From positions 1 through 51,545 of the forward strand of contig JBDTZG010000040.1 of the NCBI GenBank assembly GCA_040005235.1: a stretch of 51,545 nucleotides of DNA. Reading direction: 5' to 3'. Below are positions 1-51,545 of this stretch, one piece after another. Below the pieces are notes generated by a model that was given only the letters and a program-made list of their open reading frames with translations, was not told the origin of the DNA and did no database searches. Position numbers and translations under genes: made by a program. Source of the DNA: Acidobacteriota bacterium (GTDB taxonomy: Bacteria > Acidobacteriota > Thermoanaerobaculia > Multivoradales > UBA5704). Positions within the stretch are counted from its first letter, which is position 1. Each line of letters opens with the position of its first letter.

Positions 1-2
1 AG

Positions 3-773
3 ATCGGCACCATCTTCCACCTGGTGGCGCTGCTGTCGGCCACCGGCGAGAGCCGGCCGCAGGTCGCCTGGGACATCAACATGGGGAGCCTCTACGGCAT
101 CCTCGAAGTGGCGCGCCAGAACCGCTGTTCGGTGTTCTTCCCCAGCTCGATCGGCGCCTTCGGCCCGGGCACACCGCGCGATCTGACCCCGCAAGACACG
201 CTCCAGCGGCCGACCACCATGTACGGCGTGACCAAGGTTGCGGGCGAGCTGCTTTGCGACTACTACCATCACCGCTTCGGCGTCGACGCCCGGGGTGTGC
301 GCTTTCCCGGCATCATCTCGCACGGCGCCCCGCCGGGAGGCGGCACCACCGACTACGCGGTCGAGATCTTCTACGAGGCGATCCGCCACAAGCACTACAC
401 CTGTTTCTTGAAGCCCGATACCCGCCTCGACATGATGTTCATGCCCGACGCGGTCAAAGCGACGATCGACGTCATGGAAGCCGACGTCGAGCGGCTGGTT
501 CATCGCAACGCCTTCAACGTCACGGCGATGAACTTCACGCCCGAAGAGCTGGCCGCCGAGATCCGCAAGCACATCCCCGATTTCGTGCTCGACTATCGGA
601 TCGACCCGGTCCGCCAGGCGATCGCCGACAGCTGGCCGCGTTCGCTCGACGACGGTGCCGCGCGCCAGGAGTGGGGCTGGCAGCCGCAATTCGATTTGTC
701 CGCGATGGTGAACGAGATGCTCGTGAACCTGGAAATCAAGCTCAAGCAGGAGATCGACGAACATGCCCGTTGA
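3..773 (+). CDS. tdh: L-threonine 3-dehydrogenase, SDR/NAD-dependent epimerase type (5' end outside window)
   Basis: Frame is open from base 3 (IGTIFHLVALLSATGE). Contains PSSIGAFG, the YxxxK motif (YGVTK) and GGGTTDYAV. Overlaps the start of kbl, the classic threonine-catabolism pair. Confidence 0.85.
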   Translation: MGTIFHLVALLSATGESRPQVAWDINMGSLYGILEVARQNRCSVFFPSSIGAFGPGTPRDLTPQDTLQRPTTMYGVTKVAGELLCDYYHHRFGVDARGVRFPGIISHGAPPGGGTTDYAVEIFYEAIRHKHYTCFLKPDTRLDMMFMPDAVKATIDVMEADVERLVHRNAFNVTAMNFTPEELAAEIRKHIPDFVLDYRIDPVRQAIADSWPRSLDDGAARQEWGWQPQFDLSAMVNEMLVNLEIKLKQEIDEHAR

Positions 774-1995
774 CCGTTTCCTCCCTGCGCTCGCCGCGGA
801 GCTCGATGCCCTCGAACAGCGCGGCACCAAGAAAGGCGCCGAGTCGGTGATCGTCGGCGTCATCCCCGCCTCCGGCGATCTCGGCCCGCGCTACCGCCTC
901 GCGGGCGAAGGCGACCGGCCGTTCCTCAAGATGAACTCAAACAACTACCTGGGAATGGCGTTGCGCCCCGAGCTGATCGAGGCGGAAGAGCACGCGAGCC
1001 GCGCCTACGGCGTCGGTCCCGGAGCGGTGCGGTTCATCAGCGGCACCTACACCGCGCACACCGACCTCGAAGCGCGCCTCGCCAAGTTCCACGGCCGCGA
1101 GTCCGCGATGCTCTGGAGCAGCGCCTACACCGCGATGATCGGCGTCCTGGTGCCGCTGATCACCCCGGAAACCGTGGTGGTGAGCGACGAGCTGAACCAC
1201 AACTGCATCATCAACGCGATGCGGCTCGCGCGTCCGAAAGACAAGAAGATTTACCGCCACCTCGATCTCGCCGATCTTGACGCCAAGCTCACCGAGGCGG
1301 CCGGAACCTGCAGAAGGGTGATCTTGGTCACCGACGGCATCTTCAGCATGCGCGGCGCGAATGCTCCCTTGCCGAAGATTCTGGAGATCGCCCGCCGCCA
1401 CGACGAGCATTTCCCGGAAAACGTCGTCGTCCTGGTGGACGACTCCCACGGCGTCGGTTCTTTCGGAAAAACCGGCCGCGGCACCGAAGAGGCGACCGGA
1501 GCGCCGCAAGCGGACATCCTGCTCGCGACTCTCGGCAAAGCGCTGGGAGTCAACGGCGGCTACGTCGTCGGCAGCAAGACCCTCACCGATTTCCTTCGCG
1601 AGACCTCCCCCACCTATATCTATTCGAACCCGATCACCGTCGGCGAATGCGCTGCGGCGCTCCGCGCAATCGACCTGCTCGACAGCCCGAAGGGGATCGA
1701 GAGCCTCGCCCATCTCCGCGCGATGACCGAGCGCTTCCAGCAGGGCCTGCTACGATTGGGCTACGAGACCATCCCAGGAACGCACCCGGTCGTCCCACTG
1801 ATGGTTCGCGACACCGCGAAGACCACCGCGCTCGTCGCCCACCTGCGCTCTCAAGGCATTCTCGCCACGGGATTGAAGTTCCCCGTGGTCCCGAAAGGTG
1901 ACGAATCGATCCGGTTTCAGGTCTCGGCCGACCACACGCCGGCCGATATCGATGGGGTGCTGGCGGCGTTGGAGGGGTTTGCGGGGCGGGGGTAG
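763..1995 (+). CDS. kbl: Glycine C-acetyltransferase (2-amino-3-ketobutyrate CoA ligase), PLP-dependent
   Basis: SNNYLG, AVRFISGT, SDELNH, TDGIFSMRG, VDDSH and TLGKALG (PLP lysine) motifs. Adjacent to tdh. Confidence 0.9.
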   Translation: MPVDRFLPALAAELDALEQRGTKKGAESVIVGVIPASGDLGPRYRLAGEGDRPFLKMNSNNYLGMALRPELIEAEEHASRAYGVGPGAVRFISGTYTAHTDLEARLAKFHGRESAMLWSSAYTAMIGVLVPLITPETVVVSDELNHNCIINAMRLARPKDKKIYRHLDLADLDAKLTEAAGTCRRVILVTDGIFSMRGANAPLPKILEIARRHDEHFPENVVVLVDDSHGVGSFGKTGRGTEEATGAPQADILLATLGKALGVNGGYVVGSKTLTDFLRETSPTYIYSNPITVGECAAALRAIDLLDSPKGIESLAHLRAMTERFQQGLLRLGYETIPGTHPVVPLMVRDTAKTTALVAHLRSQGILATGLKFPVVPKGDESIRFQVSADHTPADIDGVLAALEGFAGRG

Positions 1996-2030
1996 CGACC
2001 AGCGGCGATGCGCTTCCCCGATAACCGCTT

Positions 2031-2061
2031 CCGGAAGGGCTTCTCGATCGTGCCCTTCCGG
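2031..2061. terminator. Stem-loop between convergent kbl and rpn genes
   Basis: CCGGAAGGGC-N11-GCCCTTCCGG, a perfect 10-bp inverted repeat. No long U-tract. Confidence 0.5.
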
Positions 2062-2079
2062 GCATCCCCCTCTAGAACT

Positions 2080-2316
2080 CTACGCCAGCCCCAACTCTTC
2101 GAGCGACCGGGCGGTCAAGAGCCGCTCGGCGAGCGAGCCCAGCTCCTCAGGGGAACGGATCGCCTCAACCCGGGCTACCACCTGGCCGGTGAGCAACGGA
2201 AAGCGGCTGCGGAGCAGGCGCAGGAGGACTTCGCGCATGCCGTTCTCTTTGCCTCGCTCCATGCCTGTTTCCAGGCCTCGCGCCTCAACCTTCTCTTCCC
2301 AGGTGACAGGTTTCAT
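2080..2316 (-). CDS. Putative internally translated small protein (RpnS-like antitoxin, 78 aa)
   Basis: In-frame ATG at 2316 preceded by GGAGGT-CGAT, at the boundary of the C-terminal domain. Confidence 0.55.
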   Translation of the reverse strand: MKPVTWEEKVEARGLETGMERGKENGMREVLLRLLRSRFPLLTGQVVARVEAIRSPEELGSLAERLLTARSLEELGLA

Positions 2317-2997
2317 ATCGACCTCCGGTTTTCTGTGCCGGGCGCGTAGGGAGACGTACTCCTCTACCGCGCCGCCGCCCAATTCTAGATAAGTTGCCAC
2401 GCAATTGAACAGCAGGAATCTCTCGACGTCGGTTAAGCCGTCGGCCGAGGCGATTTTGGCGAAGCAAGAGCGGCGCAGGTGATGACGGTCGCCGTCCCGA
2501 GTCCTCCCGAGCGCCGCGAAGGCCCAGGCGAGCGGCTCTGTTCGCGCGAGGAAGGTTTCGGCACGTGCTCCCGAAAGGCCGAAGCTTCGGTAGCAGAGCC
2601 TCCCGACCTCTCGCCCGCAAGAGGTCTCGGAGTACTGCGAGGACTCCGGCCCCCGCGGACCACCCCGTAGATAGAGGACGATCGTATGGACCGGCAGCCG
2701 GCGTCGCAGGCCGAGCAGCCGGTTGTAGATCCAAAGTCGCGGCGGCACCTTCACCCGATAGCGCAGCTCGATTTCCACATGCACGAAGACGTCGTTTCCT
2801 TCGAGCGTCTTGGCGCTGCCGACCAGATCCATCCGCCGTTCGGCCCCGGTCGGTTGGTCGAGGAATTCTTGAGCCGGCTCAAGCCTCAGCGAAGACACCT
2901 CGAGCCAAGAGGTCAGGTCGTCGTCGACCAGGCGCAGGAAATCCACGGGAAAAGTTCGAATCAGGTCCTTCCAAAGTTGATCGTGACCGCCCGCCAT
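2080..2997 (-). CDS. Rpn/YhgA-like recombination-promoting nuclease (PD-(D/E)xK) with C-terminal DUF4351-like helical domain
   Basis: N-terminal HDQLWKDLI, RRMDLV...VHVEIE nuclease motif, LPVHTIVLYL, and C-terminal RG.E.G repeats plus LLRLLRSRF...LLTARSLEELGL. AAGGAG lies upstream of the ATG. Confidence 0.8.
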   Translation of the reverse strand: MAGGHDQLWKDLIRTFPVDFLRLVDDDLTSWLEVSSLRLEPAQEFLDQPTGAERRMDLVGSAKTLEGNDVFVHVEIELRYRVKVPPRLWIYNRLLGLRRRLPVHTIVLYLRGGPRGPESSQYSETSCGREVGRLCYRSFGLSGARAETFLARTEPLAWAFAALGRTRDGDRHHLRRSCFAKIASADGLTDVERFLLFNCVATYLELGGGAVEEYVSLRARHRKPEVDMKPVTWEEKVEARGLETGMERGKENGMREVLLRLLRSRFPLLTGQVVARVEAIRSPEELGSLAERLLTARSLEELGLA

Positions 2998-3177
2998 CCA
3001 GGTGTCTCCTTCGGGCCTCTTGAGGAGTAAGGCCTCTTCACCTGACTAAAAGACGTAAAACGGGCGGTCAATCCCGATGATTGGCGAAAATAAGGCGTCG
3101 AGCGGGGTTGGCTCGGTCGTTCCTGTGCCGTCATATGTTTCGATCCTTAGGGTGAGCAGGCTTCCGCACCGAAATTT

Positions 3178-3210
3178 TACCCGATTCCCCACCAGCCGTA
3201 CCCGATTCCC
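3178..3210. repeat. 12-bp direct repeat TACCCGATTCCC x2, 21-bp period
   Basis: Exact copies at 3178-3189 and 3199-3210, in the intergenic region upstream of rpn. Confidence 0.6.
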
Positions 3211-3254
3211 AAGCGGCTCCGGACGAACCTAAGCGGGCCAAAGTCTGCCTGAAA

Positions 3255-4118
3255 TCACCGCGAGACTTGGTTACGCTGGATCAGCACCTCGAATTCTTCC
3301 CTTTCCAGGAACTGAACGGTCAGCTCCCTCAACACTCGATTGCGGAGACATCCTCCCGCCAGCACCACAGTCGGTCGTGCGAGGCCGGCTTCTACCCGTG
3401 GCGGCAGAACCTTTTGGACCATCGAAACGAGGGAATGCGCAAAGCTGCGGTGGAAGCGGGCTGCGATGGTGCCGACCGGGGTTTCGAGGAGGAGGTCCCC
3501 GAGGATCGCGGCCCAGGCACCTAGGGGCTCGATATAGGGCAGGCCCCGGCCGCCCAGGCGCGGGATGGCGAAGGGGTAGATGAGGGTTTCGTCCTCGTCG
3601 AGGGCGGCGGGATCGACTGCGGCTTCGAGCATTTGCCCGGGCTGGCCTTTGAAATCGACAGGCGCGCGGCAGAGGCCGACGGCCGCGGCGGCGGCATCGA
3701 AGAGCCGGCCGCAGGAGCTGGCGAGCGGACTGGTGGTTCGATCGGACATCTCGCCCGGGAGCACTTCGCTCCGCCGTTCGGCGAGGAAGGCCTTGAGCGG
3801 AAGATCGGCGAAATCCATCGCGAAGCGCGGCCAGCCCATTTCGGCCATGAGGTGGGCGTAGAGGCTGCGCCAAGGTTCGGCTCGTGTCGCTTCTTCGCCT
3901 CCGGGCAATACCACGGGCTTCAGGGTTCCCAGGCGCTCATAGGAGTGGAAATTGGCGAGCAGGAACTCGCCCCCCCATAAGGTGCCGTCGTCTCCCGGCG
4001 CCATTCCTCCGAGGACGATGCCTAGCACCGGTAGCGCATCGAGCGGCTGCCCGTGGTCGCGTAGGCAGTCGACGATCCGGGCATGGGGAGACTTCGGCGC
4101 TTCGGGCAGGAGCGTCAT
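3255..4118 (-). CDS. hypF: HypF C-terminal (Kae1-like) fragment, catalytically degenerate
   Basis: DGTLWGGEFL, LPGG...EPWR, SSCGRLFDAAAA, IAARFH and VVLAGGC.RN motifs present. HHHAH is replaced by PHARI, DGxGxG by GGMAPG, and the terminal PxNDGG motif is missing. Confidence 0.8.
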   Translation of the reverse strand: MTLLPEAPKSPHARIVDCLRDHGQPLDALPVLGIVLGGMAPGDDGTLWGGEFLLANFHSYERLGTLKPVVLPGGEEATRAEPWRSLYAHLMAEMGWPRFAMDFADLPLKAFLAERRSEVLPGEMSDRTTSPLASSCGRLFDAAAAAVGLCRAPVDFKGQPGQMLEAAVDPAALDEDETLIYPFAIPRLGGRGLPYIEPLGAWAAILGDLLLETPVGTIAARFHRSFAHSLVSMVQKVLPPRVEAGLARPTVVLAGGCLRNRVLRELTVQFLEREEFEVLIQRNQVSR

Positions 4119-4735
4119 CTTCTGGGCTCCTGCGTCAAGGTGTAGGCCGGCAACGGGCCGGGCGAAGATCCAGCACTCACCACGGCCACCGGTTGGCCCA
4201 GCCGACGAAAGATCAGATGTTCAAGCGCCGTCGCCGCGAGTTGAACCGGGATCGCCCCGGCGGTCGGAAAACGCTGCGCCGCCTCCAGATCGCGCGCCAG
4301 CCCGTGAAGGTTCTCGCCGCGCTCCGAGGCCCAGGCCGCGAGAGTTTCTACGATCGATTCCCGCAGCGCATCACCGAGCAGGCGAAAACCCTCCATGTCG
4401 CGGACGGCGACGATCTCACCGCGTTGGATCAGAGTCGCCACGGCATCGACGTCGTCCAGGATGCTGAACTGGTCGAACGAGATCTCCGCGCCGTCGGTGC
4501 GGGAGAGGCAGGCCCGGGGGCCGCAACGGTGGCAGGCCGTGGCCGGGGCCTCGAAATGGCGGTCGTTCGGATTTTCAAACTCACGCCGGCAGTCCACGCA
4601 CATCTGTTGGGCCGAGCGCGGCGGAAGCGCCGGGGTACAGCGGGAGCAAGATGCGAACGGATACCGGTAGCGCCGCTCGAACGGGCTCACAACCTCGCCC
4701 AGGCAATCGGGGCAGCCGCCGCGAAGCCGCTCCAT
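4115..4735 (-). CDS. hypF: HypF N-terminal fragment (two Zn fingers plus truncated YrdC-like region, no acylphosphatase domain)
   Basis: CPDC...RRYRYPFASCSRC and MCVDC..EF.NP.DR.F..PATACHRCGP. GEIVAVRDMEGFRL corresponds to G.IVAvKGxGGFHL. ATGA overlap with the downstream fragment. Confidence 0.8.
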   Translation of the reverse strand: MERLRGGCPDCLGEVVSPFERRYRYPFASCSRCTPALPPRSAQQMCVDCRREFENPNDRHFEAPATACHRCGPRACLSRTDGAEISFDQFSILDDVDAVATLIQRGEIVAVRDMEGFRLLGDALRESIVETLAAWASERGENLHGLARDLEAAQRFPTAGAIPVQLAATALEHLIFRRLGQPVAVVSAGSSPGPLPAYTLTQEPRR

Positions 4736-5626
4736 TTAACGGCTGAGCCGGATCTCGACCCGGTTTTCGATCAGGCGGACCGCGTGCTGTTCGAGCTGCA
4801 CCTTCGGCGCGGTCAGGCACTCCCCCGTTTCGAGCGAATATTCGAAGCCGTGGTGAGGGCAGGTGAGGATGCCTTCTTCGATCTTCCCCTCGTCGAGCGG
4901 CATTCCCAGATGGGCGCACGAGTTGGAAAAACAGGCGATCGCGTCGCCCGTGCGGGAGAGCAGCAGGTCGCGCTCGGCGATCTGCCGGTGCAGAATGCCG
5001 CCGAGCGGGATCTCGTCGAGCCGGGCGGCCAGGTGCCATGAGGCGTCGCCGTCCAAGGCTCCGAGCGCGAACGGGCTGACGAACCGGACGCCGCCTTCCC
5101 CCGCCGGAGCGGCGGCGAGTCCTTTGACCTCGACCACGTGGAGGATCTCAGGACAGGTTTCTAGGATCGCCTTCTTCACACCTGCGACGAACGTGAGCTG
5201 CGAAGCCGCGCAGCCGTCGCAGGCGCCGAGGAACCGCACCTCCACCGTGTCCGGCAGTTTGATTCGCACCAGCTCGACGTTGCCGCCGTGCGATCCGAGC
5301 ATCGGACGGATCTGCTCCAAGGCGGCATCGACTTTTTCCTGCAAACTGGGCTTGACCAGCTCGAAATGGCGCAGGACGCCGTAGACCAGCTCGTCGCGGA
5401 GCGATTCTTTGAGCAGAGCGAGCGCGTTGGGATCGGTCTTGAGGCCCGCGATCAATCGGCGGATCGCTTCTCGGTGCAGGTTTTCGAGCGCTGTGCGATA
5501 GGCCCGGACCGCCCCTCGCTGCTCCGGCTCCCAGGTGGCGAACAAAGTGTCCAGCGCCGCCAGGTCTTTGACCAGACCAGCGAGCTGGGGCGTGGCGCGC
5601 GCGTCGTCGGAGGGAGGTCCGGTCAA
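4736..5626 (-). CDS. NifU-like CxxC domain plus Rieske [2Fe-2S] fusion (hydrogenase accessory)
   Basis: IRPMLGSHGGNVEL...GACDGC (NifU domain) and NSCAH...TCPHHG (Rieske ligands). Likely TTG start at 5626 overlaps the upstream stop; the ORF track start at 5698 overlaps another gene. Confidence 0.85.
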   Translation of the reverse strand: MTGPPSDDARATPQLAGLVKDLAALDTLFATWEPEQRGAVRAYRTALENLHREAIRRLIAGLKTDPNALALLKESLRDELVYGVLRHFELVKPSLQEKVDAALEQIRPMLGSHGGNVELVRIKLPDTVEVRFLGACDGCAASQLTFVAGVKKAILETCPEILHVVEVKGLAAAPAGEGGVRFVSPFALGALDGDASWHLAARLDEIPLGGILHRQIAERDLLLSRTGDAIACFSNSCAHLGMPLDEGKIEEGILTCPHHGFEYSLETGECLTAPKVQLEQHAVRLIENRVEIRLSR

Positions 5627-5847
5627 CGGAACTTGAGGTCCTTGAACAGATAGGGCTGGAGCATTCCGCCCAGGAATCCGGCGATGCCGGCGCTCCACGG
5701 AAGAGAAAGGCCCGCCGCGAATAGACCGATCGCGACGACCGCGGCGGCGCCGGCGCCGATCAGATTCTGACGCACGACATCGGCTGGGTTTTGAAACAAT
5801 TTACCGGCGATAAACAGCTTGATCGAGGCGAGCGCCATGTCCCACAT
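5623..5847 (-). CDS. Small membrane protein of group 2a hydrogenase clusters (74 aa)
   Basis: Two hydrophobic segments and C-terminal QPYLFKDLKFR. Tightly packed in the operon. Cyanobacterial hup/hyp regions have comparable small membrane ORFs next to TPR and NifU genes. Confidence 0.7.
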   Translation of the reverse strand: MWDMALASIKLFIAGKLFQNPADVVRQNLIGAGAAAVVAIGLFAAGLSLPWSAGIAGFLGGMLQPYLFKDLKFR

Positions 5848-5850
5848 CGG

Positions 5851-6060
5851 TTAGCTCCTCGCCACGGCCCAAAGGGCCAGGATACCCAGGCTCAAAAGGA
5901 CTCCGAGAAATCCGCCGACCGGGCCGAAGAACGCGCCCATCATCGCTGCCAAACTGTTGCCGAGGATCTTGCGCCCGACCAGTAGGCCGCCGAGTACTCC
6001 GCCGAGGATCGATGTGACGAGCGCGAAGAGGAGGGCGATCCCAGCCTGTCCGCCGCTCAT
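5851..6060 (-). CDS. Small Gly-rich membrane protein (69 aa)
   Basis: Hydrophobic, LAAMMGAFFGP motif, ATGA overlap with the TPR gene. Confidence 0.7.
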   Translation of the reverse strand: MSGGQAGIALLFALVTSILGGVLGGLLVGRKILGNSLAAMMGAFFGPVGGFLGVLLSLGILALWAVARS

Positions 6061-7067
6061 GAGACCACCGAGCGGCTGGATTGCGCTTCCGCGAGCTCTT
6101 CGCCGATCTGGTCCAGAGCTTCGCGCACCGAGGCTGATTTCATGATTTCGTCGCTTTCGTCGAAAATTTCGAGCGCCTCGGCCAGCAGACGCTGCGCTTG
6201 TTTCAGATTGGCGAAATCGCCGCTTTCCGGGCTCTGCGGATCGTCCGGCAAGCCCCAGAGGCAGGTCGCCTTGTTGGCGAGGGTGTTGGCGTATTCGAGC
6301 GGCATGTCCTTGCGCGTTCGGACCCGCAGCGCCTCGTCGTAGGCATCGAGCGCGCGCAGGCGATTTTCCAGGGCATGGCTGGTGGTCACCGACTGAAGAG
6401 CATTGCCTAGATTGCTTTGCAGCATCGCGTATTCGACCGGGTGGTCGACGATGTTGACCCCGCGCAAGCCTTCCTCGAAGGAGGTGACGGCCAGGGCCTC
6501 GCTCATCTTCGAGCCTTCACCACCGACCGAAACCGAGAGGAACGCCGTCGCGAGGTTGTTGTGCAGAATGGCGAACTCTTTGGGAAAGCGCTCGCGGTCG
6601 AAAACCCGGAGCGCCCGCTGGTAGGCGGTGATCGCGTCCTGGATGCGTCCGCTCCCCTGGGCGGCGAGCGATTGGACGATCAGGCCTCGATTCATTTCCA
6701 GCTCGGCCACCTCTTCGGGCAGCCCGAGCGCCATCAGCGTCGGCGCGGCGTCGTCGAGGCAATTGAGAGCCTGGTCGAGCGGCGCGGTCGAATCGCCGGG
6801 CAGGGCGCGCAGCGCGGTCGACATGCGGGCGAGGGTCCGCGCCTTGAGCAGCGGCTCGGACTCGGGGCAGGTTTCGAGCGCCTTCCTGTAGAGCGTGACG
6901 GCGCCTTCGAGCTGTGCGGCGAGGCGCGGATTCTTTTGCAGGCCCATCGCGATCTCGACCAGCATCTCGGTCTTTTCAACCGGCGAAGCCAACGAGCTCT
7001 CGACCGTGGCAAGGGCCACCTCGACGTCCGTCTTGTAGCGATCTTCGGAGAGTTGCGGGCTCAACAC
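6057..7067 (-). CDS. TPR-repeat protein (hydrogenase accessory)
   Basis: Repeated helical units (AITAYQRALRV, FAILHNNLATA, YAMLQSNLGNA, YANTLANKA). Likely GTG start at 7067 overlaps the upstream stop. Confidence 0.8.
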   Translation of the reverse strand: MLSPQLSEDRYKTDVEVALATVESSLASPVEKTEMLVEIAMGLQKNPRLAAQLEGAVTLYRKALETCPESEPLLKARTLARMSTALRALPGDSTAPLDQALNCLDDAAPTLMALGLPEEVAELEMNRGLIVQSLAAQGSGRIQDAITAYQRALRVFDRERFPKEFAILHNNLATAFLSVSVGGEGSKMSEALAVTSFEEGLRGVNIVDHPVEYAMLQSNLGNALQSVTTSHALENRLRALDAYDEALRVRTRKDMPLEYANTLANKATCLWGLPDDPQSPESGDFANLKQAQRLLAEALEIFDESDEIMKSASVREALDQIGEELAEAQSSRSVVS

Positions 7068-7420
7068 TGTTGGGGAGTCTCGCAGAAGAACCCTTCGATG
7101 ACCAGGGCCGCCAAGTCGTCGTCCCACCGTGCCGAGAATGCAAACTCCCGGTAGCCATCGATCAGCTCGTCGTCGAGGTGGTAGAGCCGGAACAGCTCCA
7201 CCCCCGAGATGGCGCGATCCCCGGCGAGGTTGACGATCTTGACCAGATTTCCGCCCCCGGAATTCTGTACCGGGAGAATCAGCAGGCGTTGCTCCCGAGG
7301 CAACAGCAAGACCGAGTGCAACCCGCTGAAATAACGTTCGAAGGTTTCAGCCGGTACCAGCAGCGATCCGTGGCGCAGGGTGAGGAGGACGTCGCCTTGC
7401 GGCGGCGCGGAGCCGACCAT
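7061..7420 (-). CDS. Hypothetical protein of the hydrogenase cluster (119 aa)
   Basis: Fills the gap between operon genes with tight spacing. GGGNLVKIVNLAGDRAI and ARWDDDLAALVI look like conserved blocks; I recall similar proteins near group 2a maturation proteases but cannot verify this. Confidence 0.65.
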   Translation of the reverse strand: MVGSAPPQGDVLLTLRHGSLLVPAETFERYFSGLHSVLLLPREQRLLILPVQNSGGGNLVKIVNLAGDRAISGVELFRLYHLDDELIDGYREFAFSARWDDDLAALVIEGFFCETPQQC

Positions 7421-7423
7421 CCC

Positions 7424-7768
7424 CTAGATCCGCCAGACGTTGCAGGACCATTCCGGTTTCACCGGCAGATCGATCTCGGGCAGCACGCACCAGCCGTGAT
7501 GGACTTGAAAATACATGCAGGTTTCGCAGGATTGTTCGAGGTCGAAGTGGGTTACGGAATGGTCGGTGAATCCGGCGAGGCGCAGTTTGGTCGTCAACTC
7601 TCCGTCGCTCGCGCGGATCGATCTGACGATCGCTTGGAATTGTTCGCTGTCATCGGCACGAATTCGCCAATCTGTACCAAGGCCGTCCGAGAGGAGTTGC
7701 GCGATGTTCTCGCGGACGGTTTCGGCCGAATCTTGGCCGGGCATGCCCGGATACAGCGTTGCGTCCAC
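7424..7768 (-). CDS. Standalone HiPIP-like 4-Cys putative Fe-S protein (about 114 aa, no signal peptide)
   Basis: C-x2-C-x9-C-x14-C with flanking aromatics (CETCMYF...WC...WSCNVW). GGAG precedes GTG at 7768; an alternative ATG is at 7744. Confidence 0.7.
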   Translation of the reverse strand: MDATLYPGMPGQDSAETVRENIAQLLSDGLGTDWRIRADDSEQFQAIVRSIRASDGELTTKLRLAGFTDHSVTHFDLEQSCETCMYFQVHHGWCVLPEIDLPVKPEWSCNVWRI

Positions 7769-7805
7769 AGCGCATTCTCCCCGACCGCGGCCCCTGGGCG
7801 GCCAA

Positions 7806-8768
7806 TCAGATGACGAAGATGTCTTCCTCCGCCCAAGCCGGCGAGGCGGCCTTCGCCGCAACGGTCATCTTCAAATAGCCGTTCTTCTCGACCCCGTCCG
7901 GAAGGTCGCGCGGCACGCCCATCACGGTCTGAGTCTTGAACACGCTTCCCGGCGCGAGGTCGAAGAATGGGAACTCGGGCTCGGTGCAGCCGATGCAGGG
8001 CATGCCCGCCCGCGTTTTCGACGACTGGCGATTCCATAGGATCCGGTTGCACGGGCTGTGGGTCATCGGCCCTCGACAGCCAAGGTCGTAGAACAGACAG
8101 CCGCGGCGTTGCCCGAACTCGGTCGCCGAGACCTTGTAGGCGAAATGCATGTTGCGGGTGCAGCCGGTCTGAGTGTAAGTGGTGAAGAACGTCTTCGGCC
8201 TTTGCAGCTCATCGAGGGTGATCTCACCGCTGCGGCCGGTCGCCACCGCCACGAGAATTTGGGTCACCCAGTCAGGGTGGGCAGGGCATCCTGGGATGTT
8301 AATCACCGGAAGCCCGTTCTTCGCTTGGAAAGAAGATCCGAGAAATCCGCCACGCCGACGCTTTAGGAACTGGAGTCCTTCCGAATCGGTGGGATTGGGC
8401 GCGGTCGCGGGGATGCCTCCCCACGTGGCGCAATCGCCGATCGCCACTACGTGCCCCGCGGCCGCGGCGAGATCCTTCACCCAATCCTTCATCGCCCGGC
8501 CGGCGAATCGATTCCACTCCCCGGTACCGTTCGGCGCGTTGACGATCGTGCCCTCAAACACCAGGATATCCAAGGGTTTTCTGCCCGTCACGCAATCTTC
8601 GAGAAGCTGGATCAGATTGTCCCCCAGCTCCATGCCGAGCGAGGGATGCCAGAGGACGTTGATGCCGAAGTCGGTGACCAGATCGCAAGCCGAGGGCTCC
8701 TCGGCGTTCAGAAACGACATCGTGTTTCCCGAGCACGCGCCGCCTTGCAGCCATAAGAGGTTCGCCAC
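7806..8768 (-). CDS. hupS: Group 2a [NiFe]-hydrogenase small subunit, copy 1
   Basis: WLQGGACSGN (Asn in the proximal-cluster motif), GDC, PGCP, TQTGC (Gln instead of the distal His), GCLFYDLGC, HSPC and PCIGC. 320 aa with no Tat signal, as in cyanobacterial HupS. GTG start. Confidence 0.95.
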   Translation of the reverse strand: MANLLWLQGGACSGNTMSFLNAEEPSACDLVTDFGINVLWHPSLGMELGDNLIQLLEDCVTGRKPLDILVFEGTIVNAPNGTGEWNRFAGRAMKDWVKDLAAAAGHVVAIGDCATWGGIPATAPNPTDSEGLQFLKRRRGGFLGSSFQAKNGLPVINIPGCPAHPDWVTQILVAVATGRSGEITLDELQRPKTFFTTYTQTGCTRNMHFAYKVSATEFGQRRGCLFYDLGCRGPMTHSPCNRILWNRQSSKTRAGMPCIGCTEPEFPFFDLAPGSVFKTQTVMGVPRDLPDGVEKNGYLKMTVAAKAASPAWAEEDIFVI

Positions 8769-8813
8769 GTCATGCCCCCGATCAGGATTCCTAGGGTATA
8801 GTAGCCGAAAGTT

Positions 8814-10634
8814 ATGCTAGTCGACAGTTCCAAAAAATTATTGATATTGCGCATTGCCTACGCCGGCGCGCCGCTGTCCGGAAAAACGGCGACGATGAAG
8901 GCTCTGATGTCGATCCTTCGCAGTCAGACCACGGGAGATCTGGTCTACTCGCCGCTCGAAGCGCGCGGCCGGACGATCTATTTCGATTGGGCGGAATACC
9001 AGGGCGGCAGCTTTCGCGACGGCCAGGTGAAGTGTCAGATCACCTCGGTGCCGGGGCAGGAATCCCTCCGCCGCCGCCGCAACCTGCTGATCGAAGCGGC
9101 CGACGCCGTGGTGTTCGTGATCGACTCCCGGTCCGACCAGATGGAGGTCAACCGGAAGAGCCTCGCCGAGCTTCGCCCGTGGCTCGACCGGTACGACCTC
9201 GCGCCGATTGACGTCGTCTACCAATGCAACAAACGCGATCTTCCGGGCACCCTCGGAATGGATCAGATCCGCGAGGAGCTGGCCCTCGGTTCCGAGGCGG
9301 AGCTGTACGAGAGCTCGGCTCTCCAGGGAGACGGCGTCCGCATCGCCTTCGTCGCGGCGGTTCGCTTCGGCGTCCGGCAGGCCGAGATCCTCCGCGCTTC
9401 GAACCGGCTGCCGACCGGTACGCCGGAGATCGCGACCGGCGAGCAGCTGCTGGATCAGGTGCGGCTCGCCGACGACCCCAGCGCGTCCCCGACGGAGCCG
9501 GAGCCCGCTCCGGCACCGGTCCCGGTTCCGCCACCTGTTCCGCCACCGACGTCCCCCGCTCCCCTTTCGGCATCTCCTGCGGCTCAGGCCTCTGCGCAGA
9601 CAACGTCGCCGGCCTCGCCGCAATCGCGACCTGCCGTGATGCCCATGGCCGATTGGTTGGCCGAGCGGGCGGCGCAGGTCGGCCACGGGGCTCGGCCGGC
9701 GACGGCGATGACGCCTGAGTCCCTAAAGACCGTAGCGACCCCGGAGACCCCGGAACCCCCCGAGATCCCGGAGGCCGCGAAGAACGCCGATGCCGAAATC
9801 CTCGAGGCGATGGCTTCCGAGTCGACGGTAGAGCCGGTCGACGTCGAAGCCATGAAGATCGTCGCCACCGCGCCTACCTCCGCGGTTCCGAAGCCGCCGG
9901 AACCCCAGGGGCCGACGGCGCGACCCGCGCCCTGGCTTCGCGGAGGAGAAGCCGGGGTGCTGGCCGCTTGGCCGGCCGGGATCTGGGAGGCGATCCGGCT
10001 TTCGGTCGATCCGAGCCTCGATCCGCCGAAGGCGAACCTGGAGGTGCTCCAGGGCCGCATCGGAGGCGGGTGGCACGCCCGCTCGGGCGGGTTATGCAAG
10101 AGCCTCGAAGAAGGGCGGGCTCAATCTCAGCGGCTGGTCGATTGGCTGACCCGGCTGGGCGACGCTGTTTCGGTGCAGCGCTGCATCGTCCTTTCGGTCG
10201 TCGCGGAGGGCTGGCGGGTCTGGCAGCTGGGCCGCGAGCTGCCGACCCTCGGCATGCTTCTCCAACAAGGCCTGGAACCGGGCCTGCCGTCGCGGAAAGC
10301 GGTGCAGATCCTCTCCCAGATCTCGTCCGACTTCGTCTCCACCTACCGGGATTTCGCGGACCGCAAGGTGGAGCTTCCGCTGCTGCTCCGCACCCTCGCC
10401 AAGGAACACGGCAAAACGGTCTACTCGGGGTTCCTGCCCAATTCGCCCGTCCCCCTGCGGGAAGCGGATCCTCTGGCTCAGCTGGAGAGCGAGCTTCTCC
10501 TGCTCGCCAAGGCTCACAGGTTGGGCGCGCTCGACATCCCCGAGACCTTGACCGAGCTGGAGCTGTTGAGCGCCAGATCCCCCGCTGTTCTTCCCATCGT
10601 TGAACTCTTGCAGTCCTTGTTGATCGGAGAGTAG
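8814..10634 (+). CDS. MglA-family small GTPase with Pro-rich linker and unknown C-terminal domain (606 aa)
   Basis: RIAYAGAPLSGKT (G1), GRTIYFDW (MglA RTLFFDF, with Arg finger), SVPGQ (G3, MglA TVPGQ), ADAVVFVIDS, NKRDLP (G4) and SA (G5). Residues ~220-370 are P/A/E-rich. Confidence 0.85.
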   Translation: MLVDSSKKLLILRIAYAGAPLSGKTATMKALMSILRSQTTGDLVYSPLEARGRTIYFDWAEYQGGSFRDGQVKCQITSVPGQESLRRRRNLLIEAADAVVFVIDSRSDQMEVNRKSLAELRPWLDRYDLAPIDVVYQCNKRDLPGTLGMDQIREELALGSEAELYESSALQGDGVRIAFVAAVRFGVRQAEILRASNRLPTGTPEIATGEQLLDQVRLADDPSASPTEPEPAPAPVPVPPPVPPPTSPAPLSASPAAQASAQTTSPASPQSRPAVMPMADWLAERAAQVGHGARPATAMTPESLKTVATPETPEPPEIPEAAKNADAEILEAMASESTVEPVDVEAMKIVATAPTSAVPKPPEPQGPTARPAPWLRGGEAGVLAAWPAGIWEAIRLSVDPSLDPPKANLEVLQGRIGGGWHARSGGLCKSLEEGRAQSQRLVDWLTRLGDAVSVQRCIVLSVVAEGWRVWQLGRELPTLGMLLQQGLEPGLPSRKAVQILSQISSDFVSTYRDFADRKVELPLLLRTLAKEHGKTVYSGFLPNSPVPLREADPLAQLESELLLLAKAHRLGALDIPETLTELELLSARSPAVLPIVELLQSLLIGE

Positions 10635-10639
10635 GGGCC

Positions 10640-11602
10640 ATGGCAAACGTACTTTGGCTTCAAGGCGGCGCCTGTTCGGGCAACAGCATGTCGTTTCTAA
10701 ACGCCGAGGAACCGAGCGCCTGCGAACTGATCACGACGTTTGGAGTGAACCTCCTGTGGCATCCGTCGTTGGGGATGGAGCTGGGCGACAACCTGATCCA
10801 GCTGCTCGAAGATTGCGCATCGGGCCGAAAAAAGCTCGACATCTTCGTCTTCGAGGGGACGGTCGTCCACGCGCCGGACGGCTCCGGCAACTGGAACCGG
10901 TTCGCCGGCAGGCCGATGAAGGAGTGGGTGAAGATCCTTTCGGCCGCCGCCGACTACGTGGTCGCGATCGGCGACTGCGCCACCTGGGGCGGCATACCGA
11001 CCACGGCGCCCAATCCGACCGAATCGACCGGCCTGCAGTACCTCAAGCGGAGCAAGGGCGGCGCTCTGGGCTCGACCTTTCAGAGCAAGAACGGCCTGCC
11101 GGTCGTGAACATCCCGGGATGTCCCGCCCACCCCGATTGGATCACCCAGATCCTGGTCGCTTTGGCCACCGGCCGGATCGAGGATCTCGATCTAGACGAC
11201 CTGCAACGGCCGCGGACCTTCTTTGCGAGCTTCACGCAGACCGGCTGCACCCGCAACATGCATTTCGTCTGGAAGGTGTCGTCGACCGAGTTCGGCCAGC
11301 GGAAAGGTTGCCTGTTCTACGACCTGGGCTGCCGCGGTCCGATGACCCATAGCCCGTGCAACCGGATCCTCTGGAATCGTCAATCCTCGAAGACCCGGGC
11401 GGGAATGCCCTGCCTGGGATGCACCGAGCCGGAGTTCCCTTTCTTCGACCTGGCGCCGGGCACGGTGTTCAAGACGCAGACCATGATGGGTTTCCCGAAG
11501 GAGATGCCGGCGGGAATCGACAAGAGCGGCTACATCAAGCTCACCGCGGCGTCCAAGATGGCGGCTCCGGCCTGGACCGAAGACGATTTTTTCGTAGTCT
11601 AA
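10640..11602 (+). CDS. hupS: Group 2a [NiFe]-hydrogenase small subunit, copy 2
   Basis: Same length and Fe-S ligand set as copy 1. About 69 of 320 positions differ by hand count. Starts 5 bp after the GTPase stop. Confidence 0.95.
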   Translation: MANVLWLQGGACSGNSMSFLNAEEPSACELITTFGVNLLWHPSLGMELGDNLIQLLEDCASGRKKLDIFVFEGTVVHAPDGSGNWNRFAGRPMKEWVKILSAAADYVVAIGDCATWGGIPTTAPNPTESTGLQYLKRSKGGALGSTFQSKNGLPVVNIPGCPAHPDWITQILVALATGRIEDLDLDDLQRPRTFFASFTQTGCTRNMHFVWKVSSTEFGQRKGCLFYDLGCRGPMTHSPCNRILWNRQSSKTRAGMPCLGCTEPEFPFFDLAPGTVFKTQTMMGFPKEMPAGIDKSGYIKLTAASKMAAPAWTEDDFFVV

Positions 11603-11632
11603 TCATGACCCCCTCCTCGGGAGATCCCGGTA

Positions 11633-13231
11633 ATGGCAGCCACCCGCACCCTTGACATCAGTCCCGTCGGCCGAGTGGAGGGCGACCTCGACGTCCGGGT
11701 CGACATCCAGGACGGAATCGTCGTCGATTCCTGGACCTCGGCCGAATTGTTTCGCGGCTTCGAGGTCATCCTGCGCGACAAGGATCCGCAGGCCGGCCTG
11801 GTCGTGACGCCGCGCGTCTGCGGCATTTGCGGCGCGTCCCACTTGACCTGCGCCGCCTGGGCGCTCGACACCGCCTGGGGCGCCGAGGTGCCGAGGAACG
11901 CGATCCTGACGCGCAATCTTGGGCAGATCGTCGAAAGCCTGCAGAGCCTGCCGCGCCATCACTACGGTCTGTTCCAGATCGACTTCACCAACGCCAACTA
12001 CCGCAAAAGCCCCTTCTACGAAGAGGCGGTGCGACGGTGGACGCCGTTTACCGGCACCAACTACCGGATCGGCATCGGCATCTCCGGCAAGCCGGTGGAG
12101 ATCTACGCGCTGTTCGGCGGCCAGTGGCCGCATTCGAGCTTCATGGTTCCGGGCGGCGTAATGTGCGCCCCCACGCTCACCGACGTCACCCGCTCCTGGT
12201 CGATCCTGGAATACTTCCGCCGCACCTGGATCGAGCCGGTCTGGCTGGGCTGCTCGATGGAGCGCTACGAGGAGATCCGCAGCTACCAGGACTTCATGGC
12301 CTGGCTCGAAGAAAGCCCCGCGCACGCCAACTCCGACCTCGGTCTGTTCTGGCGCATGGGCGTCGACGTAGGCGTCGATCGCTACGGCGGCGGTCACCGG
12401 AAGTTCTTGAGCTGGGGCTACCTGCCGCATGAGGACAAGTATCAAAAACCGACGGTCGAAGGGCGCAACGAGGCCCTGATCATGAAGAACGGCATCTACG
12501 ACTTCCACCTCGACCAGCATCGCGAGACGTCGCAGGAGATGGTGCGGGAAAGCACCGGCCGCGCCTGGTACGACGAGGGCGAAAAGCCGGTTCACCCGTT
12601 CGACCGCCTGACCCGGCCGATCAATAAGAACGACCGTGACTTCGACGGCAAATACTCCTGGTCCACCGCCGTCAGTCATGCCGAAGAGGGACGTCTGGAA
12701 GCGGGCCCCTTGTCGCGGCAGCTGGTCGCCGGCGGACCGCAGGAGCGCGCCTTCCAGCACAACGACCCGCTGGTGCTCGACATGATGAAGACGATGGGGG
12801 GCCCAAGCCTCCTGCTGCGCCACTTCGCGCGCATGCACGAGCTGGTCAAGCTCTACCGCCAGGCCGAGCGCTGCCTGCGCGAGCTCCGCCTGGACGAACC
12901 GTTCTATATCAAGCCCGAGGAGCGGGACGGTCGCGGCTGGGGAGCGACCGAGGCGATCCGCGGCGCGCTCTGCCACTGGATCGACGTCAAGGACGGCAAG
13001 ATCAAAAACTACCAGATCATCGCGCCGACCACCTGGAACGTCGGTCCGCGCGACGGCCAGGGCAACCGGGGACCGATCGAACAGGCCCTCTTGGGCGTGC
13101 CGATCGCCAATCCCGCCGACCCCGTGGAGGTAGGACACGTCGCCCGCTCGTTCGACTCGTGCCTGGTGTGTACCGTACACGCCCACGACGCCAAAACCGG
13201 GAAAGAACTGGCTCGTTTCAAGACGTCGTAA
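11633..13231 (+). CDS. hupL: Group 2a [NiFe]-hydrogenase large subunit (HupL/HucL)
   Basis: GRVEGDL, FRGFE, L1 motif PRVCGICGASH, L2 motif SFDSCLVCTVH followed by a 16-aa cleavable tail. 532 aa. Confidence 0.95.
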   Translation: MAATRTLDISPVGRVEGDLDVRVDIQDGIVVDSWTSAELFRGFEVILRDKDPQAGLVVTPRVCGICGASHLTCAAWALDTAWGAEVPRNAILTRNLGQIVESLQSLPRHHYGLFQIDFTNANYRKSPFYEEAVRRWTPFTGTNYRIGIGISGKPVEIYALFGGQWPHSSFMVPGGVMCAPTLTDVTRSWSILEYFRRTWIEPVWLGCSMERYEEIRSYQDFMAWLEESPAHANSDLGLFWRMGVDVGVDRYGGGHRKFLSWGYLPHEDKYQKPTVEGRNEALIMKNGIYDFHLDQHRETSQEMVRESTGRAWYDEGEKPVHPFDRLTRPINKNDRDFDGKYSWSTAVSHAEEGRLEAGPLSRQLVAGGPQERAFQHNDPLVLDMMKTMGGPSLLLRHFARMHELVKLYRQAERCLRELRLDEPFYIKPEERDGRGWGATEAIRGALCHWIDVKDGKIKNYQIIAPTTWNVGPRDGQGNRGPIEQALLGVPIANPADPVEVGHVARSFDSCLVCTVHAHDAKTGKELARFKTS

Positions 13232-13244
13232 GGAGGCCTTCCTT

Positions 13245-14342
13245 ATGGCACAGTGGGAACCGCAGATTCGCACCAACCTGGACGATGAGGTCTACCAGGA
13301 ACAGCTCGACAGATTTCTGAGCAGCGTTCCCGGAACCCTCGGCGCGGGCTTTGTGAACACCCGTTTTCACGAGGGCGTCTACCGCCAATCCGGAGGCCGC
13401 GCGGGAGAGGCCGAAGAGCTGCGGACGATGATCGATCTCACCACCGGCCTGTTCGGCGGTCCGGAAGCCGAAAAGGACCCCGGCTTTGTGCAGGCGTTCG
13501 CCGCGATCCGTCCGATCGAATCCGCCTACTTCAATTTCCGCGAAGAGACCCTGCTCTTGAGTCGCGTGGGCGACACCGAGAACGCCCTTGTGCTGACCGT
13601 CTCCGCGAGCCTCAACCAGGCGGCGGCGTTGAGCCTTCGACGCTCGGTCACCGAACAGGTCCAGGTCTCAGGGAAGACGGAGATCGGTCCCACTCTCGAA
13701 GCCACCAACGAGGTCTTGCTCGGCCTCCTCCTCGACCTCAAGGCGGGCGAGGTTCTGGATCGGTACGAGCGCTTCGAAGAGGTCTCGGTGGTCAAGCCGG
13801 ACGGTGACCTGACCGAGCTCGTGCGCGACCTTTTCTTAGCGAACGGACCGGCGCGCGGGGTGAACCTCCACCATCGCGACGTCAAGTCGATCGAGATACG
13901 CCGCGCGGAAATCGTGACGCCGACGCGCAGCTTCCTCTGGGCACGGCTCAATTTCGACCCCGAGCATCTGATGGTGGTATCCGCCGACCGGCGGGTCATT
14001 CCCGGCCTGCTCGCGATCATGATGCGCGCGATCGAGGTCGAAACCGTGAGGATCTGGGTCGACGGCCTCTTAAGCTACGGCATCAAATCGACCATGAGCC
14101 CGTTCCCCGACACCCAGTCGGAGTTTCTCGCCATCGTCCGCGATCTTCGCCGGCTCGAAAAGAACGACCTCCTGGGCAGGCTCGATCTCGGAGGCTTCGC
14201 CAACTACACCGTCGGCGAAGGCGAAGAGATGCAGCGCTGCCAGGAGTGCATCTATTACCTGCCCAACGGCAAGTGGTGCGACCTGCCCGAGCTGCCGGTA
14301 CCCGTCGAGCCCCACTGGTGGTGCCGGCTTTGGAAGATGTAA
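13245..14342 (+). CDS. Fusion protein: two Roadblock/LC7 (MglB-like) domains plus C-terminal HiPIP-like 4-Cys module
   Basis: The C-terminal ~95 aa are clearly homologous to 7424-7768 (CQECIYY...WC...WWCRLW, same Cys spacing). The N-terminal part has Roadblock-like patterns (FLSSVPGTLGAGFVN...IESAYFNFREETLLLSRV...LVLTVSASLNQAAAL and IRRAEIVTPTRSFLWARL...LMVVSADRRVIPGLL). The CDS is secure; the Roadblock assignment is by eye. Confidence 0.7.
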   Translation: MAQWEPQIRTNLDDEVYQEQLDRFLSSVPGTLGAGFVNTRFHEGVYRQSGGRAGEAEELRTMIDLTTGLFGGPEAEKDPGFVQAFAAIRPIESAYFNFREETLLLSRVGDTENALVLTVSASLNQAAALSLRRSVTEQVQVSGKTEIGPTLEATNEVLLGLLLDLKAGEVLDRYERFEEVSVVKPDGDLTELVRDLFLANGPARGVNLHHRDVKSIEIRRAEIVTPTRSFLWARLNFDPEHLMVVSADRRVIPGLLAIMMRAIEVETVRIWVDGLLSYGIKSTMSPFPDTQSEFLAIVRDLRRLEKNDLLGRLDLGGFANYTVGEGEEMQRCQECIYYLPNGKWCDLPELPVPVEPHWWCRLWKM

Positions 14343-14346
14343 GGGG

Positions 14347-16503
14347 CTAAGGACGGGCGCCGGACATGCTGTATTCGAAAAGTCCCGGAGCGGCCGAGGT
14401 GGCGGCGTACAACGTCCAGCCGCCCTCCTGCCCCGGTTGCAGGTCGAGACCGACGACTTCGGCGCGCAACGTTCGCGGACCCAGCGCCTGCCAGGTCGTG
14501 CCGGCGTCGAGCGAGCGGAAGACTCCGCGGCTGGTTGCCGCGAACAGGATCCGAGCCACAGGCGGAACCGCGTCGGCGGAGGGCGAAGAAAAACCGCTGG
14601 CCAGGAACCTGTGGACCGTGGTTCCCGCCGGCAAGCCGCGGCCAAACGGCACAAAACTCCGGCAACCGTCGGTACTCCGCCATAGCCCGGGGTTCGGCCC
14701 GCCGACCGCCGCCAAAAGCGGCGACGGCTCGCCCGGAATCGGCTGGCGCGGTGGCAACGTCGCTAGCGCCTCGACGGGCCTCGGTAAACCGTCGGCGAGA
14801 CATGCCTGCCAGGGTCCATCGACGTTCGAGCGCACGAAGAGAGCGGTGCCACCGGCATACGTAACGCCGTTCGTCGGATCCTGAGCCAGCGCCCGCAGGA
14901 AACCTGTCCGAGCCGATGGCGTGCCACTCGGGTCGATGCCGTCGACCGACAGTTTCCAACTGCTGCCCCCGTCTTCGCTCTGCCAAGCCGTCGGAATCGG
15001 TAAGGCGCCACAGAACGGCAGACCGCACGGCACATACTGAGCTCCCGCGGCGAGGACCGTGCCGGAGGCGGTGACCAGCACGTCGTTCAGCGTACCCACC
15101 GTGCTCTCGGCACGGAGCCAGTGGGCGCCTCCGTCCCGGCTGGCGAAGATTCCGGCGGCGCTGGCGGCATAGACCCGGCGCGGCCGATCCGGGTCGAACG
15201 CCAACGCCATCACGACCGGTGCCGCGCCGCGAAATGCCAGGCCGAGATCCGACGGTTGCCAAACGCTCCCGGCCGCGGTCCGGCGCGCCAGGCCCGCGCC
15301 GCCCCCGCCAAACTCCGTACCCGCCGTCGTCGCGACCAGCACGTCTCCTTCGGTCCGTGGGTTTGAGGTCGGAGCGACGGCTACCGCGCTGCCGCCCAGC
15401 GCCGTCAGCCCCGCCGTCACCGCCTGCCATCGTGCGCCGCCGTCCCGGCTGATCAAGAGGCCCCGCCCGTACACACCGGCGACCACCGTCCCCTCATCGC
15501 TCGAAGACGTCGCCACCGTCTGCAGAATCGGCGTTTGTCGCTCGCGGCGCCAGGTCGCCCCGGCGTCCGACGTTCGCCACAGCTCGCCACGGACATCTTG
15601 GCCGAAGCGGTTCACGGCCACCAGGACCTTTCCCGGCGCGTGCGGATCGATGGTGATGGCCGCAAAGTCGATCTCGCCGTCCGGTCCAAGCCTGGCGAGA
15701 GACGGCCGCCAGTGCCCGCCGCCGTCCAGGCTCTTGAAGACGGTCGCGCCATCGAGATTGGCGGCGTACACGTTCGCCGAGGTCTGGGGGTCGACGGCGA
15801 TGGCGACGACGAACACCGCTCTCGGATTCGCGGACAACCCTTCGTTCATCAGGGTCCAAGCACCGCCGCCGTCGACAGTTTTCAGCACCCCGCCATTGGT
15901 CGCCGCGTAGACCACCGCCGATGTCGAGGGGTCGACCGTCAGGTCATGGACGTAGAAGCCGATGGCGAGGGGCGCGGTCGGCTGCCAACTGGCGCCGCCG
16001 TCGGTGCTTCGCAGGATCGCCTCGCGAGTCGTGGCGTAGAGCACCGACGGAGCGACCGGTGAGCGCGAGAGCAATGCCACTGGAGGACCCGCGGCCACCC
16101 AGCTCTCCCCTCCCGACATGGTTCGGAACAGTCCGGCACCCGTCGCAGCCAGGACGATCCGAGGGTCGCGCGGGTCGATGTCGAGGTCGCTGATCCGGAG
16201 CCGGCCCGGCGCGTCGAGGCCGCGGCTCGCGGCGCGCCAGGAGCGTCCGCCGTCGAGGCTTTTCCAGACCCCTGCATCGGCGGTCCCCGCATAAAGGATC
16301 GCCGGCTGGCTCGGATCGAACGCCACGGCGGTCACCGTTCCGCCGGTCACACCCGACGGAGTCCAGCGGTTGACGCCCGCGTGGAGGGCGGAGGCGACGG
16401 TTCCGAGGACGAGCAGCGCGACGCTCGCGCGAGCGAGCCACTTCGAGCCCGGTTGTAAAGCACCAGAGGATATTAAGCCGAGGATTGAGCCAGGCAAACG
16501 CAT
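14347..16503 (-). CDS. Secreted BNR/Asp-box beta-propeller protein (VPS10/YCF48-like)
   Basis: Signal-like segment ending ALHA and about a dozen S/TxDGGxxW Asp-boxes. Confidence 0.8.
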   Translation of the reverse strand: MRLPGSILGLISSGALQPGSKWLARASVALLVLGTVASALHAGVNRWTPSGVTGGTVTAVAFDPSQPAILYAGTADAGVWKSLDGGRSWRAASRGLDAPGRLRISDLDIDPRDPRIVLAATGAGLFRTMSGGESWVAAGPPVALLSRSPVAPSVLYATTREAILRSTDGGASWQPTAPLAIGFYVHDLTVDPSTSAVVYAATNGGVLKTVDGGGAWTLMNEGLSANPRAVFVVAIAVDPQTSANVYAANLDGATVFKSLDGGGHWRPSLARLGPDGEIDFAAITIDPHAPGKVLVAVNRFGQDVRGELWRTSDAGATWRRERQTPILQTVATSSSDEGTVVAGVYGRGLLISRDGGARWQAVTAGLTALGGSAVAVAPTSNPRTEGDVLVATTAGTEFGGGGAGLARRTAAGSVWQPSDLGLAFRGAAPVVMALAFDPDRPRRVYAASAAGIFASRDGGAHWLRAESTVGTLNDVLVTASGTVLAAGAQYVPCGLPFCGALPIPTAWQSEDGGSSWKLSVDGIDPSGTPSARTGFLRALAQDPTNGVTYAGGTALFVRSNVDGPWQACLADGLPRPVEALATLPPRQPIPGEPSPLLAAVGGPNPGLWRSTDGCRSFVPFGRGLPAGTTVHRFLASGFSSPSADAVPPVARILFAATSRGVFRSLDAGTTWQALGPRTLRAEVVGLDLQPGQEGGWTLYAATSAAPGLFEYSMSGARP

Positions 16504-16663
16504 TGCGAAATCTCCACGGTAGAAACTTCGTGAGGGCGAGTCAGGTGTTGTCCTGGTGGGTCTACGCCCCGGCGCCTGCTAGCGTCTATCCGGGTCTGCC
16601 ATCGCGGTCTCGCCGTCTCACCCTGCGCGGCCAAAACCTCACCGCTTGAAGGCGCGCAGAAAT

Positions 16664-16703
16664 GGCGCCGGTGCCGGCTCGCTCGCGCGACCGGACCGGC
16701 GCC
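16664..16703 (-). terminator. Probable terminator hairpin downstream of fhs
   Basis: GGCGCCGGT(G)CCGG...CCGGACCGGCGCC inverted repeat 12 bp past the fhs stop, followed by ATTT on the minus strand. Confidence 0.5.
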
Positions 16704-16715
16704 CTTGAAGCTTCA

Positions 16716-18389
16716 CTAGAACAGCCCCACCACCTTGCCGTTCTCGTCCAGGTCGATCGCCTGCGCTGACGGGACTTTCGGCAGGCCGGGCATGGTCATG
16801 ATGTCGCCGCAGACCATGACCACGAACTCGGCTCCTGCCGCCAGGCGCACCTCGCGGACGTCGAGCTTGTAGCCGGTGGGCGCCGCGCGCTTGGTGGCGT
16901 CGGTCGAGAACGAGTATTGGGTCTTGGCCACGCAGACCGGATAGTGGCCGTAGCCATCGGCTTGGAGGCGCTCGATCTGAGTGCGCGCCTTGCTGTCGAC
17001 GGTGACGCCGTCGGCGCGGTAGATGGTCTTCGCGATCTTTTCGACCTTCTCCATCAAGGTGTCGGAATCCTCGTAGACGAAGCGGAACGTCGAAGGGCGC
17101 TCGCAGAGCTCGACCACGATGTTCGCGAGATCGGTCGCTCCCGCTCCCCCATCCGCCCAATGGGTGGCGAGCGCCACCTTCACGCCGAGCTTTGCCATCT
17201 TCTCTTCGACCAGGGCGATCTCGGCCGCGGTGTCGGAAGAGAACCGGTTGATCGCCACAACGGTCGCGAGGCCGTAGCCGTTCTGGACGTTTTCGACATG
17301 GCGTTCGAGGTTCACGAGCCCCTTCTCCAACGCGTCGAGGTTCTCGGTGGTGAGCGTCTTCAAGTCGGCGCCGCCGTGATACTTGAGCGCGCGGATGGTG
17401 GCCACGACCACCGCGGCCGAGGGGCGAAGGCCCGACTTGCGGCACTTGATGTCGATGAACTTCTCGGCGCCCAGATCCGCGCCGAAGCCGGCTTCGGTGA
17501 CCACGTAGTCGGCGAGCTTGAGCGCGGCTTTCGTCGCGATCACCGAGTTGCAACCGTGTGCGATGTTGGCGAACGGCCCGCCGTGGAGGATCGCCGGATT
17601 GTTCTCGAGCGTCTGCACCAGGTTCGGCTGGAGTGCGTCCTTGAGCAGCACGGTCATCGCGCCATGCGCTTTCAAGTCGCGGGCGTGGATCGGCTTGCGG
17701 TCGCGGGTGTAGGCGACGACGATGTTGCCCAGCCGTTCCTTCAAATCGGCGAGCGAGGTGGAAAGGCAGAAGATCGCCATCACTTCAGAAGCGACCACGA
17801 TGTCGAACCCGTCCTGGCGCGGAAAGCCGTTGCCGAAGCCGCCGAGGGAGACCACGATCTCGCGCAGCGCGCGATCGTTCATGTCGACCACCCGCTTCCA
17901 GGTGATCCGCCGGACGTCGATCCCCAGCTCGTTACCGTGGTGGATGTGGTTGTCGAGTAGCGCGGCGAGCAGATTGTTGGCGAGGCCGATGGCATTGAAA
18001 TCGCCGGTGAAGTGGAGGTTGATGTCCTCCATCGGCACCACCTGGGCGAAGCCGCCGCCGGCCGCTCCCCCCTTCATCCCGAACACCGGTCCAAGGCTCG
18101 GCTCGCGCAAGCAGATCAGCGCCTTCTTGCCGATCTTGTTGAGCGCGTCGCCCAGGCCCACCGATGTCGTGGTCTTGCCCTCGCCCGCGGGGGTGGGGGT
18201 CATCGCGGTGACCAGGATTAGCTTGCCGTCCGGCCGATCTTTCAAGCCCGCGAGGTAGTCGAGCGAGATTTTCGCCTTGTAGTGGCCGTAAGGTACCAGA
18301 TGTTCCTCGGCGATCCCGAGACGCTCCTGGGCAATTCCTGCCACGCGCTTGAGCGTTGCCTTCTGTGCGATTTCGATATCCGACGCCAT
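16716..18389 (-). CDS. fhs: Formate--tetrahydrofolate ligase
   Basis: [54 protein letters not shown] and IMTMPGLP motifs. ATG at 18389 follows GGAGGGAG; 557 aa. Confidence 0.97.
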
Positions 18390-18572
18390 GCTCCCTCCGA
18401 GGGACGATTTGCGGCGAAACAAGAGGCTTGCCGAAAGCTCCGCGCTGACGGCAGACTCGACGCGATGAAAACGGTGCCAAGTATCCCATTCAGCCGCCTC
18501 CGCGGCCACCCTTTTCGTCCGGCGGTTCGAATCTTGCGTACACCACCCTCATCCACGCATTTTCGGCGGGTC

Positions 18573-18599
18573 GAACCCCGGGGCGTGGAGTATCCGTCT
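18573..18599 (+). promoter_or_regulatory. Possible ECF-sigma promoter
   Basis: GAACCC-N16-CGTCT about 30 bp upstream of the ATG at 18632. Confidence 0.3.
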
Positions 18600-18631
18600 G
18601 CTATAGAAACCGAATCTGAGGAGAACCGACC

Positions 18632-19066
18632 ATGTTCCGACGCTTCACCCTCGCCTTTGCCTTTGTCGCACTTTTTGCCGCCCTCGCCGCTCCCGCGGCA
18701 CAGGCGACCGATTGCACCATGAAATTCAACCTCACCAGCTGGTCGATCTTCTATAAGGCCAGCAAAGGATCCGGCACGATCACCTGCAACAACGGCCAGT
18801 CGGCGAACGTTCGCCTCGTAGGCCGAGGCGGCGGCCTGACCGCCGGCCGCTCGAAGGTCCGCGACGGCTTCGGCAAGTTCTCTGAAGTCGGCGACATCAA
18901 GGAGCTGTTCGGAGCCTACGCCGCGGGAGGCGCCGCGGCGGGAGCCGGTAAATCGTCCGAAGCCCAGGTGGTCACCAAGGGCGAAGTGTCGTTGGCCCTC
19001 GCCGGCAACGGAACGGGCGTCGAATTGGGCGTCAGCTTCGGGAAGTTCACCATCAGTCGCCGATAA
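18632..19066 (+). CDS. Secreted Gly-rich small beta protein (EipA/DUF1134-like)
   Basis: Signal peptide (AQA-TD), GSGTITC, GGGLT.G and LFGAYA motifs. GAGGAG RBS. Confidence 0.7.
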   Translation: MFRRFTLAFAFVALFAALAAPAAQATDCTMKFNLTSWSIFYKASKGSGTITCNNGQSANVRLVGRGGGLTAGRSKVRDGFGKFSEVGDIKELFGAYAAGGAAAGAGKSSEAQVVTKGEVSLALAGNGTGVELGVSFGKFTISRR

Positions 19067-19164
19067 CCAGCCGCGGCCGCGGTTGGGCCGCTATCGGCAA
19101 TCCCCTGCTTCTTTCGACGTCTGAATTCGGAATGCGGCGAGTGAGCCGCGAATTCAAAGGACCG

Positions 19165-19420
19165 CGAGCCGCTATGGACGGCGGAGATCGGCTATTGGGC
19201 GCTTGAGCTCAGCGATTTCCGCCCTAAAGCGGCTATCGGCTCCGTAGGGCCGCTCTCGCGCGCAACATCGCGGAGATCGGAGCTGGATAACCGTAGTTCG
19301 CCGTCGAGAGCCGCTCTACACGGCGACATACCGGCACTCCCCGCTGGATAGCCACGTTCGGCGCCGCAGGGCCGCTATCCGTCGAGACATAGCCGCGATC
19401 GGCGCTCGAAAGCGGCTATT
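19165..19420. repeat. Degenerate non-coding tandem array, ~20-21 bp units with 61-bp higher-order period
   Basis: GCTAT-like cores at 19171, 19191, 19212, 19232, 19252, 19273, 19293, 19313, 19334, 19354, 19374, 19395 and 19415. ACAT recurs at 19265, 19326 and 19387; GCTGGATA at 19282 and 19343. Confidence 0.7.
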
Positions 19421-19475
19421 CACGGGCGTTCCCCTTGGCAAGATTATGCGGACCTGCATTATGCTGATCGGCATA

Positions 19476-20906
19476 ATGTTTTTCGTCAACCGACTCGAAG
19501 AGCTCGCCCGCCTAGACCGGCTCGCCGTCTCCGACGATGGAGGACTCGCGGTCGTCTATGGTCGGCGCAGGGTCGGCAAGACTCGCCTTCTCCTCGAATG
19601 GGCGGAACGGCACGACGGTCTTTACACCGTGGCGGACCAATCGACACCCGATCTGCAGCGCCGGTATTTCGCCGAAGCGGTGGCCCAACGGCTGGGCAAT
19701 TTCGCCGAGGTCGAATATCGCGATTGGCGCTCTCTCCTTTCTCGCTTGGCGCGAGAAGCGAAAGCCGCGGGATGGCGCGGGCCGTTGATCCTCGACGAGC
19801 TGCCCTATCTGGTGCTCGCCTCGCCGGAGTTACCGAGCGTCCTCCAACGCTGGGTCGACCACGAGGCGCGCGATGCGAAGTTGACCGTCGCCATTGCGGG
19901 CTCCAGTCAACGGATGATGCAGGGCCTGGTGCTCGCCGGCAACGCGCCTCTATTCGGACGGGCGCGGGAGATCCTCGACCTTCAGCCGCTCTCTCCGCGC
20001 CACCTGCCGGACGCCTTTCCGAGTGGCAAAGCGTCCACGTGGATCGATCTCTACACCGCTTGGGGCGGGATTCCCCGTTACTGGGAGCTGGCGCTCGGCG
20101 CGGGTCGCGAGGTCGTCGACCAGATCGAGGCCCTGGCTCTCGATCCGCTCGGGGCTCTCCATCGGGAACCGGATCGCCTGCTGCTAGAGGAGGTGCCTTC
20201 GGCGCTCGAAGTCCGCCCCCTCCTCGAAGCGATCGGCGCCGGAGCGCATCGGGTGTCCGAGATCGCGGGCCGCCTGGGACGACCAGCCACCTCGATGGCC
20301 CGACCCCTGGAGCGTCTGCTCGGCCTGGGGCTGATCCGTCGCGAAGCGCCGTTCGGCGACAGCGAGAAAGGGAGCAAACGGGCAATCTACAAGATCGCCG
20401 ACCCCTTCACGAGGCTCTGGTTTCGCGTCGTGGCACCCTACCGGGCGCAACTCGCGAGCGGCTCAACCGTGGCGCGGTTCCAACTTCTCGCCCGCTTCTG
20501 GGATGCTCTCCGGGCGGAAGCCTGGGAAGATCTCTGCCGCCTCCTCGTACCCCGTGTCTCGGAAGAAACCCCTCTCGGCGCTCTCGGCCCCTGGGGTCCC
20601 GCTTCGCGCTGGTGGCAGAAAGAAGCCCCGGAGTGGGACGTGATCAGCGAGTCGATCGATAGCGAGCGGTTGCTGCTCGGAGAGGTGAAATGGAGCGCGA
20701 AACCGTTCGACGCCCGAGCGCTCGCCCAGGCGATCGGCGAGCTGGCCGCGAGGCCGGCTCCCCCGCTGCCGCCGAGGTATGCGAGCCTGGATATCGTGCG
20801 GACGCTGTTCGTTCCAGAGATCGCGAGCCGCGCGAGACCTGAGTCCCGAGAAGGCGTGCTCGTCGTGGCTCTGGCCGATCTTATCGAGCCCGATCGTTCG
20901 AGATAG
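19476..20906 (+). CDS. Archaeal-type AAA ATPase with winged helix and C-terminal DUF234/PD-(D/E)xK-like domain
   Basis: FVNRLEEL, Walker A GRRRVGKT, Walker B LILDELPY, IAGS, WGGIPRY, YKIADPF and EWDVI...GEVKWS. Start is at 19476 or 19446. Confidence 0.85.
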   Translation: MFFVNRLEELARLDRLAVSDDGGLAVVYGRRRVGKTRLLLEWAERHDGLYTVADQSTPDLQRRYFAEAVAQRLGNFAEVEYRDWRSLLSRLAREAKAAGWRGPLILDELPYLVLASPELPSVLQRWVDHEARDAKLTVAIAGSSQRMMQGLVLAGNAPLFGRAREILDLQPLSPRHLPDAFPSGKASTWIDLYTAWGGIPRYWELALGAGREVVDQIEALALDPLGALHREPDRLLLEEVPSALEVRPLLEAIGAGAHRVSEIAGRLGRPATSMARPLERLLGLGLIRREAPFGDSEKGSKRAIYKIADPFTRLWFRVVAPYRAQLASGSTVARFQLLARFWDALRAEAWEDLCRLLVPRVSEETPLGALGPWGPASRWWQKEAPEWDVISESIDSERLLLGEVKWSAKPFDARALAQAIGELAARPAPPLPPRYASLDIVRTLFVPEIASRARPESREGVLVVALADLIEPDRSR

Positions 20907-20956
20907 CAGGTCGGGCGATTGCCAAGAATCCCGGCGTTGGCAGGCGGTGCTCGCCA

Positions 20957-21210
20957 CTGGAGCAGGCCGCTGAAGCGCTGGGTGTCTCAAAGGATGAGCT
21001 CGCCGAATCGGCTATTGAGCGAGGGGGACTTCGAAGATCCTCTCCGATCCCGCTATGCCGAGTCTCCAGACGCCTATGGCATAGGAGCCCTCTTTGGCCA
21101 CCCCGTGGAACGAGGATGATCCTCGCGATGCGGCCGTAATCGTTCAGAACCTCACCGACATCCTCAGCAAGATCGCACAGCAGGCTCGTTTTCGGCGAAC
21201 GACCCGACAG
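20957..21210 (+). pseudogene. Decayed RHH-like antitoxin fragment plus truncated N-terminus of a probable Fic-family gene
   Basis: The frame from 20957 reads LEQAAEALGVSKDELAESAIE with no start codon. TTG at 21094 (after AGGAG) reads ATPWNEDDPRDAAVIVQNLTDILSKIAQQARFRR and then runs into a REP-like element. The Fic assignment is from memory of similar N-termini; no catalytic motif is present. Confidence 0.35.
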
Positions 21211-21287
21211 GTAGACCCGGGCTCCAGCACGGCCGCTTTGACGATCGCGGCCGCCTCGGTGCCGAGCTGGTGCTCGGCGCTCCCAGG
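21211..21287. repeat. Inverted pair of REP-like palindromes (REPIN/BIME-like)
   Basis: GTAGACCCGGGCTCCAGCACGGC (21211-21233) and, inverted, GGAGCGCCGAGCACCAGCTCGGC (21283-21261). 14 of 17 bases match in the core, and the second has a perfect 7-bp stem. Confidence 0.55.
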
Positions 21288-21335
21288 GAAAGGCGCTGTT
21301 TACCGACCGTTATCGATGAGGCGAGGTCCTCTTTC

Positions 21336-22559
21336 CTACTCGAACCGCAGCGCCTCCACCGGATCGAGCCTGGCGGCCCTTGCCGCCGGGTAGCTGCCGA
21401 AGAAAGCTCCCACCAGGGAGGAGAAGCCGAGCGAAAGGGCGACCGCCCACCAGGGGACGTGGGCGGCGGGAAAATTGCCCGGCAAGACCTTGGCGATCGC
21501 GACCCCGAGTCCATAGCCGAAGGCGAGTCCGATCAGTCCTCCGATCGCGGAGAGCAGCAAAGCCTCGATCAGGAACTGGAGCAGGATGTCGCCACGCTTG
21601 GCGCCGAGCGCCTTGCGGACGCCGATCTCGCGTGTCCGCTCGGTCACCGAGACGAGCATGATGTTCATGATGCCGATGCCGCCGACCAGCAGCGCGATGC
21701 CCACGACGCCGCCGACCACCGCGGTGACACCGCCCAAGATCGTGCCGACCGTCTTGAGAATGTCGTCCTGGGTCTGGATCTGGAAGTCGTCTTTCTGTCC
21801 GGCCACCAGGCGGTGGCGCTGGCGCAGCAAGGCCTGGATGCCGTCCTTGACCGGCTCGACCGCTTCGGAATCCACGGTCTTCAAACGGAGCTGCACCTGA
21901 TCCCCCGCGGTGCGGCCGAATAGGGAGAGCGCCGAGTCGAACGGCACGAAAGCCAGGTCGTCGAGATCGATGCCGAGGCTTTCCCCCCGCTCTTCCATGA
22001 TCCCGATCACCGTGACGGGCAAGTCGCCGATGTAGATCTCCCGGCCAATCGGTTGGCGACCGAGGCCGAGCTCATCGACGACTTTGCGGCCGATGCAGGT
22101 CACCTTTCGCCGGTTCTCCAGGTCGACCCGGGAGAGGAAGCGTCCCTCCCCCACGGCGTGGTTCATGATCTCTTGCCAGTTCTCATTCACGCCCAGCACG
22201 AACTGCGGCTTGTGCTGCCGGTCGAGGTAGCGCAAGTCGCGCCCCCCGGCGATCACCGGGGTGATCAGCGTCACGCCGGGGACTCGCTTGGCGATCTCTT
22301 GACCGTCTTGCCAGGTGAGCTTGATGGGCCGGGTGAAAACCCCCGGGCGCTCCTGCTCGATGTCGGGGACGACCACCATGAAATTGGCGCCGACCCCTTG
22401 CAGCTCGCTGGTGATCATGAACTGGAGGCCCTGGACGATCGAGACCACGGCGATCACCGCGCCGACGCCGATCACGATGCCGAGCGCGGTGAGCAGCGAG
22501 CGCACCTTGTTGGCGCGCAGGGAGTCGAGCGAGACGCGGAAATTTTCGCCTAGATGCAT
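21336..22559 (-). CDS. ABC transporter permease, MacB/FtsX family
   Basis: RSLLTALGIVIGV and LLVGGIGIMNIMLVSVTERTREIGVRKALGA; ends YPAARAARLDPVEALRFE. Confidence 0.95.
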   Translation of the reverse strand: MHLGENFRVSLDSLRANKVRSLLTALGIVIGVGAVIAVVSIVQGLQFMITSELQGVGANFMVVVPDIEQERPGVFTRPIKLTWQDGQEIAKRVPGVTLITPVIAGGRDLRYLDRQHKPQFVLGVNENWQEIMNHAVGEGRFLSRVDLENRRKVTCIGRKVVDELGLGRQPIGREIYIGDLPVTVIGIMEERGESLGIDLDDLAFVPFDSALSLFGRTAGDQVQLRLKTVDSEAVEPVKDGIQALLRQRHRLVAGQKDDFQIQTQDDILKTVGTILGGVTAVVGGVVGIALLVGGIGIMNIMLVSVTERTREIGVRKALGAKRGDILLQFLIEALLLSAIGGLIGLAFGYGLGVAIAKVLPGNFPAAHVPWWAVALSLGFSSLVGAFFGSYPAARAARLDPVEALRFE

Positions 22560-22568
22560 CGCGCGGGC

Positions 22569-23801
22569 CTATTCAAAGCGGAGCGCTTCGATCGGATCGA
22601 GCCGCGCCGCGCGGCTCGCCGGATAGCTGCCGAAGAAGATTCCAACCCCCGCCGAGAACGCGAACGCGAGCCCTACCGCCCAGAGCGGTACGTGGGCGGG
22701 AGGCCAATCGCCGGGAAGGACCTTTGCGAGCAGCGCGCCGAATCCCCAGCCGAGGGCGAGGCCGATCCCGCCGCCGACCGAAGACAGGGTGATCGCCTCG
22801 ACCAGGAACTGCACCAGGATGTCCCGCTTGCGTGCTCCCACCGCTTTCCTGACGCCGATCTCGCGCGTCCGTTCGCGCACCGAGACCAGCATGATGTTCA
22901 TGATGCCGATGCCGCCGACCAGGAGCGCGATGCCCACGACCCCTGCGACCACCCCGGTGATCGAACCCAGAATGGTCTGGGTCGAGCGGAGGATCTCGTC
23001 TTGCACCCGGATGCGGAAGTCGTCGGGTTGGCCCTTGGCGATCTTGTGGCGCTGGCGAAGGATCGAGGAGATCGAGTCGCGCACCTGCGGGATCTGCGCA
23101 ACCGACTCGACCTGCAGGCGCAACCGCACCAGGTCGCGCGCGTTGCGGCCGAACAGCAACACGGCCGCATCGAACGGCACGAACACCAGATCGTCGAGAT
23201 CCTCGCCCAGCGTCTGCCCCTTCTTCTCCATCACACCGATCACCGTTGCGGCGTAACGACCGACGTAGATCTCCTTGCCGAGCGGGTCGGACCCCAGGCC
23301 CAGCTCGCGGATCGTGGTCCGGCCGATCACCACTACATTTCTCCGCTTCTCCAGGTCGATCCGCGATAGAAACCGGCCGCTCTCGACCGCGTGGTTGCGC
23401 ACCTCAGGCCAGTTCTCGTTGACGCCGAGAATCAGGTTCGGCATATGCGAGCGGTCTTTGTACTTGAGCGCGATCTTGCCCAATACCACCGGAGTCATGA
23501 TCCGAATACCGGGAGCTCTTTTTTGAATCGCCTGGTAATCGTCATAGGTCAGCCGGACCTGGCGCGGCACGAGGCCCGGCCCCTGGTTTTGCCGATCGCC
23601 GAAATCCGGGCTCACCTCCATGAAGGTGGCGCCGACCCCTTGCAGCTCGCGGGTCACCAGAAATTGCAGCCCCTGGACCAGCGAGACCACCGAGATCACG
23701 GCGGCGACGCCGATGATGATCCCGAGGGTCGTCAGCAGCGACCGCAGCTTGTTGGCGCGGATCGCCGAAAGCGCTAAGCGAAAATTCTCGGCGACGATCA
23801 C
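22569..23801 (-). CDS. ABC transporter permease, MacB/FtsX family (paralog)
   Basis: Same signature motifs as the neighbouring permease. GTG start. Confidence 0.95.
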   Translation of the reverse strand: MIVAENFRLALSAIRANKLRSLLTTLGIIIGVAAVISVVSLVQGLQFLVTRELQGVGATFMEVSPDFGDRQNQGPGLVPRQVRLTYDDYQAIQKRAPGIRIMTPVVLGKIALKYKDRSHMPNLILGVNENWPEVRNHAVESGRFLSRIDLEKRRNVVVIGRTTIRELGLGSDPLGKEIYVGRYAATVIGVMEKKGQTLGEDLDDLVFVPFDAAVLLFGRNARDLVRLRLQVESVAQIPQVRDSISSILRQRHKIAKGQPDDFRIRVQDEILRSTQTILGSITGVVAGVVGIALLVGGIGIMNIMLVSVRERTREIGVRKAVGARKRDILVQFLVEAITLSSVGGGIGLALGWGFGALLAKVLPGDWPPAHVPLWAVGLAFAFSAGVGIFFGSYPASRAARLDPIEALRFE

Positions 23802-23843
23802 GAGCGGCCCGTTCGGCGCAGGGGAATGAAGAAGTCGGCGGCG

Positions 23844-24548
<705 letters not shown>

Positions 24549-24553
24549 GGGCT

Positions 24554-25819
24554 CTACTCCTCGTCCTTTTCTTTCTTGTCCCGATCCTTCTCTCGCGCCT
24601 TGCGGCGATCTTCCGCCTCGGACGTCGTGCTCACCTGAACCAAATCGCCGTCCTTCAAATCGCGCAGGGTGCGATAGGGACCGGTGATCATCTTGGCTCC
24701 GGCATCGATCCCTTTGAGGATTTCGATGTGGGTCTCGTCGGACAGGCCGAGTATCACCGGCCGCTGGCGCGCCTTGCCGTTCTCGACCACGAACGCGACC
24801 TTCACCTCTTCGTTGCCCGCCGGCCCTTCGAGCGGCTTGCCGGAGGCGTCCAGGGGCGTCCGCTCGACGACCGACTGGATCGGCACCACCAGAGCGTTGG
24901 CGTGGGCTTCGGCGCGGATCGAAGCGCGCACCGACATGCCGGGGCGAAGCGCCTCGTCGGCGTCGTCGAGCTGAATCTTGACCTCGAAGAACGTGACGTC
25001 CGGCTGCTGCGGGCGCGAGGAGCCGGAGCTGCCCACTTCGACCACGTGCCCGTGGTACTCGCGTGCGGAGACCGCGTCGACCTTCAAGGTCGCCGCCTGG
25101 CCGGGGTGGATGTTGACCACCTCGGTCTCATCGACGTCGACCTTCGCCAGGATCTCGGACAGGTCGGCGATCACGCCGATGATCGAAGCCGGGTTGTTCA
25201 TCGTGCCGAATACGACGACCTCGCCCTGCTCGGCGTCGAGCCGGATGACCCGGCCGGTGATCGGCGCGTAGATCGTCGTCTTGGCCAGATCGGTCTTCGC
25301 CTGGTCGAGACTCGCGCTCGCCTGGGTGATCGCATCCCGCGCTTCATCGACGCTGAGCTTTGCCGACGACTCGGCGAGCTGAGCGGCTTCGAGCTGCTCC
25401 TGCGACACGACCCCTTCGCCCGCCAGACGCTTCGCGCGGTCGAGCCGCAGGCGGCTGTCGGCGAGATTCACCTCGGATTTGTGGGTGGCGGTCCGGGCGC
25501 TCGCCAGCTGGGCGGTGAAGCGGTCGCGGGCCGACAGGTAGGTGTCCTTTTCCAGGTCGAGAAACGGCTGGCCGGCGCGGATCGAATCGCCCTCGTGAAC
25601 GTAGAGCTTGAGGATCTTGCCCACCACGTGCGAGGAGAGGTTCACCTTCTCCTTCGGGTCGATCGAACCGGTGGCCTTGACCACCTGGACGATCTCCCGG
25701 CGCTTCGCCTCTTCGACGTAAACCTTCGGACCCTGCTTGCCTTTGTTGGCGCGCAGACTCGCGAACACGATCCCGCCGATCGCCAGGGCGACGACCAGAC
25801 CGATCAGAACCCGCTTCAT
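24554..25819 (-). CDS. Efflux periplasmic adaptor subunit (MacA-like)
   Basis: N-terminal TM, coiled-coil hairpin, [15 protein letters not shown] and LRPGMS. ATG at 25819 follows GGAGA. Confidence 0.9.
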
Positions 25820-25901
25820 CGACGTCTCCCTCTCCGGATCAGCGGAGGCTTCCAAGGGCGGTACAACCGAGCGCCCAGAACACCAGGAATCCGGACACCC
25901 A

Positions 25902-25935
25902 GGAGGGTTTTTCGCGGACCTCGCGAAAGACCTCC
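25902..25935. other. Intra-operon stem-loop between the TolC and adaptor genes
   Basis: GGAGGGTTTTTCGCG...CGCGAAAGACCTCC imperfect inverted repeat. Confidence 0.35.
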
Positions 25936-25984
25936 CCCGGGGCCCTTAAGACCCGCAACAGACGACCCACCGCCTGGATCAAAC

Positions 25985-27757
25985 TCAGTTTCCTCTGGTC
26001 GAGGCCGCCGGTGCGGCTTCGACGGGTGCCACGATCTTCATGTTCTTCTCTTCGCTGCGGGAGGACGGCGGATCTCCCACCGGTCCCTCGATCTGGACGT
26101 TCTCCTGATCGAGCAGCTTGCCGGTTGCGCTGTAGAAGTTGGCGAGCGAAGTGCGATAGTTGACGACCGCGGTGACCTCGCGGCTGCGCGCCTGGGTGAG
26201 GTCGTCCTGGACCTGGTTGATCCGGAAGCTGGTCGACATGCCGTTTTCGTAGCGCTTCTTTTCGGCGTCGAGGTTGCGCTCCTGGAACTTGACCGAAATG
26301 CGGGCGGCGTCGATCTGTTTGGCTGCGGTGGTCACCGCCCGAGCCGCCGTGCGGACCTGAGTTTCGACCTGCAGCTTGATCTGGTCGAGCGTCGTCTGGC
26401 CGCGTTCGAGGTCGAGCTTGCCGATGATGTCACCCGCCTTGGCGGCCCGATTCTGAATCGGGATCCCGAGCGTGAGCATGGCCGACCAACCGGCGAAATC
26501 ACGGTTGCGGATCTGATCGAGAGCGTCGCTGTAACCGCCTCGGATCGGCCGCGGCAGCGGATCGCCGGTGACTGGATCTCGGGTCTGGGTGCCGCCGGTG
26601 CCGTTGAAGCGATAACCGAGATCGAGGTCGAGCTGGGGCTTGAGCTGGTCGTGGAGGAACACCGCGTCGATCGCCAACCGCTCGACCTCGCTCTGCTGGG
26701 CGTGGATCTCGGGGCGGTACGTCAGAGCGGTGGAGATCGCCTGCTCGATATCGATCGAAATGCGGTCGGTCTCGGGCTTCGTTGTCGGGACGATCTCGGC
26801 CGCCCAAACGTCGCCCGGCGGCAGGTCGAGCAGCTCACGCAGCTGGTCGGCCGCGTCGCCCACCGCCGCCTCGGCACGGATGATGTCCTCTTCACGGGTG
26901 GCGATCGCCGCCTCGCTCTGCACCAGCTCCAGCGGCGCCAGCGTGCCGACGTCGACCTGGATCTTGTTGCGCGAGTGCAGCTCGCGGGCGAGCGACAGGC
27001 TTTCCTGCGAGACGTAGAGCTGCTCGCGCGCCGCCACCAGGTTCCAGTAGGCGAAGTCGACGCTCTGGATCGTGTTGCTCACCGAGCGCTCGAACTGACT
27101 CGCGGTGGATTGATCGTTCTTCCGCGCTACGCGCAACGCCCGGGTTCCGGGATTGCGGCCGAAGTTGCGCAGCAGCGGCTGGGAGTAGCCGAAACGGAGC
27201 GAGGAGTCGAAGCTGGGATTCAGCGCGTTGAACACCACGTCGCTTTCCGAGCGCGAATTGTCGAAGTCGACCCGCACCCGGCTGTTCAAAGGCCCGATGA
27301 GCTGTGCCAGGCCGAGATTCCAAGTCTGCTGCTTGAAGCTCGCGGCCGTGAGCTGCGAGACCTGGGCGCCGGTATTGTCCAGGATCGAGACCACCCCGTT
27401 CAGGTTCAAGTCGTAGATCCCTTTGACCTGGAGAATGCCGTACCACGTCTGGGTCCGAACGTAGCGCTGGACCTGCAAGCCCAGCTCGCGTTCGAGCGCC
27501 AGGGCGAGGGCCTGATCGAGCGACAGCTCGAGCTTGCCGTCGACCACCGGAAGGTCGGGAGGGGCCGGCGCCGCGCCGACGGTCGCGCCGACCACGATCC
27601 TCGGCGGGGAGTCTTCGGCCAGGGCCGGAGCGGTCCCCACCGGGGCGGCGAACCCGGCGATCGCCGATGCGGCACAGAGGGATGCGGTCACCCGCCGGAA
27701 CCTCTCGAGCCTGAGATGTCTGCCTTGCCTAACCTGCCGATCCAGCGCTTCGACCAT
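25985..27757 (-). CDS. TolC-family outer membrane protein
   Basis: LSLDQALALALE, YSQPLLRNFG, AYWNLV, ALTYRPEI and AEKKRYENG motifs. Heads the exporter operon. Start uncertain. Confidence 0.9.
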   Translation of the reverse strand: MVEALDRQVRQGRHLRLERFRRVTASLCAASAIAGFAAPVGTAPALAEDSPPRIVVGATVGAAPAPPDLPVVDGKLELSLDQALALALERELGLQVQRYVRTQTWYGILQVKGIYDLNLNGVVSILDNTGAQVSQLTAASFKQQTWNLGLAQLIGPLNSRVRVDFDNSRSESDVVFNALNPSFDSSLRFGYSQPLLRNFGRNPGTRALRVARKNDQSTASQFERSVSNTIQSVDFAYWNLVAAREQLYVSQESLSLARELHSRNKIQVDVGTLAPLELVQSEAAIATREEDIIRAEAAVGDAADQLRELLDLPPGDVWAAEIVPTTKPETDRISIDIEQAISTALTYRPEIHAQQSEVERLAIDAVFLHDQLKPQLDLDLGYRFNGTGGTQTRDPVTGDPLPRPIRGGYSDALDQIRNRDFAGWSAMLTLGIPIQNRAAKAGDIIGKLDLERGQTTLDQIKLQVETQVRTAARAVTTAAKQIDAARISVKFQERNLDAEKKRYENGMSTSFRINQVQDDLTQARSREVTAVVNYRTSLANFYSATGKLLDQENVQIEGPVGDPPSSRSEEKNMKIVAPVEAAPAASTRGN

Positions 27758-27865
27758 AGGATTCCTCGTTCGCTCGGGTAGTTCAGGCAGCAGGGAGAGA
27801 TTCTCCGGCACAGCCGCCTCAGGTATGTACGGTTCGTCCCGCGAAATGTTCCGGGCGCGAACAAG

Positions 27866-29710
27866 CTAACTCAACTTCGCCTCCGCGGCCAAACCGGCTC
27901 CTAACACCCCCATCTCTCCAGGGTAAAAGCAGGCGACCCGCCGTCCGGATTCCCCGGCGATCAGGTCCGGCGATTCGCGCTCGCAACGGGGCCGGGCGAT
28001 CGGACAGAGCCGCCGGTAGGCGCAACCGGTCGCCGCGTCCCCCTCCCCCGCCGTAGGCCCCTCTACCGGCGCATCGCCTGCCCGCTGCGCCGGCACCGGC
28101 AGAGAACCGGGCGTCGCTCCCGGCACCGCGGCGACCAGCGCTGCCGTATACGGATGAAGCGGCCGGGTGATCAATTCGCGCGCTGGACCGCTCTCCACCA
28201 CCCGACCCGCGTAGAGCACCAAAATGCGCTCGGCGACCTGCTCGACCGCCGCGAGATCGTGCGAGATCAAAAGCAGCGCGAGGCCGGTCTTTCGGCGCAA
28301 TTCGGCAAATAATGCCAGCACCTGTTCCCGGCTCACCGTGTCGAGCGCCGAGGTCGGCTCGTCGGCGACCATCAGCTCGGGTTCGCAGGCGAGCGCCCGG
28401 GCGAGCGCCACCCGCTGCCGCTGGCCGCCCGAAAGCTCGTGCGGGTAGCGCCGCGAATGCGCGGCGGCCAGACCGACGCGAGCGAGCAGATCGGCCACGC
28501 AACGATCGCGCAAACTCCGGGCGACGCCTCGCGCGCGGAGCGCCTCGGCGATCGAGGCGCCCGCCGAAGCGCGCGGATCGAGTGCCCCCCACGAGTCTTG
28601 AAAGATCATCGGCAGCCGCAGCCGGACCTTGGCGCGCTCGTCCCGGGAGAGGGTCGCGAGGTCGATCCCCCGGCGCAGGACCGCGCCGCGGGTCGGCAAA
28701 TCCATTCCGACCAGGCAGCGGCCGAGCGTCGTCTTGCCGCTTCCCGATTCGCCGACCAGGCCGACCGCTTCGCTGGGGGCGATCGCCAGATCGACGCCGT
28801 CCAACGCCCGCACCTCCCCCACCCGCCGGCCGAGCAACCCCCGGCGGAGAGGAAAAATACGGGTCAAATCGCGCGCTTCAAGGAGCGCCGGAGAGAGCTC
28901 GCCTCGGACATTCGCCTTCCCCTCGATCGTCGGGCCGCGGCCGAGCCGGGGCGCCGCGGCGAGCAGGCCGCGGGTCGCCTCATGGCGCGGCGCCGCGAGC
29001 ACTTCCGCGGTGGCGCCGGACTCGACCAGCCGGCCGGCCGAAAGCACCAGAATCCGCGCGCAGTGCGCCGCGACGACCGCAAGGTCGTGGGTGATCAAGA
29101 GGACGCCCAGGCCCTCCTCGGCGAGCCGATCGAGGCGGTCGAGCACCTGGCCTTGGAGCGTGGCGTCGAGCGCGCTGGTGGGCTCGTCGGCGATCAAAAA
29201 GCTCGGTCGGCCCGCGAGTGCCGCGGCGAGCACAGCGCGTTGCCGTTGGCCGCCGGAGAGCTGATGGGGATAGGAAGTGGCCGCCGAACCGGGAAGATCC
29301 ATCTGCGCGAGCCGTCGCCGCACCTCCTCGCGCGCCTCGGCCCGGGGAATGCCATGCGCCCGCGCGACCTCCGCCACCTGGTCGCCGATCGTGAACAACG
29401 GGTCGAGCGCGGTCGCGGGATCTTGAGCGACCAGCGCGATCCGGCCACCGCGCAGGCGGCGCAAGGCCTCGCCTTTGAGCGCCAAGAGATCCTCGCCGGA
29501 GATCTCCGCGCGCCCGGCGGCGATCCGGCCGGGGGGCGGCACCATGCGAAGAAGCGACAGCGCGATCATCGTCTTGCCGCTGCCGGAGCTGCCGACCAGG
29601 CCGACCACCTCGCCGGCACGGAGCGAAAAAGACACCGCCGAGACCACCTCGCGCGCCCGCCCGTCGATCGGGAACTCGACGGAAAGGCCGGACACCTTGA
29701 GCTGAGCCAC
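27866..29710 (-). CDS. Fused double ATPase of a peptide/nickel ABC importer (OppD-OppF type)
   Basis: Two Walker A motifs (GSSGSGKT, GESGSGKT), two [12 protein letters not shown], HPYT and a C-terminal GC...CP...C...C cluster. GTG at 29710 overlaps the pepA stop (TAGTG). Confidence 0.9.
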   Translation of the reverse strand: MAQLKVSGLSVEFPIDGRAREVVSAVSFSLRAGEVVGLVGSSGSGKTMIALSLLRMVPPPGRIAAGRAEISGEDLLALKGEALRRLRGGRIALVAQDPATALDPLFTIGDQVAEVARAHGIPRAEAREEVRRRLAQMDLPGSAATSYPHQLSGGQRQRAVLAAALAGRPSFLIADEPTSALDATLQGQVLDRLDRLAEEGLGVLLITHDLAVVAAHCARILVLSAGRLVESGATAEVLAAPRHEATRGLLAAAPRLGRGPTIEGKANVRGELSPALLEARDLTRIFPLRRGLLGRRVGEVRALDGVDLAIAPSEAVGLVGESGSGKTTLGRCLVGMDLPTRGAVLRRGIDLATLSRDERAKVRLRLPMIFQDSWGALDPRASAGASIAEALRARGVARSLRDRCVADLLARVGLAAAHSRRYPHELSGGQRQRVALARALACEPELMVADEPTSALDTVSREQVLALFAELRRKTGLALLLISHDLAAVEQVAERILVLYAGRVVESGPARELITRPLHPYTAALVAAVPGATPGSLPVPAQRAGDAPVEGPTAGEGDAATGCAYRRLCPIARPRCERESPDLIAGESGRRVACFYPGEMGVLGAGLAAEAKLS

Positions 29711-31242
29711 TACCGGTCGCGCAGCCAGCGGACGACGAGGGCGACGCCGAAGCCGGTCGCCCCTTTTTGCGGCTGCTCCTCCGCGTTCTTGTTGACCACG
29801 CCCGCGATGTCCAGATGCGCCCACCGCTTCACTTCGCCGACGAACTGGGACAGAAACGCCGCCGCGGTGCACGCCGAGCCGTAGCGGCTGGCCGAATTGC
29901 GCAGATCGGCGTGCTGGCCGCGCATTTCTTCCAGATATTCAGGCCCCACGGGCAGGCGCCAGATTCGCTCGCCGGAGGCGGCGCTCGCCGCGAGCAGCTC
30001 GCCCGCGAGAGCGTCGTCGGAGGTGAACAACCCGGCGGCGAAGGGGCCGAGCGCCACGATGCAGCCGCCGGTGAGGGTCGAAAGCTCGATCAGCGCGTCC
30101 GGCGCCTCGGAGGCCGCGAGCCCCAAGGCATCGGCGAGGATCAGCCGCCCTTCGGCATCTGTGTTGGTGATCTCCACCGTTTTGCCGTTGCCGAACCGGA
30201 GGATGTCGCCGGGCCGATACCCCGCGCTGTCGAGGAGGTTTTCGGCCACCGCGAGATAGCCGCGGAGGCGCACCGGCAGGTCCAGCTCGATCGCCGCCCG
30301 GAAGATTCCGAGCACCGCGCAGGCCCCCGCCTTGTCGAACTTCATCTCGTCCATGTCGGCGGCCGGCTTGATCGAAATGCCGCCCGAATCGAACGTCACC
30401 CCCTTGCCGACCAGCGCCACCACCGGACCGCGGGTGCCGGCCTCCAGGCGGATCAACCGCGGCGGCTGGCTGCCGCCGCTGCCCACCGCAAGCAGGCCGC
30501 CCATGCCGCGGCGCCGCAGCTCGGCCTGGTCGAACACCTCGGCGCGGAAACCGTGCGCCGAGGCGAGCGCCATCGCCTGGGCTTCAAACCAAGCGGGGCC
30601 GGCTTCGTTGGGGGGCGAGTTCGCCAGATCGCGGACGTAGGCGTTGGCCTCGGCGATCGCCGTCGCGACGGCGAGCGCGGCCCGGTAGGCCGCCTCCTGG
30701 CCGGCCGGCGGCACCACCGCAATTCGTGTCAAGGGAGGTTTTCTCGCCTCGCTGCCGAGGTAGCGCTCGTAGCGATACCCCGCGAGGGCCAAGGCGGTGA
30801 GGGCGCGCTCCGCCGCGGCGGTGCCGGCGGTCGTCGGGTGGTCGGGCAGGATCACGCCCAGCGAGGGGGCGCCGCACAGGCGCGCCGCTTCGATCACCCG
30901 AACGAGCCATGCCGACAACGTGCGATCCGAAAACTCGCCGCGCGGGCCGAGGCCGTCGAGGGACAGAATGACTCCCGGTTCCGAAGCGCCGGAATCCCCC
31001 TCGGCGCGCTGCTCTTCCTCGCCGTCGAAGCCGGGCCGCGCGCCGAGCCGGGCGAACGCCGCGTGGATTTCCGGCGGCAGACCCGGGTGGGCGAAGGTCT
31101 CGCCCTCGAAGGTGGCGGCGGCGAGCAGGTCCAACCGGGGGGACCTCGCGTCGAGCGCGTCGGACACGTCGAGCCGTGGCAGGGGGACGGTCGAAGCCTG
31201 GGCCTCCGCTCCGTCGAGGGGAAGCGAAACGTTCTCTACCAT
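29710..31242 (-). CDS. pepA: Leucyl aminopeptidase, M17 family
   Basis: VGKGVTFDSGG, MKFDKAG, NTDAEGRL, TLTG and WAHLDIAG motifs. Confidence 0.95.
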   Translation of the reverse strand: MVENVSLPLDGAEAQASTVPLPRLDVSDALDARSPRLDLLAAATFEGETFAHPGLPPEIHAAFARLGARPGFDGEEEQRAEGDSGASEPGVILSLDGLGPRGEFSDRTLSAWLVRVIEAARLCGAPSLGVILPDHPTTAGTAAAERALTALALAGYRYERYLGSEARKPPLTRIAVVPPAGQEAAYRAALAVATAIAEANAYVRDLANSPPNEAGPAWFEAQAMALASAHGFRAEVFDQAELRRRGMGGLLAVGSGGSQPPRLIRLEAGTRGPVVALVGKGVTFDSGGISIKPAADMDEMKFDKAGACAVLGIFRAAIELDLPVRLRGYLAVAENLLDSAGYRPGDILRFGNGKTVEITNTDAEGRLILADALGLAASEAPDALIELSTLTGGCIVALGPFAAGLFTSDDALAGELLAASAASGERIWRLPVGPEYLEEMRGQHADLRNSASRYGSACTAAAFLSQFVGEVKRWAHLDIAGVVNKNAEEQPQKGATGFGVALVVRWLRDR

Positions 31243-31468
31243 GTCTCGACCATATTTCGCTCGACCGGCTTGCCCGGCTCGTTCCTCCTGAGGGAAGGGT
31301 TACTTCGGATCTTGCCCGCTCTCAAGTCCGGGAAGTCAGGAAAGAGGCGTCGGAAACGGAGGCGATATGCTATACGTAATCGCATCCGCCGATGTGTTTG
31401 CGCCGCACAGTCGTTCCCTGCCCCCTGTCGCCCGACCGCGCTTTTCCGGTCGATCGGAACCCCCACCC

Positions 31469-33496
31469 ATGAACGCACTGGGATTTCTCCAGCTGTTGCC
31501 CGGGCCGTTCAATTTCCTGCGGATCGACGCCGACGAGCTGCGCCGGCTCGCACCCGACTACGAGCGGACGCTGCCCATTCCGCGCCCGGTCTTCCTCGAA
31601 GACGAAGCGGCCACGCCGGTCCTCGGTTTCGCGGTCGCCGCCTCGGATCGGATGGAAATGCTCCGCACCGCGTTGCGGCAATTCCTCGCCGCCGAGGAGG
31701 CGGTGCAGATTTCCGTGCTGTCGCGCGAGCCGCTCGACCGGAAGATCCATACCCAGGCGTGGGATCGCTACCGCTCGCTGCTCTCCCGGGCGCTCGAAAA
31801 CGCCACTATCTCCTCGTTCGGGCGCCATTTTCCCAGCGCCTTCTGGCTTCATCACTCGCTCGACATCGCCCGCTTCCTCAAAGAGACGCCGCGGCGGGTC
31901 CTGCGCCAGGATTCCGAGCTGGGCCGGCGCTATGGCGACCAGATTCGCTATCGGGTCCTCGACCGGTATCTCGACCGCGTCCTTCAGACCTCCTACGAGG
32001 TGGTCCAGAAAGTCGCCGCCGCCACCGAGGAGGTCGAAGAGGAGCTGTTCCCGCGCCTGCTGACGCGCATGCGCGACAACGTCCTGATCTTTACCGAGGA
32101 CCACATCTCGCGCGATTTCACCGAGCTGTCGGTCTACTTTTCCGCCTGCCTGCGCCTGGACGGCCGGGAGTTCCGCCAGCGCTACGACGAGCTGGTCCGC
32201 TGGCACGACGAGCAGCTCGCGATCGACAAGGAGCTCGCCGCCACGGCCACCCACCTGCTGGGTGCGGGCAGCGGGGGCGGCCCCGAGCAAGGCACGGCGC
32301 GCGGTCTGTTGATCCGGCCCGGGTACGTGACGTTCCTTGCGACCCGCAAGGCGTGGAATTCGAGCCGGCTGCTTACGCCCGAGGGGGTTCTGGTCTGGGA
32401 GAACCTCCTCGAAAAGCTCAAGGAGTTCGAGCTGCTCCACGCATTGCGGCGATCCTTCATTACAGTGGAGCGGAAGGACGGCCGGCTGATCGCCAAGGAT
32501 CCCGGTCCCGCCCGGACTGCCGCCCCCCAGGATGGAACGATCGCCGTCTCCCCCGCCACCCGGCCGCTCGATTTTCTCGAACCCTGGGTGGTCGACCCGC
32601 GGGTCGAGCGTTTCGGCCTGATCTACGACATCAGCGATTTTTCCCAGACCGTCTCGCTGCTCCAGCGCTCCGGCGAAGGCTCGCAGGACGAGGCGTTCCG
32701 GATGATGTTTCGCTACCAAAGAAGGGTGAATCGCTTCGCGCAGTCGCGCCGGGTGAAGCTGGAAAAATACCTCGGTGACGGCGCCTTCTATTCCAGCCGC
32801 GAAGCGACCCGCCCGTTGATCGCCGCGATCCACGTCCAACGCGCCTACGCCCATGCGCTCACCGAAGGCTTCCCGTTCGACCAGGGTTTGCGCATCGCCC
32901 TCAACCACGGCCACTACCGGCTGATCCCGATGGGCGACAGCGGTCCCCAGGGGGGTGAGCGCTACGAGTTCTTCGGCCACGGCCTGGTCGAGCTGTCGCG
33001 TTTGGTGACCGGCAAGACCACCCGCGAGGTCGAGGACATCAAGAACCTCCTCCTCCACTTCGGCTATCCGGCGCAGGCGGTCGAGCGCTTCTTCGAGCCG
33101 CTCCAGCGGCGCGACGTCGAAATGATCGACAAAAGCGAAGAGGCGCGTCCGTTCTACGCCTATCTCGATCGCAACGGCAGCCTGATCAACCAGGGAATCG
33201 TCGCCACCCAGGCTTTCCTCGCCAAGCTCTCCCGCGAGCGCGGCGTGCGCGAGATCCACCGCGTGAGCGAAGGGGAGCGGATCTACTGCGTCGCCTCGTT
33301 CGACGACGGCGCGGAGCGCCTGCCGGTCGGCTTCCGGCCACTCGGCTCCGCGCAGCTCAAGGGTCTCGACGAGCTGCCGATCTACGAGGTGATCGACGCC
33401 GCGCCGCTGCCCAGCGAGGGATGGCTGCCGTTGCCCCCCGGCGACCTGCTCGCGACGCTCGACCGCGAGCTGCGCCGTCCGGGAAGCGCCCGTTGA
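31469..33496 (+). CDS. Hypothetical protein with divergent class III nucleotide cyclase-like C-terminal domain
   Basis: IYDISDFS, LEKYLGDG, LRIALNHG, FFGHGLVELSRL and AQLKG...IYEV match the cyclase motif order. Helical N-terminal ~340 aa unknown. Start at 31469 or 31367. Confidence 0.7.
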   Translation: MNALGFLQLLPGPFNFLRIDADELRRLAPDYERTLPIPRPVFLEDEAATPVLGFAVAASDRMEMLRTALRQFLAAEEAVQISVLSREPLDRKIHTQAWDRYRSLLSRALENATISSFGRHFPSAFWLHHSLDIARFLKETPRRVLRQDSELGRRYGDQIRYRVLDRYLDRVLQTSYEVVQKVAAATEEVEEELFPRLLTRMRDNVLIFTEDHISRDFTELSVYFSACLRLDGREFRQRYDELVRWHDEQLAIDKELAATATHLLGAGSGGGPEQGTARGLLIRPGYVTFLATRKAWNSSRLLTPEGVLVWENLLEKLKEFELLHALRRSFITVERKDGRLIAKDPGPARTAAPQDGTIAVSPATRPLDFLEPWVVDPRVERFGLIYDISDFSQTVSLLQRSGEGSQDEAFRMMFRYQRRVNRFAQSRRVKLEKYLGDGAFYSSREATRPLIAAIHVQRAYAHALTEGFPFDQGLRIALNHGHYRLIPMGDSGPQGGERYEFFGHGLVELSRLVTGKTTREVEDIKNLLLHFGYPAQAVERFFEPLQRRDVEMIDKSEEARPFYAYLDRNGSLINQGIVATQAFLAKLSRERGVREIHRVSEGERIYCVASFDDGAERLPVGFRPLGSAQLKGLDELPIYEVIDAAPLPSEGWLPLPPGDLLATLDRELRRPGSAR

Positions 33497-33519
33497 ACCC
33501 CCATCCCGGAGATCGACCG

Positions 33520-34419
33520 ATGGATTGGAAGCCCGCCCCACCGATCGTCCACACGGACCTGCCCGGGTTCCCCGCGCCGAAACGGGGCAAGGTCCGCGAC
33601 GTCTACGACCTCGGCGACCGGCTGCTGATCGTCGCCACCGACCGGCTCTCGGCCTACGACCACGTCCTGTCGCCGGGAATACCGGACAAGGGCAAGCTCC
33701 TGCATCAGATGTCGACCTTCTGGTTCGAGCGGCTCGGCTCGATCGTTCCGCACCACCTGATCGGCGGCGATCTGCCCGCGGAGCTTCGGCCCTATTCCGA
33801 CCTGCTCGCGGGTCGCTCGGCGCTCGTGCGCAAAGCGCGGGTAGTGCCGTTCGAATGCGTCGCCCGCGGTTATCTGGCGGGAAGCGGTCATCGGGAGTAC
33901 GTCGAGAGCCGCACGGTCTGCGGCCTGCCGCTCCCTCCGGGTCTTCTCCGGGCGAGCCGTCTGCCGGAACCGATCTTCACCCCGGCGACCAAGGCGGAGG
34001 AAGGTCACGATGAAAACGTCACATTCGAGCGGATGGCCACGGACCTCGGCGGCGATCTCGCGGGGCGCCTGCGCGATCTGACGCTCGCGCTCTATTCCGC
34101 CGCCGCCGAGCATGCGGCGGGCGTCGGCCTGATCCTCGCCGACACCAAGTTCGAATTCGGCCTCGACGAAACCGGCGAGATCCTCTGGATCGACGAGGCG
34201 CTCACCCCCGACTCCTCCCGCTACTGGGACGCCTCCACCTGGGTCCCGGGCGCCGAGCCCGCCTCGTTCGACAAGCAGTTCGTCCGCAACTGGCTCGACG
34301 CCTCCGGTTGGGATCACCAGAGCCAGCCGCAGCCGCTTCCCGAAGAGGTAGTCGCCGGAACCCGCGAGCGCTACCTCGCGGCGTTCCGGCGCGTGGTCGG
34401 GCGAGACCCGGCGCTCTAG
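33520..34419 (+). CDS. purC: SAICAR synthetase
   Basis: RGKVRDVY, ATDRLSAYD, ECVARGYLAGS, FTPATKA, ADTKFEFG, DEALTPDSSRYW and SFDKQFVR motifs. Confidence 0.97.
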   Translation: MDWKPAPPIVHTDLPGFPAPKRGKVRDVYDLGDRLLIVATDRLSAYDHVLSPGIPDKGKLLHQMSTFWFERLGSIVPHHLIGGDLPAELRPYSDLLAGRSALVRKARVVPFECVARGYLAGSGHREYVESRTVCGLPLPPGLLRASRLPEPIFTPATKAEEGHDENVTFERMATDLGGDLAGRLRDLTLALYSAAAEHAAGVGLILADTKFEFGLDETGEILWIDEALTPDSSRYWDASTWVPGAEPASFDKQFVRNWLDASGWDHQSQPQPLPEEVVAGTRERYLAAFRRVVGRDPAL

Positions 34420-34442
34420 GGGCCGGCCAAAGAGCGCAGCGG

Positions 34443-34925
34443 TCAGCTCGGCGGGCAGCCCTCGCCTTGGCCCATCTCCGCCATCCCCTTCTGAACCTCC
34501 TCAGGAGTCAGGTCGCGAGTGTGGGTCGCCACCGACCAATGGTGGCCGAACGGATCTTCCAACTGGCCGTAGCGGTCGCCCCAGAACATCTCTTGGACGG
34601 GCATCGTGACCTTGGCGCCCGCGGCCACCGCCTGGGCGACGGCAGCGTCGACGTCCTCTACGTACAGGTGGATGGTCACCGGCGAGCCTTTGAGAGCGAG
34701 CGGACCGAAACCGCCCCATTCCGGCATCTCGTCGGTCAGCATGAGGGTCGAATCGCCGATTTTCACCGAGGCATGCATCAGCTTGCCATCCGGTCCGGGA
34801 AGGCGCGACACCTCCACGGCGTTCCACGCCTTCTTATAGAACTCGATCGCGGCGGCGGCACCGGCGCAGACCACAAGCGGAGTCAGGGAGTGCATTCCTT
34901 CGGGGATCGGTTTCACGTTCGACAT
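34443..34925 (-). CDS. VOC/glyoxalase (PhnB-like) protein
   Basis: VKPIPEGMHSLTP, AIEFYKKA, MHA...IGDS and MFWGDRYGQLEDPFGHHW. AGGAG is 7 nt before the ATG at 34925. Confidence 0.9.
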   Translation of the reverse strand: MSNVKPIPEGMHSLTPLVVCAGAAAAIEFYKKAWNAVEVSRLPGPDGKLMHASVKIGDSTLMLTDEMPEWGGFGPLALKGSPVTIHLYVEDVDAAVAQAVAAGAKVTMPVQEMFWGDRYGQLEDPFGHHWSVATHTRDLTPEEVQKGMAEMGQGEGCPPS

Positions 34926-34927
34926 AT

Positions 34928-35572
34928 TCATACTCCTTTGGGGGCCTTGGGGAATTGGGTTTTGAGGTAACGAAGCAGGTGCCCTAGGCAATCGGCCGCG
35001 ATCTGCGGCCCCTGCTTCGCCTTGGCGAGGATGAACGCGCCTTGGATCACCGCCTGGATGTAGAAAGCGAGGCTTTCTGCGCTCCACGGCGCGTCCGAGG
35101 CGTAAAGGCTCTTCGCTTCGGTGATGATTTCTGCCACCGCCGCCGCATGCGCGCTGATGTGGAGATCGCACGCGGCGCGAATCGCCGGGTAGGTTTCGAA
35201 CGTCTCTTGAACCATCGTGCCGAGCAGGCAGGTGTAGTCCGGCAGCGGGCCCTGAAGGATCGAGATGCGGAAATCGACGTAGCCGAGCAGCCGGTCGTAT
35301 GGATCGGCAATCTCCTGGTAAGGCGCCACGGCAAATGCGGAGTCCGCCCGCGCCGCGAAATGCGCCGCGGCCCGGAGCGCCAGATCTTCCTTGCTCTTGA
35401 AGTGGTGGAAGAAGCTGCCCTTGGTAAGGCCCGCCACCTCGCAGATGTCTTCGATCCGGGTGGCGGAATAGCCCTTGGCCCGGATCAGATGCAGCGCGGC
35501 GTCGAGGAGCGCCGTCTTCGAGCCATGGGAGGAGCCGTGCGGGGATTCTTGTTGGAATTCGGTCGTTTTCAT
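34928..35572 (-). CDS. TetR/AcrR family regulator (NemR-like)
   Basis: KGYSATRIEDICEVAGLTKGSFFHHFKSKEDL helix-turn-helix and CLLGTM motif. Confidence 0.92.
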   Translation of the reverse strand: MKTTEFQQESPHGSSHGSKTALLDAALHLIRAKGYSATRIEDICEVAGLTKGSFFHHFKSKEDLALRAAAHFAARADSAFAVAPYQEIADPYDRLLGYVDFRISILQGPLPDYTCLLGTMVQETFETYPAIRAACDLHISAHAAAVAEIITEAKSLYASDAPWSAESLAFYIQAVIQGAFILAKAKQGPQIAADCLGHLLRYLKTQFPKAPKGV

Positions 35573-35574
35573 CG

Positions 35575-35624
35575 CATACCCACCAGTTGGTACGTACGAT
35601 ACCAACCAGTGGGTATGGTGTCAA
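35575..35624 (-). promoter_or_regulatory. Sigma70 promoter of tetR overlapped by two palindromic operators
   Basis: On the minus strand, TTGACA (35624-35619)-N17-TATCGT (35601-35596). Operators are TACCCACCAGTTGGTA (35577-35592) and TACCAACCAGTGGGTA (35600-35615). Confidence 0.8.
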
Positions 35625-35685
35625 CAGAAATCATTCCCCACTGCCGGTCGGAGCTGGAAGAGCTGGCGATACACTGACTCGACCT

Positions 35686-37404
35686 ATGAGATACGTGCTC
35701 GCCGCTGCGCTCTTCTCCACCGCTCTGCCCCTGGTGGCCGAGGCTGCCGCCCCTCTGTTCGTCGACCGGGCCGCAGACCAGGGGCTCGTGTTCACCTACC
35801 GGACGGGCCAATCGGGCGAGCTCTATATGCCGGAGATCATGGGCGGCGGGGCGGCGCTGTTCGATTTCGACGGCGACGGAGATCTCGACGTCTTCGTCGT
35901 GCAGGGGCACGCGCTCAAGCCAGGCGCGCCCGATCCCGGCCCGGCGGGTTGGGGCCGGTTGTTCCGCAACGACCTGATCACGCCGAAGGGGAATGGCGCC
36001 CTCCCCCGCTTCGTCGACGTGACCGAGGCGAGCGGCATCCGGGCAGGCGGCTACGGCATGGGGGTCGCTACCGCCGACTACGACAACGACGGCCGGATCG
36101 ATCTCTACCTCGCGAACTTTGGACCGAACCAGCTCTGGCATAACAACGGCGACGGCACTTTCACCGACGTCACCGCCAGAGCAGGGGTGGACGATCCGCG
36201 CTGGAGCACCGGCGCCACGGTCGGCGATTTCGACCGCGACGGCCGGCTCGATCTCTTCGTCTTGAGCTACGTCGATTTCACCCTGGCGCACAATACCGTC
36301 TGCTATTCCCCCAGCAGCCGGCGGGACTTCTGCGGCCCCTCGGCGTTTCCTCCGGTGACCAGCCGGCTGTTCCGCAACCGCGGCGACGGCACGTTCGAGG
36401 ACGTGTCGCTGCCGTCGGGCATCGGCCGGAAGGCGGGGCCGGGACTCGGCGTGGTGGCGGGCGACCTGAACGGCGACGGCCGCCTCGACCTCTTCGTCGC
36501 AAACGACGGCGCCGACAGTTTTCTCTGGAGCAACCAGGGCGACTTCAAGTTCCGCGAGGAGGGCTTGATCTCCGGCGTGGCGGTCAACGCCGCCGGTAGG
36601 CCGGAGGCCGGCATGGGCATCGCGTTGGGCGATGCGGACGGCGACGGCGACGACGACCTGTTCATCACGCATCTCACGACCGAGACGAACACGCTCTACG
36701 AAAACCTTGGCGGCGGCTTCTTCGAAGACGCAACGGCCAAGTCGGGCCTCGGTCCGCCAAGCCTCCCAATGACGGGATTCGGCACCCATTTTCTCGACGT
36801 CGAGAACGACGGCCTGCTCGATCTCGCGGCCTTCAACGGAGCCGTCAACCTGGCCGGTGCGATGCGCCAAGGCGAGGGGCTCGCGCCGTACGCCGAACCG
36901 GACCAGCTGTTCCGCAACCTGGGTTCTGGCAAATTCGCCGACGCGAGCGGCCAAGCCGGCCCGGCGTTTACGACGCCGCGAGTCTCCCGCGGCGCCGCGT
37001 TCAGCGACATCGACAACGACGGCGACACGGACATCCTCGTGGTGGACGCGGACAGTCCCGTGCGCCTGCTGATCAACGAATCCGGCAACAAGAATCTCTG
37101 GCTCGGCCTACGGTTCGTGGGCATCCCCGCGGGATCGAAAGCCGAGCGGGAGTTCCCCGGCACCCGTGTCGAAGTGATGAGAAAAGGCGCGCCTTCGCTC
37201 TGGCGGCGGGCGGCCACCGACGGCAGCTATGAATCCGCGAACGACCCCCGAGTGCTGGTGGGCTTAGGCACCGCTTCGGAGGTGACCGGCATTCGGGTCT
37301 TCTGGCCGGACGGGCTTGTCGAAACGTTTCCGCCGCCGCCACTGCGGACCTATACGACGCTCGTTCGGGGTAGTGGCCAGGCTGTGCCGGAGGTACCGAA
37401 GTGA
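35686..37404 (+). CDS. CRTAC1-family protein (FG-GAP/VCBS repeats plus ASPIC/UnbV domain), secreted
   Basis: Signal peptide, many DxDxDGxxDL motifs, SRGAAFSDIDNDGDTD and GSYES...GLG...V.WPDG. Confidence 0.9.
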   Translation: MRYVLAAALFSTALPLVAEAAAPLFVDRAADQGLVFTYRTGQSGELYMPEIMGGGAALFDFDGDGDLDVFVVQGHALKPGAPDPGPAGWGRLFRNDLITPKGNGALPRFVDVTEASGIRAGGYGMGVATADYDNDGRIDLYLANFGPNQLWHNNGDGTFTDVTARAGVDDPRWSTGATVGDFDRDGRLDLFVLSYVDFTLAHNTVCYSPSSRRDFCGPSAFPPVTSRLFRNRGDGTFEDVSLPSGIGRKAGPGLGVVAGDLNGDGRLDLFVANDGADSFLWSNQGDFKFREEGLISGVAVNAAGRPEAGMGIALGDADGDGDDDLFITHLTTETNTLYENLGGGFFEDATAKSGLGPPSLPMTGFGTHFLDVENDGLLDLAAFNGAVNLAGAMRQGEGLAPYAEPDQLFRNLGSGKFADASGQAGPAFTTPRVSRGAAFSDIDNDGDTDILVVDADSPVRLLINESGNKNLWLGLRFVGIPAGSKAEREFPGTRVEVMRKGAPSLWRRAATDGSYESANDPRVLVGLGTASEVTGIRVFWPDGLVETFPPPPLRTYTTLVRGSGQAVPEVPK

Positions 37405-38957
37405 AAATAACCGCTACGTGGGTGGTGGTTTTGCTGGCAGTTGCGTTTGGCCTGCCGGCCCACGGGTCCGAGGAGGCTCGGGTGCCTACACCGGACCTGT
37501 CAGGCCTGGAACCCGCGGTCGCCGAACAGATCGGCCAGATCCGGAGGGCGTTGACCGACCACCTCGGCAAGGCTGGCGCCGAGCCACGCGAAGTCGCCGC
37601 CGTCTACGGCGATCTGGGGCAGGTCTATCTCGCCTACGGCTGGAACGACGCAGCGGCCGACTGTTTCCGCTTCGCGGCGAAGATTGAAGATCGCAACGTC
37701 AATTGGGCCTACCTCTTGGGAGCTGCCGAACAGGCCGCCGGCCGACTCGAACCGGCCGCCGAGGCTTTCCGGCGCGCCCTCGATCTTTCGCTCGCCGCCG
37801 GGGTCGCCGCCATCCACTTGGGTGAGATCCGGCTTCTAGAAGGGCGCCCGGACGAGGCCGAAGCGGTGTTGAAGCCGGCGCTCGACGTGGCCGCCCTCTC
37901 CCCCGCCGCGCATTCGCTGCTCGGCCAAGCGGCGCTCGCCCGGCGCGACTGGTCCGCGGCGATCGAACATCTGGAAGCTGCCCTCGCCGCCGTGCCCGAC
38001 GCGAACCGCCTTCACCATCCGCTCGCCCTCGCCTATCGCGGAAAAGGCGATCTCGCTAAGGCCGAGGAACATCTCTCCCAGGCGGGCCAGGTGGGTTTGA
38101 AACCGCCCGATCCCCTCCTTGATGCAGTCGCGAGCCTACGAACCGGCGAACGCCTCGCGATGATGAGCGGCCGAACGGCAGCGCGCGCCAGGCGCTACGC
38201 CGACGCCGCCAAGGAGTTTGAGCGCGCGCTCATCGCCCGGCCGGAGAGTGTGGAAGCCCGTGTGAATCTCGGCTCGATGCTCGCGAACTTAGGCGACCGA
38301 GCCGGGGCCGTCGAGCAGCTCCGAGAAGCTCTCAAACGAGATCCCGAAAACGCGACTTCTCACTTCAACCTCGCCTCCCTGCTCGCCCAGAGGAACACGA
38401 GCCCAGAGCGGCAAGAGGCGCTCACGCACGTTGAGGCTTATCTTGCCGCCCATCCCGAGGATGGCGAAGCGCACCGCCTGCGGGCGCAACTGCTGCGCGA
38501 CGCGGGCCGTTTGGAAGACGCCCTGCTGGAGTATGCCCGCGCGATCGAGCTGACGCCGGGCGACGAGACCGCCCGCCTGGGAGAGGCGGAAACGCTCGTG
38601 CGCCTTTCCCGCTATGCCGAGGCAAGAAAAAAGCTCGACGAGGGATTGAATCAGATCCCGGGAAGTGGCCTCTTGAGCCACGCCCTTGCCCGCCTACTTG
38701 CCGCCTGTCCCGACCGCTCCGTGCGCGACGGTAAGAAGGCCTTGGAGTTGGCGGTCGCGGTCTGGAACGCGCGGCAGGCGTCTGCGCATGCCGAGACGCT
38801 GGCCCTGGCGCTCGCAGAGTCGGGCCAATGCGACGAGGCCGCGAAGTGGCAGCAGAAGGCGATCGACTTGGCGAAAAGCGAAAGGCTAGAGAGTCGAATC
38901 GACGGGCTCGCTCGCGGCCTGGCCGCCTACGCGAAAGGGGTGCCCTGTCGGCCGTGA
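37401..38957 (+). CDS. Secreted TPR-repeat protein
   Basis: Signal peptide, multiple TPR units and LARLLAACPD...RDG. GTGA overlap with the upstream gene. Confidence 0.85.
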   Translation: MKITATWVVVLLAVAFGLPAHGSEEARVPTPDLSGLEPAVAEQIGQIRRALTDHLGKAGAEPREVAAVYGDLGQVYLAYGWNDAAADCFRFAAKIEDRNVNWAYLLGAAEQAAGRLEPAAEAFRRALDLSLAAGVAAIHLGEIRLLEGRPDEAEAVLKPALDVAALSPAAHSLLGQAALARRDWSAAIEHLEAALAAVPDANRLHHPLALAYRGKGDLAKAEEHLSQAGQVGLKPPDPLLDAVASLRTGERLAMMSGRTAARARRYADAAKEFERALIARPESVEARVNLGSMLANLGDRAGAVEQLREALKRDPENATSHFNLASLLAQRNTSPERQEALTHVEAYLAAHPEDGEAHRLRAQLLRDAGRLEDALLEYARAIELTPGDETARLGEAETLVRLSRYAEARKKLDEGLNQIPGSGLLSHALARLLAACPDRSVRDGKKALELAVAVWNARQASAHAETLALALAESGQCDEAAKWQQKAIDLAKSERLESRIDGLARGLAAYAKGVPCRP

Positions 38958-38960
38958 TTT

Positions 38961-40649
38961 TTATCGACCGACGTTCCCCTTCGTCTCATCGATCACGATC
39001 TCGCGGTTCATGGCCACATCCGTGAGCTTCTGCTTCGTACCGCTTGGCCAGGTCAGCTCGATGCTCTTCACCTTCACGTCGTTCCCCAGCCCAAACGTGA
39101 GCGCCAGCTCGCTCTGCGAGCAGTAGGACGAGCCGCTGTGGACCGTCTGCCATTGGGTACCCGAAGCGGTCGTGACTTTGACCACCGTGCCGATGCCGTC
39201 GCGGTTGGAGCGTGTGCCGACGGTCCGGACTCGGAGCCAGTGGTTCTTCGCTCCGCCGTCGTTCTTAAACAGGTAAGCCGGGCCGGCGTTGGTCGAGATC
39301 GCGACGTCGAGATCGCCGTCGTGGTCGAAGTCGCCGTAGGCCGCGCCGCGGGCGACGATCGGTCGGTTGAAGTCTTTGCCCATCGATCCACCGACGGGCT
39401 CGAAACGCCCGCTCCCCAGGCTGCGGAACAGGAGCGGCGGCTGGCGGTAGGTGACTTTCGGCTGGACGCGCGCGATCTCTTCTTCGATGTGGCCGTTGGC
39501 GGCGAAGATGTCGGACAGGCCGTCGAGGTCGAAGTCGAAGAAGAAGACTCCAAAGGTGAGCGTGAGCAGGCTCGCCCGGCCGACTGCCGAGGCGGGGGCC
39601 TGGTCGATGAATAGACCGTTTCCTTCGTTGTGGTAGAGCGAGAGCATCTCGTTCGAGAAGTTGCCGACCAGCAGATGCGGGCGGCCGGAGCGGTCGTAGT
39701 CGGCGGCATCCACCCCCATCGCGCCGCGCGCGGTTCCGTCTTCGGCGAAGGCGACTCCGGCTTCGAGCCCTTGATCGACGAAGGTTCCGTTGCCCCGGTT
39801 CTTGTAGAGCTTGTTCGGCTGGGTGTCGTTCGCGACGAACAGGTCGCTCCAACCGTCGCCGTCGAAATCGAGCACCGCGACGCCGAGCGCTTTGCTGTTC
39901 GGATCGGCGATCCCCGCTTTGGCGCTCGCGTCTTCGAATTTGCCGCCACCCAAGTTGTGGAACAGCTTCGAAGCACTTCCCTTGTACGACTCCGGGGTGC
40001 AGTATGACTTGCTCGTGCCGTCGAGCGAGCAGCGGAGATCTTTCTCCGCCGTCCATTGAACGTAGTTGGCGACGAACAGGTCGAGCTTGCCGTCCTTGTC
40101 GTAGTCGAGCCAGGCGGAGCTGGTGCCGAAAGTCGCGTTCTTGATGCCGCTTCCTGCCGTCGCGTTTTTAAATTTGCCGCCGCCTTCGTTGTGGAACAGC
40201 CGGTCGCCTTCGAGCGCGGTGACGTACAGATCGTCGCGACCGTCATTGTCGTAGTCCCCAGCCGAAACCCCCATGCCGTACAGCTCGATATCGAGCCCGC
40301 TCCCCTTCGTCGCGTCGCGAAACGTGCCGTCCTTCCGGTTGAGATAGAGCGCTGGAAGGGCAGGCTTGCCGCCTTTGCCTTTCGTCCACTTGCGACCGTT
40401 GGCGAAATAGAGGTCGAGCCAGCCATCGCCGTCCGCGTCGAAGAACGCGACGCCAGCGCCGAGCGTCTCGGGCAGGTACTTCTTCCCCATCCTGCCGCTC
40501 TCATGGACGAAACGGATTCCCGCGGTGGCGGTGACGTCGGTGAAGCGGACGCCCGGCGCTGGCTGCGACGGTGAGGCCTTCGGTTTGATGCCTTGCGCCG
40601 CAAGGATCGACGCGACGAGGGCCATGGACGCGAAAACTAGACGCTTCAT
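38961..40649 (-). CDS. CRTAC1-family protein (FG-GAP plus ASPIC/UnbV), second copy
   Basis: Signal peptide, DxDxDG repeats, ARGAAYGDFDHDGDLD, SNRDGIG, SSYCSQS and FGLG. Start at 40649 or 40658. Confidence 0.9.
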   Translation of the reverse strand: MKRLVFASMALVASILAAQGIKPKASPSQPAPGVRFTDVTATAGIRFVHESGRMGKKYLPETLGAGVAFFDADGDGWLDLYFANGRKWTKGKGGKPALPALYLNRKDGTFRDATKGSGLDIELYGMGVSAGDYDNDGRDDLYVTALEGDRLFHNEGGGKFKNATAGSGIKNATFGTSSAWLDYDKDGKLDLFVANYVQWTAEKDLRCSLDGTSKSYCTPESYKGSASKLFHNLGGGKFEDASAKAGIADPNSKALGVAVLDFDGDGWSDLFVANDTQPNKLYKNRGNGTFVDQGLEAGVAFAEDGTARGAMGVDAADYDRSGRPHLLVGNFSNEMLSLYHNEGNGLFIDQAPASAVGRASLLTLTFGVFFFDFDLDGLSDIFAANGHIEEEIARVQPKVTYRQPPLLFRSLGSGRFEPVGGSMGKDFNRPIVARGAAYGDFDHDGDLDVAISTNAGPAYLFKNDGGAKNHWLRVRTVGTRSNRDGIGTVVKVTTASGTQWQTVHSGSSYCSQSELALTFGLGNDVKVKSIELTWPSGTKQKLTDVAMNREIVIDETKGNVGR

Positions 40650-40654
40650 CCTCG

Positions 40655-43510
40655 TCACCCTCCCGTCGCCATGGCGATCGGCGTCCGGGAAGACGGCGTC
40701 GGCAACGGCGCGCTCTCGTGTTCGTGAATCGTTTGCCGCTCGTTGTTGTCCTCGGGCGAAAGGCGGCGTCTCTTCTCCGTGATCGCCTGCGCCGATTCTT
40801 CGGCCTTGAATCGGCGGAACAGTTGCGCTTCTCTCGCGGCGCGCTCACCCTCGCCCAGGGCGCGGGCGGCGAGCATCGCCGTGTAGTGCATCTGCACGTC
40901 TTCGGGGTCGATCTTCCCTACCTCAGCCAGCACTGCGAGCGCCTCTTTGTGCCGGCGTTCGAGGAACAGGATGCGGGCCAGTTGATTCTGGACCACCCGA
41001 TCGCGCGGGTATTGGGCGACGACGGAGCGCAGCGAAGCCTCGGCTTTCGAATAATCGCCCGCCGCCTTTTCGATCATCGCGCGGAAGAATAGCGCCCGGC
41101 CGAGCTGCGGCTTTACCTTCAAGGCACGCTCGACGAACGGCCGCGCCGCTTCCGTCTCCCCTTCCCGGATCAACGCCCGGGCGACGTTCACCCAACCGTC
41201 GGCGTACTCAGGCTCGATCTGGGTGACGATACGGAACGCCCGTTCCGCGCCTTTCAAGTCGCCTTGGAGCAGCAGGCCGATCCCCCAATCGTTCCACCGC
41301 TCGCGGTCTTCGAGAAGCGGCTTGGCCGCGAATTGCGGCGCCGCGCCCGCGGGGCCAAGGGGGAGAGTCACCTCGTCGCGCGCCAGCTCGGTGATCGGCA
41401 GATCGGGAATGGCGCCTTTGATCTTCCCCGAGACGTTCGCCGGGATGTTCTTCGGATCGAACGAGTAATCGAGCGAGTTGAAGTGGGGCGAGATCAGGTT
41501 CGTCGGCTGCCCCGGTTTCGGCTGCCCGGCGTAGGAAAATTCCGTGTAGTACCGGGAGAACTTACGGTGATTGAGCTTCGCCGTGAGCGTGATCGGCCCC
41601 TTGGCGTCCGCTGGGACGTGGACTCGATAATGCACCGTGTCGGCCGCACCCGGCGGGATCAGGCGCGTGTAGAGGACGCTCCGGGCCTGCCAGGCGTTCC
41701 GCTTGTCGATCGGATTGCCTTCGGCATCGAGCGAGAACGAGCGGTAAAAGTGCGCGCCTTTTTCAACCGCGCCACGCCCGCCGTCTTCCACCCGGCCGCT
41801 CCAAAAGAGCATGCGGCCGGTCGCGTCTTTCGCTTGAAGCTCCAGCCAGACGTCGAACGCGTCGACCGTACCGCCGGGGAAGAAATGGCCGATTCCGCGG
41901 GTGCGCACGACGACGTCCACCCGGATGGTCGAGCCGGGCACGATCCGCGCCCCGGCGGATTCGAGCGGCGCTGAAAACTCGGAGACTTCGCGGAGCGTCG
42001 TTTCTCCCCCGCCCTCCGCCTCTTCGCCGACGGGTAAGGTGGACATCGCCTGCGGCGCTTCGCCGCTTCGGCGCACCATTCCCTCGCCGGAAAGCGGCGC
42101 CGAAGCGGGGGCGATGGCGAACAGATCGACGGTGATGAATCCGGATTGTAGGAACTTGGTGACCGTCTCCAGTTGCTCGGCGTCGTGGTTCACGAACGGC
42201 AGCGCGGTGTTCGCCGCCGGGAAGCGGTGCGAATGAACCTTGCCGTCTCGATTGCCTGGATCGTGCGAATCGATCAGCGGCATATGGCACGAGGCGCAGT
42301 TTTTCGTCTCAGCCGGGTAATAGAACGAGCGCGCGCCCTGGCCCGAGACGCCGCTCGCCTGCCAGTTGTCGTAGTCGTTGAAGCCGCGCACCCAGCGGTA
42401 GCTATTGACCGGAACGTCCAAGTGAACCTTGTGGCAGGAGGCGCAGAACTCGGCCGTATCCTCGCGCATGAACGGCTTCATGAAGGTCCGTCGGTGCGGC
42501 TCGGGATCGAGATAGGTGAGAAACTTGTCGATCCGCCGAATCGTCGGATCCTTGCTGCTTGCCAGCTCATGGAGCGGCGGATACTCGATCGTAAAATCGC
42601 CATTGCCCATCGAGCTGCCGACGTGGACGATCGCGTGGCACGACATGCAGCCGAGCCCGGCGTGCGCCTCCGGCGTATCGATCTGCTCCTTGATCGGCCG
42701 GTCGAAGCGACCGTTGAAGAAGACCGCGTGATCATGGCAGCCGGCGCACCATTTGCTCGGCTTCGTACCCACGACGTCCTGCATGTATTCGATCGACTTG
42801 CGGTAGAACTGGTTGTTGAACGAGCCAAAGCGATGGGCCGAGCTTTGCCACTGGCGGTAGATGTCCACGTGGCACCGGCCGCAGGTGGCGGAATCCATGA
42901 AGAAGTTGGACGGGATGATGCCGCCGACGTTCGTCTGCGCCGAGGAGGGAAAGAACGGCGATTTCGGTCCCCCGCCCTCTTCATCCATGGACGCCGGTAC
43001 GACGGAAGGATTGACGATCCGCAGCGACGGATCGGGATGCAGGCGGCGGAAGATCGCGGCGCCCGCCGGAACGAGGAGCGCCAAAAGCGCCGCGAGCGAG
43101 AGCGCCCGGCGAAATCGAATCTGGCTGGGGAGCCCCGTCGCGAAACTCTTCGAGAGGGCGACGAGCAACGCGAGGACGCCGAGAGAAGCGGTTGCGACGT
43201 GCAGCCAGAGCGCCCAGCGGTTTTCGCGAAGATTGTAGAACTTGACCAGATAGAGCGCGGAAAGAAGCGCCACGAAAAAGAGCGCCGCCGCGGGAGCGAA
43301 CGACCGACGTAATGCCGGCCGGCGCAACAGCAGGAGGGCGCCTAGGCCCACGAAGAGAAGCCCGAGCCCTAGGTGGAGCGCGGCGTTCCCCATGTAGAAG
43401 AGCGACGCTTCGGCGAACGCCGCGACATAGGCGGTGTTGATCAACAGAAGCAGCAGGACGACCGCGGTCGCGAGTCCGAGTCGAGACGTTCTCTCCGTCG
43501 AAGGGTTCAT
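40655..43510 (-). CDS. Membrane-anchored pentaheme c-type cytochrome with C-terminal TPR repeats
   Basis: About 5 N-terminal TM segments, five CxxCH motifs (CGRCH, CAGCH, CMSCH, CASCH, CASCH), WQSSAH, SHRFPAAN, GHFFPGG and C-terminal TPRs. Confidence 0.88.
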   Translation of the reverse strand: MNPSTERTSRLGLATAVVLLLLLINTAYVAAFAEASLFYMGNAALHLGLGLLFVGLGALLLLRRPALRRSFAPAAALFFVALLSALYLVKFYNLRENRWALWLHVATASLGVLALLVALSKSFATGLPSQIRFRRALSLAALLALLVPAGAAIFRRLHPDPSLRIVNPSVVPASMDEEGGGPKSPFFPSSAQTNVGGIIPSNFFMDSATCGRCHVDIYRQWQSSAHRFGSFNNQFYRKSIEYMQDVVGTKPSKWCAGCHDHAVFFNGRFDRPIKEQIDTPEAHAGLGCMSCHAIVHVGSSMGNGDFTIEYPPLHELASSKDPTIRRIDKFLTYLDPEPHRRTFMKPFMREDTAEFCASCHKVHLDVPVNSYRWVRGFNDYDNWQASGVSGQGARSFYYPAETKNCASCHMPLIDSHDPGNRDGKVHSHRFPAANTALPFVNHDAEQLETVTKFLQSGFITVDLFAIAPASAPLSGEGMVRRSGEAPQAMSTLPVGEEAEGGGETTLREVSEFSAPLESAGARIVPGSTIRVDVVVRTRGIGHFFPGGTVDAFDVWLELQAKDATGRMLFWSGRVEDGGRGAVEKGAHFYRSFSLDAEGNPIDKRNAWQARSVLYTRLIPPGAADTVHYRVHVPADAKGPITLTAKLNHRKFSRYYTEFSYAGQPKPGQPTNLISPHFNSLDYSFDPKNIPANVSGKIKGAIPDLPITELARDEVTLPLGPAGAAPQFAAKPLLEDRERWNDWGIGLLLQGDLKGAERAFRIVTQIEPEYADGWVNVARALIREGETEAARPFVERALKVKPQLGRALFFRAMIEKAAGDYSKAEASLRSVVAQYPRDRVVQNQLARILFLERRHKEALAVLAEVGKIDPEDVQMHYTAMLAARALGEGERAAREAQLFRRFKAEESAQAITEKRRRLSPEDNNERQTIHEHESAPLPTPSSRTPIAMATGG

Positions 43511-43650
43511 GGCGATACTCCAGTGCGGAGGGGCTCGATCAGCCGCAGTGCGCGCCTCACGTTGTACGTGCGGCGATAGCTGGGGGCTGAAGATCTCACG
43601 ACTCGCACCGCCCGCGCTACGATGGAGCCGCCATTCCGAGGAGAGCCGCC

Positions 43651-44655
43651 GTGACCGACACCCCCCGCCTGCGCTACGCCGCCGCCGCCTGCCAAGTGGA
43701 CTTTCCCAACCCGCCCGACCGGAGGGGCATCGCGCGCCACGTCGACCGCATGCTCACAATGATCGACCACGCGGTGGGTGGCTATTCGCCGTTCCTTCCC
43801 GTTCGTCTGCTCGCGTTCCCGGAGTTCGCGCACGCGGCGCCGGTTTATCACACCGCCCAGGAGCTGCTCGACAAACTAGCGATCCCGATCCCGAACGAGC
43901 ACACCGATCGCTATGTCGCCAAGGCCAAGGAGTTGGATGTCTACATCCAGACGGGGACCTTCCTGGAGCGCGACGACGCCTACGGACCGGTGGTCTTCAA
44001 CACCACCTGCCTGATCGGTCCGGAGGGAATCCTCGCCAAGTACCGAAAGGTCAACCCGTGGATTCCCTGGGAGGTCCATGCTAGCCCGCACGACATTCCC
44101 GGCTATGCGGAAGAGATGTACCCGGTGGTCGACACGCCGATCGGCCGCTTGGGGGCGGCGATCTGCTACGACTGGCTGTTTCCCGAAACGCTCCGTCAGC
44201 TGACTGCGAACGGGGCCGAGGTGCTGATTCGCGTCTCGGCCTACATGGACCCCTGGGGGGCGACCGCGCCGATGGACTGGTGGACGGTGGTCAACCGCTG
44301 CCGCGCGATCGAAAACGTCGCCTACGTCGTCGCGAGCAATCAGGCTGCGAGCCTGTCGCACTATCCCCCGTTCTCTTGGCCGGGCGGCAGCATGGTGGTC
44401 GATTTCGACGGCCGCCTTCTCGCCCAAGCCGACCCCGGCCCGGGCGAAAAGATCGTGGTGGCGCCGATCGACATCGCCGCCCTACGCCACGAGCGAACGA
44501 CCCGGCGGGGCCATCAGATGCTCGCCCATCTGCGCACGGAGACGTTCTCGATGTACGAGCGGCCGTTCTACCCGGGGGGCCGCGGGCCTGAGAACCTCTC
44601 GATCGAAAAGATCGACGAGGCGATCGTCGAGGCGAAGGACCGGTTGGGGTACTGA
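43651..44655 (+). CDS. Nitrilase-related carbon-nitrogen hydrolase
   Basis: Catalytic triad motifs FPEF, YRK and ICYD; RAIEN. GAGGAG RBS before GTG. Confidence 0.9.
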   Translation: MTDTPRLRYAAAACQVDFPNPPDRRGIARHVDRMLTMIDHAVGGYSPFLPVRLLAFPEFAHAAPVYHTAQELLDKLAIPIPNEHTDRYVAKAKELDVYIQTGTFLERDDAYGPVVFNTTCLIGPEGILAKYRKVNPWIPWEVHASPHDIPGYAEEMYPVVDTPIGRLGAAICYDWLFPETLRQLTANGAEVLIRVSAYMDPWGATAPMDWWTVVNRCRAIENVAYVVASNQAASLSHYPPFSWPGGSMVVDFDGRLLAQADPGPGEKIVVAPIDIAALRHERTTRRGHQMLAHLRTETFSMYERPFYPGGRGPENLSIEKIDEAIVEAKDRLGY

Positions 44656-44760
44656 ACCGGTTGCCGACGAGGCCAACCCGAACTGAAACACCTGCCGCAG
44701 AACGAGCCTTCTCGATTCGCGCCGTTCAGGTCCGTCCGCGCCGGCCAATCGCCTCGGCGG

Positions 44761-44964
44761 CTATTTCTTGATCGCGGAGCCGAGGTCTTTGATCGCTTCG
44801 CCGACTTTGCGGCGAGCTTCTCCGAGTTTCCCTTCGACTACGCCATGGGTTCTCTCGGAGGCGCCTTCGTCTTCGAGGCTGGGATTGGCCGTGGCGACCC
44901 CGACCGCTTCCTTGAGCCGCCCTTTCAACTCGTGGGCTTTGCCCTTCATCTCGTCTTTGTTCAT
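44761..44964 (-). CDS. CsbD-family general stress protein (67 aa)
   Basis: MNKDEMKGKAHELKGRLKEAVG.AT.N..LEDEG. GGAG RBS. Confidence 0.85.
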   Translation of the reverse strand: MNKDEMKGKAHELKGRLKEAVGVATANPSLEDEGASERTHGVVEGKLGEARRKVGEAIKDLGSAIKK

Positions 44965-45068
44965 GGCTTGGGTCTCCGGTGGAGCCGAGAGGATATGTCC
45001 CGTGCTCGATTCGGAGACCTGCAATTCGGCCGCCACTTCCTGCCCTATTCTCGGATGGCCCCTGAACG

Positions 45069-45233
45069 CGAAGAGAGATGTCCGGCCAACCGGTCGTGTG
45101 TTCCAACAGATGGACCAGCCGCACCGGGTCGGTGGCCTCCCAGGGATTCTTGAACCGTCGCCCCCGGAATCTTCGCGTCGCGGAACGACTCGCCGAGCCG
45201 GGCGTCGAGCGCGGCCAAAGGGGACTCCATCAT
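45069..45233 (-). pseudogene. Remnant of a serine hydrolase (beta-lactamase family) gene
   Basis: LAALDARLGESFRDAKIPGAT is joined out of frame to FKNPWEATDPVRLVHLLEHTTGWPD (LLxHxxG motif). The SxxK region is deleted. Confidence 0.6.
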
Positions 45234-45237
45234 AGGG

Positions 45238-45277
45238 CATCCCCCCGGTCTTTCGTGATGAAAGATCCGGGGGGATG
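45238..45277 (-). terminator. Strong stem-loop downstream of the giant gene
   Basis: CATCCCCCCGGTCTTTC-GTGAT-GAAAGATCCGGGGGGATG, a 17-bp stem with one bulge, 17 bp after the stop. Confidence 0.6.
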
Positions 45278-45294
45278 GCGGCCGTCGGCGGCCG

Positions 45295-48200
45295 TTAAGG
45301 GATGAAGCGCAACAGGCGGATCAAGTTCGAGTCGATATCGTACTCGAGCCAGGTCAAGGCGGCCGACGTGCCGTTGCTGGCGACCGACAGCCGTTCGCCG
45401 CCCTGGACGGAGAGCAGCGTACCGTCGTTGATGTCGATCGCCGGCCCTTCGGGCAGGCCGTTCGCGCCCGCGACGACCAGGCGCGGTCGAGCGATATCGA
45501 GAATGAGGCCTGGGTGCTCGAAGAACGTCACGACCGCCCGGCCGCCGCTCACCAGCGCGAGATTGGGGTGATCCGAAGGCGCCCCGTCATCCGACGTCAA
45601 CGTCGTGGGACCGACGGTGAGGATCGTCGCCGGATTCGCCGGTGAGCCGTCGCGATCATCGAGCGCCGGCTGGAAGCGGACGAGCTGGACTTCGCGCGCG
45701 ATCGGTCCGCGTTCGAAGACGACCGTGACCGAGCCATCGGCATTCATCGCCGGCGCGGCTTGTCCAACGTCTTGGCCCGAGGATGGAACCAGGTTGGTGG
45801 CATCGATCTTCACCGTCCCGGTCGTGCCGTCGAGCATCAGCTCATGGAGACCCCAGCCGTCGGTCTCGCCCTCGCAGGTGAAGAGCAGATGGACGGAACC
45901 TTCGGCCGCCGCCGCGAGCCGCGGCCGGGTGCTGCTGCCGAAATCCACGTGGCTGCGCAGGTGATCGCCGGGGTCTTCGACGATCTCCTGGCCCCCCCGC
46001 CGTACGCCCTTGCAATCGAACACGGCACGGTCGGCGAGGCGAACGGCGCCCGAGGAATCGCGTTGCTCGTAATGGATCTGATCGAAGTCTTCGCGGTTGC
46101 CGCAGCAGCCCCGGGTGGCCAGCTCGACCCACGCGAAGTGGACGCGCCCATCGGCGCCCACCGCAACTTCCGGATCGACCCGATCCGAGTTGCCGGCCGG
46201 GTTTCCGACCCCCGTCTCGCCGACGACAGTGATCACCGCAGGGTCGGCCGCCGAACCGTCACGGTCGTCGCGCGCCGGGTCGATCGCCAGATAACGAATT
46301 CCGTTGGAACCCGGCCAGACCATATGGAGGGTGCCGTTGGGCGCAAGCGCCGTGCGTGGCGCCGTCTGGAGCGAGCAATCCGTGGTCAGCTCGGTGTCGG
46401 CGATCGCCTTCGTGCCGTTGGCCGCCACCATCGAGTAGGTGACTTCCGAACAGTCGCCGCCGAGCCAGGTGAGATGGCTGTTGCCCAGGGCGTCCTGCTG
46501 CACCGCCGGACCGATGGCGTTGGCCTGCTCATTCACATGGGAAAGCGGTCGGTCGTCGCCCGCCACGTGCGGGTCGGTGCCGTCAAAGCGCACTTCCTGA
46601 CCGTCGGACCGCCCACCGCCGTCGGTGTCGCGGAGCTTCGGATCGGTGGCGGACGTCGCGATTTCGACGCCGTCGGAAAGTCCGTCGTCGTCCGTGTCCA
46701 GCCGCCGCGGATCGGTGTGATGGAGGTGCAGCTCGTCGCCGTCGGAGAGCCCGTCATGGTCGGTATCGGCGACGTTCGGATCGGTACCGGCGGCGTACTC
46801 TTCCCCGGCGGAGGCACCGTCGCCGTCGGTGTCGAGCCCGCCGTCGGACGGCGAGGTGGGATTCGTGCCCCGCGCCACTTCGACGCCGTCGGGCAGCCCG
46901 TCGCCGTCGCTGTCGGCGCGGGTCGGATCGGTGCCGCGCAGCGTCTCGTCCCGGTCGGAAAGACCGTCGCGGTCCGTGTCGCGCACCGTCGGATCGGTGT
47001 GCAGGACATGGACCTCTTGGCCGTCCGAGAGCCCGTCGCCGTCGGTGTCGGCGCGTCGGGGATGGGTCCCGGCGGCGTCTTCCGCGGCGTTGGTCAAGCC
47101 GTCGCCGTCCGGATCGAGCGCGCCGTCGCCGGCCGACAACGGATTGAAGCCGTAGCGGATCTCGAAGCCGTCGCGCGCGCCGTCGCCGTCGGTGTCGGCA
47201 ACCTGGGGGTTGGTCCCACGGGCCTCCTCGCCCAGATTTCCCAACCCGTCGCCGTCGGGATCGGGATTGATCACCGAGAGCATGAAATGGCTGCCGCTAT
47301 CCGGTCCGGTGCGAATCCAGGGCACGTAGTAGGTGCCGCCCACCGTCGCGGCGCCGCGGATCTCGCCGCCGACCTCGTAGAGGCCGCCCCGGCGCGTCGA
47401 AAGGTCGGGCAGGATGCGCGCGCCGTTCGCGTCGAAGGCATGGACCAGAAGGTCGTTGGCCGTCGGATCGAACTGATCATAGGAGGCGTAGGACAGGTAC
47501 GTTCCTCCGTCGCGGTCGAAGGCGACGCCGTTCAACGACGTCTCGATCGCCGTGGGAGAGGTCTCCGGTGTGGGCGCCACCGGCGTCGGCCCGGAGACCA
47601 CTAGAACCGCGGGGTCGGCGGGGTTGCCGTTGCGGTCGTCGAGACCCGGCTCCATCTCCAACCGGAGCGCTTGGAGCCCTCCCGGCGCGGACGAACCGTA
47701 CACAGCCGTCACCCGGTTGTCGTGCGCCGAAAGCGACGCGACGTGCGGTTGGAAATCGCTGGTCACCACGGGCGTGGCGTCGATGCGGACCGCGTTCGTC
47801 GTGCCGTCGAGCAGCCAGTACCAGAGGCTGGTCCGTTCGTCAGGAGCATACGCATTGCGCCGCGCGGAGACGGCGAGGTGCAAATCGCCTCCGGCGTCGA
47901 GCGTCGAGCCGAACCGCTCGGCGAGATCCCACGAGTCGGTGGTCGAGAGCTTGCGATCCAGAACGGTCGGATCGTCGCCCGCGGAGATGCGCGTCGCATG
48001 GAAAATGTCGAGATTGTTGCTGCCGCCGTCGTTGGCGAGCTCTTTGCGGCGCTCGATCCAGGCGACGTGGGCCACGCCCTGATCGTCGGCCACCAGGGTC
48101 GGAGCGAGGTCCAGGATGAATGTGAAGTTGCTCGGGATCGGTTCGAGCGGCAGGCCCCGCGGAGCCACCCGTTCGATCACGTTCGGGTCCGCCGGTGAGC

Positions 48201-51200
48201 CGTCGCGATCGTCGCGCGAGGGATCGAGCCGGGCGTACCAGAGGCGGGTCGAGCCTCCGCCGTCGTTGGTCGGCCACGCCAGATGGACGAGGCCGAGGCC
48301 GTCGATCGCGAGAGCGGGCCGATCTCCGTAGACGCAGAGGCCGGAAACTTGGGTCGGGCCGATCTTCGCTCGGCCGTTCCGGTCGCGTAGCGAGTAGTAG
48401 AGGTTGTTGCAGCTCGCCCCTTCGAACCAGGCGAGGTGAACGTCGCCCGCACGATCGACCACCGCCACCGGGTTGTGCGGGTCCGCGTCGGCCAGGTCAC
48501 CGTCGATCGCGATCGGACCGGAGTCATCGGCCGGATCGAGCGGATTCGTTCCGTCGGCGATCACTTCGTCGCCGTCGGCGACACCGCCGTTGTCCGTGTC
48601 GAGCCGCTTGGGATCGGTGCCCAGCGTGACCTCCCGGCCGTCGGCGAGCTTGTCGCCGTCGGTGTCGGATCGCGTCGGATCGGTCGTGTAGGTATGGACC
48701 TCAGCGCCATCGGAGAGGCCGTCGCCGTCGCTGTCGGCCACCCGCACGTCGGTGTGCGCTGTCGCCTCTTCGAGGTTCGTCAGGCCGTCGCCGTCGAGGT
48801 CGAGCGCACCGTCGGCCGCCGAGAGCGGATTGAGGCCGTGCGCCACCTCGTAACCGTCGGAAATTCCATCGCCATCGGTATCGGCCCGGTTCGGGTCGGT
48901 GCCCAGGCGGATCTCGTCGGCGTCGGACAACTGGTCGCCGTCGCTGTCGACGTAGGCGAAGAAGTTGGCGATCGCCGCCTGATCGTCCGACGTCAGGCGA
49001 GCGAGGGCCGTCGCCGGAAGCCGTTCCAGATCGGCCGCCGCGGTTGCGGCGTCCGCGCGGAGCGTCCGCAGCATCAGATAGTGCAGCAGCGCCACCTTCC
49101 CGCCCGGCGGCACCGTCACCCGGTAGAAGAACTGGAGGTCGTCGATGCTGGACGTCGGCGTTCGGGCATAGATCGGCCGGAGCCTGCCGCCCGGACCGGC
49201 GAACAGGTGGACGACGGCCGGAGCTCCGGAGCCGTCGTCGTCGTCGGTCACGGCCCATGAGTCGTGGAGGTCGAGCTGGTCGTCGCCGCTGCTGGTCGTC
49301 TGGAACGTAAGACGGTTGGCAAAGTAGGTATGGACATCGACGTTGGTCGTGATCGGCGCGCCGGTCGGATTTTCGAGCGTCTCGACATAGCGCGCAAATC
49401 CGGCGTCGTCGGGGACGTAAAACTTTCGCGAGACCAAGAGTCCGGTCGGTGTTTCCAGCGGCCCGAACAGCCATTGCCGCAGGTCGCCCGAGGCGAGGGG
49501 CTGGCCAAAGGTGTAGACCTGCTGGCTCGCGACGTCGAGCAGGGCACCGGAGCTGAAGGGGTGGCCGGTCGTGGCGCCGGAGACGTTGCCGCTGCCGCCG
49601 GAGAGAACCCACCGGAAGCCGAGCCCGTCGAGAGTGCCGACGGTGGGCGGCGAGGCGAGCCGGAAGTCGTCCGCGCCGTCGTTCGGGTCGGTGCCGTCGA
49701 TATTGATTTCCATCGAGTCGCTCCGGCCGCCTTCGTCGGAGTCGTCGTCGAGCGGATCGGTGTGATGGGAGAGCACTTCGGCGCCGTCGGACAGACCGTC
49801 GCCGTCGGTGTCGGGGCGGGTCGGATTCGTTCCTGCCACCTGCTCGGCCAGGTTGTCCAAGCCGTCGCCGTCGGGATCGAGATGTTGTTCGCCGGCCACG
49901 AGCGGATTGAAGCCGTACCGCGATTCGAAGCCGTCCAGAAGACCGTCGCCGTCGCTGTCGGGGTTCGCCGGATCGGTGCCGGCGACCGTCTCGTCGGCAT
50001 CCGACAGCCCGTCGAAATCGAGGTCGGCGAAGGCGAAGAAGTTGACGATCGCCGCCGGCTCGTCCGGCTCCAGGCCGGATCGCGCCGAGCCGCGCAGATG
50101 CGTGAGGTCGGCCGCCTTCGCCGTCGCCGCCGCGCGCTCTCCCTGCTGGGTGAGGAAGTGCATGACGATCGCCTTGCCGCCGGCCGGAATCCGCAGCTCG
50201 TAGGCGAACGTCGTGAGCGACGGCTTCTGGGTCGCCTCGTCGGCGGAGAGCCGTGCGCCGGGGCCGGCGAACGCCAGCGCGACCGGCGGCTGCACGTCTC
50301 CCACTCCGCCATCGTCGTCGTCGAGCGACAACCAATGGTCGGCGCGGTCGAACGCCGCGTCGCCGCTCGAAGTCGAGAGGATCTGCACCGCTCCTCGCTC
50401 CCGCGAGCGTGCCGTCAGGCGCACCAACACCGGCTCGGTGGTCGGGTTTTCGACGATCTCCAAGTAGCGGGCGAACGTGTCGTCGGTCGGCACGAACACC
50501 TTGCGCGTCACCTTGAGCCCCGCGTTCGCGCCGGTCGTGGGCAGCCAGGGGCCGACCAGCAGCTCGCGCCCACCCGGTTCGGTCCGCGCCGTGGCGAAGC
50601 CGGGGAAGCTCTGACCGTTCAACTCCAGGTTCGCCGCGCCGGACCAGGCGAGGCTGCCGGCGAAGATCGAGCCGTTCCGCTGCACGTCCCAACGGAAACC
50701 TTCCGCATCCTGCAGCTCGGTCGGCAGATTCCTGAGGCCGAAGTCGTCGGCCGCATTCAGCGGATCGGTACCGTCGCGCACCTCGTCGCCATCGTTTCGT
50801 CCACCGCCGTCGGTATCGGCCAGCGTCGGATTCGTGTGGTGGACGTGGACCTCGGCGCCGTCGGTCAAGCCGTCGCCGTCGGTGTCGGTGACCAGCGGGT
50901 TCGAATGGTGGACGTTCACCTCGTCGCCGTCGTTCAAGCCATCGTCGTCGGTGTCAGGATCGTTGGGCAGCGTGTGGGCGGCGAATTCCCCCAGGTTGTC
51001 CAGGCCGTCGCCGTCCGGATCGAGATGGGCGTCGCCCGCGCTCAGCGGATCGAGACCGCCCGAGACTTCGAAGCCGTCGGTCAGGCCGTCGTCATCGCTA
51101 TCCGGATTGTTCGGATCGGTGCCGAGCCTCGCCTCGTCGGCGTCCGAGAGGCGGTCGAGGTCGGCGTCGGGATAGGCGAAGAAATTGAGGATCTCCCCCT

Positions 51201-51543
51201 GCTCTTCGGCCGAAAGGCCACGCAGAGCCGCGATCCCGAACGGCGCGAGCGGGCCCAACCGAGCCAGCCGGTCCGCCGTGGACATCGCTTCCGAGCGGTT
51301 CGTTCTTTGAATCCCGAACGAGAGGATCGCGCGTTTCTCGCCCCCGGGGATGTGAAAGCGGTAGACCCAGCTCACGTGGCCGCCGCCCGGCGCCGTCGTG
51401 GCGACGGAGACGGGGCGCAGGACTCCCGTGGGACCGGCGAGGACGTGGGCCACGGCCGGACGGCCGACGCCGTCCAGGTCGTCGGTCAATATCCAGTCGT
51501 CGTTGGGCAGGAACTGCAGGTCGCCGCTGCCGGTCTTGACCAG
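45295..51543 (-). CDS. Giant surface/secreted protein with bacterial thrombospondin type 3 (DxDGDG) Ca-binding repeats (>2080 aa, 5' end outside window)
   Basis: Frame is open to the window edge. Four clusters of DxDGDGLxDxxE...TDP repeats alternate with repeated globular domains. Confidence 0.9.
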   Translation of the reverse strand: MVKTGSGDLQFLPNDDWILTDDLDGVGRPAVAHVLAGPTGVLRPVSVATTAPGGGHVSWVYRFHIPGGEKRAILSFGIQRTNRSEAMSTADRLARLGPLAPFGIAALRGLSAEEQGEILNFFAYPDADLDRLSDADEARLGTDPNNPDSDDDGLTDGFEVSGGLDPLSAGDAHLDPDGDGLDNLGEFAAHTLPNDPDTDDDGLNDGDEVNVHHSNPLVTDTDGDGLTDGAEVHVHHTNPTLADTDGGGRNDGDEVRDGTDPLNAADDFGLRNLPTELQDAEGFRWDVQRNGSIFAGSLAWSGAANLELNGQSFPGFATARTEPGGRELLVGPWLPTTGANAGLKVTRKVFVPTDDTFARYLEIVENPTTEPVLVRLTARSRERGAVQILSTSSGDAAFDRADHWLSLDDDDGGVGDVQPPVALAFAGPGARLSADEATQKPSLTTFAYELRIPAGGKAIVMHFLTQQGERAAATAKAADLTHLRGSARSGLEPDEPAAIVNFFAFADLDFDGLSDADETVAGTDPANPDSDGDGLLDGFESRYGFNPLVAGEQHLDPDGDGLDNLAEQVAGTNPTRPDTDGDGLSDGAEVLSHHTDPLDDDSDEGGRSDSMEINIDGTDPNDGADDFRLASPPTVGTLDGLGFRWVLSGGSGNVSGATTGHPFSSGALLDVASQQVYTFGQPLASGDLRQWLFGPLETPTGLLVSRKFYVPDDAGFARYVETLENPTGAPITTNVDVHTYFANRLTFQTTSSGDDQLDLHDSWAVTDDDDGSGAPAVVHLFAGPGGRLRPIYARTPTSSIDDLQFFYRVTVPPGGKVALLHYLMLRTLRADAATAAADLERLPATALARLTSDDQAAIANFFAYVDSDGDQLSDADEIRLGTDPNRADTDGDGISDGYEVAHGLNPLSAADGALDLDGDGLTNLEEATAHTDVRVADSDGDGLSDGAEVHTYTTDPTRSDTDGDKLADGREVTLGTDPKRLDTDNGGVADGDEVIADGTNPLDPADDSGPIAIDGDLADADPHNPVAVVDRAGDVHLAWFEGASCNNLYYSLRDRNGRAKIGPTQVSGLCVYGDRPALAIDGLGLVHLAWPTNDGGGSTRLWYARLDPSRDDRDGSPADPNVIERVAPRGLPLEPIPSNFTFILDLAPTLVADDQGVAHVAWIERRKELANDGGSNNLDIFHATRISAGDDPTVLDRKLSTTDSWDLAERFGSTLDAGGDLHLAVSARRNAYAPDERTSLWYWLLDGTTNAVRIDATPVVTSDFQPHVASLSAHDNRVTAVYGSSAPGGLQALRLEMEPGLDDRNGNPADPAVLVVSGPTPVAPTPETSPTAIETSLNGVAFDRDGGTYLSYASYDQFDPTANDLLVHAFDANGARILPDLSTRRGGLYEVGGEIRGAATVGGTYYVPWIRTGPDSGSHFMLSVINPDPDGDGLGNLGEEARGTNPQVADTDGDGARDGFEIRYGFNPLSAGDGALDPDGDGLTNAAEDAAGTHPRRADTDGDGLSDGQEVHVLHTDPTVRDTDRDGLSDRDETLRGTDPTRADSDGDGLPDGVEVARGTNPTSPSDGGLDTDGDGASAGEEYAAGTDPNVADTDHDGLSDGDELHLHHTDPRRLDTDDDGLSDGVEIATSATDPKLRDTDGGGRSDGQEVRFDGTDPHVAGDDRPLSHVNEQANAIGPAVQQDALGNSHLTWLGGDCSEVTYSMVAANGTKAIADTELTTDCSLQTAPRTALAPNGTLHMVWPGSNGIRYLAIDPARDDRDGSAADPAVITVVGETGVGNPAGNSDRVDPEVAVGADGRVHFAWVELATRGCCGNREDFDQIHYEQRDSSGAVRLADRAVFDCKGVRRGGQEIVEDPGDHLRSHVDFGSSTRPRLAAAAEGSVHLLFTCEGETDGWGLHELMLDGTTGTVKIDATNLVPSSGQDVGQAAPAMNADGSVTVVFERGPIAREVQLVRFQPALDDRDGSPANPATILTVGPTTLTSDDGAPSDHPNLALVSGGRAVVTFFEHPGLILDIARPRLVVAGANGLPEGPAIDINDGTLLSVQGGERLSVASNGTSAALTWLEYDIDSNLIRLLRFIP

Positions 51544-51545
51544 CA

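Follow-up and report, generated by a model that had tools for sequence, protein, structure and literature searches.

How two small subunits might share one large subunit is the question raised by a hydrogenase locus of a soil acidobacterium (Thermoanaerobaculia-like). In the window, the whole 51,545-nt stretch of DNA that was analysed, a Huc-type (air-hydrogen) hydrogenase cluster contains two intact small-subunit genes for one large-subunit gene. Our preferred reading, with a probability of roughly 0.55, is that a group 2a (Huc-type) [NiFe]-hydrogenase locus has been rearranged here, and that both small subunits, S1 and S2, pair with the single large subunit, L, to give two exits for electrons or signals. 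If true, this would be one enzyme with two outputs, one version of its small subunit sharing an operon with a small GTPase switch.

Two divergent arms and their gene products

The genes concerned lie on two divergent arms, as follows.

3255..4735, minus strand: HypF-like ORF pair (4115-4735, zinc fingers; 3255-4118, Kae1-like C-terminal subdomain), the tail of the left arm
4736..5698, minus strand: HucE-type NifU-Rieske iron-sulfur protein (Pfam NifU, E 3e-20; Rieske, E 3.4e-16)
6057..7127, minus strand: TPR accessory protein (weak Pfam TPR matches)
7061..7420, minus strand: o119, a conserved 119-aa accessory protein, placed by its position after the 4-Cys genes (tblastn)
7424..7744, minus strand: C4s, a short HiPIP-like 4-Cys protein of B type (alternative GTG start at 7768)
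7806..8768, minus strand: S1, group 2a (HucS-type) small subunit, copy 1 (320 aa, GTG start)
8769..8813, no strand: divergent intergenic region of 45 bp with a conserved TATAGT-like motif
8814..10634, plus strand: MglA-like GTPase of 606 aa (Pfam Arf, E 1.1e-8)
10640..11602, plus strand: S2, group 2a (HucS-type) small subunit, copy 2 (320 aa, ATG start)
11633..13231, plus strand: L, group 2a (HucL-type) large subunit (Pfam NiFeSe_Hases, E 5.3e-75; 7UTD_A, E 6.8e-185)
13245..14342, plus strand: C4L, a Roadblock/LC7-fold and A-type HiPIP-like fusion of 365 aa (AF2, VIA, Foldseek and homology to C4s)

The left arm thus reads S1, HiPIP-like B, o119, TPR, HucE and two HypF-like genes, and the right arm MglA-like GTPase, S2, L and the Roadblock-HiPIP-like A fusion. 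An earlier note on this DNA had placed copy 1 directly before a 4-Cys protein, with no large subunit of its own, and copy 2 in the GTPase operon; both placements hold, the 4-Cys ORF following S1 after 61 nt and S2 lying between the GTPase and L. L is the sole large subunit at the locus and extends C-terminally past the last Cys-x2-Cys-x2-His. Single-S loci have the gene order S, L, C4A, C4B, o119, TPR, HucE, and the two arms summed amount to one such canonical group 2a gene set plus one additional S. Gene content therefore speaks for a single canonical operon that was divided in two, S alone being doubled, the usual one-strand operon having become two divergent ones. The TATAGT-like motif between the arms is aligned in 5 of 5 sequences (G000, G002, G007, L115 and L116, the last two identical), which points to a putative promoter or shared control region of both operons.

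Most accessory genes have counterparts in canonical loci. The HypF-like pair (Pfam zf-HYPF, E 8.7e-20; HypF_C_2, E 1.3e-48) also occurs 3' of HucE in two related genomes (G002 and G007) and in canonical loci. HucE is 44-59% identical to its counterparts in canonical group 2a loci, and in M. smegmatis Huc activity is reported to require HucE (PMC6883350). The TPR protein (44-60% identity) is likewise kept between o119 and HucE; its gene start as listed overlaps o119, and the real start may be more internal. The o119 protein had no match in Pfam, NCBIfam or PDB; its gene lies downstream of the 4-Cys genes in most canonical loci (tblastn). No endopeptidase or HypD gene belonging to the hydrogenase cluster was found.

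The 4-Cys domains are probably HiPIP-like, as suggested by structure matches that score poorly (E 0.13 or higher, Z 5.2 or lower). In C4s, C73, C76, C86 and C101 are invariant across 52 sequences. With the AF2 model of C4s (pLDDT 76.9), at least 15 of 16 Foldseek matches were HiPIPs or the HiPIP-type protein PioC (E 0.13-4.4), as were the best 7 of 13 VIA matches (Z 5.2-3.5). By tblastn, C4s best matches the second 4-Cys gene of canonical loci. The last 100 aa of C4L are 36% identical to C4s (E 7e-20), and its model (AF2 pLDDT 90.9, pTM 0.89) comprises a Roadblock/LC7-fold region (about residues 9-275) and a HiPIP-like 4-Cys domain with A-type motifs (about 266-365). The Roadblock assignment comes from VIA matches to 3KYE (Z 13.5, rmsd 2.1, 116 aa) and MglB (6HJM, Z 11.6) and from Foldseek matches to Roadblock and MglB (E 0.003-0.04). 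The GTPase combines an MglA-like N-terminal domain (about residues 1-200), a Pro/Ala-rich linker and a C-terminal domain of unknown fold. In the PDB, the sequences that match it best are those of MglA (6HJH, E 2.3e-21; 3T12, E 1.2e-19), with Arf-like proteins at 1.6e-6 or weaker, and 56 homologues were found at E<=1e-5.

Divergence and retention of the two small subunits

S1 and S2 share 251 of 320 residues (78%; 297/320 positives) without a gap by BLASTP, in agreement with the hand count of the earlier note, which had described two 320-aa copies on opposite strands free of indels. At the DNA level they form one 963-nt inverted pair, 76% complementary and 1873 nt apart in a repeat search, with nucleotide identity of 75.7% overall and, for codon positions 1/2/3, of 83/91/53%. 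Each protein has Pfam matches to Oxidored_q6 and NiFe_hyd_SSU_C and also matches M. smegmatis HucS (7UUR_D; E 1.6e-157 for S1 and 1.3e-153 for S2). Every cluster cysteine is present in each copy, as had been claimed, with Cys at 11 common positions of the translations (12, 28, 59, 113, 161, 203, 224, 231, 240, 258 and 261). The quinone-site residues reported for HucS, Lys212, Tyr229 and Tyr301 (PMC10017518), align with K, Y and Y in both copies, and Asn15 and Gln200 are invariant across 49 sequences that include the two.

The differences are unevenly spread. Family conservation was defined by 138 single-copy sequences, in which 230 columns reach 90% or more; at these columns 2 changes are fixed in the S1 clade and 4 in the S2 clade, and every one is conservative. 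Over residues 281-320 identity drops to 53%, compared with 70-95% for the remaining 40-residue bins, bearing out the dense cluster of changes noticed earlier in the last ~40 aa. Of the 14 clade-fixed differences, 8 lie between residues 270 and 320 (Fisher p 3.5e-4). At position 211, S1 has Y, as do 142 of 152 locus-derived sequences; the S2 type carries W, and five loci of the L089 clade carry F, the GTPase being present in three of them (L089, L155 and L166). From these alignments, the main differences between S1 and S2 appear to lie in the C-terminal tail, which is specific to group 2a, and at residue 211, beside the acceptor (quinone) site. Residues 270-320 also hold 21 of the 90 variable columns, and some clade-fixed tail differences fall at columns that vary among single-copy sequences too.

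Substitution rates indicate that both copies are under strong purifying selection. Between the paralogs dN is 0.150 and dS 1.12 (NG86; omega 0.13), and ortholog dN/dS between G000 and G002 is 0.042 for S1, the most constrained gene of the locus, 0.103 for S2 and 0.101 for L. S1 and S2 form separate clades (support 90/97 and 98/94), each with the same lineages, and S2 clusters with a different metagenome group (99/93) rather than with S1; a single S1+S2 clade is nevertheless not rejected by the AU test (p 0.153). Of the earlier proposal of an old duplication or cluster merger under purifying selection, the age (paralog dS ~1.1, own clades) and the selection are upheld, and the origin may have been either duplication or merger.

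The full divergent layout is also found in two other genomes of the genus, G002 and, as far as the contig end, G007 (= L121), and in two metagenome populations besides, among them L115 (= L116; S1 85%, S2 86% and GTPase 42% identical); within the genus it occurs in 3 of 8 genomes. S1 and S2 have thus been inherited together in four or more lineages. Two small-subunit genes were present at 4 of 78 metagenome loci (three divergent with the GTPase between the S genes, one tandem) and at 0 of 80 genome loci.

Pairing of the small subunits

In the preferred reading, S1 and S2 would both assemble with L, either giving separate S1-L and S2-L enzymes or combining in mixed lobes, and the two forms would pass electrons to different partners. 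Judged from gene neighbourhood, S1 would feed HiPIP-like B and the HucE side, a respiratory exit, and S2 the HiPIP-like domain fused to Roadblock, which with the MglA-like GTPase would make a regulatory, sensing or targeting exit. The presence of the GTPase and of the Roadblock-HiPIP-like fusion in the S2 operon lends circumstantial support to the idea of the earlier note that S1-L could be the respiratory form and S2-L the signalling one. One point against the preferred reading is that S2 and L would be co-transcribed at about 1:1, so that S1 would need to compete for L, or L would need to be overproduced.

An obligate hetero-oligomer is unlikely. Here the homodimeric HucS2L2-type lobe would have become an (S1-L)(S2-L) heterodimer after duplication, with both small subunits in every molecule and no two isoenzymes. 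The distal clusters of Huc S2L2 lobes are reported to lie within electron-transfer distance (PMC10017518), S1 and S2 are co-inherited in all four lineages with both sides visible, and the two genes have one short divergent control region in common. However, such an assembly needs L at twice the amount of each small subunit, yet L shares an operon with S2 only, and the clade-fixed differences near the acceptor site also argue against it.

A role of S1 without L, as a stand-alone three-cluster electron-transfer or quinone-reducing protein acting with HiPIP-like B and HucE, is conceivable because small subunits without an adjacent L occur in L133 (tandem S-S-C4 inside a che, or chemotaxis, operon) and L147 (a lone S), and the S1 operon itself has no L. 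We consider it rather improbable, since S1 retains 228 of the 230 family-conserved columns at an omega of 0.042, where a lost L interface should relax, and the branches of the L133 copies are long (0.45 and 0.54), in contrast to the short S1 end branch (0.04-0.05). Simple redundancy, with S1 and S2 performing one function with shared partners and the second copy serving dosage or merely heading the left operon, fits the small number of fixed changes at conserved columns (6 in total), but is hard to reconcile with the retention of both copies in every lineage seen at saturated paralog dS, and with the crowding of the 14 clade-fixed differences towards the tail; such stability is rare for pure redundancy, and this explanation is improbable.

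The earlier suggestion that copy 1 partners a large subunit from another locus now seems very improbable. The genome (G000) encodes three large and four small subunits, among them a second group 2a-like L on contig C91, 55% identical, as a candidate partner. This L, however, has an adjacent small subunit of its own, 68% identical to S1; the two L outside the locus each adjoin their own S, and no orphan was found in the genome. Moreover, G002 (two L, three S) keeps S1 (93% identical) without a C91-type cluster, and the C91 type occurs in G001 and G005, which lack S1. Finally, an assembly chimera, which the earlier note had named as a refutation, or a bin mixing two organisms can practically be dismissed, as the junction recurs in G002, G007 and L115, GC3 is similar (0.79 and 0.84), and contigs of two runs that may themselves be the source of the assembly bridge it with 0 differences (X1, 8142-11266; X2, 8142-10773) at equal depth on both arms (15.9/16.3/15.7 and 11.3/12.2/9.94).

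Relation to known systems

In sequence, S1, S2 and L are closely related to M. smegmatis Huc (HucS/HucL/HucM; 7UTD, 7UUR, 7UUS; PMC10017518), and the two systems have in common a cytosolic small subunit without signal peptide, the cluster-ligand pattern, the conserved quinone-site residues and a HucE-type gene. Unlike Huc, the locus has two small-subunit paralogues for one L and, instead of a HucM-like protein, to which none of C4s, C4L and o119 had a match (phmmer against PDB), HiPIP-like proteins, an MglA-like GTPase and a Roadblock fusion.

Canonical non-actinobacterial group 2a loci, as described for the Acidithiobacillus ferrooxidans hup operon (PMC7735108) and seen in Nitrospira moscoviensis (L076), share with this one the families of S, L, two HiPIP-like 4-Cys proteins, o119, TPR and NifU-Rieske HucE, S1 being 79-85% and L 72-77% identical. 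In A. ferrooxidans, a hup-adjacent locus has been termed a putative HiPIP that might serve as an electron link (PMC7735108). Those loci have one S on one strand, and none of the 80 genome loci has two. Here, by contrast, a second S and the GTPase precede L and the A-type 4-Cys gene on the opposite strand, and Roadblock domains are fused to the A-type domain. Group 2a loci that have one S, an MglA-like GTPase and a long 4-Cys fusion also occur (L089 from a Myxococcota-labelled MAG, L153, L155 and L166; 41-52% identity over the N-terminal domain), and L089 has a full-length Roadblock-HiPIP-like fusion (42% over 366 aa) beside its group 2a S-L pair. In these loci the genes run S, L, o119, GTPase, fusion; there is a single S, and the S-L pair does not lie between GTPase and fusion.

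MglB is the GAP of MglA. In the MglA/MglB switch of Myxococcus xanthus and Thermus thermophilus (6HJH, 6HJM, 3T12), MglA is the protein that the GTPase domain resembles best, and the N-terminal region of C4L has the Roadblock fold as in MglB. Unlike MglA, the GTPase has a long linker and an extra C-terminal domain; unlike MglB, the Roadblock part carries a fused HiPIP-like 4-Cys domain; and the two genes bracket hydrogenase structural genes, an arrangement that sets them apart from both.

In group 2b regulatory hydrogenases (HupUV/HoxBC with a histidine kinase), H2 is sensed by a group 2 S-L pair whose electrons report to a signalling protein. The likeness is one of concept, S2-L as a sensor being hypothetical; unlike those sensors, the locus is 2a by sequence, and its putative signalling partner would be a GTPase with Roadblock rather than a kinase.

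Locus layout and the two small subunits

As seen in ORF listing and Pfam searches, a [NiFe]-hydrogenase locus occupies approximately positions 3255-14342 of the window, which is contig C108 of a 6.2 Mb, 140-contig genome (G000). Its genes lie in two arms that diverge from between a small subunit (S1) and a GTPase:

3255-4735, minus strand, two HypF-like ORFs
4736-5698, minus strand, NifU-Rieske protein of the HucE type
6057-7127, minus strand, TPR protein
7061-7420, minus strand, ORF of 119 aa (o119)
7424-7744 (alternative GTG start at 7768), minus strand, short 4-Cys protein (C4s)
7806-8768, minus strand, small subunit S1
8814-10634, plus strand, 606-aa GTPase, beginning 45 nt from the S1 start codon
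10640-11602, plus strand, small subunit S2
11633-13231, plus strand, large subunit (L)
13245-14342, plus strand, 365-aa 4-Cys protein (C4L)

S2 adjoins its large subunit, which begins 31 nt downstream, and the S1 operon has no large subunit, a statement that concerns operon layout and not protein-family membership. This agrees with the earlier note, which had copy 1 followed by a 4-Cys protein without a large subunit and copy 2 within the GTPase operon. Across the 80 genome loci that are nearest to S1, which include Pseudomonadota, Nitrospira moscoviensis, Acidobacteriota and cyanobacterial relatives among others, the gene order that recurs is S, L, A-type 4-Cys gene (C4A), B-type 4-Cys gene, o119, TPR, HucE, with TPR and HucE divergent from the remaining genes in some. 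Because C4s has B-type motifs and C4L A-type motifs, the left arm corresponds to the canonical operon minus L and C4A; the right arm contributes exactly L and C4A, behind a second S. Summed, the two arms are one canonical set plus one extra S and the GTPase.

Several features border or punctuate this layout. The HypF-like pair consists of a 206-aa zinc-finger ORF and a 287-aa Kae1-like C-terminal ORF, and neither the acylphosphatase nor the YrdC-like part of HypF was matched in this pair at 3255-4735. Two other genomes of the genus, G002 and G007, keep the pair, and canonical loci have comparable pieces past HucE. On its left the locus is bordered by a 305-aa DUF4351 ORF (2080-2997), presumably of the Rpn/transposase-like kind, that is multicopy in G000 (76% identity on C39; others on C139, C56, C82, C138 and C12), also flanks the locus in G007 and G002, and may be the sign of a region that moves or rearranges. 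Between the divergent arms, the intergenic region measures 45-102 nt in the window (8769-8813) and its equivalents in the loci L104, L105, L115 and L116, and a TATAGT-like motif is kept in all five sequences (L115 and L116 being identical). In G000 the motif lies approximately 16 nt ahead of the GTPase start, which points to a very short leader and perhaps to a control site common to both arms. A scan of 4500-14600 for sigma-70 promoters and terminators gave sites no more numerous than in shuffled sequence.

S1 and S2 are both 320 aa long and share 251 of 320 residues without a gap, as the earlier hand count of about 78% without indels had indicated. Both match the HucS chain of the Mycobacterium smegmatis air-H2 hydrogenase, Huc (7UUR_D), over residues 2-320 (E 1.6e-157 for S1, 1.3e-153 for S2), residue 2 of each aligning with residue 1 of the solved chain. 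They start 11 residues ahead of Cys12 and are without a twin-arginine signal peptide (cytosolic type). The Fe-S ligands, likewise noted before as kept, are at the same positions in the two copies: Cys 12, 113, 161, 203, 224, 231, 240, 258 and 261 form the nine-Cys ligand pattern, and Asn15 and Gln200, which stand in for a fourth ligand, are invariant in a 49-sequence small-subunit alignment that includes S1 and S2. By analogy with Huc, as described in the available text of PMC10017518, each copy would hold three [3Fe-4S] clusters. The same text names HucS Lys212, Tyr229 and Tyr301 as menaquinone-holding residues, and these align with K212, Y227 and Y298 of S1 and S2. L matches HucL (7UTD_A, E 6.8e-185), has the N- and C-terminal Cys-x2-Cys nickel-iron ligand motifs, as read from its translation, and ends in a C-terminal extension predicted to undergo proteolytic maturation. 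Such close similarity of all three subunits to the M. smegmatis Huc proteins places the enzyme in group 2a.

Age, constraint and origin of the two copies

The DNA identity of S1 and S2 is 75.7%, falling to 53% at third codon positions, with dN 0.150 and dS 1.12 (NG86, G000). The split is therefore old, and the pair is not a repeat that an assembler could collapse or double. In L115 (1445-5319), a metagenome locus of the same layout, S1-S2 dS is 0.47, versus 1.12 in G000 and 0.87 in G002, a difference that codon-usage convergence or partial gene conversion in the L115 lineage could explain. By dN/dS between G000 and G002 orthologues, constraint within the locus is strongest on S1 (0.042), followed by L (0.101), S2 (0.103), C4s (0.13), HucE (0.15), C4L (0.25), TPR (0.28) and the GTPase (0.29). 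When 138 distinct small subunits from single-S loci were used as a reference, with 230 columns at least 90% conserved, the S1 clade had two fixed changes at these columns (D182E, K287R) and the S2 clade four (L4V, K192R, Y211W, A313T). Judged by sequence, the two copies are working genes of canonical type.

The differences between the copies are concentrated at the C-terminus, where the earlier note had placed a cluster of changes: identity falls to 53% in residues 281-320, and eight of 14 clade-fixed S1/S2 differences lie in residues 270-320 (Fisher p 3.5e-4), a region that is also more variable family-wide (21 of 90 variable columns). Standard PDB small subunits align only to approximately residue 270, so this tail is specific to group 2a, and it contains the Tyr301 equivalent. 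Position 211, beside the quinone-site Lys212, is tyrosine in S1, as it is in 142 of the 152 sequences derived from loci, tryptophan in the S2 type, histidine in one sequence and phenylalanine in six, five of them identified (L089, L143, L154, L155 and L166). The GTPase is seen in three of these phenylalanine loci (L089, L155, L166), and the contigs of the other two stop short of its expected place; L153 is GTPase-linked, yet has tyrosine.

In the small-subunit trees, the S1 orthologues group together (90/97), as do those of S2 (98/94); since each clade contains G000, G002 and L115, the split predates these lineages. S2 is sister to the metagenome proteins P0004-P0011 (99/93), which share R192, W211 and T313 with it. 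The backbone of these trees is not resolved, and S1 and S2 as a single clade were not rejected by the AU test (p 0.153, lnL difference 42.9). Of the earlier proposal of an old duplication or a merger of two clusters under purifying selection, the age and the selection hold, and the trees leave duplication and merger side by side. The complementary gene content of the arms favours the splitting of one operon. In the large-subunit tree, L of the double-S loci forms a clade of five rows (support 100) that lies near the base, L090 being the row closest to it, and L090 adjoins the S2 group in the small-subunit tree as well (90/91). This congruence is weak, and is a weak hint that S2 may be the older partner of L.

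Large-subunit partners, artefact and distribution

It had been suggested that copy 1 might serve a large subunit encoded elsewhere. G000 encodes three large subunits (on C108, C91 and C11) and four small subunits, and the large-subunit genes of C91 and C11 each have their own adjacent S. The C91 cluster (76500-82710, L110) is group 2a-like, with 68% (S), 55% (L), 34% (TPR) and 38% (HucE) identity to the window genes, and encodes an endopeptidase and a HypD itself. The count for G000 is thus three small subunits of the HucS-like type and two large subunits of the HucL-like type, with a third, distant hydrogenase on C11 in addition. G002, which is 98% complete, has two large and three small subunits and no C91-type cluster, and it keeps S1 at 93% identity; in the genomes G001 and G005 the C91 type occurs and S1 is absent. 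S1 thus does not travel with another L, and a partner elsewhere is very unlikely. The C108 cluster has neither a maturation endopeptidase nor HypD, the matches to PF01750 and PF01924 being confined to C11 and C91, so the three large subunits share two protease genes.

A chimeric assembly at 8770-8810, also raised before, is ruled out by equal read depth on the two arms, by the same layout in relatives, and by Logan contigs of two runs, possibly the source of the assembly and so not independent, that bridge the suspected joint, covering 8142-11266 and 8142-10773 with no differences. The Logan contigs break where S1 and S2 have an exact 31-mer in common. Two other runs (X3, X4) contain only short diverged parts of L and are uninformative on the organism of the window.

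The layout is present in three of the eight genomes of the genus. It is complete in G002, with C4L, L, S2 and the GTPase on one strand and S1, C4s, o119, TPR and HucE on the other. In G007 it can be followed as far as the contig runs, and the S1 there is identical to the one in the metagenome locus L121. The more distant L115 has the same layout (S1 85%, S2 86% and GTPase 42% identity to the window), with S copies identical to those of L116, while L113 and L114 show GTPase, S2 and L up to their contig ends, and L113 also C4L. Two-S loci number none among the 80 genome loci nearest to S1 and four among 78 metagenome loci nearest to S2, of which L115, L116 and L121 have divergent pairs and L133 a tandem pair. 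Matching sizes of the longest source contigs (14676, 15966 and 36947 nt) among S1-type, S2-type and GTPase proteins indirectly suggest three more double-S contigs. Small-subunit matches at E<=1e-100 occur in two of 401 phylum genomes searched, G000 included, and the cluster is rare among them. Close homologues of the GTPase and of S come from sources named Thermoanaerobaculia and, in one case, Vicinamibacteria. The GTPase of the window type also adjoins the single-S group 2a loci L089, L153, L155 and L166, in L089 together with a full-length fusion of the C4L kind. In sum, the two small subunits of the locus are intact, canonical and inherited together, they have a single cognate large subunit, and G000 has no orphan L.

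Other arrangements were seen among the compared loci. In L133 (1-14957), the tandem HucS-type subunits (7001-7960 and 7980-8939; long branches of 0.45 and 0.54) have a 106-aa 4-Cys ORF after them and lie within a chemotaxis cluster (CheB, CheW, CheA-CheY, CheR, two protoglobin-MCPs), with a large-subunit 3' end and a HycI-type protease approximately 6 kb upstream; this module may be an H2- or redox-linked chemotaxis input. L147 (6947-9134) has a lone HucS-type subunit, 79% identical to S1, with no L within 7 kb on either side and three small ORFs without a Pfam family after it, and its nearest relatives, in L132 (95% identical) and L134, are in normal S-L loci. The Obscuribacterales-labelled L062, L064 and L065 have S, L and o119 only, with no 4-Cys gene found by tblastn at E<=1e-5, and several other group 2a loci have one 4-Cys gene, not two. 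With such genes missing or single in some loci, HiPIP-like partners may not be universal in the family.

Partner proteins and two candidate electron exits

The 4-Cys family is small, with 109 representatives at E<=1e-3 among 1.84 billion sequences, and has four invariant cysteines. The structural model of C4s (pLDDT 76.9) matched HiPIPs or the HiPIP-type PioC weakly, in 15 of 16 Foldseek matches (E 0.13-4.4) and in the first seven of 13 VIA rows (Z 5.2-3.5). Phmmer searches of C4s, C4L and o119 against all PDB chains gave chance-level rows and no match to HucM, and no Pfam or NCBIfam family was matched, even at E 10, by these three proteins or by the C-terminal domain of the GTPase. In the available text of PMC7735108, a hup-adjacent locus of A. 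ferrooxidans is called a putative HiPIP and a candidate electron link.

C4L joins an A-type 4-Cys domain to a Roadblock/LC7 fold at approximately residues 9-275 (model pLDDT 90.9; VIA 3KYE, Z 13.5, rmsd 2.1 over 116 of 120 residues; 3LEQ, Z 12.9; MglB 6HJM, Z 11.6). The top Foldseek rows, Roadblock and MglB, agree weakly, and Protein Atlas gave low scores (0.83) toward Roadblock for the N-terminus. The secondary-structure pattern of the model suggests two tandem Roadblock units. The GTPase domain is closest to MglA (6HJH, E 2.3e-21; 3T12, E 1.2e-19), with Arf-like proteins at 1.6e-6 or weaker. Its P-loop, NKxD and SA motifs read as intact in the translation.

On this comparison of genes and neighborhoods, it is somewhat more probable than an even chance, roughly 0.55, that S1 and S2 both bind L; that they do so as separate isoenzymes, as against mixed lobes, is less probable than this. 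S1 and S2 appear to differ on the acceptor side, so the enzyme would have two exits, one to the HiPIP-like B protein and HucE and the other to the Roadblock-HiPIP-like fusion and the MglA-like GTPase. Counted against this two-exit reading are the predicted co-transcription of S2 and L at approximately 1:1, the L-less S modules elsewhere (L133, L147), and the lack of an endopeptidase and a HypD in the C108 cluster.

A further step, which we consider unlikely, is that S2-L is the input of a hydrogen-responsive switch while S1-L serves respiration, with one L for both. Electrons from H2 oxidation by S2-L would reach the HiPIP-like domain carried on the tandem, MglB-like Roadblock domains, and the redox state of this domain would set the nucleotide state of the neighboring MglA-like GTPase. 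With S1 as its partner, the same L would pass electrons to respiration by way of the HiPIP-like B protein and HucE. The small-subunit paralogue would then select between an energy-conserving and a GTPase-signalling hydrogenase built on one large subunit.

Searches of open-access full text turned up no description of one L served by a pair of HucS-type subunits, and the papers that use the phrase "two small subunits" deal with other matters. None of the papers listed connects a hydrogenase with MglA or Roadblock proteins, and nothing was found on group 2a enzymes of Thermoanaerobaculia. The available text of a 2020 ISME J survey (PMC7784904) names hucS, hucE, maturation factors and hypothetical proteins as genes often found nearby. 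Atmospheric H2 is oxidised by group 2a (Huc-type) hydrogenases, and the locus bears on the onward electron route in the non-actinobacterial enzymes, which lack HucM. Two S paralogues per catalytic subunit, each beside a different HiPIP-like partner, amount to a natural experiment on that route, with two candidate exits that are genetically separable. If functional, the link to the GTPase and the Roadblock fusion would place a bacterial Ras-superfamily switch under the influence of H2 or redox status.

What the first reader, a model, noticed from the sequence alone, without database searches (positions are those of the whole stretch)
8814..14342. Candidate H2/redox-sensing G-protein switch: MglA-like GTPase, hydrogenase S and L, and Roadblock-HiPIP fusion in one operon
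Seen: four co-oriented genes separated by only 5, 30 and 13 bp. An intact MglA-type GTPase (G1 GAPLSGKT, RTIYFD with the Arg finger, VPGQ, NKRD) and a protein with Roadblock-like domains plus a 4-Cys module bracket a complete group 2a [NiFe]-hydrogenase. Established: MglA GTPases are switched by Roadblock-fold MglB GAPs. Group 2a enzymes (cyanobacterial HupSL, mycobacterial Huc) are respiratory uptake hydrogenases. The characterised H2 sensors (group 2b HupUV/HoxBC) signal through histidine kinases. Inference: electrons from H2 reduce the Fe-S module and modulate GAP activity on the GTPase, linking H2 to polarity, motility or localisation. Alternatively, the GTPase module positions the enzyme in the cell. 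I know of no described hydrogenase-small GTPase system.
Basis: partly seen in the sequence, partly recalled or inferred. Interest (0 to 1): 0.92.

Follow-up and report, generated by a model that had tools for sequence, protein, structure and literature searches.

The report
Hydrogenase operon with built-in G-protein module
A hydrogen-oxidising enzyme of a soil bacterium is encoded together with a Ras-like GTPase and a fusion protein that joins GTPase-partner (Roadblock) domains to the enzyme's own four-cysteine accessory module, a pairing not found in print that may link hydrogen use to cell signalling.

Summary
Four co-oriented genes (gaps of 5, 30 and 13 bp) encode an MglA-family GTPase, Huc-type (group 2a) [NiFe]-hydrogenase small and large subunits, and a 365-aa protein (P4).

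P4 has two tandem Roadblock-like domains and an invariant C-terminal 4-Cys module.

- The GTPase protein is 606 aa: GTPase, a Pro-rich linker with an RPAVMPMADW motif, and a kinase-like domain without conserved catalytic residues.
- The 4-Cys module is a routine accessory gene of group 2a clusters. It follows hucL in 53 of 80 loci and has been called a "putative HiPIP" in Acidithiobacillus.
- Related GTPases without hydrogenases are preceded by free Roadblock (MglC-like) genes, which are homologous to both P4 domains.
- A second small subunit and the usual accessory genes lie divergently upstream.

The GTPase–hydrogenase–P4 linkage recurs in 4 of 80 genome loci (Acidobacteriota, Myxococcota) and 8 of 80 metagenome loci. 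The linker motif occurs only in the linked GTPases (11 of 13, against 0 of 74).

Against an obligatory pairing, long P4 homologues occur in four gammaproteobacterial genomes with no detectable MglA-like GTPase.

Verdict: this is a real, conserved, undescribed G-protein module attached to a hydrogenase. Whether redox state controls the GTPase or the GTPase controls the enzyme is unresolved, and HiPIP identity is unproven.

The parts
8814..10634 (+). Gene for a 606-aa multidomain MglA-family GTPase
   Evidence: ORF; orthologues P0103-P0118; alignment A3
8814..9398 (+). GTPase domain (aa 1-195) with P-loop, intrinsic Arg (R53), catalytic Gln (Q82) and NKRD
   Evidence: MglA structures E 1.4e-20; Pfam Arf 1.1e-8; R53, T54, F57, D58, G81, Q82, N139 and D142 invariant in 24 sequences
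9627..9656 (+). RPAVMPMADW linear motif inside the Pro-rich linker (aa 272-281; linker aa ~196-380)
   Evidence: for position. 1-6 copies in 11 of 13 hydrogenase-linked GTPase ORFs and none in 74 other family members
9954..10631 (+). C-terminal protein-kinase-like domain (aa 381-606) without conserved catalytic Lys/Asp
   Evidence: AlphaFold2 pLDDT 91.2, pTM 0.87. Foldseek top hits are almost all kinases or pseudokinases, best E 1.6e-3, prob 1.0. The only invariant residues are R456, C457 and W470
10640..11602 (+). Group 2a (Huc-type) [NiFe]-hydrogenase small subunit, no signal peptide
   Evidence: Pfam Oxidored_q6 and NiFe_hyd_SSU_C; Huc small subunit E 1.3e-153 over aa 2-320
11633..13231 (+). 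Group 2a (Huc-type) [NiFe]-hydrogenase large subunit, with RVCGICGASH (aa 61) and DSCLVCTVH (aa 508) and a 16-aa C-terminal extension
   Evidence: Huc large subunit E 5.5e-185; motifs; 72-76% identical to Nitrospira, Hyphomicrobium and Acidithiobacillus enzymes
13245..14342 (+). P4: fusion of two Roadblock-like domains with the type A 4-Cys accessory module
   Evidence: No Pfam, NCBIfam or PDB sequence hit; 101 homologues; AlphaFold2 model
13266..13682 (+). Roadblock-like domain 1 (aa 8-146)
   Evidence: alpha-beta-beta-alpha-beta-beta-beta-alpha topology; hhalign to the GTPase-associated small-protein family prob 90.2%, E 1.5e-6
13683..14099 (+). Roadblock-like domain 2 (aa 147-285)
   Evidence: Same topology; hhalign to that family prob 94.2%, E 1.2e-7, and to domain 1 prob 94.8%, E 5.5e-8
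14100..14339 (+). Helical stretch plus 4-Cys module C-x2-C-x9-C-x14-C-x2-W (Cys codons at 14238, 14247, 14277, 14322)
   Evidence: Four Cys invariant in A1 and A2; positions; homologous to the short proteins that follow hucL elsewhere
7806..8768 (-). Second small subunit (HucS'), divergently transcribed, 78% identical to the first
   Evidence: There is no second matching large subunit next to it. The same duplicate is present in L001, L002, L081, L082 and L083
7424..7768 (-). Short type B 4-Cys protein (start uncertain: GTG 7768 or ATG 7744)
   Evidence: 33% identical to the P4 C-terminus, E 8e-20...CETCMYF...WSCNVWRI signature of type B; candidate starts
7061..7420 (-). 119-aa conserved accessory protein of group 2a clusters, no known family
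   Evidence: tblastn hits in 53 of 80 loci at the same relative place; no PDB hit
6057..7127 (-). TPR accessory protein
   Evidence: Pfam TPR families; present in 63 of 80 loci
4736..5698 (-). HucE-like NifU + Rieske [2Fe-2S] protein
   Evidence: Pfam NifU 3e-20 and Rieske 3.4e-16; present in 56 of 80 loci; HucE description in PMC6883350 (passages read)

Best explanation
The locus encodes a catalytic Huc-type (group 2a) uptake hydrogenase that carries its own G-protein module. P4 is the adaptor. Its C-terminal 4-Cys module is the hydrogenase's usual type A accessory protein, and it is the only type A copy in this genome. It presumably docks at or receives electrons from the small subunit. Its two fused Roadblock domains form a pseudo-dimer like the pair of free Roadblock proteins that accompany related GTPases, and would bind and regulate the MglA-family GTPase. 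The GTPase in turn carries a hydrogenase-lineage-specific linker motif and a catalytically dead kinase-like domain as its likely output or scaffold. My committed reading is that the redox or occupancy state of the 4-Cys module is passed through the Roadblock pseudo-dimer to the nucleotide state of the GTPase, so that hydrogenase activity sets a G-protein switch.

Shown: the domain identities, the homologies and the conserved linkage.
Inferred: physical binding, metal content, direction of signalling and output.

I give about 0.75 to functional coupling of any kind and about 0.4 to this direction.
For: 1. Operon-like packing with ribosome-binding sites at the junctions.
2. The GTPase, hucS, hucL and P4 recur together, in the same order, in two Acidobacteriota genomes (L001, L002). 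In two Myxococcota genomes (L004, L005) the GTPase lies directly before P4. The linkage is also seen in 8 of 80 metagenome loci.
3. Both P4 domains are homologous to the small-protein family found directly upstream of related GTPases. That family comprises 79 ORFs, 53 proximal and 26 distal. Its profile matches MglC (E 2e-5) and an archaeal Roadblock (E 1.9e-4) over their full length.
4. The catalytic residues of the GTPase are invariant.
5. The module fused to the regulator, not to the GTPase or its output domain, is the hydrogenase-specific part. The kinase-like domain is shared with the non-hydrogenase paralogues.
6. The RPAVMP..W motif occurs in 11 of 13 linked GTPases and in none of 74 others.
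7. In Myxococcota a short 4-Cys gene is kept next to hucL and long P4 is an extra copy beside the GTPase.
8. Only two 4-Cys genes exist in this genome, both in the window.
9. A published proposal makes the short homologue in A. ferrooxidans a candidate electron link (PMC7735108, passages read).
Against: - Long P4 homologues (30-35% identity over nearly the full length) occur in gammaproteobacterial genomes where a GTPase profile found nothing convincing in 4 of 4. The same profile found 5 strong hits in the positive control. These are metagenome-assembled genomes of unknown completeness.
- The P4 domains themselves give no sequence match to canonical MglB or to Pfam Robl_LC7. Foldseek on the whole model gave no hit at E <= 0.001.
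- The 4-Cys module could not be shown to be a HiPIP or an Fe-S site. It could be a structural zinc site.
- The enzyme looks fully catalytic, with a large-subunit C-terminal extension and HucE, TPR and other accessory genes. That fits regulation of the enzyme as well as sensing by it.
- The linkage is rare: 4 of the 80 best genome loci out of 377 with the module.
Confidence: 0.4

Rival explanations
1. The information flows the other way. The GTPase, with its multivalent linker motifs and kinase-like scaffold, recruits, tethers, assembles or gates the hydrogenase through P4. In this reading P4 is mainly a structural adaptor, and the GTPase plays a role comparable to the scaffold HucM in mycobacteria or to Ragulator-Rag anchoring. 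The cell's GTP/GDP state or a polarity cue then decides where or whether H2 oxidation is coupled to respiration.
For: - The hydrogenase has every mark of a working uptake enzyme.
- P4 is the only type A 4-Cys protein in the genome, so it must still serve the enzyme.
- Long P4 works without a GTPase in gammaproteobacteria, so the Roadblock pair has a hydrogenase-side role of its own.
- 1-6 copies of a linker motif specific to hydrogenase-linked GTPases suggest avidity for an oligomeric partner. Huc is oligomeric according to the title and abstract of PMC10017518 (listing only).
- No HucM-like protein was detected by sequence for P4 or the 119-aa protein.
Against: - Nothing shows membrane or pole targeting.
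- The kinase-like domain and the Roadblock partners are shared with paralogues that have no hydrogenase. That points to a generic signalling cassette rather than an assembly device.
- Most group 2a clusters do without it (76 of 80 loci).
Confidence: 0.3
2. The GTPase is a maturation or metal-insertion helper for this particular hydrogenase, a functional analogue of HypB, and is not a switch.
For: - It sits first in the structural operon.
- The window holds only HypF fragments. HypD and the maturation endopeptidase are encoded only beside the two other hydrogenase loci of the genome.
- Hydrogenase maturation is known to use a GTPase (established knowledge of HypB, recalled).
Against: - It is a Ras-like MglA-family protein with switch residues, not a HypB-type GTPase.
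- Its close paralogues with the same architecture and Roadblock partners have no hydrogenase nearby. This holds for 72 of 80 metagenome loci, 17 of them with about 10 kb on both sides.
- Hundreds of group 2a clusters mature without it.
Confidence: 0.08
3. The neighbourhood is accidental or only co-regulated: a generic GTPase cassette landed beside a hydrogenase cluster without any physical or functional coupling.
For: - The cluster has clearly been rearranged, with a duplicated hucS, divergent halves and a DUF4351 transposase-like gene beside the HypF fragments.
- In L002 and L005 further paralogous GTPase cassettes lie nearby.
Against: - The Roadblock pair is covalently fused to the hydrogenase accessory module.
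- The linkage survives in two phyla with different gene orders.
- The hydrogenase-linked GTPases cluster on the tree. The label is clustered in 0 of 500 shuffles, although three basal lineages are unresolved.
- They alone carry the linker motif.
Confidence: 0.07

Closest known systems
MglA-MglB(-MglC) polarity module of Myxococcus xanthus
   Same: It has a Ras-like GTPase with P-loop, intrinsic Arg and catalytic Gln, and MglA is its best solved relative. Its partner domains are Roadblock-type, and the associated small-protein family matches MglC. A Roadblock pair faces one GTPase; the 2:1 MglB:MglA stoichiometry is taken from the abstract of PMC11016934 (listing only).
   Different: - The GTPase is 606 aa, with a linker motif and a kinase-like domain.
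- It lies on a long, fully supported branch apart from the genome's own canonical MglA, which has its own MglB on contig C120.
- The Roadblock pair is fused into one chain and to a 4-Cys module.
- No Pfam Robl_LC7 match for P4.
- The context is a hydrogenase, not motility genes.
Actinobacterial conservons / G-protein systems (CvnA-D)
   Same: An operon-encoded bacterial G-protein system in which a small GTPase is paired with Roadblock-type regulators and a kinase-type protein (PMC4316618, passages read; abstracts of PMC13343842 and PMC13621833 in the listing).
   Different: There is no histidine kinase and no DUF742 protein. The kinase-like part is a eukaryote-type kinase fold fused to the GTPase and lacks catalytic residues. 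The presumed input module is a hydrogenase accessory domain.
Huc, the group 2a [NiFe]-hydrogenase of Mycobacterium smegmatis, and proteobacterial/Nitrospira group 2a clusters
   Same: The small and large subunits align end to end with Huc. A HucE-like NifU-Rieske protein and a TPR protein are present. In 53 of 80 loci hucL is followed within 700 nt by a 4-Cys gene, and 48 of 80 loci have two or more 4-Cys hits; the 119-aa, TPR and HucE genes are found in 53, 63 and 56 of the 80 loci.
   Different: - The cluster is split into two divergent halves with a duplicated small subunit.
- The type A 4-Cys protein carries two Roadblock domains.
- A GTPase gene heads the operon.
- No GTPase is mentioned in the passages read of PMC7784904 or PMC7735108.
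H2-sensing regulatory hydrogenases (group 2b, HoxBC/HupUV with a histidine kinase)
   Same: A cytosolic group 2 hydrogenase encoded with a signalling protein; the idea of H2 sensing through the enzyme's electron exit.
   Different: The large subunit keeps a 16-aa C-terminal extension after DSCLVCTVH, and the cluster has respiratory accessory genes. The signalling partner is a GTPase, not a histidine kinase. That group 2b enzymes lack the extension is recalled, not tested here.
High-potential iron-sulfur proteins (HiPIP)
   Same: Four Cys with C-x2-C ... C ... C-x2-W spacing and aromatic residues around them. The short homologue in A. ferrooxidans is called a putative HiPIP in PMC7735108.
   Different: Pfam HIPIP does not match the window protein and matches only 3 of 43 modules, at best E 0.01. 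No solved HiPIP is matched by the module profile. The module is the C-terminus of cytoplasmic proteins without a signal peptide. Metal content is unknown.

Membership tests
MglA family of Ras-like GTPases | P-loop GxxxxGKT, switch I Arg (RTxxFD), switch II PGQ, NKxD | tested here: met
   Motifs at aa 18-25, 53-58, 79-82 and 139-142. R53, T54, F57, D58, G81, Q82, N139 and D142 are invariant in 24 sequences.
MglA family of Ras-like GTPases | Closest solved relatives are MglA | tested here: met
   M. xanthus and T. thermophilus MglA at E 1.4e-20 to 7e-19; the next hits are Arl proteins at about 1e-5.
MglA family of Ras-like GTPases | Single-domain protein of about 195 aa, orthologous to canonical MglA | tested here: not met
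   606 aa with linker and kinase-like domain. Separated from the genome's canonical MglA (C120) by a 100/100 branch of length 2.7.
Roadblock/LC7 (MglB/MglC-type) domain, for P4 aa 8-285 | alpha-beta-beta-alpha-beta-beta-beta(-alpha) fold | tested here: met
   Two such units with pLDDT above 90.
Roadblock/LC7 (MglB/MglC-type) domain, for P4 aa 8-285 | Significant structural match to solved Roadblock/longin proteins | tested here: inconclusive
   The hits include Mon1-Ccz1, Ragulator, LC7, MglB (prob 0.95) and MglC (prob 0.96, TM by target 0.55). All have E 0.012-0.06 and are mixed with phytochromes. The whole two-domain model was searched.
Roadblock/LC7 (MglB/MglC-type) domain, for P4 aa 8-285 | Sequence-profile link to the family | tested here: inconclusive
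   The link is indirect. P4 domains to the GTPase-associated small proteins: prob 90-94%. Those small proteins to MglC E 2e-5 and Roadblock 7f8m E 1.9e-4. Directly there is no Pfam Robl_LC7 hit and no hhalign match to MglB.
HiPIP | Four Cys in HiPIP-like spacing near the C-terminus | tested here: met
   C332-x2-C335-x9-C345-x14-C360-x2-W, invariant. The HiPIP pattern itself is recalled.
HiPIP | Match to the Pfam HIPIP model or to solved HiPIPs | tested here: not met
   0 families for the window module; 3 of 43 members match, at best E 0.01. No HiPIP among the PDB profile hits up to E 10.
HiPIP | Binds a [4Fe-4S] cluster of high potential | not testable with these tools
   The AlphaFold2 model has pLDDT below 50 over aa 319-365. 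Needs spectroscopy.
Group 2a [NiFe]-hydrogenase (Huc/cyanobacterial type) | Large subunit with N- and C-terminal Cys pairs; closest solved relative is a group 2a enzyme | tested here: met
   RVCGICGASH at aa 61 and DSCLVCTVH at aa 508. Huc E 5.5e-185 against 3e-60 for the next class.
Group 2a [NiFe]-hydrogenase (Huc/cyanobacterial type) | Small subunit without Tat signal; associated HucE | tested here: met
   Residue 2 aligns with residue 1 of the mature Huc small subunit. NifU+Rieske gene at 4736-5698.
Group 2a [NiFe]-hydrogenase (Huc/cyanobacterial type) | Formal HydDB subgroup call | not tested
   HydDB is not available here.
Protein kinase-like fold (GTPase C-domain) | Two-lobed kinase fold | tested here: inconclusive
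   Nearly all listed hits are kinases or pseudokinases with prob 0.9-1.0. The best E is 1.6e-3, TM is 0.3-0.43 and none reaches E <= 0.001.
Protein kinase-like fold (GTPase C-domain) | Conserved catalytic Lys, HRD Asp and DFG Asp | tested here: not met
   No Lys or Asp is among the invariant or nearly invariant columns of the domain.
Regulatory H2-sensing hydrogenase (group 2b) | Large subunit ends at the C-terminal His (no extension); partner histidine kinase | tested here: not met
   16 residues follow the His. No kinase gene lies among the ORFs scanned around the cluster. The defining feature itself is recalled.

The most novel reading that the evidence does not exclude
This is a hydrogen-responsive bacterial G-protein system. 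Electrons leaving a Huc-type, possibly atmospheric-H2-oxidising, hydrogenase reduce a HiPIP-like cluster. That cluster is fused to a Roadblock pseudo-dimer, and the redox state sets the GTP/GDP state of an MglA-family GTPase-pseudokinase. This would give Acidobacteriota and Myxococcota a route from H2 availability to polarity, motility or other signalling that uses neither a two-component system nor a dedicated sensor hydrogenase.
Probability: 0.25. Interest if true: 0.9.

Novelty: new variant of a known kind. Interest (0 to 1): 0.76.

Why it matters
How group 2a hydrogenases outside mycobacteria pass electrons on, and how H2 use is tied to cell behaviour, are open questions. This locus offers a natural fusion that physically ties the enzyme's conserved but uncharacterised 4-Cys accessory protein to the regulator side of a Ras-like switch. 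That makes both questions testable with four recombinant proteins.

It also brings to light a wider, unnamed family of soil-bacterial cassettes: two MglC-like Roadblock genes followed by a GTPase-pseudokinase. The metagenome scan returned 456 relatives of the query, of which only the best 80 loci were examined for the cassette. Single-domain surveys of bacterial small GTPases would have missed it.

Tried and rejected
- Complex prediction of the GTPase domain (aa 1-200, with GTP and Mg) with P4 aa 1-290: no answer, score 0.17 against a mark of 0.32. This is evidence neither way.
- Search for sequencing runs: no RNA holder listed, so co-transcription could not be examined and read laying was not used.
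- Earlier findings of the scan were not open.
- ESM Atlas search for the GTPase C-domain: no usable feature hit; structure rows all under TM 0.5 and based on a poor model.
- Promoter and terminator scan of 5500-15000: 1 promoter-like site against 1.0 expected and 3 terminator-like sites against 7.0 expected. None lies between the four genes on the + strand. Uninformative.
- P4, the 4-Cys module profile and the 119-aa protein against solved structures by sequence: nothing meaningful, and in particular no HucM-like or HiPIP hit.
- Direct hhalign of the P4 domains against the genome's MglB orthologues: prob under 1%. The MglB profile was shallow (20 sequences at 72-100% identity), and iterating over the fetched Robl_LC7 loci did not widen it.
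- I rejected the idea that the window hydrogenase is a group 2b-like sensor, because of the large-subunit extension and the accessory genes.
- I rejected a HypB-like role as the main reading, because the paralogues have no hydrogenase context.
- Supplementary gene-cluster figures of PMC7784904 and PMC6883350 could not be seen. They may already draw the short 4-Cys genes.

Full report
**What is there.**
The + strand carries four ORFs: 8814-10634, 10640-11602, 11633-13231 and 13245-14342. They are separated by 5, 30 and 13 bases. A GGAGAG lies just before the second start and AAGGAGG lies 8 nt before the fourth. A pattern scan found no terminator-like site between them, but it was uninformative overall.

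- ORFs 2 and 3 are the small and large subunits of a [NiFe]-hydrogenase (Pfam). They align end to end with Huc of Mycobacterium smegmatis (E 1.3e-153; E 5.5e-185), far ahead of any other class.
- The small subunit has no signal peptide.
- The large subunit has RVCGICGASH and DSCLVCTVH, followed by 16 more residues.
- The large subunit is 72-76% identical to the enzymes of Nitrospira, Hyphomicrobium, Methylocapsa and Acidithiobacillus. I therefore accept group 2a, though HydDB could not be run.

**The GTPase gene.**
Residues 1-195 are MglA-like. R53, T54, F57, D58, G81, Q82, N139 and D142 are invariant across 24 homologues.

- A Pro-rich linker holds one copy of RPAVMPMADW (aa 272-281).
- Residues 381-606 fold with high confidence (pLDDT 91.2, pTM 0.87, 17 sequences) into a domain whose Foldseek hits are almost all protein kinases and pseudokinases: AAK1, MSK1, PAN3, RIO1, PRPK, KSR1 and WaaP. 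Their probabilities are 0.9-1.0, but the best E is only 1.6e-3.
- No Lys or Asp is conserved in this domain. I call it kinase-like and probably inactive.

**P4.**
P4 has no Pfam, NCBIfam or PDB sequence match. It does have 101 homologues and 109 clusters in the 1.84-billion-representative library.

AlphaFold2 (33 sequences, pLDDT 82.6, pTM 0.83) gives two consecutive alpha-beta-beta-alpha-beta-beta-beta-alpha units at 15-142 and 148-278. Helices follow, and then an unmodelled tail at 319-365.

Foldseek on the whole model gave nothing at E <= 0.001. The list at E 0.012-0.06 is rich in Roadblock/longin proteins: Mon1-Ccz1, Ragulator, LC7, MglB at prob 0.95 and MglC at prob 0.96.

The stronger argument is by homology.
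- Relatives of the GTPase in metagenomes are preceded by one or two small ORFs of a single family: 79 ORFs, 53 proximal and 26 distal.
- P4 domain 1 matches that family at prob 90.2% (E 1.5e-6), and domain 2 at 94.2% (E 1.2e-7).
- The two domains match each other at 94.8%. The P4 C-terminus, used as a control, scores 0.2%.
- A profile of 60 of these small proteins matches MglC (7ct3, E 2e-5) and an archaeal Roadblock (7f8m, E 1.9e-4) over their whole length. Pfam gives LAMTOR5 for 12 of 60 and Robl_LC7 for 2 of 60, all below the cut-off.

So the N-terminus of P4 is a fused pair of MglC-like Roadblock domains. The first refutation criterion of the finding is not met.

**The 4-Cys module.**
P4 has exactly four Cys (332, 335, 345, 360), invariant in 33 full-length and 43 module sequences.

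The module is not special to this locus.
- A pattern scan of one genome per species found 377 relatives.
- Among the best 80 loci, hucL is present in 58 and is followed within 700 nt by a 4-Cys gene in 53.
- 48 loci have two or more 4-Cys hits (types A, ...RCQECIYY...WWCRLWK, and B, ...ACETCMYY...WSCRLWRI), in most cases as adjacent genes.
- The 119-aa, TPR and NifU-Rieske genes are also found in these loci, in 53, 63 and 56 of the 80.
- In A. ferrooxidans the gene near hupLS has been called a putative HiPIP and a candidate link to the respiratory chain (PMC7735108, passages read).
- HucE is described in PMC6883350 (passages read).

I could not confirm HiPIP membership. Pfam HIPIP matches 3 of 43 modules at best E 0.01 and does not match the window's. 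The module profile hits no solved HiPIP. Public sources call the short proteins hypothetical.

**The surroundings.**
Divergently from the GTPase lie:
- a second small subunit, 78% identical to the first;
- a short type B 4-Cys protein;
- the 119-aa and TPR genes;
- a HucE-like gene and HypF fragments.

The canonical cluster has thus been split in two, with hucS duplicated. P4 is the only type A protein in the genome.

The genome is 100% complete by marker genes and holds several related loci:
- two other hydrogenase loci, on C91 and C11, each with HypD and an endopeptidase;
- a canonical MglB-MglA pair on C120;
- a paralogous cassette of two Roadblock genes plus a GTPase on C118.

**Is the linkage conserved?**
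Starting from the P4 side, the GTPase is present in 4 of 80 loci.
- L001 and L002 (Acidobacteriota) have the window's order.
- L004 and L005 (Myxococcota) have the order hucS-hucL-(4-Cys)-119aa-Roadblock-GTPase-P4, with the GTPase ending about 30 nt before P4.

Starting from the GTPase side, 8 of the best 80 metagenome loci carry hydrogenase or P4 genes. The other 72, including 17 with about 10 kb on both sides, carry none. This is indirect evidence.

On a tree of 90 GTPase domains:
- the whole family is separated from canonical MglA (100/100);
- the 13 hydrogenase-linked rows form three basal lineages whose mutual order is unresolved;
- the 74 others form one clade (88/98);
- the label is clustered in 0 of 500 shuffles.

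The RPAVMP..W/Y motif occurs 1-6 times in 11 of 13 linked ORFs. The two without it are cut by contig ends. It occurs in 0 of the 74 others.

**Evidence against an obligatory pair.**
Long P4 homologues (30-35% identity over residues ~7-365) occur in gammaproteobacterial genomes. Their loci hold no GTPase. A single-protein query found none in 5 of 5 of these genomes. A 15-sequence profile gave only 18-21-bit hits to large proteins in 2 of 4 and nothing in the other 2, while it gave five strong hits in the positive control. Completeness of these genomes is unknown.

**How it most likely works.**
Shown:
- the domain identities;
- the fusion;
- the conserved linkage;
- the preserved catalytic residues;
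- the lineage-specific motif.

Inferred:
- P4 docks on the small subunit through the 4-Cys module, as its short homologues presumably do.
- Its Roadblock pseudo-dimer binds the GTPase as MglB-type dimers do.
- The kinase-like domain is the output or scaffold.

Because the hydrogenase-specific element is fused to the regulator side of a generic cassette, I favour redox-to-GTPase signalling (about 0.4). The reverse, GTPase control of coupling, assembly or location of the enzyme, is nearly as likely (about 0.3). It fits the catalytic look of the enzyme and the gammaproteobacterial forms that lack a GTPase. Coupling of some kind I put at about 0.75.

**Novelty.**
Full-text searches gave the following:
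- group 2a + hydrogenase + MglA: 0 papers;
- hydrogenase/Roadblock/GTPase/Huc: nothing relevant among the 20 listed;
- uptake hydrogenase/Ras-like GTPase/Roadblock: none of the 10 listed holds the hydrogenase term;
- pseudokinase/MglA/Roadblock: none of the 10 listed holds 'pseudokinase'.

The survey of prokaryotic small GTPases has no occurrence of 'hydrogenase' and worked from single-domain proteins (PMC4316618, passages read). The components are known kinds; the combination is a new variant of bacterial G-protein systems.

Noticed in passing
window 7806-8768 (-): A second hydrogenase small subunit, 78% identical to the one in the operon with all Cys kept, has no large subunit of its own in the window. 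The only other large subunits in the genome are 55% and 27% identical and lie on other contigs. The duplicate recurs in L001, L002, L081, L082 and L083. One large subunit may alternate between two small subunits.
   Followed up: partly
window 3255-4118 and 4115-4735 (-), 2080-2997 (-): HypF is present only as two overlapping ORFs (zf-HYPF; Kae1-like second subdomain), with the YrdC-like part not detected. They lie next to a DUF4351 (transposase-associated) gene. HypD and the maturation endopeptidase are found only beside the genome's other two hydrogenase loci.
   Followed up: partly
L085, L094, L100, L108 and about 70 other metagenome loci; own genome C118:2896-4914: There is a widespread, apparently unnamed cassette: one or two MglC-like Roadblock genes, then an MglA-family GTPase with a C-terminal extension. 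The C-domain similarity is detectable in 19 loci. In L085 and L094 calcineurin-like phosphoesterase and/or dual-specificity phosphatase genes are next to it.
   Followed up: partly
L002:9099-11124 and L005:10556-13199 (-): In two hydrogenase-linked genomes a second, paralogous Roadblock + GTPase cassette lies within a few kb of P4. It lacks the RPAVMP motif.
   Followed up: no
protein representatives P0064, P0066, P0078, P0191 and others: Many 4-Cys family members of 330-450 aa match P4 only over its last ~135 residues. The module is therefore often fused to other or very divergent N-terminal regions that were not examined.
   Followed up: no
window 5851-6060 (-): A 69-aa Gly-rich, hydrophobic ORF lies between the TPR and HucE-like genes. 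It could be a small membrane protein of the cluster.
   Followed up: no
window 45295-51489 (-) and 14347-16503 (-): A very long ORF (2064 aa) lies at the window's end, and a 718-aa BNR/Sortilin-repeat protein converges on P4. Neither was studied.
   Followed up: no
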